The position numbers and the translations under genes are program-made. Positions 1 through 60,000 of a DNA stretch of 60,000 nt are shown piece after piece (the stretch's first letter is position 1; every line of letters begins with the position of its first letter). A model generated the notes under the pieces. That model searched no databases and had not been told where the DNA came from. It saw only the letters and a program-made list of their open reading frames with translations. Where the stretch lies: assembly GCF_037042905.1 (NCBI RefSeq), contig NC_087252.1, forward strand, positions 6,574,001 through 6,634,000. The letters run 5' to 3'. This stretch comes from Lytechinus pictus (taxonomy: Eukaryota).

Positions 1-316
1 TTAAGCCATTCAATCTCAAGGAAAATTGTCAGAGCTGACAACCTGACAAATGTAAATGAAACACCTCTCATTGGAGAAGGTTATTGGATCCAACTTATTT
101 ACAAAACTTGAAAGTCAAAACTTTCTTGTTATAAACTTACACAAACTCTCATAAAATGTTTGGCCCCAAGTTGACCTTGCAGAAGATTTTTTTTTCCTTT
201 AAAGTATGTTAACCAGTGGCTGTTTGGAGCCTCTGTTGATTTATTTATGAAGTGATGCCAGGATTGGAAGAAGATAAATGCTGAGTGGGATTCCTTATGA
301 AAAATGAAAGACATAG

Positions 317-558
317 GGTGGTTTCAAGTTCAGTGTTGACCCTTTGGTGTTGGTGTTAAGTCAATTTTTACACGATTACAACACTAAACATAAAATGAAG
401 ATGGTCCCGAAAAGTCACTCACTGGTTGTTGAGATGTCAATAATGTGTTCTGGATCAGTTTTAAACTTTTACAAACTCTGAATAAGTTTTGGAGCTACAT
501 GTAGGGGTATCCAAATTCCAACACCAACACCAAGGCCAACACCGGACTTGAAACCACC
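317..558. mobile_element. MITE; second copy at ~59462-59692
   Basis: TIR GGTGGTTTCAAGT / ACTTGAAACCACC; internal sequence recurs near 59.5 kb. Confidence 0.75.
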
Positions 559-682
559 TATAGTTCACAGAGTGGATCAGGGGGGCATTTCATGAAGCAA
601 TTGGTCAGTGACTTTCACTGATGACTGTTATAAGCTGCTGAAATCCTTTTAAACTGATTGGTTGAGACCAGCTTATTCAGTT

Positions 683-1143
683 GGGGCTGTCATGGTCGAG
701 TGGTTTTGACTCTTGTCTTTCAATCAGAGGGGTTTGGGTTTGAATCCCAGCCACAGCGTGTTTTCCTTCAGTAAGAAATTTATCTGCATTGTGCTCTACT
801 CAACCCAGGTGGGTGTTTCATAAAGCTGTTCGCAAGATAAGAGCGACGTGAAGAAGGACTGGTGATCCTGTCTTTTGGTAAATGGTATGTACCATTGGCG
901 ATGGTATAGTGCGTAAGAAAGGTTCACCAGTCGTTCTTAAAGTCGCTCTTAACTTACTAACAGCTTTATGAAACGGCCCCCAGGTGAGGTGATTGGGTAC
1001 CCAGCAGGATTAATTCCTTGAATGCACTGAGCACTGGAAGGTAGCTCGAGCTAAAGCCAGGAAATAATATAATAGCGCTCCTCGGAATAGATTATTTACA
1101 GAAAGATGGCGCGATACAAATGCCTGTTATTATTATTATTATT
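683..1143 (+). mobile_element. tRNA-derived SINE (same family as 52678) interrupted by a palindromic MITE at ~812-978
   Basis: Degenerate A/B boxes, (TAT)n tail; insert GTTTCATAAAGCTG...CAGCTTTATGAAAC between two CCCAGGTG copies. Confidence 0.75.
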
Positions 1144-1232
1144 AAGCTACTGAAATCCATGAAGTTTCATGACATGCTTTACAGAATTCAGTTTCAGTGC
1201 CTTATCAGAGTTTGTTTTGCTTTCTTTGACAG

Positions 1233-1366
1233 CCTTCTATATTCAAATCTGTTCTGAGCCAAGAAACATGGGACTCTGCTCTGACTGATGAAGAGAGGGA
1301 GAGACTCATGAAACTCCTGCCACAATTCCCCGAAGATGACGAGGATGAAAAGCAAGAGACGTTAAG
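1233..1366 (+). CDS. NFRKB: NFRKB exon (DEUBAD: PSIFKSVLSQETWDSALTDEERERLMKLLPQFPEDDEDEKQETL)
   Basis: tttgacag acceptor, gtttgt donor, phase 0-2, DEUBAD-like peptide. Confidence 0.9.
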
Positions 1367-4300
1367 GTTTGTGGAGTATAATCACAGGTTTAGTTGATTA
1401 TGATGGGATGAATAAGTTTAAGAACTGCAAGAGGAGAAAAACTTGATAAGACACAATGAAAGAGGGACTTTGAAACATTGCATAAAGTGCTTTATAAATG
1501 TTGATTAATTAATGTTAATATAATTGCAGTAAAAATTACAGAGAGATTTAAGAGACTTGATATAAAGTGTATAAATGTAAAGTGTAAAATTTAACTAAAA
1601 ACTACAAATTGAACCTGAGAATAGAGCTCTATGTACCCTTTGTTCTCTCCAAAGCAATCAAGGTGACTTTGGTTAGTCATGGCCTCTACTATTTTCTGTT
1701 ATATATCATACCATATTATTTTTCTCCTTTCAGATGTCTCTTCGAACGAGGGAACTTCATGTTCGGCAACCCTCTGACTACATTCGAGGAGAGGTTGAGG
1801 GCGGGCTTCATGAATCCAGAGATCGTAGAAATGGAGCGAGGGTTACGTCGAGCTACTTACAAGGATTACAAGTTAAGTGAGCAGAGAAGACTTCACAGGT
1901 TGCTCAAGGAGGTTCTCATCTCAAGACAGGTTGGTGTTCTTGGTGATTTCTTTCCTTTAGGATAGATAACCTCCATTTTAGTGGGTATGAGAGTAATATA
2001 TGTAACCTACCACCCCAAAACCACCAATAAGTCACCAGGTAAGCTTCTCAGTAAGTACCCAAAATAGAAATTTTGTCTCCAAAAACCCAAAATTAAAAAA
2101 ATAGCTTATCTGAAAGAGAAATTCTTCTTCATACTATGAAAATTTGAAGTCTTGAAGTTGAATAAAAGAAAACATACAAGAGTTTCTTGGACAATACTTT
2201 TTCGGATTGCTTGGAAGTTTCACTGAGATTACACAGTATGCACATCTCATGCTTGAGTGAATCCTGACCTTGTTTCTCCTTATTTTTAAAGCTCTTGCTG
2301 AATTTCCTCTGCATTCAATCAAGTACTTTTAATGGTTATTGTTGGTCAATTTTAACATATTATGTATCATTTTAAAGCTTAGGAAAAGAATTTTTGAGCT
2401 CAACAAAATTCATTTTGGTTGACTTACTGTTGATGTTGTGGTGTCAGGTCACACATTTTATATAGGCATGTGAAGTTGTGCTAAGCCCTAATAAATACTA
2501 GTGCTAGAGCACTAATCCTATCCTAGTGAGATAGCACAAATCCACCGGCATATAATCTTTTTTTTTGTATATAAAACAAGCGCACACCTAGTTATCAAGG
2601 AAGCATATCACATTTCCATTTATTTGAATGTAGGATAAAAGAGCACTGTCGATTCAATGCCTTGCTTACAGGCATAGGTGCCATGGCAGGGGATCAACCC
2701 CAAACTTTCAATTGTCTAGTCAGGCGCCTTAGTCCACTCTGCCGCGGTACCTATCCCTGTGAGCAAGGCATTTAATTGACAGTTATTATTAATGAAGGGT
2801 TTAATTTATAAAACTTCCAACCAATTGTTTAAGCTGTATATATATATATGTGATGACAAGTTTACTTGTACCAAACGCTCTTGAGGTGTGAGTATGAAAC
2901 ATAATGAGATGAGGCCAACTCAAAAGATGACGCCGGACACCATTTTAGCTTTAGCTTTCATCTTTAATAAGACTTCGTCAGAAGCGTCTGAAAAATATAA
3001 GGAGATACAACATCCAAGTTTGTCTTGCACATCAATGAATTATCATTAAGTTGAATATTACATAATATTACATAATCTCATTAGAAAGATGAATGAATGA
3101 ATAGATTAATTAATTAATAAATAACAAATAATTAATTCGATTGAAATAATAATTATGTAAATGAAGAAGACATACAGACCCAGTCAGCAATCTTTGAGCA
3201 TAGTTTACACTCGATTTTACACTCGAGCAAGAACAAAGGAAATGGTCCAGTGAATCTATTGTTCTATTGTTCTGGCTTGGTCACTCTATTGTTCTGGACC
3301 CGAGTGTAAATTTGAGTGGAAAACTATGCTCAAAGATTGCTGACTGCCACTGTACCTGTAATTACAGACTATTGTGGTAGTAAAGTAAATATTATAATAT
3401 ATATATACATTTATTATGTTGATAGTATTTGTTGGGTGACCATATTATCTTCCAACATTCTTCCAGTCACACAGAAATATGTCCTGTATTACTGAATGTG
3501 AGTGAGTTGTCTATTGGCCCTCTGCAGGCAAAAATTATTATTTTATTTTATGTTATTTTTTTTTTTTTTTGGGGGGGGGAGGGGGGAGCTACTTTTTACA
3601 ATTTGCTGTCTAAATCTGCGATATATGATAGGCTTTAACATTGCGATGAATGGGGATTTTCCAGGGCTCTTTTGAGTATTTCGGAGGCGAAATCACCCCG
3701 AGCTTCTTAGTAATTTTATTCCTGGCTGTCTGCCATGCCGTTGTATTTTTATTCATTTATATGTTTGTATATCTTTGTACTTTTTTTTTACATAGGAGCT
3801 ATTAGAAGCAGCCATTTTTACTTCCCCCTCTGCTGCTGTTCCAGTCAAAAGAAGATTGTACAGAAATGACAAAGCTGTAGATGCCGTAGTTGAAAAGAAA
3901 TACAGAAAGTAAGTAAGGCTGGAATTAAAGGGATGGTCCGGGCTGAAAATATTTATATCTTAATATATAGAGTAGAATTCACTGAGCAAAATGCCGAAAA
4001 TTTCATCAAAATCAGATAACAAATAATAAAGTTATTGAAGTTTAAAGTTTAGCAATATTTTGTAAAAACAGTCATTATGAATCCCTTTAATAGAGAAAAA
4101 AGAAAATTAAATGATATTGTCATTGTTTAAAGCCCTGAAATCTGACTAGTTTTCATCGCATAATTTTTCAACCACCCCGCTCGCTGACTTTTTACTTCCA
4201 AATCTCGCGCAACGTTTGAGACCAAATTTGCGATATCCGGGTACCCGGCTCAAAAAAAAAATATGTTAAAAAAATATGTGGCAAATAGTGGGAATAAGTG

Positions 4301-7300
4301 AACATGTAGAAGATTGTACAGAAATGACAAAGCTGTAGATGCCGTAGTTGACAAGAAATACAGAAAGTAAGTCAGGCTGGAATTAATAGAGAAAAAAGAA
4401 AATTAAATGATATTGTCATTGGTTAAAGCCCTGAAATCTGACTAGTTTTCATCGCATAATTTTTCAACCACCCCGCTCGCTGACTTTTTACTTCCAAATC
4501 TCGCGCAACGTTTGAGACCAAATTTGCGATATCCGGGTACCCGGCTCAAAAAAAAAAATCTGTTAAAAAATCTGTGGCAAATAGTGGGAATAAGTGAAAA
4601 TGTAGAAGATTGTACAGAAATGACAAAGCTGTAGATGCCGTAGTTGACAAGAAATACAGAAAGTAAGTAAGGCTGGAATTAATAGAGAAAAAAGAAAATT
4701 AAATGATATTGTCATTGTTTAAAGCCCTGAAATCTGACTAGTTTTCATCGCATAATTTTTCAACCACCCCGCTCGCTGACTTTTTACTTCCAAATCTCGC
4801 GCAACGTTTGAGACCAAATTTGCGATATCCGGGTACCCGGGTACCCGGCTCTGTGGCAAATAGTGGGAATAAGTGAAAATAATAAATCAGCATATTACAT
4901 AAATAGATAAAGAAAGAATGCGAAGATAGCAAAAAAAATGAAAGGTGTCAGTTAACAGAGGATTGAAATAGATAGTATGAAAGAAATAGCCAGTGGGACA
5001 TTTTTGCTTCAGATAAGCTAGTGAAATTCTGAAAGATAAAACAATTATAAAATAACGTCTTACCACTCCAAGAAATTGATCATTGTAAACAATCATTTTA
5101 CATGTATATATTTATTCAATATGATTTTTATCTTCTTCATTTTCTGTTTTGTAGGATGCTTGCATCAGCAAAGGAAGGGGACACAGTAAGTTTTTTAAAT
5201 CCATAATTGCTTTTTTGAAGAAAATTTATGATAAATGTGAATAAAATTACCCTCCTATTTCATTGTATGAATAAGAATTGTTTGATAATCTGCAATTTAT
5301 AATGAATGACTGTAACCTTTAAAATATATTACATATATGGGCAGTATTATTTGTTTATTCTTTTACTCTTAATTTTGCATAATGAGATTTTTTATCCCCT
5401 TCTGTGTTCAAGCTAGGTTAGACACAGGCATGACTTTTCTCATCAGATATTGAAAAATATATATTTCTTTCTGGTTGGGAATTCATGTTAAAATGTATTT
5501 GCAACCATCTCAATTGTGCTTGCACTGGCAAACTAGGGTGTGATATTGATGTTAAACAAATGTCAGAAATTAAAAAATCAAGAAAATAAAAAAGGTTTCC
5601 TGTATTATAAGTTTATTATTATACCCTCAAACTGTTAATTGATATACTGGATTAAAACATGAATTTTCAATAAATACATTTTTTTTTCAGCAGGATGAGG
5701 AACCCTCCCCATCCTGTCCCAGCCCCCATGAAGTTCGGTCTCTGCACTTTCTCGCAAGCAACAATATTATTCCCTTTATTTTTGATAGTCTCTGTCTCAT
5801 GCCTGTATGCTGCTTATGTCATAATCTTAACACAAAGGCCAACATCAATCTTGATATCACTGTGTTTGTGAAGAAATAACTTGTTTTTATTTTATTTTGA
5901 ATATAGACTCCTGATTCATCAGATGATGGAGACAGTAGATCAGGTCAGTATGTAAATAATAATACTAATATAGTCAAATCTGCCTTTTGTTTATTTCAGG
6001 TGGGGGATACATGTATATCGATGTTGAAGGTTGTATGAACTTGATTGCTAGTACTCTATAGTTCCACATATGCAAAATAATTCACTTCTTTACTCAACAG
6101 TACATACATGTGGGCCCATATTTTATTTAATACAGATTTAGATATAATTATGTTTCATTACATCAAGTACACTAATAAAATCCAATCCAATGCATGCTTT
6201 TGGCGAAGGGTGCTATAAAGGGTGTGTGATACTACGAGAAATCTGTATAAACTGTTGTTTTGTACCATGGTACAATTGAAACCTATTTTGAAAATTTAGA
6301 AACATGAATTATATTTATAAAAGTGTAAAAATTATATAAAATATGAAATTTATAATTATCTTTTCACACCAAAAGCTGGAAAAGAGTACTAGTATTCAAA
6401 ATGAACTTGCAATCTTTTGTGCCATACTTGCAATGAGCACTTGATATTGCTCATCATGCATGAAGTTTAAAGTAGAACTATATTGAAAATCGTAAAAATG
6501 GAGAATCATATATCAAATTAAAGGAGAAAATAAGGAGAACACGATGGTTGTAAATCATTTATCATGGAGACCGATGGAACTCAGTTAATTGATAGTTTAA
6601 AGTTCTCTCTCTGAATGCTTCAAACACGCAGAATTACGTCCGCGAAATTGGGGATTTTTTTATGACGTCACTTTCTGTACGAGAGGCGTGATTGGCTCTC
6701 CAACGTGAAGCTCCACTTGCATGCAAAACCTGTTGCGAGGGTACGTTTTCTCTACATTGTCACTGAATACTTCGTTCCCGAAATGAAAGAAAACCCAGAA
6801 TTTTATCTAGATTTGGATTTTCAAATGGATGATTATGAAGATGAAGAGAATGATGATGAAGTTTCTAGCTCTAGAAAAACAAAGTGACATGGATAGAGGT
6901 ATACATTAGGGGAATTACGCCGGTGATTATGAGTCGGACAATTCAACTTGCATGCCGATTCGCTACCAACACATGCAGCTGATAGCTGCTCCGCGGGTCA
7001 AATCCATGAAAATTAATTCCATCACGACCACATCCAGACAGAGTCTCTTTCTTCTATCAACAACATAATGAGAATGAAAATAATGATATAACTGTACTTA
7101 CAAACAAGTGAATATATCCGAACCTAGGCTGAAGGTAAATCAACTCAAAGAATAGCAGCAGACGATATGCACCGACGATGAATTTCACGTGGCTGGGAGA
7201 TTGTCACTCGTTCTGTTAGATAAAATTTCTGTCATTATTTTGACTAAATTACGAAACTCTGAGAATTAGTATTCTACATAAAAATTAAGTAACACCTGGT

Positions 7301-10300
7301 ACTATATTTTTTGAATTACGCTAAAACCTTTTTGAAGCAAAGAAAATGAGGTGAATTAAAATTAGATATAAAAGATCATCCGCCTAGCTCGCATTCGATT
7401 GTAAACAATCAGCAAGGCGAGCACATAGAGTTGGATAAAGATACGCTTTATCCAACTTTATGGGCGAGCAAGCCACTGAACTGAAAATACATATTTTCAG
7501 TTCAGTGGAGCAAGCTGGCCATGTGCTTTTGATTGTTTGTTTACAATCGCATGCGGCTAAGTGGATGATCCTTTATATCTTATTTTAATTTACCTCAATT
7601 TCTTTGCTTCAAAAATATTTTATCGTAATTCAAATAATAGTACCAGGTGCTACTTAATTTTCATGTAGAATACTAATTCTCCGAGTTTCGTAATTTAGTC
7701 AAAAAAATGAGATATACATTTTATCTAACAGAACGAGTGACAATCTATTCCAGCCACGTGAAATTCATCGTCGGTGCATATCGTCTGCTGCTATTCTTTG
7801 AGTTGATTTACCTTCAGCCTAGGTTCGGATATATTCACTTATTTGTAAGTACAGTTATTTTATTATTTTCCTTCTCATTATGTTGTTGATAGAGGAAAGA
7901 GACTCTGTCTGGATGTGGTCATGCTGCATGGAATTCATTTTCATGGATTTGACCCGCGGTGCAGCTAGCAGCTGCATGCGTTGATAGCGAATCGGCTTGC
8001 AAGTTGAATTGTCCTACTCATCACCACCGGCGTAATTCCCTTAATTTACCACCATCCACGTCACTTTGTTTTTCTAGAGTTAGAAACTTTATCATCATTC
8101 TCTTCATCTGCATAATCATCAATTTGAAAATCCAAATCTAGATAAACGTCTGGGTTTTCTTTCATTTCATGATCGAAGTATTCAGTGTCAGTGTGGAGAA
8201 AACGTACCCTCGCAACAGGTTTTGCATGCAAATGGAGCTTGACGTGGGAGAGCCAATCACGCCTCTCGTACAGACAGTGACGTCATCAAATTCGAGTCAA
8301 TTCAGAGACCGATGCGAGGCATATTTCGGGGAGAGGCATTTTAGCGCTTTTTAATTGGCGATTTCCACCTTATGTATTATTTTCGTTATTTTTGAATGAC
8401 CTAATGGTAATCCTCACATCATTACCTCTCCACTGATATATAATAAGGCCATATTCATAATCAATATATTTCTCCTTTAACGATTTTGTTGAACTTTGGT
8501 TCACAACACAAAAAACAGAAAATAACGAAGAGTTACCTCGAAATTTTCAGCTGCTAACTGCAACCTTCGTCAGCGATGTGACCCGATTTGACCTTAGTGA
8601 CGTAATGGTCGATGATCGGGTCATAGACATTCGGAAGCTTGTATCGCCCCCGTCTCTGTTGAGAGAATGCATGAAGTTTGTTAAAAGTTACAATAATATT
8701 TTCAATTAAGAATTTTTTTCAAAAAAAAAAAAATCTTCTAATTGTACAAGTTCCATATTTTAACAGAAATCAATGGCTTCCACCCAATACCAAGAGACAT
8801 CTCAGAACTAGACCAGCTCCTGGAACCAAGGTGGACCGACTTCTGGCCCTATGACCTAGACCAGCAGGAGGAAGTCCACACACATTCGACCTTTGACCCA
8901 AAGCCAGTGCAGGCTGATGGGATAGATACCCAAGGTGAGACCATGGATGTTTGATGGAATGGATAGATGGTCCTTGATTGTCATTCAGCCATCTTGTGTG
9001 TAACTATTGAAAGGATGTTGCTCTGATCTAAAGGCTTTTATTATTATTATTATCATTATTTGTTTGGCGTCACCTGTGCCCAGGAGGTGAAATGCGAACT
9101 GAATCACTATGACCTGCAGGTCTCTCCTCCCGATTTAAGTGATTGGGGGAGTGCAGGTGGACCACTACACGGGGGTTTCCCACTACTGTTATGTGAATAG
9201 TGCAGTGGGTTCTTAATGTGCATAGGTGGTGACTCTCCTCTACATGAGGCTTCCATTTAACGTCCTATCCGAGGGACAGTGTTTTCCACTGTAACATAGC
9301 CTGCATCTATGAAACATGGGAGAGACGTTTACACACAACCCACTGGCTTCAGTCATCCGCCCGGGGTGGACTCGAACCCACGATCTTTGGTTCGACGGCA
9401 GACGCGTTACCGACTGAGCCAACAATGCTCTCTATTGAAATTTGTTTTTAATAGACACTAGAGGTGAACCCATTCATGTTTGATGCAATGGGTAGATGGT
9501 CTTTGAATTTCAGTCATCTTGTGTGAATTATTGTGTGTATATTCCCATATTATCACACCCAAAGTGTGGTTGCAGCAGTTATCCACAAAAATCAACAGAT
9601 TTGACTTCCATTCCAGTTTCACTCAGTCTAGACTGATTACTTGACCTGTGATCTCTTGAACTTTGATCTCTTGACCTTTGATCTCTTAGACAATTAATCT
9701 CTTGAACTTTGATCTCTTAACCTTTGATCTCTTCAGCAATGTATTTCTTTACCTTTGATCTCTTGACCTTTGATCTCCTGACCTTTGATCTCTTCACATC
9801 TGAACTCTTGAACTTTGATCTCTTGACCATTGATCCCTTGAACTTTGATCTCTTGACCATTGATCTCTTGACCATTAATCTCTTGACTTTTGATCTCTAG
9901 GAAAGGCAGCGATACCCATCAAATCATCCTCACCGGTGAGATTGAGCCAACAGCAGTACATTAAACTTCTAGAGAACTACCAAGACCGCACTGAAGACGA
10001 ACATCTGAGGGTAAGGCTCGCCAAAATATATTATTTCTGTGATACGATTTTTAGAAAAATTCAAATTTTGATATTGTTACAATGACATGTGCAATGTGCT
10101 AAGTTCTGGCCTACATGTCATATCTGACTTTCATTTGTACTTGTAGCTGATGGACACAAATGAAGAAGTCAATTCATTTCAGAATTTTGAGAATAAACTA
10201 AGGCAAATGTGACATCGTGGTTTGGCTGATTACCTCTCGTCCGATGATAATGTAAGAGATGGCAGCACAAGACATATAGCTTTATGTATATTATATGCAT

Positions 10301-13300
10301 TTTCAGCGCTTTTTTACAAGTCTGGTTTTGGCTTATGTTATGCCCTTCCAAAGTTCAAGACATACTCAAGTTGGCTATGTTGCCAATTTTATTTATTTAT
10401 TTTATTTTTTTAATGTTTTTATTGAACAAATCAAAACAGATCACAAACAATCACAAGCAATCAAAACATTTACAAAATATTGTATCATTAAATAAAACAA
10501 AACAAAAAAGAGGAAATAAAAGAAAAATAAAATACAAAGGCAGCCTTTTATATCCAATCCTACATCATCTCTAATCACTTATGGTTATCATGTAGGATTT
10601 TATTAATAAAAGAAATCAAACTTTTGAATTATCAAGATGGAGCAGTCACACCTGTCCCAATATTAAAAGTGTCATTGTAGAGAATCTTGATAAAACATAA
10701 AATAAATTAATCTGTGATATAACCTCTGCAAACAAGGGCAAAAGTTGCATGATAAGACAAAATCATACAATAGGAGGCATGCAAGCCTGCTGGGAAAAAT
10801 TATACACAAAACACGACAAAACTTAATTTCACATAAACAATGTGCACATTCTTAAAAAGCATATACAATATAGGGGTGATCACAATTGGAATCTCCACTT
10901 TTGGAAGTGACAAGAAAGAATGTTATTTTTCTTAGCAATTGAATATTCAAGGTCTTTGCTGGTTTTTACATAACATTTATTACCTTCAAAGTTAGGTGGT
11001 TTGCTCTGAAATTTACAAATGTAAACATAGTATTTGAGCAAAAGAAATAAATATGTGAGAAATTTATCAGAAAGTAAACCAAACATTTTCTCAAATGCAG
11101 AGATAATTAGCCTCTTATTAGTTTTCTGGGTGATAACCTTCAGAGTTTCCTCCCATAAACGTTTAATAGTGGGGCATTCAATGAAAATGTGAATATAGGT
11201 TTCAGGCTCTGTATCACAAAAACAACAATTTGGGGAATCTATTCTCTTTATTTTATTCAGAAAATCGTTTAGACCTATTGCTCTATGGAATAATTTAAAA
11301 TAAAAAGAACGAATACGTGTGCTTAAAGTCGATTGAAAGTTATTAAGGTGAATCTTTTCCCAATCAACTCCGTCAGTATCCGAGAGAGCGTTCCAAAATG
11401 AAATTTGACGTTCAGGAAGGGTGGTGTCTAACAAAATTTGTAACTATATTTTGGAACTTTTTTGATTTCAGGAGCTGTTCTTTAATTTCCTGAAATAAAC
11501 CATCAGGAGTGTAATTGGAGGTAACCAAGAAATCATGTGGTATATTTTTCATTAAAAAGCTGTATTTACGCCTATCGTTTTGGCTAATATCAAAGTCAAG
11601 AATAAGTTCTTCAAAAAGTTTACAGCCTGGGAGGGGAGGATTTAATAGATCACTTATGTAAACAATGCCTTTATCAAACCAATCCTCATATACAAAGTAT
11701 TTCTTTGATAATTTGGAAAATGTATTTTTATTAAACCAAACACATTGACAAGATCCAATTGAGGAATAGGGCATATTAAATTCCTGTTTAGTATATTTTT
11801 CTCTGAAAGTGTACCAAGTTTGAAAAGTTTCAGCCAATTGGGTTAACCCCATCTTATGTAATACAGAGCTAGGGGCGTGAGTTTTCCATAATATATCTTT
11901 TCTACTGTTAAAATTGATTAAAGCAGATGTCTCAATTGACTTCCACATGGATTGATAATTATCATCAAGGAGCATTATAACCCATGACATTTTTTGTGCA
12001 ATTGAGAAGATGCACGGATCAAACATTTTAAACCACCAAAAGAATAGTCGTTCCACATGAGATTTCTTTTGACCCTATCACTGCCACCATTCCACACAAA
12101 TTTGTACAACATGCTGTTTAGTTTAAGAAAAAAAATCTTAGGTATTTTGATACATAAAACAGAAAAGTAATATAGGAGTTGTGGCAGCAATAGGGTCTTT
12201 ATGACACAGATTTCCCCAACTAAAGACAAATTTCTTGCACGCCAACAATTAAGCCTATTCTCAATGGATTTTAGTTTCAGTTTGTGATTGAGATCATATA
12301 AACGGTCTGAGGATAAAGAAAATGTAACCCCAAGAGTACTGTATTAAAAGTAGACTTCTTCCATTAAAGACCTCTTTCACAAAATGGAAACTTTTGGCTA
12401 CCTCTCAGAGAACCAATCCATATTGCTTCTGATTTTGATATGTTTAGTTTGCACCCTGAGCATTGAGAAAAAAAGTAATAGTGTCAAATAATGAATTAAA
12501 AAAATTATCAGACCCATCAGCAAAGCAAGTAGAGTCGTCTGCTAATAAGGAAATTTTCAAATCTTTGTCTGCAGATGGGATACCTTTTATATTGGAGTTC
12601 TGTCTGATGGCAAGAGCCATGGTTTCAATAACTAAAAGGAATAAATATGGGGAGATGGGGCACCCTTGGAAGATGCCCCTCTCCATGTTGATTGGCGAGG
12701 TCAAATGTCCATAATTTGAATCATAACTTCTCCTGTTGGAGTAAAATGTTCGCATCCAATCAAAAAAATTATTGCTCAAGTTGAATTTTTTTAGGACACT
12801 AAAAAGAAAATTATGTGAGACGCTGTCAAAAGCTTTTTGAATGTCTAGTAACAGTATTGCACCAGGAATTTGATTGATTTCCGTATACTCAATAATGTCA
12901 ATGATCAATCGGACGTTATTTCCAATAAAACGGCCTGTTAAAAACCAGACTGGTCCGAGTGTATCAAATCTGAAAGATGTTTTTTAAGACGGTTGGATAG
13001 TCTTTGCTAAGATTTTGTAATCGACTGTTAAAAGGGAAATGGGTCTGAAATTTTTCAAATACCAGGGATCTTTGTCTTTCTTTGGGATCAAAGTAATTAC
13101 TCCATTCCTTCGAAAGGGAGACATCAGCCCATTTTGCAATGAGAAATTAAAAGAGGATAGCAGCAAATCAGAAATATCTTTCCAAAATACAATATAGATG
13201 TCGACAGGTAAACCATCTAGACCGGGCGATTTATTATGCTTCATTGAGGTTATCGTTTCTAATAATTCCTTTTTTGTAATAGGTTTATCCAGACCATGTT

Positions 13301-16300
13301 TCTCGATCTCATTGAGTTGGGGAAATTCAATGGAATTTAAAAAGGTGTCTACTTCAGAGTTGTCACTACATTGTTCAGTATAAAGAGTTTGATAAAAAGA
13401 ATCAATCTCCTCTAATATAGAATGTTGGTTTAAAATGGTTTCATCATTCTCTGTCTTTAGTTTGAAAATGCATTTTTTCTCTCCAGCTCTTTTTTCTAAA
13501 TTACAATAATATTTGGTGCTTCTTTCACCCTCTTCAGTCCATCGTAGTCGTGAGCGAATAATTGAACCCTTTGTTTCTACATCTAAAATGTCATTTAAAG
13601 CATTGATCAAAAAGTCTCTTTCATTTATAAGGTCAATATTATTTAAGTCAGTGCTTAATTTCTGTTCTATTTCCTCTTTCTCTGCTAAAAGGTGTTTTTT
13701 ACTTAACTCCCTCTCCTTCTCTTTGCGTGAACAGTATTGTATACAAGCACCAGTAATAGTACACTTTAAGGTATCCCAGAGAATATTGTGATTACAGATG
13801 CTGTCAGAATGGATCAATTTAAAGTCCTCAATCTTATCTTTAATATAAATTTAATAAACTGCATCATCCCTTAAGTATTTACAATTCAATTTCCAAAAAC
13901 CTGGACCTCTCAAAGGTTGGTTTCCTTTAAAGGTTAGTGAAACAAGGGAATGGTCTGATTGGATTCCTGGGATAATTTTGGATTGCAAGCAATTGGCGAT
14001 AAAATTATCAGAAACCAGTGTAAAATCAATTTGTGATAAAACTCGAGGGGTTTTCTGATGCCTTGTATATTGTTTTAAATGTGGGTGGAAAAAACGCCAG
14101 ATGTCGCATAGATTGAATTCATCTATCAGTGTCAGTAACATTTCCTTTGCTTGAATATAAGAATGGGTTTCCTTACCACCTTGACAATCCAAAGGTCCCA
14201 AGCATCAAAGTCACCAGCACATAAAATAGAAGAGTGATTAAACCTATCAACTTTGCTGAAGACTTCAAGAAAAAAATTGGGGTCACCATTGTTCGGACCA
14301 TACAGATTAACCAATATTAAAGGTACTCCATTAATTGTTGCAGATATGATTATACAGGGTAGGAATTAATTGGTTTTTTTTAGGGGCTACTCTTTTTTTT
14401 ACATTGGGGCTACCACTGAATATCTTGGGGCTATTTTCTAATTCATGGGGCTACTTTTTTTACCGCATATCAGCAATTACCTTTTGACATTCCGAGACTC
14501 AATGTGATGCCTAAAAGCTCAGAACATTTTTAACTGTAATTACTGTAGGCTACAGGCCTTACAATAAACAACAGTGATCCCACCAGAGCAGTGGCGTACC
14601 TAGGATTTTTCACAGGGGGTGGGGGCAAATTCATCCGCCCAAAAATGTGACAAGCAAAAAAAAAAAAAAAAGTCTTCAACCACAAATATAAAATTTCGTA
14701 CCAGAAAAAAATTGACAAGCAAAAAGAAGAAAAAAAAAAAAAAAGTGCATGGGTTGTGACTCGTCAGGGGGGCAGACTGCCCCCCCCCCCCCGTAGGTAC
14801 GCTAGTGCACCAGAGCTTCAGCTTCACACACTTCAGATTCGAGCCAATCGAGGCCCCAAGACTTTATTGTCGATTGTCTCTGTACAGTACTGTTTGTTTT
14901 TTGGCTTATCCTCAACAGTATCTTGATTTGGAGAGGCTTCTGGCGCTGGCTCTGGCCGTTTGGCAGTGCCAGGTTGAACTCGAATTAGAAACTTATCCAT
15001 CTCGCACTCCGACTGGACGATGTCGATAATCAGTGCTGTCACAATCACCAGCATTCAATTCTGTGCATGCCTAGTACACATAATAAACCGTACGATGCAC
15101 GTGGTCTCGTTACCAGCTGTGCAGTCTAATCGTGCACGCGTACATGTACATAAGCCATACGGCAAGTGCGTCAATAATTCTAAAATCCCCGTGCTAAAGA
15201 CTATGCGTACTCCGCATCCCATATTGCATTGCGCGTTTATTTTACAATCGCGAAGCTTCCGGTGTTACGGAAGGTTCAGATATTGCATTGACCGTTCAAC
15301 TTAAAGCTGGCAAGGGCGATATAAAAGATGCGCTTGCTCCGCCGCCGGAGAACGTAATTATGTGAAGTATTTTTTACATTGTCGATGGTATTTTATTGGG
15401 GCGATTCTGAAATAAAAAGTCGTCCCAAAGCATGTGTAATTCCGACTGTGATTATATATCTCCCATCAGGGTCTGAGAAAGTAGAATCAAGAACAAATGA
15501 CACTGAATTGCGTATTAAAATTGCTACTCCTCTACTATTTGATCAATAACTCGAAAACCATGCACGTTCACCCCACTGTTGTTTCCACAACTGATGATCT
15601 GATTTAGCAGAGTGAGTCTCTTGCAAAAAAATTATATCACTTTTAATAAATCTCAAATAATGAAATAGTTTACGTCTTTTAACATGGTCCTGAAGTCCTC
15701 TACAATTAAAACTAATCAGTTTCAAATCCATATTGAAAAAAGGGGGAATAAAACTGGATTAATACACTTAAAGAAAGTCATATGGGACAGGGTGACTGCC
15801 AACAAAATTATCAGTGGATAGATGCACAGAAATATATCAATAGCATCCAGCGCTGCAAAAAAATAAGAAAAATTTAAATGGTTGATTTTGATGTTAACAA
15901 ACAAAAACATAGGTGCAAAAGGAAAAAAGGAACTGGGCTTCAAATCATAAAACAGCCTAGTCCCAAAAAGCAACTTTAGAAGAGCCGCAACAAACATAGA
16001 CATGCGGGGGAAACATAAGGATCAGACATGCCTTTCATGGATGCACATAATTTCAATTTAAAAAAGAAAAACAGTAGGAATAACACAAATATCAGGTCAT
16101 TGTGTACCATTTCAGACAATAATCAGACAATACATAAAGGTATTTGATAGTTCTTTATAAAACAAGAATACCAGCAAACACAAAAACACCCACAAATGCC
16201 TAGACGCCCAGTGGACGCTTCGTGTCTGTTGGGACAGAAGAGATAGCAAAATAAATTAACTTTAAATCTTTTTTTTTTTTTTTTTTTTTTAAGAATCGAA

Positions 16301-19300
16301 AAAAAAAAAATATATATTTTTATATTTTTTAATTTTTTTTTTCTGACATTATTTTTCCATGAACTGTTGAGGGTGCACAAAGTAAACTTTTGAGCGATGA
16401 TATTAATGTTTGTTCTGTGTAACCATAGTTTATTTGACCTCAGCCTCTTGGATGGGGATTTCTACTTGTCTGGTGGAGAAATAATCTTCCCTGATGAATT
16501 TCTGGCCTTGAGAATTGCAGGAAAAAGGAAGAAAGGCTTGAGGCCTTGCTCCTTTAGAGCCTTGAACTTTGGTAGGCTGGCCTTCCTCTGCTCCATGACC
16601 CGTTAAGAGAGGTCATCACAGACAAAAATTTTCTTTGATTGCTGGTCTTTCGATGACACATATTTGATTAACTCCTTCTTCACATACTCTTTGATTTTGA
16701 AGCCTGTGAAACCTAGATGGATGGGACGAGGTCGTGAGGTCTGGCCACTACGGTAAGTTGGAGTGCGGTGGATTCTCGACATCTGGGCAACAATATCTAC
16801 ATCTAACTTCGCATCAGAAATGAGCTGTTTAACTGTCTTCAGACATGCCTCAGCGCCACCATCACCCTCTCTCTTGTCATCTTCAGAAACATTAGAAATG
16901 ATGATGTTACACCTCCGTGACTGATTCTCTAGGTCATCTATCTTCTCCTCAGCCTTCGCTAAAGCACCTTCTAGTGCATTGACCTTCTCACATAACTTAT
17001 CTACATCATGTTGAATTAGACTGTGAGCGTTGGCACAATCCTCTCTCACCTGTTCGAATCGGGCGTGCATTCTCGCTTCAAATGCCCGAGCCCACCGGGG
17101 GGCATCATCGTCACACACCGTGCTCGTCGCACTCGCATTCATATTGGATATAAGGTCATCAGCTTTTTTCTTCACTGGACTTGTCATGATTATTGTGGCA
17201 ATGTACTCTATAAAAAATTCTCAATCAATTTGTAGTTAAATAATATGAGCTTAAACTTACTGAAGTAATATTTAGTACAAGAAAGGCAGACGTCTGAGAG
17301 TTGTACGTTGCTGCGAGCGTCGCCATGTTCCAAGTCCTGGCTATGTTGCCAATTTGATATCGTTCTAACAATAGTGATTTTGTTGTTTCAGAAACACCCT
17401 GAGCTGAATACGAAGCACATCACTCTGACGGGTATGATATCCAGAGCCTTTCCTATGCCACAACCACCTCAACTACCATCTCAAGGTATGTATAGACATG
17501 AATTGCCACTTGGTCCACACCTGTTTGGTCCAATCTCCACGTTAAAAAACTTGTGACCCGCCACTCCAAATCCATCCGTAAAGCCCTGTGCACACTATGC
17601 GATGCGATTGCACCAAGATCCCATTGCAACAAAATGACATAGTGTGCGCCAACCTACAATGCCCTGCAACTGTGACCCGCTTTGTTGCATTAGGATCACA
17701 GACCAAATCCATCTCAGACATTTGACATGTCAAATATTTCTGCGTTTTTGCCAATTTCAGCCAATCAGATTTGTCCTAGAAAATGACGTCATGACCAATT
17801 TGCTGCGCTTCTACAGCGCAGACAACATAAGCACAAGAGAAGAGGTGCCATGAGATGCTGCACAATGCACAGCTGTTGCAATGTATGCGCTGGCCTGCAA
17901 TGTGAATGCACTGAGATACGATTGGCTACTTTGTTCCAATCGGATCCTAGTGCGATCGCATCGAATTGTGTGCACTGGGCTTAAGTCGCCAGGGAAGGTT
18001 TTCAATAAGTTGCCCAAAAAGTGTGATCTCCAAACGATGGAAATTTAAAAAAAAACCGTTTCTGAAAGAGTAAGATTTCTTCTTCATGCTATCAACCTTT
18101 GCTCAATGCACGACAAGATACAAGAGTTTCTTTGACCCATTTTTTTTTCTGGATCGCTTGGAAGTTTCAATGAGATTTCGCAGTGTGCAAATTTCATGCT
18201 TGATCGAACTCAGAACTTCACATCTTGTTTTCTCCCTACTCTTTTAAGGTCTCACCAAATTGCTTGTATATTCAATCAAGTACTTTGGTTGGTTATTTTT
18301 GATTAATTTTTACAAGTAATATATCAATATTATCATTTAAAGACTTCGGATGCACTGTTTCAAGCCAAATAAAAATGTCAAACTGTATTTTGCGCGACTT
18401 CTTATTGGGGGGTGACAGTTCACATTTACAGTAATATTGTATGTCAAGTTTGCTGATATTGATGACTTTTCTTTTGGCAGCAATGTTCTTAAAAAACAGA
18501 AATTAATCTGTGCGTCGCAAAATGTACAAACAATTTTCCACTGCATAATATTCTATTGTCCCAGTATATTAACTCTGTGTAGAGGTTGTGGATATTATCA
18601 TTATTCTTCTGGCAGGATAAATGACAAATATTAAACATTGAATGGCCCCCCAAAAAAGTATTTCACATTTACAGTTTGTTGATTCTGTGCAAAGTTGCTG
18701 ATATTAATTATTTTCCTACCAGCAGCATTGGTCATAAAAACAGAAGATAGCGACTTGAAGCAGGGTAAGAAGAGAAAAGACAGAGAGAAGGATCGGAAGA
18801 AGAGGAAAAAGAAGAAACTTGCCATGCTGTCACCAGTGACCCCGCCCAAACCTGCCACGCCCATCTCAACCGGTTCCATGGAGGGGAATTCCCCCATAGA
18901 TATCCTTAGTACTCCTGAGTCTCGACAGTCCACCAGAGATGAATACTCTACCTCACCTGCCACTTGTTCTCCTGCTTCAGCAGGCTCATCGTGAGTATTT
19001 AACCTGTTAACTCCTGAATTCTGTTAATCTCATAGGCTTTGTACAGGGATCATCAAGTTCTAGTAGGCAATGGGTTAACCTGTTGACTATTGAATTCTGT
19101 AATTCCCTTAGGCTCTGTACAAGTACCATCTATTTTATTTACTCTCATTCATAAACTTTATTTATTTATGATGGGGATGTTATGCTCTGATGGTCTGACT
19201 CTTGTCTTTCAAACAGATGGTCAAGGATTCAAATTCCTGCCAATATATGTTGAGGGACAGTCATTTTCTGGCCTTTTCCTTTTTTGGAAACCTGTAATTC

Positions 19301-22300
19301 AGTTTCAAACTTGACCTGAAATGGAAAATACAGGCTGTCATAGGAATTGTACTGTGACTATCATTTATGTTTTTGTCTTGTTAGGTTTTGTCATACATAA
19401 TAACCAATTCCTACATTGTATTTTGTTTGTTCTTCATACATTTGTTTATGGATTAATGACATCTAATATTTTCTTAAACAGTCTTGTTTTACAAAGATGT
19501 ATCCATGAGGGCATCTACATCTATCTATGATGATTAACAGTCATTAATCCATGGACCTCTGAATTTTGTGGTTCTTGAACACAATGAGTACGGACCACCA
19601 GGGCCCCGTAACACAAAGCCTAATAACAATGAATAGAAAATGTGAAAGAACACTTCTGATTCGTTCCTGGTCAGTATTTTGAACTAAATGCATGTGTAAC
19701 ATTGATTTTGATTTGCCAGTCCATTTGGAAATTGCTTGCTAATCTTTGTGTTATGGAGCCCAGGTCCAGTATGCCAATGTCCTAATACCGACTTTGTATC
19801 ACATGTCCTTCTTCTTTCATCATGCATAATAAAAAATACCTTGTCCGTTTTACTCCTTTTTCTCTGGGATGTTTTGCTAAAAATGTAATTAATAATAGCA
19901 TTCTATCATACCATTGTGTTTGTAGCCTCTTCACTCAGATATGGAAACTAACAAGGTAGTTTGTGTTGTCAAATCAAAATGCTTCAGGAAATGCACATTG
20001 CTTACTATTCATGTTTCATTTTTGTTTGGTTGCCATACGCAGTAAATGAGTAGTTCAGATCATTAAACTATCAATGTCAACCATCTTTCATGTGTTTTAA
20101 ATAAATGCACTTCTCTGTTGACTGTTCATGCTAGTAGATAAAAGCACAATTTTAAGGAATATTTCACATTTTATGTTATCAGTATCTGTTTGATATTTGT
20201 TCATTTTTCTTTTACATACTTCATTGCTCTTCCTTTTTTTTCATTTTCATATTTGTAAAGCTATCCAATATTTCTATAAAAAAAAAGAAAAATCTCATGA
20301 ATTTGACCATGGCAGTGCTTTTTTTTCTTAAAATTAGATTATTCTAGCATGTCAGACTTGTAATATTGAATATGATAATAATGATAAAGAAGATAAGGGG
20401 GGGGGGGGTGGCGTATTATCATCTACACATCTTTTCACTTTTGTGCACAGGTGTTACCATTCTGTTATGTTCAATGTTCAAATGTTCACAATTTCGTTCA
20501 CTTATTTTGTTCTTAACCCTGATGTCTCATGAATTCTGTAAATATCAGGCTTTGTACAGGGATGAATCAGTAGGCAATGGGCTAATATAATTCAGGCTCA
20601 TACTCGCGTATTGATTTAACCACATGTGGTCTTAACCTCTGTTTTAATTATGTATATTTCAATGTGGCACACATATCTACTTGTTAATGTTAAGCACCCA
20701 TGCCTAACTATTCATCTGCACTCTCACCATTCACAATAAACACCTACAAAACATTGGAAACCCTGGTGTGATCATTTACTCATACCTTGCCTATGAAAAA
20801 TCCAATTCTAGATTTCATTATGTAAATTTAAATCGGTCAATTGAAAGTAATGCATTTTTATAAAATTCTTTTCATTTTATAGCAGAGCTCTACTATAAAG
20901 CATTGTCTTTATCTTAAAAGAAAATTGAATTTAGCCAACCTTATTGTGTGACTTCAGTAGCTTACAGTGTAGCTTCTGCTCGAGAGGCTTCATATGCAGT
21001 TAAATGACGACCCGTATCAATGTTTGGCCGATTTCTACTGGCGTCTGCACCATATTTGAGATGTGGCTGGTGCTAATATTCATACTACTAGCTCTAATGT
21101 GGTGTTATTGCTAGGTTAGGCAATTCACTTAATGCCCTGTACCTATATGTATTTTGAATGGCTGATATTTCTCGATGTTTCTAATTTTGTATCCTCTGGG
21201 GTCCTTTTACAATTAAGATACAATCAATCACACAATTAAGCTTACATTAAAGATACAATCAATCACACAATTAAGCTTACATTAAAGATACAATCAATCA
21301 CACAATTAAGCTCACATTAAAGATACAATCAATCACACAATTAAGCTCACATTAAAGATACAATCAATCACATAATTAAGCTTACATTAAAGATACAATC
21401 AATCACACAATTAAGCTTACATTAAAGATACAATCAATCACATAATTAAGCTTACATTAAAGATACAATCAATCACACAATTAAGCTTACATTAAAGATA
21501 CAATCAATCACACAATTAAGCTTACATTAAAGATACAATCAATCACACAATTAAGCTTACATTAAAGATACAATCAATCACACAATTAAGCTCACATTAA
21601 AGATACAATCAATCACACAATTAAGCTTACATTAAAGATACAATCAATCACACAATTAAGCTTACATTAAAGATACAATCAATCACACAATTAAGCTTAC
21701 ATTAAAGATACAATCAATCACACAATTAAGCTCACATTAAAGATACAATCAATCACATAATTAAGCTTACATTAAAGATACAATCAATCACACAATTAAG
21801 CTTACATTAAAGATACAATCAATCACACAATTAAGCTTACATTAAAGATACAATCAATCACATAATTAAGCTTACATTAAAGATACAATCAATCACACAA
21901 TTAAGCTTACATTAAAGATACAATCAATCACACAATTAAGCTTACCTTAAAGATACAATCAATCACATAATTAAGCTTACATTAAAGATACAATCAATCA
22001 CACAATTAAGCTTACATTAAAGATACAATCAATCACACAATTAAGCTTACATTAAAGATACAATCAATCACACAATTAAGCTTACATTAAAGATACAATC
22101 AATCACACAATTAAGCTTACATTAAAGATACAATCAATCACACAATTAAGCTCACATTAAAGATACAATCAATCACACAATTAAGCTTACATTAAAGATA
22201 CAATCAATCACACAATTAAGCTTACATTAAAGATACAATCAATCACATAATTAAGCTTACATTAAAGATACCATCAATCACACAATTAAGCTTACATTAA

Positions 22301-25300
22301 AGATACAATCAATCACACAATTAAGCTTACATTAAAGATACAATCAATCACACAATTAAGCATAACTCAAGTCAATGGCACACCATGTACAAAAATTTTA
22401 CAATTAATTGTAATGATTAATTGTATATCTTTGTGTAACACCCTCAGGTCTAGTGATATCAAGCCACCTCTCCGAGTCCATCCATCGTTCTTCAGCCTCA
22501 TCAGGGACATCTTTAGTGCTGCTCCAAATCATCGACTCACCCTCGCTAAGCTACGTGAGAGCTTGGCAAATTGGCAACGGTCCCCCGTCAGTATGCTCAG
22601 CAGTTGGGCTATCCTGCAACCAAGTTGGGCGAAGGTAATGATTTTTTTCTCACCTGCATAGCAGAGTGAGACTATCGGCGTCAACACCAAATCTTAACCG
22701 AAGATTAAGTTTTTGAAATGACAGCATAACTTAGAAAGTATATGGACCTAGTTCATAAAACTTGGCCATAAGGTTTATCAAATATTACTGAACATCCTGC
22801 CTGAGTTCCATGTCACATGACCAAGGTCAAAGGTCATTTAGGGTCAATGAACTTAGACCATGTTGGGGGAATCAACATCAAAATCTTAACCTAAGGTTAA
22901 GTTTTTGAAATGTCATCATAACTTAGAAAATATATGGACCTAATTCATGAAACTTGGACATAAGGTTAATCAAGTATCACTGAACATCCTGCATGAGTTC
23001 GACGTCACATGACCAAGCTCAAAGGTCATTTAGGGTCAATGAACTTTGACCGAATTGGGGGTATCTGTTGAATTACCATCATAACTTTGAAAGTTTATGG
23101 ATCTGATTTATGAAACTTGGACATGATAGTAATCAAGTATCACTGAACATCGTGTGCAAGTTTCAGGTCACATGATTAAGGTCAAAGGTCATTTAGGGTC
23201 AATGAACTTTGGCCAAATTGGGGGTATTTGTTGAATCACCATCATAACTTTGAAAGTATATTGGTCTAGTTCATAAAACTTGGACATAAGAGTAATCAAG
23301 TATCACTGAACATCCTGTGCGCATTTCAGGTCACATGACCAAGGTCAAAGGTCAATGAACTTTGGCCATAATGTGGGTATCTGTTGAATTACCATCATAA
23401 CTTTGAAAGTTTATGGATCTGACTCATGAAACTTGGACATAAGAGTAATCAAGTATCACTGAACATCCTGTGCCAGTTTTAGGTCACATGTTCAAGGTCA
23501 AAGGTCATGTAAGGTCAATGAACTTTGGCCATGTTGGGGGGTATTTGTTGAATTACCATCATATCTCTGTAAGTGTATTGGTCTAGTTCATAAAACGTGG
23601 ACATAAGAGTAACCAAGTATCACTTAACATCTTGTGCGAGTTATAGTAGTTTTCAAAGTCAGCACTGCTGCTACATGTATATTGAATCGCGTGATGCAGG
23701 TGAGACCGCCAGAGGCATTCCACTTGTTAAACATTGGGATGGGGGCAGCCTAGTCTGCAGGCACAGACCCTGATTGAAACTGGTCAACAAATGGGTCTTC
23801 ACAAAAGACTAGCAAATTTAAAACTTCCTGTTTGAATTTCTCAACTCGAAAGAAGGGTTTGCACAGCAGACAAGGGGCAGCCCTCACATTAAGATGGCAA
23901 TGTAGTTTAGAAAAATATAATTGGAACCACTGTTATGTATTATGATAATTTAGCAGGCAGCTAGGCAGTTGAGGTGCCATTTTTGCCTTTGGGTTAACCC
24001 TAAAAGGACTGGGAGGTGACTGCTAATTGTATCTTATAATAAGATAATCTTATTATGGGATAATTGTATCGCATGCATGTCTTTCTTGTGGATACCTCTT
24101 TCTTGAGAGATTTGTCAGCCAATTGAGCAGGAAAGTATTTCATGAAGAGTTTTGTCGGTGATTTTCACTCGCTAAATTTGCTCTCGGCCAATCGGATGCA
24201 AGGATTTCCAGTAGCTTGAAATATCTGTGAGTGAAAATCACTCCCTTTAAATCTTCTATGAAACACTTCCTAGGAGTGGTTTCAGGATCCTACAGTTAAT
24301 TGAAAGATTTCTTCCCAAGGACTTGAAGAAATTAATAAAGCAGAAAAAAAGGAAAACATAAATTCCATGTAGGTTCTCACTCCATACAGGCACTCTGTTC
24401 CTTTCCAAAATATTTGAGGAGCACTAGAATCGGCTCAGTGGTAGAGCGTTCACCTCATGAACGGTACGTTATGAGTTCCATCCCTGGCCGAGTCATAGAA
24501 CAGACTTAAAAAAAATTGGTCCTTCTCCTTTCTTGTCAGGCGCTCAGTCTTTTGGAATGGAGAAGAGTAATAATAACATTATGTTATGCAGGGCCTGCTG
24601 AGAGAACAGGGCATTGTACTAAGAGTTACAATTGATCCAATCAATCGTAACTCTATGGAAATCTATCAGTGTCACAATTTTTCTACAGGAAATGTGCAAA
24701 ATGTCCTTTGTAAACAAAGGAGAACACACTGAACTGTCAAGAAATCAATGAATTTATGGATATACATTTACATCTAGAAAAAAATTTGGGCAAAAATGCA
24801 TTTTATATGATAACTTTGCTGGCTTTCCATAGTTGCGATTGATCAGATCAATTGCAAGTCTATGTAAGATGGGCCCCAGTTCATTACAGCTGAAGTGGCT
24901 ACCATGGGTAAATAAGTATTATTATTCAGAGCAAATTTTGGAGAAAAAACCCAAAACAAATTACTGCCTCTAAAAAGGGAGACACTTCTCATGAAAAGCA
25001 ATAAAACGTGACTGATGATCTCTTCACAGGTGGTCGATGGAGCTATGAGGTTTCTCAACGGAGAGGTCAGTGTAAGTCCAGAGGTCATCCCAAGGGTCAG
25101 ATATGACGAGGATAGACAGATGTGGCAGTGGAGAAGTGAGTACAGGGTACCTTATCACTAGAGATTGCAATCACTACCAGGGACCCGTAGTAACACAATG
25201 GTTAGCGATTAATCGCTAAACGAAACGGCCTTTCAAGATCATCATTGCATGCATAGTTTGCTCAGTAGACTGACAAGGAACCAATCAAAATTGTTCTTCC

Positions 25301-28300
25301 AAATTAGCGATGAATCGCTAACCTTTGTGTTATGGGGCCTAGGGACCTGTTGCATAAAGAGTTGAAATCACTTGCAAGTCCATAAATCAATCTCAATTTG
25401 ATCTTCACCCAATCAAAAGCACCCATTCGTGATTTCGTTTGGTATTTTGAATTGCCTTCAAATTTTTCTCAATTGCTTCTTACTGATAAATTTGCTCTGG
25501 GCCAATCATATGCAAAGATTTCAGTAGCTTTTACCAATAGGCAGTGAGAAACACTAACTATTGTTTTATGAAATGCTTCCCATGTGAACAAATGCTAGGA
25601 CATTGCAAGTTAAATTTTTGTCATATGGGCCATTCCGGTTAAGGAGAGAAAACGGCAAGGTCAAAATCGAGCCCCTCCCCCAAAAATATATATCAACATA
25701 AGAAATTTGTAGTGAGTGAATTATTATTCACCAGTCCTGTAGAGATAGCAGTGATAACTTCAAGACGGAAATTTTTTTCATTGTTGAGAATTTTACGATT
25801 TAAGTATGAATTTCTCCCCAAAAATGTACTGAAAATTTGGACAAACAGAATATATACTTAAACAAACTGGAATAAAACAAAATTAAAGACAAACGTGATG
25901 GAGTTGGATTACCATAAAGAAGTCTGATGTGTATGTTTGTTGATAATTCCAACTAAATTGTTGACATGTTTTACGTTTCAGAAATATTGCCGTTTGAAAA
26001 ACTAGTATTGAGACGTTACCATGTCCGTCCCCTGATATTAGATTCATTAATCTCTTATTATATCGAGCCTGTAAATCATCTTGTCTTTCTTAACCTTATC
26101 ATATTATACACTCATTAGGACTCTTTCAATCCCATATGGTATGATCAGATATTCCATGTACGAGAGATATGAAAATGTACTTTCAAAAATCTGATATTTT
26201 TGTCCGTCCCCTTCGTAACGTCCCAACTTTCAAGTTTCTACCACACACACGATACGAGATTCATCTCAAAAGTTCTTGAGCACGTGCGCCGGTCAACCCT
26301 GTTCATACACATACAAAATTTTCCATGTGTGTTTTCAGTCACGTAGTCCAAGGGAGAAAAAAAGCATGTCCGTCCCTTCAATATGTTTGCCGTAACGTCT
26401 AAACTTTCGTGCTTTGTCTTGGGTGATTGTTATGTTTTGGTGTTGATTTCTCGTATTTTGTCGCGGTGTGTTGATTGATTAGTGATATTTTTCCGTACTA
26501 CCCTCATTTCTAAACGTATTTGTAAAGATATCCAATGATTTTCTTTCTTTATTAGAATATAATTTGCATTTACTTGAATATATGTTATCAAATTACGACG
26601 ACCTAAATATTGATGATTATTACAAATATTAAGGAAAAATCTACGTAATTCTAAAAATGGCCGGGAATGTAGTAATCAAGAGATGTAGTCTTGTTGGGAG
26701 TTTCATTCTGAACAAACAAATAAAAAAAATATATATAGTTAAGGAGATAATCCGGACAATTATATAGATATCATGACGACGTTACTCATTTGATGTGGAC
26801 ATGATTTGAGGGTGTCCACCGTCGCGTCTCAAACTAAAAAAGTTTACTTACATGCATAATCGATACTTTTATTTAATTCTGATCTACAATCATATCTAGT
26901 TGGCAAGATTATCGAATTCTTATTCTTCATAATGCTGCAAAATAAAGCAAGAAGTTTTCTTACCTTTTTGCCATGCTTCACCTTCGCTAGGACGTTATTC
27001 TGAATCACAAAGACATGTCCAATATTTTATCCAATGACGTCCAAATTGTAAAAACGGCACATCGTACATTATCTACTCTTTTATAGATAAAATGTGTATT
27101 TCCATAATAAATCTTACGACTGCCCATACCTTCCGAGACACTTAAAAAGGTTTTATAAATTTTACATGTAAACAAAATGATGTAAAAGGCACTAGAACAG
27201 ACTAGACGTTATGATCTCCATGAGGACACTGTAGAATTAAATGTCCGCAATAACGTCCTCGTAACAATTATGTATTTTACCATATTTAGTTTTATATTTA
27301 TTTCAAAAACATATCAAAATCTTCTAATCGTTCTCAGAAAAAACGTTTAAATCACAATCAGGCTTTACGTTTATAAAGTGATCACCGTATGTGATGTTTA
27401 TGGCTGCTCTCTTTACTTCAGACGTTATGATTTTAAACGACAATGTCTTCCGTAACGTCGCACGACTTTTACACCATAATTTGTTGCTGGTGATTCTTTA
27501 GATTTAGGTGGTTGTTTTATTCACATGAATTCATGAAATAGTGCTTTCAAGCAACTTTGATTTTCTGTTCTAGAATTAAAAAAAACAATCGAAAGATATA
27601 AAAACTACAAATTAGACGTTACGACTTTGACGATGGACATTGCCAAAAATGTGTCGCATATATAATTTTAATAATGCTTGAAATTGTCTTTATTTTCATT
27701 TGTTTTACCTCGCAATAAACTAGTATTCAAGAGTTGAAAAAAAAAGTTAATTTAGGCATACAGTATCAAGCGATGCACGATGTGACAAGTGTCCTTTTAA
27801 GACGTTATTTATTCTTTTTAATATTCCACAATGTCTCATATAAAATTCAGGATTTTTGGAAAGTGGCGGCTAAATTTTTTGACATCGAGGGCTGCGAAAC
27901 GGGATGAAAGTCGGGGGGGGGGGTGGTCGACCATGCAAAAAAAAATCAAAATCAGATGTTTTTTTCTGATGGGATAAAGCCATCCCAGCGCCCCCCCCCC
28001 CCGTTCTGGGACCCCTGGTATCAGCGGCGGTTTGGATTTAGGTGCCCAAATTATGTCAATGTTGTGTGGCCAATGTTGTAATTCGAATTGTGACAGAATT
28101 CCATTTTCTTCTCTTTTGACAATAAAATTATAATCTTGCTTTAATCAAATGTATTTTATTTTATTTTATTTTGGATTCTGAAACAAATGTATTGAATAAA
28201 CATATTTTAATGGTTCGCTACCTAAAAAGATATTTTATACGGTTTCATTTGTTCCTGAATGTACCATGCGGCGGATCCGGATATGACAAGGGGCTCAAAC

Positions 28301-31300
28301 TGATGACTTCCCAACAAAATTGATATTTTTTAATGTTCTAAAACTATTCAAGTTGGTTTTTGGACGTTTTGTGTAAACATTTTATGGAAGTCAACATGTG
28401 GTAGGTTTTAGACGTTTTAACACCTTTTTTTAAACGTCAAAATAACCCCCTCCCCCAAAAAAAACATTTAAAAAACTTTCGGAAGTTCGATGAGATGATG
28501 ATGGTGATGATAATGATGATTGATGGTGATGATGATGATAATGACAATGAAGGTAACAATTTTGCACAATGGAGATCCGATTAATGGTCGTAATGACAAG
28601 AATGATGTGAAATCATTTTAACAAGCTTTCTGCCTTTTTATTGCATCCCCGATTTCCTATCAATTATCTTTCAATTTGTATGAAATATGTGCCAACAAAT
28701 AATATCACTTTTGTTTAAATTTATTAGATTTTTATTCTCATTGTTATATTCTCGATCTTTGTCTGATGATTATTTTATCACCCAGTACTTTTAATGAATT
28801 TGAAATAAATGCTGAATTGATATTGACAACTCATTGTAGCATGAATAATCGGCATTATAGGCCTACGCAATAAAAAAGATGGTTCATTGAGGGCAGAAAT
28901 TCTGTCAAAGGATGCATTTATAAACGATACAAGACACAAAATTATTTTTTTAAAGACACATCACGCGAGACTTTTTACCTTTTATTATTTTCTTTTCCAA
29001 TTTCATTCAAGGATTTCATCACGAAATTGTTATTTAAAAAAAGACACATCACGCGAGACTTTTTTCCTTTTATTATTCTCTTTTCCATAATTTCATCACA
29101 GCATCAATCAATCAAAACATTCACAACCTAAATTATAAAGAAATAAAAATAATTCTTATCAGGCGCTTTTCCAAAAGTTGAAAAGTGATATACATCAGCC
29201 ATTAAAAACAAATTGATTGCATGGATGTAACCACGTTATTTTGATATTGTTCCTATTTTCAATCAAATTTATTTGTTTATTCTATACATTATATTTCATT
29301 AGTTACTTTTAGTTCTTTCGTTAGAATTTATCTATTTCAATTTTATGATTATCAATTCTCCCCCCCCCCCCGTAATGTTACCGTGTCATTAATTTGCGTT
29401 GAAACAGTCACATCGTTTGTAAAGCCGAGAAAATTTCCTTTTCTTTTTTTTTTTGAAAATTTGTTCCTTCATTAGCACCGTAACGTCTCAACTGGGGACA
29501 CGCGAATTGTCTTCGCCACAGCGAAGAATTGCTGCACAAAACTCGATGTTTCTGTCTTTTATTTACTGGTATTTCATCAAATATCAGAGATGTTTGTCAT
29601 TTAAAGGCACTTTCAAGTCATATTTTGGAATTATGCAATTTATTTCGATATCGCTTAGAGTAACGTCCCAACATACCGGCGTATCGAAGATTGCGCTTGC
29701 TACTGAGCTTGGCAGCGCAAACTAGTGCTTCGATCACCTCCGAGTTTCTTCTATGATCGACTTTATGCGTAAAAACAACGAAAATTTTCCTTATTTATTC
29801 ATTTTTATGCATGTCCACTCGGGAAGAGTAACGTCCCAACATTTTTAGAAATAAGGTGATATTGTGAAATAGACATGCCAGCTTATCTTTTCCTTATCTG
29901 AACCAGTTTACCGATGTGTTGGCCTATCTAAAACACATGAAAAACCAAGCCTAGCGAGTACTTTATTTTTCGACCCCTTTGTCCAAGTCTTAACCGGAAT
30001 GGCCCATATACAGGTTTTAAGAATTATTTTAAGACTTATTTTGTCTTCTTTGGCTCCCCCACAATAATGTACATTTCTTTGTATTATTTTTGAATCCCCT
30101 ACTCAGTTCACTTTCCTTTTCAATTATGTTTGTTTCCTATTTTGTACAAATTTGTATTTTTTTATATTATTGTGGAAATAAATGATTTGATTTGATATAC
30201 AGGTGTCTCTACCTATTGTGAAATCATGTATGTTACTTTCAATGCAAATATATGTTATGTTTATTTCACATGAAAATACTAAAGTGAACTCACCTGGATG
30301 GGGTATGGGCTAGGGCAGTCTGTGGACTTTATTTATTTGGTTAACTTTGCCCCATGCCTGGCAGCTCATCCAGATGAATCCAGTGTTTAATTATTTTTAT
30401 GTTACTGTATTGTTATTTTGTTATTGTAACAATAATTTTTTATCATTCTATTTGAATTGTTTGATATTCTGCCAAATAAAATAATAATTTGCATCACAGA
30501 AATCTTTTGACGTAGGCGAAATTTGACTTTATAGAAGATGTTATTAACACAGTTTACATATTCTTGGGCCTGTTTAAAAAAAAAAAAAAAAGAATTAAAA
30601 CTATGGTAACTTTATCATTATTGTAACTGCCATAGAATCCTTGATTGTGACTAGCTGCTAAGCCCTGTAACCATGGTAGTTGCAACAATTTCAAGTTTAA
30701 GATTTTTATAAATCTTTATAAAATAGGCACCTGTTTTGAAATAAGGTTTCAAGTTAGGCGCTTTTGACTTATGCAGTCTACTGTATGTCTTGTGTTCTTG
30801 ATAGGTGAGCTACCTCCAGATTCAGAGGAAGAGCTGGTGACCCTTTTTAAGCAGTGGTTAGACACACTGCCAGGCATGAGAGCAGTACCACCAAAACCTA
30901 AAGAAGTGTGCACCAGTGCCAGCACCACTACCACACCAACAACTAGGTGAGTGCCTGCCTGTACAGGGCCTCTATCCGCTGAATCATAAAGCCAAAGGGG
31001 AAATTATGAGAATACGAGTTTGAGAAGATTTACCTCAAGAGAGGATGTGTTTATGGATAAATTATTATTCATTTGAAGTCCCTAAAACCATGTGGGGCCA
31101 ATTATCTGAAAAAACCCCTACGTATATTTACCCTTCCTCTCCCCAATTTCACTGAAATATCTTAATAATTTTTCTCAGAATGATAATTCAAATTGTTGAT
31201 CGTATTTGGAAATAACATTGGATTCCATTCGGCAGATAAGTTGGATAAAACAACTATGCCATGAAAGTGTACCTTTGGAAGAGCATAGGGACTTTGTTTG

Positions 31301-34300
31301 ACAATGTGATATGTGCTATACAAGATCTGTGCATTATTTGTTTTATGTAGTTTACCATTAGATTCTCTTTCATAATAGTCTCGGCTCAGAAAATTATGAG
31401 ACCCGCCACTGGGCAGCAAGCCATAATAACCAGCATTTATGAGGGTTTACAAATTCTTGTGCAATTAAGACACTCCTTGCTTCCTCTTGTTCCTGTCTTG
31501 AGCATCCTCCTCATCGAGTCCATCCTTAAAGCCTTCCTTCTTCATGTAATCTATGGTCTTCCCTTTCCTCTTATGCCATCCATTTCAAGATCCCATGCTC
31601 TTTTCACAGGTTCACCATCTTCCCTCCTCAACATGTGGCCCACCTACGTCAGCCACCTCTCTTTACCACTTTCACAACAGTTTCTTCCAAGCCCCAACTT
31701 TCCATGTGGTAATTTATGTTCTTTTCATCAGATATTTTAACCCTTTCCCTTTTATCACCACTGGGTGGGAATCGCTGGATAAGGTAAAGTGTCTATGCAT
31801 CATTTGTTTTTTCTTTCCAGTGTCGCCCATGATACGCCAGATATGGTGGAGACCAAGGTTGTGTTTCCTAGCTTTGCAGAACAGGTTAGTAATTTTAGTA
31901 ATTTATCTTTCAAAGGTTTGGTTATTTTCATGTATGAAGATCTTGCATTATGTTTCATAAAGCCAGCCAAAACGAGACTCATGATCTTGGTGATAATGGC
32001 AATGAGGCTGATGATGATGATGATGCTGAGGATGATGATGATGATGGTAGAGATAGTGATGTAGGTGATCATGATGGTGGTGATGCTGTTGATGATAATG
32101 ATTTGGAGGATAATTGTAGTGGAAAAGATGATGGAGCAGCGATAATGATGAGGATGAAGAGGATGATGATGGTACTGATGATGATGTTGAATTGGTGGTG
32201 GTGATAACGAAATGGTAGTGGTGATGATGTTGATGACGATGGCGGTGATGATGATGATGCTGATGATGTGATTGGAGTTTAGGGCCACAAGGAAAAAAGT
32301 CACATAAGTCATAAGTCACGTAAGTAAGTGATCGGCCTCACAAACAGGAGTGACGATGATCTGATCACACTATGTACAAGAGGCCAAATCTCACCGGGGT
32401 CGTCATATGTAAATTGCAGAAGTTAAGCGTGTCATACATGTATATATCTGATCTGGCACTTGTAGAGGCTTAGTGGAAGCATATATTTGACTGTGAATTC
32501 AAGAATCCATCTATTTCGGTAAAGTATTAAGTCACACATCACTTGACTCCAATACATAATCCATCAATAACTTACTATCTTTACTACAGGAGAGAGAGAG
32601 ATACAGTCAACCTCATAAGGCCTTTGTCTACAAGATGCCAGAATACGAGGCTATCGTCGCTCCGGTCAAGGGTGTGTTTGCAAAGGAGACCACACCTAAC
32701 AAAGCCAGGGAACATGCCCTCCTTATTTCAGACCGACCATCGTATGTCACTATTCTTTCACTAGGTAAAGGCATAAAAATATAATTGAAGTTACAACAAT
32801 TAAGTTTGAAAGACAAGAACTCAGTTAATCATCACGGTTTATACTAGACTTGCCGTAATTTGATGGATTCACAATACAGTGCGACACCTATTGTTTGAAG
32901 CTGACAGACCAAAATTCGCAATGCCTATTGGGAAAAATCTGATGTCTGTTGCGTGCACTATAGTGCATGCATGCGATTATGCTGTGCCGGCCGACGCAGC
33001 TCGGCAGGCATGCATAAAATTATGCTGTTAACTAGGGCCCAGAAGGTGGGAGAGAATTTTGTCACATTTCTCTTTGCAAAATTTGTTCCGTTTTTGGTGA
33101 ATTCTTCCTCGGCTTTTGCCATATGTTTTTCAGTTTTAAGGTATCACAGTCACATTACAGTATACTAGCACTGTGCGCTGCCTGCACCTGTGTGTGATGT
33201 CGACCTCGAAGTTAGAAATGGCCTGTCCTCTGCAACTGATAGATGGTGCACCGTATTGTGAATTCAACAAAGTGCCTATGGGGTTGGTAAATTGCCACTT
33301 AGTCGAAACAGGCTCCATCTACTCTCTGTTTGGTCTAATCCTTCATGGTCTAATCCTTGTTAAAGTGATTGGTTAACATTGGTTTGACTTTTAAAAAATC
33401 TGAGCTAGAAGGTCACATTTGTCACCTGTGTCTGTGATATGTTACAAAAGTGAAGCCGAGAAAAAATTGCGTTCGAAAATAATTATTTAGTGCTTCAAAA
33501 ATTGAAATATAAAGTGACCGAAAACACCATCTTAATTTCATCCCATACACTTATGTGTACTAAATAGACGCCTATTTACAAAATCAGGGTTTGCCTTGTA
33601 GTTTTAGCTTTACATTCTCAATAATGGTTGTTTTCAGGGTTTATTAGTTCTAATACATGCACTTGTACACATGTTTCATCTTGGTTTGAGAATTTTTTAA
33701 ATCGGCTGCTCACAAAGTTAAACAATACCTTTAATCTACAATTTGCTTTTCTACATTTCCCATTGTTTAGTCTATGATGAAGTGTGAAGATTAGCAATGA
33801 TAAGCTGCTTGTGTGATTCCTGAGGGAAAGATTGAAACCTTGCATTGCATTAAGTGCCTTTAGAAGCTGGAGCTACAGCTTGGGTACTACATAGTACGCC
33901 ATTGAATAGGGATCTAGATAATTTGGGCCTCAAAAATGCTTTTTATTATTATTAAAGACATGGCTTTGACTTGACAAGGTGCCCAAAGCAAAAGGCAAAG
34001 TAACTGCAATTAATTCTTACCTGTATTCCACCGTCATTGTTTTGATCCCCAGTGCGAGATGCAGTAGCAAGACTCCCGAACGGCGAGGGGACCAGAGCCA
34101 CTGTTTGTGAGCTTTTGAAAGACTCCCAGTATCTGGCGGACTCCAGCGATTCTCAGATCAATAATGTTGTCAGCGGCGCTCTTGATAGGCTTCATTATGA
34201 GAAGGATCCGTGCATCAAGTATGATGTGAATCGAAAACTCTGGATTTACCTTCACAAAGATCGCACCATCGAAGAATTTGGTAAGGAAGTCATCAAAAGT

Positions 34301-37300
34301 AGATGTTGTGTGTGACTTTAATCACTGTGTTTTTGCTAAAATTGTCATCATTGTGTTATTGTTGTTAGATTATAGTTATCCTTACGATTTTAATGATAAT
34401 ATCTTGTACATCATCATCATGGTCATCTTCATCATCTTCTTCTCTTTTTCTTTTTTTCTTATTCCTCTTCTTTATTATCTTCTTTTTCTTCTTCTTCTTC
34501 ATCTTCTTTACATTTTATACTATTTAGAATGTTTTTTTGTAATTTCTTGTAATTATAAATGTGTTTGATATAGAAATTATGACTTTCACTAAAATGACAT
34601 GCAGAGTGAAAATTCGTACTTAAGTTTTACTTTTATAAATCTTTTTATAAATTTTATACATTGTTTTTCATTTTCTTTTTATTTTCATTTTTAGAACGCC
34701 TTCACATGGAGCAAGGTGCTGAAGCTAAGGCAAGGAAATCAATAGCTCGCCAAACTAAACTCCTTCCTAAAATGGCAGTAAGTAACATCTTGAAATATCC
34801 CACATAATATTTTGCATTCCTTTTCATAGTTTGTAGTCTCCTTTAATTGTCAAAATCAACCTTGTATTGCTTTCCATGGATTGCCAACTTGTCATTCAGG
34901 TCGTTTGAATTCTGAATTAAACTCTGTACAAAAGTCAATTTGTTGTTGTTTTTGCAATTGAATGAGAAAAAGAGATTACAGGGGGCAAGGGGGGATTTTT
35001 TATTCCTGAATCTCTACTTAGCTAAGCATGTTTTTATACTTAGTTTTACAATTGCATGTTCAGCCCTACTCCTTGACTGTGGACCAGCTTGTATAAGAAT
35101 CACTGGGGAAGAAGTATTAGTTTCATTGACAGTGACAAATTAATTGTGGAAAAAATTTCCAGTGTGGAAAGCATATTACATTTGTTACAAATGTTATGGC
35201 AGTTCCATTTCCTAATCTTATATTCCGTATTTGTATTTCATTTGCACAACAGTCTGGTCTTCGAGATTCTCCTATCAATTTCCAAGCTTCTAGACCTGGG
35301 TCAGCCATGAGTGATACCAGCAGTGAGAACCTAAGCATTGAAGTCTGCAGCCCGAAAGCATCTCCCGGTAGAGCATCCAGTCCTAAGACCAGTCGCAAGA
35401 GTCCTGCTTATGCTAAGATCAACCCTGTCTCTGGATTTCATGGAGGATTAGACTTGGGAAAAGGCGACCATCCAGGATCTTCTGGCACAGTGTCGACAAG
35501 CAGCGGGAAGCTGGTTTCTGCTCAGGCACCGGGCCAAGCTCCGTTTGTCATCAGCCCACAGAAGATAAACAGTCTTCAGTCCGCATTGAAAGGACTTCAT
35601 CAGAGTCCCGCTGCTGGTCAGATTGGTGGAGGGGATAACTTGATGCGAGCGCAGCTTCTGGCAGCAAAGGTGTCTGAAGGTACTGCACCTGCCTTTGGGC
35701 CCCAGGGAATAGTGATGCATGATGTTGGTCGATCCGTTGGTTCCATTGCAGATATCTTGAGAGGAGCCGTAGGTTCCGCAGGAGACATGGCACCAAGTTC
35801 TTCTGGCAGTGGGTTAAAAGAGATGCCAAAGTTCATGAAAAGCATGTCAGTTCCATGTACCCTTCCTGATGGGAAGGTAGTGATGATTTCCCCAGAGTTA
35901 CTGATGCCAAGTGCGAAAGCAACAAAGAAAAGATCAAGGAGTGGAAGTGGAGGAAGGAAGAAAGGAAACCCTCTGCAGTCATCTGAAGGAGCCTTAACGG
36001 GTAGTGGTGCTACAGATCTGAGCATGTTGATCAACTCCAATATTATCACCCAAACATCTGTCACTGTTAGCCAGGGTACATCTAAGGCTAGTCGGAAGAG
36101 TGTGACACCACCTACCTCAGTCACACTTGGAACAAACAAACTAGCTACTGTGAGTGAGGCTCTTGCTCAGAAACGAGCTGAAGCAGCTCTGCAGAGTGGC
36201 AGACAGCAAGGGAGAGGACAGTCTACTATCACATTACCCCCTGGAGCACTCAAAGGACAGACTGTTAAAAGCATTCTGGCAAGCGTAGGAATCCCTCTCT
36301 CAGGTGCTTCAGTCACTGTATCGAGGATTGATACTCCAGGTTCATCGTCATCTGCAAAACAGGCCTCTGGAAAGAGCAAAGACAGCAGAAAATCCCCAGT
36401 ATTTTCTGGAGTAAACATCTTAAGTAGTCAACCAGCTACAAAAGGAAGACCATCTTCTGCACCATCTATGAGTGGGAAGAAGTCCCCCATTACAAGTATG
36501 CATCATGCTATAGGCCATCAGGCGATTGGCTTGACCACAGTTACCAAAGGAGGGCAGATTGTGGTCCAGCCAGTTGCTTTGGGGATAGAACGACCTGGCT
36601 CTGCAGCATCACCTGGCATCGGAAGACAATCCTCAAGTCCAGCTGCACAAGGACTTACCCTCAAGGCTATACCTGTATCAATAGCAAAGCAACATAGTCT
36701 GTCTGCTTCTCAAGACTCTCGGAAGATGCAACATCAAAGTACCTCGGAAGTCATCAATATAAGTCAAGGTGACAGCAGTGGCTCAGGCAAGAGCAAAGTA
36801 AGAAAAAGAGGTGATGGTAAGCACATTTCAGCAGCAACTGCAGCTGCTGCTCTTGCCCAAGCAGGCAAGATGTCAGCGGGAACCGAGCTGAAGGATCTTG
36901 CATCTGTTCCTCTGTCAGTCTTGTTTCCAGGAGCCCGGCAAGGAGGCAGTCAGAAAGGTGGCCTGCCCGTACTGACCCCATTTTTACCAGGAGGCCAGAT
37001 TCCATTAGCAAGCTTAACAGATGGGAAAGGAGGGGTTGTGTTCCAGATGCCTCATGGTTCAAATATCATGTCTTTACCTGTATCTGGAGTACCTGTCAAT
37101 CCTCAAAGGACAACAGGTAGTAGCATATCTATATCAACAACCAGTCCCTCATCTACAGTTGCCCAGAGTGCAAGGCAACTTCCCCAGCACAGCTCTTCAG
37201 GAGCAAGAACTTCACCTGCCCTTCCTTCTAATATAGTGTCTGCCACTATTCGGAGTGCCCTTGCAGCAGCTCAGTCCAGAGCTAATCCCCAGCAGGGGCT

Positions 37301-38492
37301 AACAGCAGCTCAGCTATCTCAGTGGGCTTCATCACAAAGTGCTCCAGGATCATTGAAACCTGACTTACACAGTAACCAAAGTAGAACCAGTCAGGGCTCA
37401 TCATTGATGCCTCCTCATATGGCATCTACCAGCAGTGGAGTGCCCTCACCTTATAACTTCCCTTCATCTGGGTCGAGATCCCGTATGACCCCTTCACCCT
37501 CAGAATCAAAGACATCACTAACAGCTTCATCCATTGCAAGCATAATTGCTAATTTAAAGCAGAATCCGATGGCTGCTATATCTCTGCCATCGGTTTCTTC
37601 TTTTGTCCCATCGTCCAACATGTCACGATCAATGTCCCAATCTGCAGTCCAAAACCAGCCTGTGTACTCGCAAGGGTTGGTGAGACCACATTTGAAGCAA
37701 CCACCAACATCAAAGCCAAGCACCCAGCCATCATCGATCCCTTCACAGCAGCAGCCAACCCCTTTTGGAGGTTCTGGGCTTTCTTTAGCCAGATCATTGT
37801 CCCAGCCATCAACAGTGTTTCCCCGGATGCCTTCCTCTGGACTTATTAGAGATCTTTCAAGAATGCAAAGCCAGCCAGCCGAATCCTCAGTATCTTCCCA
37901 TATTGCTCAGGTTGGAAGGAATGTATTTCCAACTACAGGACGGAATGTTCTTAACCCATCTCCATCTGCACTTTCATCCTTGAAGTCTTCAGCACCTGTG
38001 TCCCGCACAGCAGTTCAATCTTCTGCTAATACTGCTACACTGAAAGCTGTAGCTATGCAACCTACATCAGAAATTCCCCCTGATGTTAGGCCCGGAACAC
38101 AAAACAAGCAGCAACAAAATTCTGGATCCAGAACTACTTCAGATTCCAGATCTTCAACAAGCTCAAGCACCAGCCAAGGAGTCAGATCTACGTCTACAGG
38201 GACATCCAAACAACCTGCAGGAGTTGCGTCTGTATCCTCGTCGAGTGCCGGAACTCCCTCAGGATCAAAACAAGTATCTAAAGCAGACGATGGTAAATCT
38301 TCATCATCCAAGAGTGTAGCTCAAGCAAGCACAGGGCAACCTGCAAGATCAAGACCTTCATTTACACCAGCAGCAGGATCGACAACCACTGTATCTGCAG
38401 CACCCACTCAAAGAGTCATTCCTCCCTTTGAACCAAGGGTTACACGTGGACAATCAAAAGGGAAAGCAACAACCAAGAAAGAGGGATCATAA
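1233..38492 (+). CDS. NFRKB: NFRKB / INO80G orthologue, 17 coding exons in window (5' end outside window), about 1791 aa
   Basis: Manually spliced exons all have AG/GT sites and compatible phases (5376 nt including stop). Peptides match recalled NFRKB motifs: LPQFPED..LF...NF.FGNP (DEUBAD), SFFSL..W..SP...L.SW (winged helix), ERYSQPHKAF, PVKGVF.KET..NKAREH.LL.SDRP.YVTILSLVRDA.ARLPNGEGTRA, VSGALDRLHYEKDPC.KYD..RKLWIYLH. Confidence 0.95.
1734..1929 (+). CDS. NFRKB: NFRKB exon (DEUBAD: CLFERGNFMFGNP...LHRLLKEVLISRQ)
   Basis: ctttcag acceptor, gttggt donor, phase 2-0, within ORF 1609..1965. Confidence 0.92.
3181..3346. mobile_element. Palindromic MITE
   Basis: 26-bp TIR CAGTCAGCAATCTTTGAGCATAGTTT and its reverse complement. 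Confidence 0.8.
3796..3908 (+). CDS. NFRKB: NFRKB exon (ELLEAAIFTSP...VVEKKYR)
   Basis: ttacatag acceptor, gtaagt donor, phase 0-2. Confidence 0.85.
3850..4880 (+). repeat. Three tandem copies of a ~296-bp unit containing the 3' end of an NFRKB exon and its donor site
   Basis: AAGATTGTACAGAAATGACAAAGCTG recurs at 3852, 4310 and 4606. Confidence 0.92.
3929..4086. mobile_element. TTAA-specific MITE (Kolobok-like)
   Basis: TTAA|AGGGAT...ATCCCT|TTAA; the empty site GGAATTAATAGAG is seen in the two neighbouring tandem copies. Confidence 0.85.
5155..5185 (+). CDS. NFRKB: NFRKB 31-nt exon (MLASAKEGDT)
   Basis: long pyrimidine tract + tag, gtaagt donor, phase 2-0 restores frame. Confidence 0.75.
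5907..5943 (+). CDS. NFRKB: NFRKB 37-nt exon (TPDSSDDGDSRS)
   Basis: atatag acceptor, gtcagt donor, phase 0-1; resembles the SSDEE motif of NFRKB. Confidence 0.75.
6662..8286. repeat. Long imperfect inverted repeat (two ~0.8-kb arms, centre ~7490)
   Basis: ATGACGTCACT..GAGAGGCGTGATTGGCTCTC at 6662+ is mirrored at 8248-8286; centre CCACTGAACTGAAAATA-ca-TATTTTCAGTTCAGTGG. Confidence 0.92.
8767..8934 (+). CDS. NFRKB: NFRKB exon (INGFHPIPRD...DGIDTQ)
   Basis: tttaacag acceptor, gtgaga donor, phase 1-1. Confidence 0.75.
9040..9426 (-). mobile_element. tRNA-derived SINE, second family
   Basis: Minus strand TGGCTCAGTCGG (A box), GGTTCGAGTCC (B box), (AAT)n tail. Confidence 0.78.
9640..9900 (+). 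repeat. 15-bp minisatellite (TTGACCTTTGATCTC)n, about 17 degenerate copies
   Basis: Direct reading of tandem units. Confidence 0.9.
9901..10010 (+). CDS. NFRKB: NFRKB exon (KAAIPIKSSSP...EDEHLR)
   Basis: ctctag acceptor, gtaagg donor, phase 1-0. Confidence 0.78.
14355..15448. mobile_element. Non-autonomous hAT-type element inserted in LINE ORF2
   Basis: 8-bp TSD TGATTATA (14347-14354, 15449-15456); imperfect TIRs CAGGGTAGGAATTA / TAATTCCGACTG; minus-strand MDKFL... peptide resembling a transposase N-terminus. Confidence 0.8.
14589..14807. mobile_element. hAT-type MITE nested in the previous element
   Basis: 8-bp TSD CACCAGAG; TIRs CAGTGGCGTACCTA / TAGGTACGCTAGTG. Confidence 0.85.
16462..17187 (-). 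pseudogene. LINE ORF1 (L1-type coiled coil + RRM), frameshifted near 16603
   Basis: IDDLENQSRRCNIIISNV, RIHR, RPRPI motifs; C-terminus continues in another frame to a stop at 16462-16464. Confidence 0.85.
17392..17485 (+). CDS. NFRKB: NFRKB exon (KHPELNTKHITLTGMISRAF...)
   Basis: tttcag acceptor, gtatgt donor, phase 0-1; resembles the HPDL.T..LTL..I..R motif. Confidence 0.85.
17582..17981. mobile_element. PIF/Harbinger-type MITE
   Basis: TAA TSD; TIRs AGCCCTGTGCACAC / GTGTGCACTGGGCT. Confidence 0.8.
18723..18990 (+). CDS. NFRKB: NFRKB exon, Lys/Arg-rich putative NLS plus Ser/Pro-rich segment
   Basis: ctaccag acceptor, gtgagt donor, phase 1-2; KKRKDREKDRKKRKKKK. Confidence 0.87.
21207..22361 (+). 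repeat. 35-bp minisatellite, about 33 copies (ATTAAAGATACAATCAATCACACAATTAAGCTTAC)
   Basis: Near-perfect tandem units, period 35, no spacers. Confidence 0.97.
22448..22634 (+). CDS. NFRKB: NFRKB exon, winged-helix part 1 (SFFSLIRDIF...QPSWAK)
   Basis: ccctcag acceptor, gtaatg donor, phase 2-0. Confidence 0.9.
22642..23728 (+). mobile_element. Helentron-associated (HINE/DINE-1-like) element with ~120-bp internal tandem repeats
   Basis: Sub-terminal inverted repeat TCTCACCTGCAT (22648-22659) / ATGCAGGTGAGA (23694-23705), short 3' hairpin GCCagaGGC, T-rich ends, repeated AAGGTCAAAGGTCA units. Confidence 0.75.
25030..25135 (+). CDS. NFRKB: NFRKB exon, winged-helix part 2 (VVDGAMRFLNG...RQMWQWR)
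   Basis: ttcacag acceptor, gtgagt donor, phase 0-1. Confidence 0.88.
25627..30005. mobile_element. 4.4-kb non-coding TIR element, Sola-like
   Basis: Perfect TIR GGGCCATTCCGGTTAAG / CTTAACCGGAATGGCCC flanked by ATAT on both sides (4-bp TSD); no transposase ORF. Confidence 0.75.
30805..30946 (+). CDS. NFRKB: NFRKB exon (ELPPDSEEELVTLFKQWLDT...)
   Basis: ttgatag acceptor, gtgagt donor, phase 1-2; matches the D.E.EL..LF..WL.T motif. Confidence 0.88.
31821..31884 (+). CDS. NFRKB: NFRKB exon (VAHDTPDMVETKVVFPSFAEQ)
   Basis: ctttccag acceptor, gttagt donor, phase 2-0; ends in F.EQ, continuing into ERERYSQ. Confidence 0.82.
31980..32270 (+). repeat. Degenerate (GAT)n microsatellite
   Basis: Direct reading. 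Confidence 0.9.
32590..32764 (+). CDS. NFRKB: NFRKB exon (ERERYSQPHKAF...YVTILSL)
   Basis: ctacag acceptor, gtaaag donor, phase 0-1; highly conserved peptide. Confidence 0.95.
34053..34280 (+). CDS. NFRKB: NFRKB exon (RDAVARLPNGEGTRA...LWIYLHKDRTIEEF)
   Basis: ccccag acceptor, gtaagg donor, phase 1-1; highly conserved peptide. Confidence 0.95.
34695..34777 (+). CDS. NFRKB: NFRKB exon (RLHMEQGAEAKARKS...PKMA)
   Basis: ttttag acceptor, gtaagt donor, phase 1-0; matches ER.H..Q...AKARK. Confidence 0.9.
35253..38492 (+). CDS. NFRKB: NFRKB terminal exon, 1079-aa S/G/P/Q/T-rich low-complexity tail
   Basis: caacag acceptor in phase 0, uninterrupted ORF 35196..38492 ending TAA. Confidence 0.88.
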   Translation, partial: SGLRDSPINFQASRPGSAMSDTSSENLSIEVCSPKASPGRASSPKTSRKSPAYAKINPVSGFHGGLDLGKGDHPGSSGTVSTSSGKLVSAQAPGQAPFVISPQKINSLQSALKGLHQSPAAGQIGGGDNLMRAQLLAAKVSEGTAPAFGPQGIVMHDVGRSVGSIADILRGAVGSAGDMAPSSSGSGLKEMPKFMKSMSVPCTLPDGKVVMISPELLMPSAKATKKRSRSGSGGRKKGNPLQSSEGALTGSGATDLSMLINSNIITQTSVTVSQGTSKASRKSVTPPTSVTLGTNKLATVSEALAQKRAEAALQSGRQQGRGQSTITLPPGALKGQTVKSILASVGIPLSGASVTVSRIDTPGSSSSAKQASGKSKDSRKSPVFSGVNILSSQPATKGRPSSAPSMSGKKSPITSMHHAIGHQAIGLTTVTKGGQIVVQPVALGIERPGSAASPGIGRQSSSPAAQGLTLKAIPVSIAKQHSLSASQDSRKMQHQSTSEVINISQGDSSGSGKSKVRKRGDGKHISAATAAAALAQAGKMSAGTELKDLASVPLSVLFPGARQGGSQKGGLPVLTPFLPGGQIPLASLTDGKGGVVFQMPHGSNIMSLPVSGVPVNPQRTTGSSISISTTSPSSTVAQSARQLPQHSSSGARTSPALPSNIVSATIRSALAAAQSRANPQQGLTAAQLSQWASSQSAPGSLKPDLHSNQSRTSQGSSLMPPHMASTSSGVPSPYNFPSSGSRSRMTPSPSESKTSLTASSIASIIANLKQNPMAAISLPSVSSFVPSSNMSRSMSQSAVQNQPVYSQGLVRPHLKQPPTSKPSTQPSSIPSQQQPTPFGGSGLSLARSLSQPSTVFPRMPSSGLIRDLSRMQSQPAESSVSSHIAQVGRNVFPTTGRNVLNPSPSALSSLKSSAPVSRTAVQSSANTATLKAVAMQPTSEIPPDVRPGTQNKQQQNSGSRTTSDSRSSTSSSTSQGVRSTSTGTSKQPAGVASVSSSSAGTPSGSKQVSKADDGKSSSSKSVAQASTGQPARSRPSFTPAAGSTTTVSAAPTQRVIPPFEPRVTRGQSKGKATTKKEGS

Positions 38493-38840
38493 CTCAATGA
38501 CTATACCGAATACATGATCTGTAATCCCTCTAGTCATCGTACAGGGACCACTTGGATCGAGTTGGCAACAGGGAATTGAAAGCTTGTCTTGCATTTCAAT
38601 CGTCAAGAAGTAGTATGATGGCCTAGCAGTACTAGGGTGACAGACAATCTTACAGTCAACCAAACATTCATCAAGGCAGAGATACAGATGATTCAATCAA
38701 ATTTGACCAAATTCATTATTGTGCCCACTATGTTATGGTTCACTATTGTTTAATGCAATTTCAGTGGAATTGGATGCTATTATTATCTATCATCAATTTA
38801 TAACGGATACGATTTTCATCAATATTACCTGTCATGGGTG

Positions 38841-39030
38841 GAGGTGTCATGACCGAAAGGTCTAAGGCGCCTGACGATACACATGAAAGCCTGGGGTTCA
38901 AGCCCCGTAATGACACCTATGCCCGTGAGCAAAGCATTCAATCAACCCTGCTATTTTATCTTACATTCAAATAAATGGAAATACTATATGCATTCTTGGT
39001 AACTATGTGTGCACTTATTTAAAAAAAAAG
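38841..39030 (+). mobile_element. tRNA-derived SINE in the probable NFRKB 3' UTR; related copy at ~2560-2750 on the minus strand
   Basis: GGTCTAAGGCGCCTGAC, GGTTCAAGCCC, CACCTATGCC motifs, A-run end. Confidence 0.65.
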
Positions 39031-39714
39031 AAGCTCAACTGTGCCATTACAGCGGTAGAGCTTCATCCTATACAATTGACTGCCAAAATGAGTTTTCTAA
39101 AGGCTTCATGCATCTGCTCGATAGAAATTCTTTACCTCCACGTCACTTTACTATTTTTAATATCCTTGGAGGATTCTTGCCACTTAAAAGATTTGAGGTA
39201 TATTCGCTAAAGTCCTGTCACATCGTTCCATGAAAGCCTTGCGTGTGACTTGCGGGTAACTATTTTTGCTACCCACAGGTTGCCTGCATGGACAGTATCT
39301 CACAGTCACTTATCTCGCATTCAGTTGCCCACAGGAGCGTACGCAAGTCTGATTTGCCCGCAGAAAAGTTTCGAACATGCTCAAAAAATTAGTTGCGGGT
39401 GATTCCCTACAACCAGCCCACAATGCTTGCATGAACGATGTAAGAGGGCCTACCTGTATATTGGTTTGGAAACAAACAGCATATTGTGATTTCGTGATTA
39501 CTATTTTTCCTATTCCTACTATTAAAAGGCAAAATATTTCAACCTGTCGCTCTGGTGGCAAATAAAGTCAAGGGCCCTGTTGCATAAAAGCTACCATTAT
39601 GGTGACTCCACCCTTAAATGTTTACTACCATGGTAACAATGGTCAACAACCAATAAAAATTGAGGATTTCATGGATGTTACCATTGGATGGTAAATTTAC
39701 CATAATAGTAAAGT

Positions 39715-39911
39715 CAGGGGCAGATCCAGGATTTTCCAAAAGGGGGGGCACATTTTCCAGAGGAAAAGTTTGAGAAGCACTTTCAGAAGGGGCCACACTT
39801 CTGTTTTAACGGCATTTTTACATTACAGATTTTAATTGTGCCTCTCAAAGGGGGGGGGGGGGGGGGGGGGGGGGGTCACGAGCCAGCTGTGCCCCTCTGG
39901 ATCCGCCAGTG
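39715..39911. mobile_element. hAT-type MITE, nested in another small MITE
   Basis: 8-bp TSD AGTAAAGT; ends CAGGGGCAGATCCAG / CTGGATCCGCCAGTG. Confidence 0.85.
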
Positions 39912-41188
39912 AGTAAAGTTTATGCAACAGATCATAAAAATAACTCCCTCACCTCACATCACCAGGTTACATTCTATCTACTACTTGATTTAGCCCTCTT
40001 CATGATTCCTGCTGGCGCTCGTTTCGTAAAGAATTACAACTATTATAACTTTGCCATTATTGTTACTACCATGGGAACCTTTATTCTGATTGGGTTCTGA
40101 GCCCCGTTACCGTTCCCGGCTACCGTTGTAGTTGCTATAATGGAAAAGTTACAATCGTCTTAACTCTTTTTTTGAGATGGGTACGAGATCTTCAGATCTG
40201 TTTTGGTCAGTCTCTTCCTATCCTGTGATATCCCCATCAAGGTTTCTGTCTCTCTAGATCTTCTTATCAACAACTCGTGACTGTCAAGAATATGTCAATA
40301 TTTAAAAAAAAATCTTTTTGTGACAAAATATTGTCTTTTGTTGTAGCCAACTAGCCATTATATCCAACTTTGAGTTACCAAACTGTTTACTTTATGTTCT
40401 GTTATGAAATAGAATCAGCAAACTTTCCAATAATTATTCTGTCATCTTTTGGGGTTATTTTTTCACATCTGTTTTCTTTACTTTTGAACACAAGTTAGGA
40501 GGGCGACAGTGACTTCACAAAAGGGATATTGTTTACAGGCACACTGTTTTCCAATTACATGTCTCCTTTTTCTTTTTATCTTAATTGTTCTTCATTTCTA
40601 TATTCTTTTTTTACAGTATACTTTTAGAAAATGATAATTTTGATTACTTAAAAAAAACTCGGATCATAATTCAGATATAGGTGCAATTATTGTACTATTA
40701 AATCCCACAGTGAGAATCCCACAACACAAGTGATTTGAAGCAATCATAAAATGAGGCCGTTATATGTTATGCATGTATCTGTAAAATAACTTTATAATTA
40801 GAGCCCAAATGTTAATATCGTCGTAATTGTAAATACATTGAAAATGATTAAAATTGTTTTTCTACAAAACTGTGAACCTTGTTTAGAATTGTGAATATTT
40901 CATTCCTTGAAATCTTAAAGGTCAAGTCCATCTCAACAATATGTTGATTTGACTAAAAATATAAAAATCTAACAATAGCCTCAACACTGGAAATTCATCG
41001 AAAGGTAGCGCATGATGAAGTTACATTTAATTTTAGAAAAATTCTAATTTAGACTATGCAAATGAGAGATTTGATAATGTCACATGTTATTTATTTGTAT
41101 TTTGTAATATAAAATGCAAAGTTTTATTTAAATAGCTTTGTTAGTAACAGAGCTCTTAACTGGATCATAATTAAGTTACAATTAAGGC

Positions 41189-41503
41189 CACTGACGGATG
41201 CAAGTGGGGGCACAGTCGAACTGTGACCCCCCCCTTTGAGAGGCACAATTAAAATTTTTAATGTAAATGTTCCGTTTTAAGACAAGCGTGCCCCCTTTTT
41301 TAAATATTTTTTTATGGACGAAATAATCTTACATTGTGGGTGAAAACATTTTTTTTTTTTTTTGGGGGGGGGGAAGGGGCTTGTCAAATATTTTTGTGGA
41401 CGAAATAATCTTAGATTTTCGGGTGAAAACTTTTGTTTTCTTTGTCAAATTTTCCTCTTGAAAATTTGCCCCCCCTTTTTTAATAAATTCCTGACCGCCC
41501 CTG
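41189..41503. mobile_element. hAT-type MITE, same family, reverse orientation
   Basis: TSD ATTAAGGC / ATTATGGC; ends CACTGACGG / CCGCCCCTG. Confidence 0.75.
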
Positions 41504-41559
41504 ATTATGGCAATTACATGTGTTCAAATTGAAGTCAAATCATGCTTTGCATTAATAGG

Positions 41560-44500
41560 TAACAATTATAAAGGTAAGGTAACTCATTCGAATCTGTCGG
41601 GGCCTCAGAAATCTGTTAGACTTGGGCGAAATTCTGTCTAAGAAGATAACGGTCAAGTCCATAAAAAAAGTTGATTCGAAATTAGTTTAGAAAAATCAAA
41701 CAAGCATAACACCGAAAATTTCATCAAAATCGGAAGTAAAATAAAAAAGTTATGACATATTACAGTTTCACTGATATTTCACAAAACAGTTTGTATGCAC
41801 GAATCGGTGAAATGCCAATGAGAAAATCGATGATGTCCCTCACTGTTTCTTTTGTTTTTTTATTGTTTAAATCCCGGGTTTGAATTATACAATATTTCAA
41901 TTTTTACAGATTTGACAGGAAGGACCAACTTGGCTGAAACATGAATGGTAATAGCTCTATGGTAATACCTATCATGTTCAGGGAGGAATAAAACTTTGTG
42001 TTCAAATGACAGTGGGTATAAAATTAGAATATTTCATATGATCAAATACAAAAGAAATTGTGAGTGGGTGACGTCATCGATCCCCTTATTTTCATACCGA
42101 CGAGGATGTCCATATAAATGCATTGTGATTATTTACAGCCGATTTTGATGAAAAATTCAGTTTACGCTTGTTTGATCTTTTTTTTTTTTTTTTCAAATCA
42201 ACTTTTTTGTGTGTGGATGGTCTTGCCCTTTAAGAGTGACTTTAAAATATCTTAACATTCTCATTTGACATACGATTTTAATAAGATTTTCAGCAATCCA
42301 GTTTTTTTATTTTTCTCTAATTCTTCAAATTTAAATATATATTTTTTCAAGTTCATTGAAATGTCATTATTTTTACATTGACCATGTAACCTGTAAATTG
42401 TACTCACAAACTCCAGCCCCCCCCCCCAAAAAAAATATATCTACATTTAAATGATGTGGGGGCCATAACACACAGCTTAACAATGATCGTACAACAATCT
42501 ACGATTGAAATCGTCAAAAATCAAGCTTACGATTAATCGGTAATCTTTATGTCACGGGAACCTGGTTGCAATGTGGAAATTTGTATTTGAGGAATCAACT
42601 GGTTTCCAGCTGACTAAATTTTGAACTAGCTGGTACATGTTGGAAATAATATCAGTTCAACTAGTAAACAAACCAGTTAACTGTCTACCATAGAGAAGTT
42701 CCTCGGGTTATAACATCAAGCTTTCAACCTCAACTCGAAACCAAATTAACACGAAAGCTATAATGAATATTTTATCCCTTTATGGTGTATCTATGGAAAT
42801 TTAACCATTCTCTTGGTAACCAGGCATTAAGGTGTTTCTTATTTACACGGAACGTGCTTACTGTCGTTTTAATCCATCGTGATAAGAAGCTGCTTCTCCT
42901 ATGAGACGAAGTTTATTCTTCAGTTTGTTTTAATAGTATATATCGTCGACAAAGCTAATTAGCTGAGCGCTGTCTGGCTGGTATGCAAATGAGGTCCTCA
43001 TTTGCATACCAGCCAGGATGTGAGGAGACTATGATGTCATCCACTCACTATTTATTTTGTATTTTATTATATAAAATTTGAAACATTCTGATTTTCTCCT
43101 CATTGTCAAGTGATACAACAATTAATTCCTCCCTGGAGATGTGGAATTAGCATTGTTAAATACTATATGGTTCAGTCAAGTTGGTCCTTATTGTCAAATC
43201 TATAAAAATGAAATATTGTATAATTCAAACAATAAAAAAACAAAAGAAATAGTGAGTGATGGACATCATCGACTGACTCACCCAGTTGTGCATATCACTG
43301 TTTTGTGAAAAATAAGCAAAACTTTAAAATGTCATAACTTTCTTATTTTACATCCGATTTTGATGAAATTTTCTGCACTATGCTAGTTTGATTTTCCTCT
43401 ATTTATTCAAGTCAGCATTTTCCCGGGGTGGACTTGACCTTTAAAGATCCGATAAATGCTAATTCCTGAAAGTTTATTTTGGATTATAACAATTATAAAG
43501 GTAAGGTAACTCATTCGAATCTGTCGGGGCCTCAGAAATCTGTTAGACTTGGGCGAAATTCTGTCTAAGAAGATAACGGTCAAGTCCATAAAAAAAGTTG
43601 ATTCGAAATCAGTTTAGAAAAATCAAACAAGCATAACACCGAAAATTTCATCAAAATCGGAAGTAAAATAAAAAAGTTATGACATATTACAGTTTCACTG
43701 ATATTTCACAAAACAGTTTGTATGCACGAATCGGTTAAATGCCAATGAGAAAATCGATGATGTCCCTCACTGTTTCTTTTGTTTTTTATTGTTTGAATCC
43801 CGGGTTTGAATTATACAATATTTCAATTTTTACAGATTTGACAGGAAGGACCAACTTGGCTGAAACATGAATGGTAATAGCTCTATGGTAATACCTATCA
43901 TGTTCAGGGAGGAATAAAACTTTGTGTTCAAATGACAGTGGGTATAAAATTAGAATATTTCATATGATCAAATACAAAAGAAATTGTGAGTGGGTGACGT
44001 CATCGATCCCCTTATTTTCATACCGACGAGAATGTCCATATAAATGCATTGTGATTATTTACAGCCGATTTTGATGAAAAATTCAGTTTACGCTTGTTTG
44101 ATCTTTTTTTTTTTTTTTTTTTATTCAAATCAACTTTTTTTGTGTGTGGATGGTCTTGCCCTTTAAGAGTGACTGTAAAATATCTTAACATTCTCATTTG
44201 ACATACGATTTTTAATAAGATTTTCAGCAATCCAGTTTTTTTATTTTTCTCTAATTCTTCAAATTTAAATATATATTTTTTCAAGTTCATTGAAATGTCA
44301 TTATTTTTACCTTGACCATGTAACCTGTAAATTGTACTCACAAACTCCAGCCCCCCCCAAAAAAAAATATATCTACATTTAAATGATATGGGGGCCATAA
44401 CACACAGCTTAACAATGATCGTACCACAATCTACGATTGAAATCGTCAAAAATCAAGCTTATGATTAATCGGTAATCTTTATGTCACGGGACCCTGGTTG

Positions 44501-47500
44501 CAATGTGGAAATTTGTATTTGAGGAATCAACTGGTTTCCAGCTGACTAAATTTTGAACTAGCTGGTACATGTTGGAAATAATATCAGTTCAACTAGTAAA
44601 CAAACCAGTTAACTGTGTACCATAGAGAAGTTCCTCGGGTTATAACATCAAGCTTTCAAACTCAACCCGAAACCAAATTAACACGGGAGCTATAATGAAT
44701 ATTTTATCCCTTTATGGTGTATCTATGGAAATTTAACCATTCTCTTGGTAACCAGGCATTAAGGTGTTTCTTATTTACACGGAACGTGCTTACTGTCGTT
44801 TTAATCCATCGTGATAAGAAGCTGCTTCTCCTATGAGACAAAGTTTATTCTTCAGTTTGTTTTAATAGTATATATCGTCGACAAAGCTAATTAGCTGAGC
44901 GCTGTCTGGCTGGTATGCAAATGAGGTCCTCATTTGCATACCAGCCAGGATGTGAGGAGACTATGATGTCATCCACTCACTATTTATTTTGTATTTTATT
45001 ATTTAAAATTTGAAACATTCTAATTTTCTCCTCATTGTCAAGTGATACAACAATTAATTCCTCCCTGGAGATGTGGAATTAGCATTGTTAAATACTATAT
45101 GGTTCAGTCAAGTTGGTCCTTATTGTCAAATCTATAAAAATGAAATATTGTATCATTCAAACAATAAAAAAACAAAAGAAATATTGAGTGATGGACATCA
45201 TCGACTGACTCACCCAGTTGTGCATATCACTGTTTTGTGAAAAATAAGCAAAACTTTAAAATGTCATAACTTTCTTATTTTACATCCGATTTTGATGAAA
45301 TTTTCTGCACTATGCTAGTTTGATTTTCCTCTATTTATTCAAGTCAGCATTTTCCCGGGGTGGACTTGACCTTTAAAGATCCGATAAATGCTAATTCCTG
45401 ATAGTTTATTTTGGATTATAACAATTATAAATGTAAGGTAACTCATTCGAATCTGTCGGGGCCTCAGAAATCTGTTAGACTTGGGCGAAATTCTGTCTAA
45501 GAAGATAACGGTCAAGTCCATAAAAAAAGTTGATTCGAAATCAGTTTAGAAAAATCAAACAAGCATAACACCGAAAATTTCATCAAAATCGGAAGTAAAA
45601 TAAAAAAGTTATGACATATTACAGTTTCACTGATATTTCACAAAACAGTTTGTATGCACGAATCGGTGAAATGCCAATGAGAAAATCGATGATGTCCCTC
45701 ACTGTTTCTTTTGTTTTTTATTGTTTGAATCCCGGGTTTGAATTATACAATATTTCAATTTTTACAGATTTGACAGGAAGGACCAACTTGGCTGAAACAT
45801 GAATGGTAATAGCTCTATGGTAATACCTATCATGTTCAGGGAGGAATAAAACTTTGTGTTCAAATGACAGTGGGTATAAAATTAGAATATTTCATATGAT
45901 CAAATACAAAAGAAATTGTGAGTGGGTGACGTCATCGATCCCCTTATTTTCATACCGACGAGAATGTCCATATAAATGCATTGTGATTATTTACAGCCGA
46001 TTTTGAGGAAAAATTCAGTTTACGCTTGTTTGATCTTTTTTTTTTTTTTTTTATTCAAATCAACTTTTTTTGTGTGTGGATGGTCTTGCCCTTTAAGAGT
46101 GACTGTAAAATATCTTAACATTCTCATTTGACATACGATTTTAATAAGATTTTCAGCAATCCAGTTTTTTATTTTTCTCTAATTCTTCAAATTTAAATAT
46201 ATATTTTTTCAAGTTCATTGAAATGTCATTATTTTTACCTTGACCATGTAACCTGTAAATTGTACTCACAAACTCCAGCCCCCCCCAAAAAAAAGATATA
46301 TCTACATTTAAATGATATGGGGGCCATAACACACAGCTTAACAATGATCGTACCACAATCTACGATTGAAATCGTCAAAAATCAAGCTTATGATTAATCG
46401 GTAATCTTTATGTCACGGGACCCTGGTTGCAATGTGGAAATTTGTATTTGAGGAATCAACTGGTTTCCAGCTGACTAAATTTTGAACTAGCTGGTACATG
46501 TTGGAAATAATATCAGTTCAACTAGTAAACAAACCAGTTAACTGTGTACCATAGAGAAGTTCCTCGGGTTATAACATCAAGCTTTCAAACTCAACCCGAA
46601 ACCAAATTAACACGGGAGCTATAATGAATATTTTATCCCTTTATGGTGTATCTATGGAAATTTAACCATTCTCTTGGTAACCAGGCATTAAGGTGTTTCT
46701 TATTTACACGGAACGTGCTTACTGTCGTTTTAATCCATCGTGATAAGAAGCTGCTTCTCCTATGAGACAAAGTTTATTCTTCAGTTTGTTTTAATAGTAT
46801 ATATCGTCGACAAAGCTAATTAGCTGAGCGCTGTCTGGCTGGTATGCAAATGAGGTCCTCATGTGAGGAGACTATGATGTCATCCACTCACTATTTATTT
46901 TGTATTTTATTATTTAAAATTTGAAACATTATAATTTTCTCCTCATTGTCAAGTGATACAACAATTAATTCCTCCCTGGAGATGTGGAATTAGCATTGTT
47001 AAATACTATATGGTTCAGTCAAGTTGGTCCTTATTGTCAAATCTATAAAAATGAAATATTGTATCATTCAAACAATAAAAAAACAAAAGAAATAGTGAGT
47101 GATGGACATCATCGACTGACTCACCCAGTTGTGCATATCACTGTTTTGTGAAAAATAAGCAAAACTTTAAAATGTCATAACTTTCTTATTTTACATCCGA
47201 TTTTGATGAAATTTTCTGCACTATGCTAGTTTGATTTTCCTCTATTTATTCAAGTCAGCATTTTCCCGGGGTGGACTTGACCTTTAAAGATCCGATAAAT
47301 GCTAATTCCTGATAGTTTATTTTGGATTATAACAATTATAAATGTAAGGTAACTCATTCGAATCTGTCGGGGCCTCAGAAATCTGTTAGACTTGGGCGAA
47401 ATTCTGTCTAAGAAGATAACGGTCAAGTCCATAAAAAAAGTTGATTCGAAATCAGTTTAGAAAAATCAAACAAGCATAACACCGAAAATTTCATCAAAAT

Positions 47501-50500
47501 CGGAAGTAAAATAAAAAAGTTATGACATATTACAGTTTCACTGATATTTCACAAAACAGTTTGTATGCACGAATCGGTGAAATGCCAATGAGAAAATCGA
47601 TGATGTCCCTCACTGTTTCTTTTGTTTTTTATTGTTTGAATCCCGGGTTTGAATTATACAATATTTCAATTTTTACAGATTTGACAGGAAGGACCAACTT
47701 GGCTGAAACATGAATGGTAATAGCTCTATGGTAATACCTATCATGTTCAGGGAGGAATAAAACTTTGTGTTCAAATGACAGTGGGTATAAAATTAGAATA
47801 TTTCATATGATCAAATACAAAAGAAATTGTGAGTGGGTGACGTCATCGATCCCCTTATTTTCATACCGACGAGAATGTCCATATAAATGCATTGTGATTA
47901 TTTACAGCCGATTTTGATGAAAAATTCAGTTTACGCTTGTTTGATCTTTTTTTTTTTTTTTATTCAAATCAACTTTTTTTGTGTGTGGATGGTCTTGCCC
48001 TTTAAGAGTGACTGTAAAATATCTTAACATTCTCATTTGACATACGATTTTAATAAGATTTTCAGCAATCCAGTTTTTTATTTTTCTCTAATTCTTCAAA
48101 TTTAAATATATATTTTTTCAAGTTCATTGAAATGTCATTATTTTTACCTTGACCATGTAACCTGTAAACTGTACTCACAAACTCCAGCCCCCCCCCCAAA
48201 AAAGATATATCTACATTTAAATGATATGGGGGCCATAACACACAGCTTAACAATGATCGTACCACAATCTACGATTGAAATCGTCAAAAATCAAGCTTAT
48301 GATTAATCGGTAATCTTTATGTCACGGGACCCTGGTTGCAATGTGGAAATTTGTATTTGAGGAATCAACTGGTTTCCAGCTGACTAAATTTTGAACTAGC
48401 TGGTACATGTTGGAAATAATATCAGTTCAACTAGTAAACAAACCAGTTAACTGTGTACCATAGAGAAGTTCCTCGGGTTATAACATCAAGCTTTCAAACT
48501 CAACCCGAAACCAAATTAACACGGGAGCTATAATGAATATTTTATCCATTTATGGTGTATCTATGGAAATTTAACCATTCTCTTGGTAACCAGGCATTAA
48601 GGTGTTTCTTATTTACACGGAACGTGCTTACTGTCGTTTTAATCCATCGTGATAAGAAGCTGCTTCTCCTATGAGACAAAGTTTATTCTTCAGTTTGTTT
48701 TAATAGTATATATCGTCGACAAAGCTAATTAGCTGAGCGCTGTCTGGCTGGTATGCAAATGAGGTCCTCATGTGAGGAGACTATGATGTCATCCACTCAC
48801 TATTTATTTTGTATTTTATTACTTAAAATTTGAAACATTCTAATTTTCTCCTCATTGTCAAGTGATACAACAATTAATTCCTCCCTGGAGATGTGGAATT
48901 AGCATTGTTAAATACTATATGGTTCAGTCAAGTTGGTCCTTATTGTCAAATCTATAAAAATGAAATATTGTATCATTCAAACAATAAAAAAACAAAAGAA
49001 ATAGTGAGTGATGGACATCATCAACTGACTCACCCAGTTGTGCATATCACTGTTTTGTGAAAAATAAGCAAAACTTTAAAATGTCATAACTTTCTTATTT
49101 TACATCCGATTTTGATGAAATTTTCTGCACTATGCTAGTTTGATTTTCCTCTATTTATTCAAGTCAGCATTTTCCCGGGGTGGACTTGACCTTTAAAGAT
49201 CCGATAAATGCTCATTCCTGATAGTTTATTTTGGATTATAACAATTATAAATGTAAGGTAACTCATTCGAATCTGTCGGGGCCTCAGAAATCTGTTAGAC
49301 TTGGGCGAAATTCTGTCTAAGAAGATAACGGTCAAGTCCATAAAAAAAGTTGATTCGAAATCAGTTTAGAAAAATCAAACAAGCATAACACCGAAAATTT
49401 CATCAAAATCGGAAGTAAAATAAAAAAGTTATGACATATTACAGTTTCACTGATATTTCACAAAACAGTTTGTATGCACGAATCGGTGAAATGCCAATGA
49501 GAAAATCGATGATGTCCCTCACTGTTTCTTTTGTTTTTTATTGTTTGAATCCCGGGTTTGAATTATACAATATTTCAATTTTTACAGATTTGACAGGAAG
49601 GACCAACTTGGCTGAAACATGAATGGTAATAGCTCTATGGTAATACCTATCATGTTCAGGGAGGAATAAAACTTTGTGTTCAAATGACAGTGGGTATAAA
49701 ATTAGAATATTTCATATGATCAAATACAAAAGAAATTGTGAGTGGGTGACGTCATCGATCCCCTTATTTTCATACCGACGAGAATGTCCATATAAATGCA
49801 TTGTGATTATTTACAGCCGATTTTGATGAAAAATTCAGTTTACGCTTGTTTGATCTTTTTTTTTTTTTTTATTCAAATCAACTTTTTTTGTGTGTGGATG
49901 GTCTTGCCCTTTAAGAGTGACTGTAAAATATCTTAACATTCTCATTTGACATACGATTTTAATAAGATTTTCAGCAATCCAGTTTTTTATTTTTCTCTAA
50001 TTCTTCAAATTTAAATATATATTTTTTCAAGTTCATTGAAATGTCATTATTTTTACCTTGACCATGTAACCTGTAAATTGTACTCACAAACTCCAGCCCC
50101 CCCAAAAAAAAATATATATCTACATTTAAATGATATGGGGGCCATAACACACAGCTTAACAATGATCGTACCACAATCTACGATTGAAATCGTCAAAAAT
50201 CAAGCTTACGATTAATCGGTAATCTTTATGTCACGGGACCCTGGTTGCAATGTGGAAATTTGTATTTGAGGAATCAACTGGTTTCCAGCTGACTAAATTT
50301 TGAACTAGCTGGTACATGTTGGAAATAATATCAGTTCAACTAGTAAACAAACCAGTTAACTGTGTACCATAGAGAAGTTCCTCGGGTTATAACATCAAGC
50401 TTTCAAACTCAACCCGAAACCAAATTAACACGGGAGCTATAATGAATATTTTATCCCTTTATGGTGTATCTATGGAAATTTAACCATTCTCTTGGTAACC

Positions 50501-51163
50501 AGGCATTAAGGTGTTTCTTATTTACACGGAACGTGCTTACTGTCGTTTTAATCCATCGTGATAAGAAGCTGCTTCTCCTATGAGACAAAGTTTATTCTTC
50601 AGTTTGTTTTAATAGTATATATCGTCGACAAAGCTAATTAGCTGAGCGCTGTCTGGCTGGTATGCAAATGAGGTCCTCATTTGCATACCAGCCAGGATGT
50701 GAGGAGACTATGATGTCATCCACTCACTATTTATTTTGTATTTTATTATTTAAAATTTGAAACATTATAATTTTCTCCTCATTGTCAAGTGATACAACAA
50801 TTAATTCCTCCCTGGAGATGTGGAATTAGCATTGTTAAATACTATATGGTTCAGTCAAGTTGGTCCTTATTGTCAAATCTATAAAAATGAAATATTGTAT
50901 CATTCAAACAATAAAAAAACAAAAGAAATAGTGAGTGATGGACATCATCGACTGACTCACCCAGTTGTGCATATCACTGTTTTGTGAAAAATAAGCAAAA
51001 CTTTAAAATGTCATAACTTTCTTATTTTACATCCGATTTTGATGAAATTTTCTGCACTATGCTAGTTTGATTTTCCTCTATTTATTCAAGTCAGCATTTT
51101 CCCGGGGTGGACTTGACCTTTAAAGATCCGATAAATGCTAATTCCTGATAGTTTATTTTGGAT
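41560..51163 (+). repeat. Macrosatellite, 5 tandem copies of a ~1.91-1.93-kb unit
   Basis: Unit starts at 41560, 43487, 45419, 47330 and 49239; near-identical short ORFs recur at the same spacing; units contain TTAA-type MITE sequence. Confidence 0.97.
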
Positions 51164-51545
51164 CACCACCCCGATCACGACGCGTTGTCGTAACACAATC
51201 ATTGTAGCCGTAATGGCGCCAACTATTCTATACCTTTCCATACAGAGTTGAGAAAGGACTGGCGGAAAGAGAGTATGAAAATTGCCAAGGCCTTGATGAC
51301 TTGGTTATGATCTTGGGCTAAGTCTTAGATATAAATAAAGATAGCTAGAAGTTACTCGTGGCAGGTCAGAGTACAGTCGAGCTCCGTTTTTCGAATCTTT
51401 GCCCGATTTCGCGAAATATGCTCTGATTTGTATCTCTTTTAAGATTTTATTTCTGCTACTGAGCTGCAAACAGAAGTCTTCTATGTGATATATATGCGAA
51501 TCAAAGCAAAACACAAAAAAACACAAATTTTCTTGAAGGACGTGC

Positions 51546-51603
51546 ATGGCAACGATTATAATTATAATGGACCTCACAATGATATGCATATTTCTCTCCA
51601 TGG
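51546..51603 (+). CDS. Gene 2 exon 1, signal peptide MATIIIIMDLTMICIFLSM
   Basis: gcATGG start context, gtgagt donor, phase 1. Confidence 0.65.
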
Positions 51604-54600
51604 GTGAGTACTTTTTTGTATTTCCTATCACTATTTAAAAAAAATCAAACAATTCGAATCGTGTGACTTCATTCATCCTCATCTGAAAAACACTACATAA
51701 TGCAAACTTAATGACGAATTTATAACAAGAACATTGGAACTGTGCGACTTGTGAATTGACAAGTGCACTGCAAGTCAATTTTTTTTGAACGTCAGATAAC
51801 ATGCCTATGCAATTAAAAATTATTTCTAAAAATGAATACAAACGTGCAAAAAATAAAGTTTAGACGGCACAAAACTAACGCGTCACATCAGTGAAATGAG
51901 TATATATATTATAATTTAGAGACACTGCTCAATTAATTCTTTATCGAGAAATAATGGGTTTATCGTTTTAAGCAGAATACATAAAGGCCTATATTTTGCC
52001 CAAGAAAGATACACATGGTGTCCCGTGAAAGCGACTACACTTTTCTTCTTCGCCATGGAAACCCTCGAAAGTTTTAAAGCTTTATTGTTATATTATATCT
52101 GCCTAAAGGTGGAATGTAATATCATATTTTCCAGACGTAATACATACACGAATTATATTTTAGCTGCGCGGCGGAAAATTGGTATTTCGTGTGTGTAACC
52201 TTACAAATTTATTGTAATAAAACTGTTTTCCCCTTTTCAATACAGACCTGTTCTGTAAAATCTTTCCTGTTATAGCAATTTACAGAATGATTTGGTTATT
52301 CTGTCAGTAAAATCTATTTTTTTAATTATTTTTTTTCTTATGTAAAATCTTCTGTTTTTCTTCTTCTAATAGTGCAGATGATGCCAGATGACAAAGAGTT
52401 AAGACTATCAGAACTTTGTTATATAGTAATTACCATGGCAACATGATTCAGCAGACCAATTACAATTATAAGGCCGGTTTCCATAGTAGTTTCCGTAATC
52501 ATGGTAATGGCATAATATAATGAATGCTCTCGAGAGCGCCTGCCGAGCCAGGGTAGCTATAATACTAAAGCCAGGGTAATTCTACGATATTTTAAATATG
52601 ATATCAAACGCTATATTACATAGGTTACTGCCAATAACGATAATATAAATAATGACAGTGTTAATGACAGTGTGTGTGGGCGCGTCGTGGTCTAGTGGTT
52701 ATGACTCTCGCCTTTCAAACGGAGGGTCGTGGGTTCGAATCCTCGCCATGGCGTGAAATTTAGCAAGAAATTTATCCACACTGGTGCACTCGACCCAGGT
52801 GGGGTGAATGGGTACTGGCAGGAAGTAATTCCTCAAAAAGCTGTGCTTACCAGTATCGGTAGACTAGCTTAGCCGGGGTAATATAGGAGCGCCTTGAGCA
52901 CTTAGCCAGGTGGATACGTGCGCTATACAAATCCTATATTATTTATTTTATTTATTAATGATGATAATGATGGTGATAATGTTAATTGATAATCATATAA
53001 TTATGATTATTACAATGGTTCATTCTTGACGCTTTTCCATTTCGTCTTCCAATTTGATGACAGTTCTTGCATCATCGGAGGCAGTGAGGGCATGTTCAGA
53101 TGGGCTTGGCTTAAACTACACATTGCCAAAGTTTAATGAGTGCAAGAAGAGACTTCATCCTAATGGATCCATGATCCAGACCATTCCAAAGCTCATCCGG
53201 CTGTCAACAACCGATGCTGCATGTCCAAGAAGAAGCAACAGATCAGGACTCCCCTTCGGATATGTAATTTGCAAGTTTCCTGGTAATTATCTAAATTAAA
53301 AATCTTTTTTTTTAATCAAAGGTTATGCACTCGCCAGATCAAAGATTTTTTACATTTAAACAATATAGCATTTAAATATATTATAAACATTTGAACAATA
53401 TAAACACGACTATGCTTGACTCATTTTAAATTACATTTACAAGCTATGTGGAGAACGTTACGAAGTTTTTTTTCTCCAGGTTGTTGAGGTTTCGCCCTTT
53501 AGCTGTGAACTATACCAAGCTTCTGGGCCCTTCTGGGTACATTTTTTTTTATTGGAGGTGCTGATGTAAATTTGAAAAGCAAATAAATAAATAAACAAAA
53601 AACGTTTTACTACAAAATGGAAGTCAAATTGTTCTCGAGATATGTGAAATGAAAAAGAAAGAACAAAAAAAGAAGGTTTTTACTTACAGAATGGAGGTCA
53701 TATATTGGTCCCGAGATATTTAAAAAGAAAGAAGAAAGGGGGAAAAGGGTTTCACTAAATGTGAATGTAATTTTGGTTACATTTTTACACATCTTCCATA
53801 ATACCTTGGGGTGCTGCCTATAAAGATTGATACACACAGCACCCCCGCGGATTTTTTTTTTGATGCTTCAGCACCCCCCGCTTTCCAGGCCCATGAACTG
53901 TACATCAATTTTCTATTTTTTTTCTGTGTCTATTTTGAATAATTATCTACTTAACCAAGCATCTCTTTAAAGGAGCTATGATTATGCTTTTGAGCTGTAA
54001 TTTATTCTCTTCCAAATAATGTGATAAAGTGGGAGGAAAATGATAAATGATAACTAAAATCAAACAGAATAAAGATACATCACGTTTTCAGACAAAATCA
54101 ATATTTCCTTACCTTGCTAACAAAGCGTCTCCAATCCCGAATTACTGTTTAATTCAGAAATCATTCGTACCGAAGACAAGCTCCCTCTTTCAACTCACTC
54201 CCTTTAATTAATTACTCTCTATACATATCACAGGCAATAAATATATATGTAAAATTGCATAATAAAGGGTATAAGGCAATTTTACTATATACCTTTTTGT
54301 ATACTTATACTGAGCTTTTACTTCGTAGAAACTCATGTAATTTAGACTTTGACTGCGAATTCGATTTTATTATCTATTGAACCATATGTTTGACTGATGT
54401 GTTATAAATGGTTTATTTCTCATCTCTGAGCTTCCAGAAAAGGTAACCTTTTTTTTGTAAACAAAGCACTATGATTGACAAAACGTTCTCGTGTATGAGC
54501 TTCTCGACGAGACTTCTCTTGCTAGGCTTTTTATTTCAAAATATATAGATAATCGGCGCCTCATAAATTCTGGTTATATTACCATTTCTTTTCATAATCT

Positions 54601-54810
54601 AAAGATTGTGAGATGAATAATTGCCAGAACGGCTGGTGCGAGGAGACTATGGAAGGCTATGAATGTCACTGCTCAAATGGATTTCAAGGAAAATATTGTA
54701 ACGAACGTAAGAAATACTACCACTCTACTAGATTCTTTGCAATATCATTACTACTTTACTACTTTTACTACTATATACTACTACTACTACTATGACTACT
54801 ACCATGACTT

Positions 54811-54846
<36 letters not shown>

Positions 54847-54847
54847 T

Positions 54848-54880
<33 letters not shown>

Positions 54881-54885
54881 CACTA

Positions 54886-54946
<61 letters not shown>

Positions 54947-54974
54947 CACTACTCTATTACTACTACTACTATTC

Positions 54975-55011
<37 letters not shown>

Positions 55012-58000
55012 TACTACTACTACTATTGCTGCTACTACTGAATTTCATATTATTACTAATAGTGGTAGTAGTACTACTATATACTACTATAAGTTTTCCC
55101 GTCCAATTTCATCAGAGTTGCATTTAAACTAATGAAATGACGTTCAAATTCGAAATATTTTGTCAACCCTCTGCACACATTGTTCATTTTCATTTATCAG
55201 CATTCAACTCCGTTCTATATCATTCCTTTGAATTTTGTAGAAATTCAATTTAGGGAGAAATTCGTTCAAATTAATGGCCCAAAGTTTTCATTTAATTTCG
55301 CTACGACGAAGTGATCGTTTAATTTCGCCTAAAATACCATTTTTAATTTCATTTATCGGCACACATATTTTCACTTTAAACGTCCAAATTCAGATAACAT
55401 GTTTCTGTGTTCATTTTCTTTTTATTACGTTATACAATATTTGTTTCCAAACTTTACCCTATCTTTCTATTTTTTTTCTGATCTTTTCAGTTATAATCAT
55501 TTTATTCCATTAAATTTGATAAAGACGTAATTCACGTAACACTTATAGGATATGGTTGTAAGCGGTTATTCTTTTAGTGATTAATGAGTGGGTGCAGGGG
55601 CAGATCCAGGATTTCCCAAAGGGGGAGGGGCACATTTTCCCGAGGAATTTGACGATAAAAAAAAAAGGTTTTAACCAAAGAATAAGGGTATTTCGTCCAC
55701 GAAAAAAAAACAATTGTACCTCTCAAATGGGGGGAGGGGGGTGGCACTAGCCGGCTGTGTCACCCCCCTGGATCCGCCAGTGAGTTGGTGGATGACCTAT
55801 GCCAATGTTTGGTATTTTTTCTTCATCATCTTCTTCTTTCTTATTTTACATAATTGTAATTTATATCGTTTGGGGGAAGGGATAAAAAACAGGCTTGACC
55901 ACAGTCTATAGTTAAGAAAAGTGGAACAAAAACTAGTTGTTGTTCCGATGACGGTTTATCAGATGGATGATACATTTCAGTAAAATTGTAAACATCCAAT
56001 TTAGAAGTAAACCCATTTCCAAAATTATTCAAAAAAAGTATAAAAAAAAACCAATGAAAAACACTGTCCATATCCCATAAGTGATTGCATATTAATGATT
56101 TTGAATTCCTAAACGTTCGCAAGGAGGGTACCGGTGCAAATTTGAAAACACTTCTTCAGCTATTTTACTTTGATAGTTCTTTACTTGTTTAAATGAGATA
56201 ACCGTTAAATCGTGTGCCAATATAATTAAATTGAATTAAATGTTAGGCTATGCATATGTTGATCTCATTGGTCATTCAAATTAGTTGCAAATTGAATTAT
56301 TACATCATTAAATCGGTTGATATTTTGACGAAATTGGACGGGAAAACCTATACTGCTAATACTATTTCTTCCCCTACCACTGTACTACTACGCCATGAGC
56401 TGCTAGTACTATTAGAACATCTTCTGTCAGTGTTTGGGACCGGGGGTGCTGAGGAAAAATGGTTTTCACGAGAAAATGTTTAGAGGCCATGTTGGTACCA
56501 AGGAATTTGGAAAGGAAAACAAGTTTTTAATACAAAATGGAGGTCATTTTGGGAAAATTTTTCATTTTTACACTTCTTTCCCGCTTCATAGGGCCATGTA
56601 ATAATGATATTATAACAAACTACTACTACTACTTCAACTACTACTACTACTCCTGTTGCTACTACTACTGCTGCGACCAAATCCAAGAATATCAAAATAT
56701 CGAACTATCATATTTGATATATAAAAAAACACTGCTTATTGCTAAAATCACTTGAAATATATGTATGTATGTGTGTATATATATATTCATTAAACAGATA
56801 TCGACATCTCGAATAATTTGATTTAAATACACTGTTGGTCATAAAGGTGTAATAAAATATTTTTGAATAAAAATCGACAGTTTTGTTGGTATTTGAAAGC
56901 CTACGCGTAGACAAAATGGTAATTGAGTGATCACATAATGTTTCCCCATTACACAGGTGACATTATAACATGATAAATTTGGGTTACGTAATAAATTATT
57001 TTGTTGTAGACTATAATAGCCTATGCATATGATATTCTGTCCCTTTCCCTGATTAAGCACTGTGTATAAGAAGGTTGCATTTTTTCGAGTTCCTTGTACC
57101 GTTTGAAATAAAAATCGGTAGAGACGTTCCCTGGACTATACCTGGTCCAACGGCAACAGCAACACGCGAGAGAGTGGAAGCACTGCGACAGGAGGGCTAC
57201 AAGCAGACTGATATTGCAGAAGTCCTAGGGATATCACAGAGTGCAGTCTCTAAGATCCTGAAACGTCAACGTGAGGCGGGGAATGTGCGGCCACGGAAAT
57301 CTCCAGGACGTCCCAGATTAACCACAAGAAGAGATGATCGCCAACTGTTGAATTTCAGCTGCAGAAACCGGAAATTGCCCACGAGCCGTCTTCGTCGCTT
57401 GTGGAGGAGATATCATGGGATCAACGTTTCCCGGTCAACCGTTAATCGCAGATTGCTCCAACATGGTTACCGAACACGACGGTTGACCAAATGTCCACGC
57501 CTGTCTGTTCGCCACAGAGTAGCTCGTCTTCTTTGGGCTAGGGAGCACAGAAGGCTTCATCCACGACATTGGCAACATGTGGTCTTCACGGACGAGAGCC
57601 GGTTCATCCTTGACCGAAAGGATGGGAGACAACGAGTTCGTCGATTAGCCGGGGAAAACCTTCGCAATGAATGTATTTACGAGACGATTCAAGGCAGAGG
57701 CGGCTCAGTGATGATATGGGCCGGCATCCATTATGGAGGGAAAACGCCACTGGTGGTTCCCGACGGAAACGTCAACGCCGCCGCCTACATGGATATCTTG
57801 GAGTTCCACTGTCTTCCATATGCAAGACGAGTGTATGGGCACAATTTCCGACTGCAGGATGACAACGCTAGACCGCACAGGGCCGCTGCAGTAAGGGAAT
57901 TCCTGGAGGCAGAGGGCGTCGTACAGTTGCCATGGCCAGCTTGTTCGCCAGATATGATCCCCATAGAGCATGCATGGGATGCCCTAGGCCGAGCCATCAA

Positions 58001-58764
58001 CGACAGAGAGGTCATTCCTCAAAATCTGCAGGAGTTGGCAGATGTTCTGAGGGAAGAATGGGACGCTATGCCTGTTGACGTCATCAACAAGCTAGTGGAC
58101 AGCATGCCACGACGTCTGCATGCGCTGGTTCGTGCCAGGGGTGGACATACCCGATACTAGTGACTGAGTAAGAACAATGACTCAAGTTTGATGCAAATTT
58201 GTCCATGAAATCACAAAAAAGAAGTCATCTGGAAAACTGAGAGAGATTGAAAATGATCCTTTAATTTACTGTATATTGTCGTCATTGTTGTTCTATGCTC
58301 ATGACATCCATCGCTTAGGACATAAACTTGTTAAATATCACTGTCAAACGTGTGCAAAAGGCAGAATAATAAAGTAAAGTGGTTATCATGCACCATAAAT
58401 GCCATATTCAAATCATGTTGTAATAATTACGCTGTGAAAATTTGGTGAAAAAAGAAAATTCCACCCTTATGACCAACAGTGTAGTTCACCAAATTGGCGA
58501 TTCTTGAAAAAGAGACATTGGCATAGTTTTTACCAGCATGCTATGTCTTTTTCCAAGTTCCTTAGCTTCAATGGTTGATTGAAATTTATTATGATCATAA
58601 ACATTTATAATACCGTTGCGTTTTACATTTGTTTTTATATCTCTTTTAAACATCTGACGAATTATACCGAGTTTTATATATTATATAATTCTCTTCAATT
58701 TTGATATTATTTTCCACGACAGAGTCTCTCGTGTCCGCAGCAAGTGCATACACAACCAATAAAG
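51546..58764 (+). CDS. 5' part of an uncharacterised secreted or membrane EGF-domain protein gene (exons 51546-51603, 53064-53282, 54605-54706, 58723-58764); continues beyond window
   Basis: ATG + hydrophobic leader, three further exons with canonical splice sites, all introns phase 1, no stops, one 6-Cys EGF module. Confidence 0.72.
52678..52956 (+). mobile_element. tRNA-derived SINE
   Basis: A box TGGTCTAGTGG, B box GGTTCGAATCC, body shared with the copy at ~683-1143, AT-rich tail. Confidence 0.82.
53064..53282 (+). CDS. Gene 2 exon 2, 4-Cys extracellular segment (LASSEAVRAC...GYVICKFP)
   Basis: gacag acceptor, gtaatt donor, phase 1-1, ORF 53054..53299, N-glycosylation sequons NYT/NGS/NRS. 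Confidence 0.72.
54605..54706 (+). CDS. Gene 2 exon 3, EGF-like domain DCEMNNCQNGWCEETMEGYECHCSNGFQGKYCNE
   Basis: C-x4-C-x4-C-x8-C-x-C-x8-C with GFxG..C, phase 1-1, gtaaga donor. Confidence 0.85.
54750..55090 (+). repeat. (TAC)n microsatellite
   Basis: Direct reading; explains the poly-Y/T/V ORFs. Confidence 0.95.
55595..55782. mobile_element. hAT-type MITE, same family as 39715
   Basis: TSD AGTGGGTG / AGTTGGTG; same termini. Confidence 0.8.
56830..58481 (+). mobile_element. Tc1-family DNA transposon, full length
   Basis: TIRs CACTGTTGGTCATAA / TTATGACCAACAGTG, TA TSD on both sides, transposase ORF inside. Confidence 0.95.
57138..58160 (+). CDS. Tc1 DD34E transposase; frame open but probable start codon reads ATA
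   Basis: HTH (IAEVLGISQSAVSKI), GRPR, VFTDESRF, QDDNARPH, SPDMIPIEHAW with 34 residues between D and E, GGHTRY end. Confidence 0.9.
   Translation: MPGPTATATRERVEALRQEGYKQTDIAEVLGISQSAVSKILKRQREAGNVRPRKSPGRPRLTTRRDDRQLLNFSCRNRKLPTSRLRRLWRRYHGINVSRSTVNRRLLQHGYRTRRLTKCPRLSVRHRVARLLWAREHRRLHPRHWQHVVFTDESRFILDRKDGRQRVRRLAGENLRNECIYETIQGRGGSVMIWAGIHYGGKTPLVVPDGNVNAAAYMDILEFHCLPYARRVYGHNFRLQDDNARPHRAAAVREFLEAEGVVQLPWPACSPDMIPIEHAWDALGRAINDREVIPQNLQELADVLREEWDAMPVDVINKLVDSMPRRLHALVRARGGHTRY
58723..58764 (+). CDS. Gene 2 probable exon 4 (SLVSAASAYTTNK)
   Basis: ttttccacgacag acceptor, gtaaaa donor, phase 1-1. Confidence 0.55.
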
Positions 58765-59164
58765 GTAAAACATTAACATTTTTCACCTAAAATATGAAGG
58801 GGTTAGGTTTTAAAAAATTGAAAAATAAAAAGACCCGCATAATTTTGTTTTCATAAAATGTGACTTTATGTTCCAATGATGTGGTTTTATGTTTGTTAAG
58901 TTTATTACATTTAGTAACACTGTAAAATAGATGAATGAAAAAAAAACATTTTCTCTGGATGGCTAAAAGTTGACTTAACAATTTTTGTATATAAATTCTT
59001 CAAACACACACCCACTCACCCCCACGCACACACACACATATATATGTATATATATATGTGTGTGTGTGTGTGTGTATTTAAGTGACAGTAAATGATATCA
59101 ATATTAAATCTTATTAGACCTTAACCTCACCTTCAATTTTTTTTTATTTGTATTATTCATATTT

Positions 59165-59355
59165 GGGCGTTGTGGCTTACGCCTGCCTGTAATCCAAGCT
59201 ATGTTGGGAAAATACAATTGATGCAGAGGTTCAAAGTTCGAGCCATGGTCACGTTTTTCTTTTTATATAATGATGTAAAAGCTCAGTCCAATACCTAAAT
59301 AATCAAATCTTATTGATACACGTCTTAAAAAAAACCTCGTTTACACAGACGCATA
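59165..59355 (+). mobile_element. Putative SINE with a 7SL/Alu-like 5' head
   Basis: GGGCGTTGTGGCTTACGCCT-GCCT-GTAATCCAAGCTA followed by B-box-like GTTCGAG; 3' boundary uncertain. Confidence 0.55.
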
Positions 59356-60000
59356 CTCTTTTATTGACAAGAAATTCAACACTTTTTTTTGCATCAACTA
59401 ATATGCCTAACAAAATTTTAAATATCTTCATAAAATGCGAATCCTCCACTGAAGGACAAAGGGCGATTTTAAGTTCAGTGTTGACCTTTTTTTGTTGGTG
59501 TTAGGTCAATTTTTACAAGAGTATACCATCAAACATAAACTGAAGATGGTCCTGAAAAGTCACTCACTAGTTGTTGAGATGTCAATAATGTGATCTGGAT
59601 CAGTTTTACAAACTCAAAATAGGTTTTGGAGCTAGGGGAAGCAATCCAAATTGTGCTTCCAACACCAACGCCAGCACCGAACTTGAAATCACTCATCAAC
59701 TAGGTTGCAAACATGTTAGATTAGTACCTTTTCATGATTTGTTTTAAAATGTATAGTGCTGTAATACACATACACAGTTTGCAACCAATGAACATCCGTC
59801 ATTTCCATACTAAGGCTTACAAAAAACTTTTCCACCCCGAGACACAACCTCACACACACCCACACCTTTCTCTCACACACTCACCCTCACACACATACCC
59901 ACACACGTGCGCACTCCCTTTAGCTTTCATTTACCCACGTCCAAACTCCTAACCCCACAACTCAATTCACACACTTCACCAACAATACACACGCACATAC

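What the first reader, a model, noticed from the sequence alone, without database searches (positions are those of the whole stretch)
59165..59355. 7SL/Alu-like head on a short element in an apparently invertebrate genome
Seen: GGGCGTTGTGGCTTACGCCT(GCCT)GTAATCCAAGCTA. Ignoring a 4-nt duplication, it matches 27 of 31 positions of the recalled Alu 5' end (GGGCGCGGTGGCTCACGCCTGTAATCCCAGC). A B-box-like GTTCGAG follows, then non-Alu sequence and A/CA-rich bases. Known: 7SL-derived SINEs are rare, described from primates, rodents, tree shrews and hagfish. Inference: this may be an independently evolved 7SL-headed chimeric SINE. It is diverged and embedded in host-like DNA, so human contamination is unlikely.
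Basis: partly seen in the sequence, partly recalled or inferred. Interest (0 to 1): 0.7.

Follow-up and report, generated by a model that had tools for sequence, protein, structure and literature searches.

The report
Sea urchin SINE with 7SL head
This is one worn-out copy of a repeated jumping element in a sea urchin whose first 45 bases look copied from signal-recognition-particle (7SL) RNA, the same source as human Alu, a head type so far described in print only from a few mammals and a hagfish.

Summary
Observation confirmed. The window is Lytechinus pictus DNA (NFRKB 100% identical). At 59165-59209, Metazoa_SRP positions 1-44 are Rfam's best match (E 0.033 over 4,227 families, far below gathering); a tRNA-SINE head control hits tRNA only. 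Four public runs laid at 80% likeness pile up on 59163-59344 and leave the flanks almost bare: a multi-copy family. Their majority letters restore a tRNA-type B box and a Deu/Nin-like core, lack the GCCT duplication and end in (AC)n. So the family reads: 7SL 5' domain, tRNA-like 3' half, Deu/Nin core, tail. This copy is decayed (19 listed majority differences in 148 bases, two internal T5 runs, no target-site duplication) and probably dead. Unlike Alu and hagfish SINE1-1_EBu, no 3' half of the Alu domain was found, and the 7SL part is under SINEBase's 60-nt rule. No genome was held: host 7SL gene, copy number and LINE partner are untested here. Nine literature searches listed no echinoderm case; Repbase/Dfam unchecked. 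This scan already reported what appears to be this family elsewhere in this genome (11 notes listed).

The parts
59165..59209 (+). 7SL (SRP RNA) Alu 5'-domain-like head: first hairpin with UGGC loop, UGUAAUCC turn, second hairpin with GCUA loop; holds the presumed A box; GCCT duplicated at 59181-59188 in this copy
   Evidence: Rfam Metazoa_SRP model 1-44, E 0.033; both hairpins in the minimum-energy fold but z-score -0.04; 20 contigs of run X1 continue 5' of 59185 with head sequence and without the duplication (table 7)
59210..59254 (+). tRNA-like 3' half (variable loop and T arm) with B box at 59235-59245, two mismatches to the B-box consensus in this copy
   Evidence: GTTCGAG at 59236-59242; majority letters G at 59235 and C at 59245 give a full GGTTCGANNCC (consensus recalled); no Rfam tRNA or SRP match for 59205-59258 in this copy, so tRNA origin is inference
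59248..59290 (+). Decayed Deu/Nin-like central core
   Evidence: Majority letters and the X10 loose end behind 59259 share GTCACG, TCTTTCGGATG and GGTCC by eye with BivaMD-SINE1 in the supplement of PMC4824008, and TTCGGATG with hagfish SINE2-7B_EBu; the copy itself is too decayed to align
59254..59264 (+). Two T5 runs (59254-59258, 59260-59264) that would stop RNA polymerase III; not in the family majority
   Evidence: majority C at 59255, and 5 of 10 bridging RNA reads leave out 4 bases at 59261 and 1 at 59266
59291..59342 (+). Shared 3' region, presumed LINE-recognition tail; partner not found
   Evidence: high depth to about 59344 in 4 of 4 runs; no match to LINE-like DNA in the window
59343..59356 (+). 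Degenerate (AC)n tail
   Evidence: 367 RNA reads (X21) and 15 contigs (X2) run on behind 59332 into an AC repeat (table 7)

Best explanation
A decayed copy of a multi-copy sea-urchin SINE of about 180 bases. The family most likely arose when the first ~45 bases of 7SL RNA replaced the front half of the tRNA head of a Deu/Nin-type SINE (inferred; template switch or recombination). RNA polymerase III would transcribe it from a hybrid promoter, A box from 7SL and B box from the tRNA remnant (inferred); an unidentified LINE would copy the RNA into new sites through the shared 3' region and (AC)n tail (inferred from how SINEs work). Shown here: SRP-like head, repeat boundaries, shared body, tail. 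This copy is probably inactive: damaged B box and two internal T5 runs. Whether the head also binds SRP9/14, as in Alu, is open; I put that at about 1 in 3.
For: Head; control (the ordinary SINE head at 684-734 gives tRNA, no SRP); the element's head gives no tRNA match. The X1 loose end plus the window agree by eye with the hagfish SINE1-1_EBu start printed over the GTGGCGTGCGCCTGTAATCC motif. Family: 4 of 4 runs cover 59163-59344 (X10 has a gap at 59267-59292); 59085-59110, 59345-59448 and 59709-59840 have zero depth in all 4. Host. Core. Precedent for head swapping: 5S onto tRNA heads in DeuSINEs (passage in PMC4758252) and 7SL onto a tRNA SINE in hagfish (PMC7245038).
Against: The SRP score (13.2 bits) is far below gathering (70) and seen only in narrow, truncated scans. 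The host 7SL gene was not seen. The head folds no better than shuffles (z -0.04 and -0.24; whole element z 0.54), and the majority G at 59205 removes a pair that this copy has in the second hairpin. No target-site duplication (best 8-nt T run, 71 of 500 shuffles as good). The tRNA-like segment has no Rfam support in this copy. The runs laid do not cover the flanks, so they speak for other copies, in coded organisms A and B, not for this locus. Depth at the first 25 bases is low (a human-likeness filter and the duplication may both cut it). The RNA reads lie about equally on both strands and 80% run on into unlike sequence, which fits copies inside longer transcripts, not a Pol III RNA.
Confidence: 0.8

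Rival explanations
1. An Alu-like monomer: the whole first ~90 bases come from 7SL RNA (5' part plus 3' part after a central deletion), the B box having evolved as in Alu, with no tRNA contribution.
For: 59226-59254 has a loose look of the B-box region of the left Alu monomer (recalled, not tested); all published 7SL SINEs are built this way (PMC13023118 passages).
Against: Extending the Rfam scan from 51 to 101 bases lowers the SRP score; 59205-59258 gives no SRP match; 59210-59222 is AT-rich where the SRP consensus is G-rich; the bases after the B box match the Deu/Nin core.
Confidence: 0.08
2. An ordinary tRNA-headed Deu SINE whose 5' half drifted into a chance likeness to 7SL.
For: Low Rfam score; the A-box motif TGGC is common to tRNA and 7SL; sea urchins have tRNA-headed Deu SINEs (SINE2-3_SP; PMC4824008 passage), and one such element seems to lie at 9120-9430.
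Against: 32 of 38 model positions identical, with both loops and the UGUAAUCC turn in register; no tRNA match for the head, whereas the control head gives one.
Confidence: 0.07
3. A one-off chimera: a 7SL pseudogene fragment that happens to sit in front of a headless SINE at this locus only.
For: No second copy in the 60-kb window; no target-site duplication.
Against: Other copies carry the same head joined to the same body: 20 contigs in X1 before 59185, 3 contigs in X10 before 59216, and 27-49 contigs per DNA run with majority letters at 59205-59212, in runs that do not hold this locus's flanks.
Confidence: 0.04
4. Human Alu contamination in the assembly or the reads.
For: The head resembles Alu.
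Against: The window carries the L. pictus NFRKB gene; the body is not Alu; the same non-Alu body recurs in four runs of two coded organisms from which human-like records are filtered out.
Confidence: 0.01

Closest known systems
SINE1-1_EBu of the hagfish Eptatretus burgeri (Kojima 2020, PMC7245038; parts 1-3 of 4 of the text read, supplement passages seen)
   Same: 7SL-derived 5' end grafted onto an older tRNA-type SINE; simple-repeat tail instead of poly(A); independent of Alu.
   Different: The hagfish element keeps 7SL 1-96 plus the 3' end (whole Alu domain, 7SL B box) and a bipartite RTE tail with (AAC)n. Here only ~45 bases are 7SL-like, the B box looks tRNA-type, a Deu/Nin-like core follows, the tail is (AC)n and the partner is unknown.
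Alu / FLAM / B1 / Tu (Euarchontoglires) and Urop (shrew mole; PMC13023118, passages)
   Same: 5' hairpins and turn of the Alu domain at the very start.
   Different: Those keep 5' and 3' parts of 7SL around a ~183-nt deletion, end in poly(A) and use L1. The leftmost unit of tree-shrew Tu is said to have a dual 7SL and tRNA origin, the nearest architectural echo.
DeuSINEs / Nin-DC SINEs: SINE2-3_SP of sea urchin, BivaMD-SINE1, AmnSINE1, SINE3-1 (PMC4824008, PMC5804259, PMC4758252; passages, one supplement)
   Same: Central core motif; sea-urchin occurrence; known habit of taking a new Pol III head (5S rRNA fused in front of a tRNA head).
   Different: No 7SL head is mentioned for any of them in the passages read (7SL occurs 0 times in PMC4824008 and PMC5804259); the core here is only about 40 bases.
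P7SL_MD and P7SL_Cpo (full-length 7SL retrocopies; PMC7245038)
   Same: Multi-copy 7SL-derived sequence.
   Different: Those are full-length 7SL with poly(A); this one has a foreign body and tail, so it is not a plain retropseudogene.

Membership tests
SINE (SINEBase definition, PMC3531059) | short (<1 kb), interspersed, non-tandem repeat | tested here: met
   about 190 bases with sharp depth boundaries; single in the window
SINE (SINEBase definition, PMC3531059) | [quoted passage not shown] | tested here: inconclusive
   up to 58 contigs at one place and summed depths up to 157,990 against pieces of depth 47-362 in X1; the tool states that depth is no copy number, and no genome was held
SINE (SINEBase definition, PMC3531059) | at least 60% identity to tRNA, 5S or 7SL RNA over at least 60 nt | tested here: not met
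   7SL similarity is 84% but over only 38-44 model positions; no gain beyond; the tRNA-like segment is about 45 bases with no Rfam match. The two together span about 90 bases
SINE | target-site duplication | tested here: not met
   none above shuffles at this decayed copy; young copies not available
SINE | transcription by RNA polymerase III | not testable with these tools
   one RNA-seq run shows both strands equally and reads running on into unlike sequence; uninformative for a short Pol III RNA
SINE | 3' end shared with a partner LINE or a simple-repeat tail | tested here: inconclusive
   (AC)n tail shown; no LINE match within the window; genome not searchable
SINE1 (7SL-derived) | 5' end derived from 7SL RNA | tested here: met
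   Rfam Metazoa_SRP best match, model 1-44, E 0.033; control; host 7SL gene not compared
SINE1 (7SL-derived) | both 5' and 3' parts of the Alu domain kept around a central deletion (7SL 1-63, 76-83, 267-299 in mammals) | tested here: not met
   similarity ends near 59209-59212; no SRP match downstream; tested on this decayed copy only
SINE1 (7SL-derived) | B box from 7SL positions 76-86 | tested here: inconclusive
   majority letters give a tRNA-type B box in a T-arm-like context (by eye); Alu's B box has the same consensus (recalled), so origin is not settled
SINE1 (7SL-derived) | Alu-domain fold kept, SRP9/14 binding | tested here: inconclusive
   both hairpins and complementary loops (UGGC, GCUA) present, but folding no better than shuffles; binding not testable
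DeuSINE / Nin-DC | Deu/Nin central domain (70-120 bp in invertebrates) | tested here: inconclusive
   three short motifs shared by eye over about 40 bases; no alignment of a family consensus was run; the copy itself aligns poorly

The most novel reading that the evidence does not exclude
An invertebrate lineage independently reinvented Alu's trick in minimal form: the 45-base Alu 5' domain alone, without the 3' strand kept by every published 7SL SINE, both supplies the A box and binds SRP9/14, parking the RNA on ribosomes where a non-L1, sequence-specific LINE reverse transcriptase picks it up; this gave the chimera its edge over its tRNA-headed parent.
Probability: 0.3. Interest if true: 0.78.

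Novelty: new variant of a known kind. Interest (0 to 1): 0.6.

Why it matters
Papers up to February 2026 state that 7SL-derived SINEs are known only from supraprimates, a shrew mole and hagfish (PMC13023118, passages). A sea-urchin family would be a further independent origin, outside vertebrates, with a different design (5' domain only, tRNA-type B box, Deu/Nin core). It bears on an open question, whether the Alu domain is kept for SRP9/14-mediated ribosome docking or just as a promoter, because the two can be separated here, in a laboratory species. It also warns that Alu-like hits in sea urchin assemblies need not be human contamination. This particular copy is a dead, decayed member and a poor representative.

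Tried and rejected
No whole genome is held for this window, so no copy count, consensus, host 7SL gene or LINE search. Collection scans for other copies: 3 metagenome, 2 prokaryote-genome and 1 viral locus matched short patterns; for L001-L005 BLAST shows only the 19-base seed and short low-complexity hits and L006 shows no element context by eye: chance. Searches found nothing. Window self-search by BLAST and nhmmer: no second copy. ARAGORN: 0 genes. Four ordinary tRNA-headed SINEs in the window share nothing with this copy at E 0.01. Weak tail matches at 16283-16326 and 56018-56052 are A-rich noise. The L1-like relic at 10880-14204 does not share the tail. Run search: no holder on record as RNA and none above a 0.13 share; not used as evidence on expression. 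The 6 molecules beginning at 59185 coincide with the private duplication and are not taken as a start site. Helenus/Ajax TRIMs (PMC10886601, part 1 of 6 read) carry tRNA or 5S pieces in LTRs; no long direct repeats here. Literature: 9 searches listed no echinoderm or other invertebrate 7SL SINE; for four of them only the top of the list was shown (30 of 530, 25 of 423, 30 of 58, 20 of 28), as titles and abstract starts; six short motif terms hit 0 papers.

Full report
Observation. The quoted head lies at 59165-59201 on the + strand, with GCCT duplicated at 59181-59188, GTTCGAG at 59236-59242, an A8 run at 59327-59334 and an AC-rich stretch at 59343-59356. The head is 56% G+C in flanks of 20-26%.

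Host and context. The long exon at 35136-38492 is 100% identical to a protein labelled NFRKB-like of Lytechinus pictus, and 74% to Strongylocentrotus purpuratus (4 hits in all). The NFRKB coding sequence ends at 38489, so the element lies about 20.7 kb downstream, between a Tc1-type transposase frame (57057-58160) with a microsatellite and a MITE-like repeat (59450-59708). No whole genome was held.

Is the head 7SL-like? Rfam at gathering score finds only a tRNA-like SINE head at 686-758 in the window, and an 801-base scan lists 34 weak matches, none SRP. Scanned narrowly, so that truncated matches count, Metazoa_SRP has the best E-value: model 1-44 on 59162-59212, 13.2 bits, E 0.033 over 4,227 families. 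By eye 32 of 38 model positions (4-41) are identical, and both hairpins, their complementary loops and the UGUAAUCC turn fall in register. A 101-base scan scores lower (12.5 bits), so similarity stops near 59209-59212; 59205-59258 gives neither SRP nor tRNA. The same 51-base test on the ordinary SINE head at 684-734 returns tRNA and no SRP. The stretch was chosen after the fact and the score is far below gathering (70), so this is good but not final evidence; the host 7SL gene is the missing test.

Is it a family? The run search listed 24 runs, 20 with a small share of words (at most 0.13), from coded organisms A and B. I laid 4 of the 24 at 80% likeness on 59085-59840. Depth is zero in all 4 at 59085-59110, 59345-59448 and 59709-59840, near zero at 59111-59162 (X2 only, 4-13), and high at 59163-59344 (up to 106,471 in X2 and 157,990 in X1; X10 has a gap at 59267-59292) and at the neighbouring repeat. 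The tool warns that summed depth is no copy number; the plainer count is up to 58 different contigs carrying one majority letter at one place. Because the flanks are bare, these runs report other copies, not this locus. The three organism-A runs agree on 19 majority substitutions and one inserted A between 59185 and 59332, and X10 shares them where it has depth, except at 59233 (6 further rows over the whole stretch were not shown). Twenty X1 contigs run on 5' of 59185 with head sequence and no GCCT duplication; three X10 contigs show the second loop joined to the middle part; four X10 contigs run on behind 59259 with letters that match the majority letters called from the 3' half; 367 RNA reads and 15 X2 contigs end in an AC repeat behind 59332.

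Anatomy of the family. After the 45-base head comes a segment that reads like the variable loop and T arm of a tRNA; the majority letters at 59235 and 59245 complete a B box (consensus recalled). This tRNA origin is inference: the decayed copy has no Rfam match, and an Alu-like origin of this segment is kept as a rival. Next, the majority letters share GTCACG, TCTTTCGGATG and GGTCC with BivaMD-SINE1 in the supplement of PMC4824008, a SINE that has Meta then Deu domains, and TTCGGATG with hagfish SINE2-7B_EBu, a close relative of the Deu-bearing SINE2-7_EBu. This comparison is by eye; I ran no alignment of a consensus. Sea urchins are known hosts of Deu/Nin SINEs (SINE2-3_SP). The last 50 bases match nothing LINE-like in the window.

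This copy. It differs from the majority at 19 listed places in 148 bases, has two mismatches in the B box, a private duplication in the first hairpin region and two T5 runs at 59254-59264 that would end Pol III transcription (established knowledge). No target-site duplication stands out (71, 52 and 269 of 500 shuffles do as well at 0, 1 and 2 mismatches). It is most likely an old, inactive insertion.

How it most likely works. Shown: SRP-like head, repeat boundaries, shared body, (AC)n tail. Inferred: birth by replacement of the front half of a tRNA head with 7SL 1-45, as 5S did in some DeuSINEs and 7SL did in hagfish; Pol III transcription from a 7SL A box (7SL 6-15) and a tRNA B box; target-primed reverse transcription by a LINE that recognises the 3' region. 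Open: SRP9/14 binding. For it: the kept piece is the 5' domain with both loops, which I recall as the SRP9/14 binding site, and Alu needs this binding. Against it: no folding advantage over shuffles, a majority G at 59205 that weakens the second hairpin, and no 3' strand of the Alu domain. The one raw RNA run shows both strands equally and 80% of reads running on into unlike sequence, which fits passive presence in longer transcripts.

Comparison with what is known. It works like a SINE1 in taking its 5' end from 7SL, but two defining features were tested and not met on this copy: the 3' part of the Alu domain, and SINEBase's 60-nt rule. I therefore file it as a new variant, a 7SL/tRNA/Deu chimera, not as a plain member of SINE1. 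PMC13023118 (2026; passages) and PMC7245038 (2020; parts 1-3 of 4) name only supraprimates, shrew mole and hagfish, with marsupial and guinea-pig retrocopies as doubtful cases. Nine searches listed no invertebrate case, with the limits given under Tried and rejected; Repbase and Dfam may hold the family.

Earlier notes of this scan. A look-up by sequence found nothing, but look-ups by words and place listed 11 notes (3 of 3; 8 of 42) on what is described as the same kind of element elsewhere in this genome. They add claims of several hundred to about 1,500 copies, a match to the host's own 7SL gene, and an empty site. I could not test these, did not compare their sequences with mine, and do not count them as evidence. 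My 7SL, family and Deu/Nin readings were reached before those look-ups.

Verdict. Real feature; first reading supported; confidence 0.8 for a 7SL-headed chimeric SINE family; new variant of a known kind; interest 0.6.

Noticed in passing
window 305-558 and 59450-59708: MITE-like repeat: two copies 81% alike over 253 bases; the first has 25-nt terminal inverted repeats and inner inverted TTGGTGTTGG arms; deeper than the SINE in all 4 runs laid.
   Followed up: partly
window 9120-9430 (- strand): tRNA-headed SINE-like element with a perfect B box and a Deu/Nin-like motif near 9245-9270; possibly the ordinary DeuSINE of this genome; no significant match to the decayed 7SL-headed copy.
   Followed up: partly
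window 686-1130, 52681-52950, 38845-38990: Ordinary tRNA-headed SINEs; the first two are 75% alike over 126 bases, and the first carries an inserted palindromic piece of about 160 bases.
   Followed up: partly
window 41560-51163: Five head-to-tail copies of a 1.9-kb unit, about 98% alike, each with a 430-base inner inverted repeat (73%); young tandem array of a MITE-like element or an assembly expansion.
   Followed up: no
window 57057-58160: Open 367-aa Tc1/mariner-type transposase frame (DDE_3, HTH_Tnp_Tc3_2).
   Followed up: partly
window 10880-14204 and 16603-17220 (- strand): Decayed L1/Tx1-like retrotransposon (RVT_1, zf-RVT, endonuclease) and a coiled-coil frame resembling an ORF1, inside NFRKB introns.
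   Followed up: partly
window 3850-4880: A 296-base tandem duplication that repeats the last 20 codons of an NFRKB exon twice in the following intron.
   Followed up: no
window 21207-22370: 35-base minisatellite, about 97% alike, directly upstream of the NFRKB winged-helix exon.
   Followed up: no
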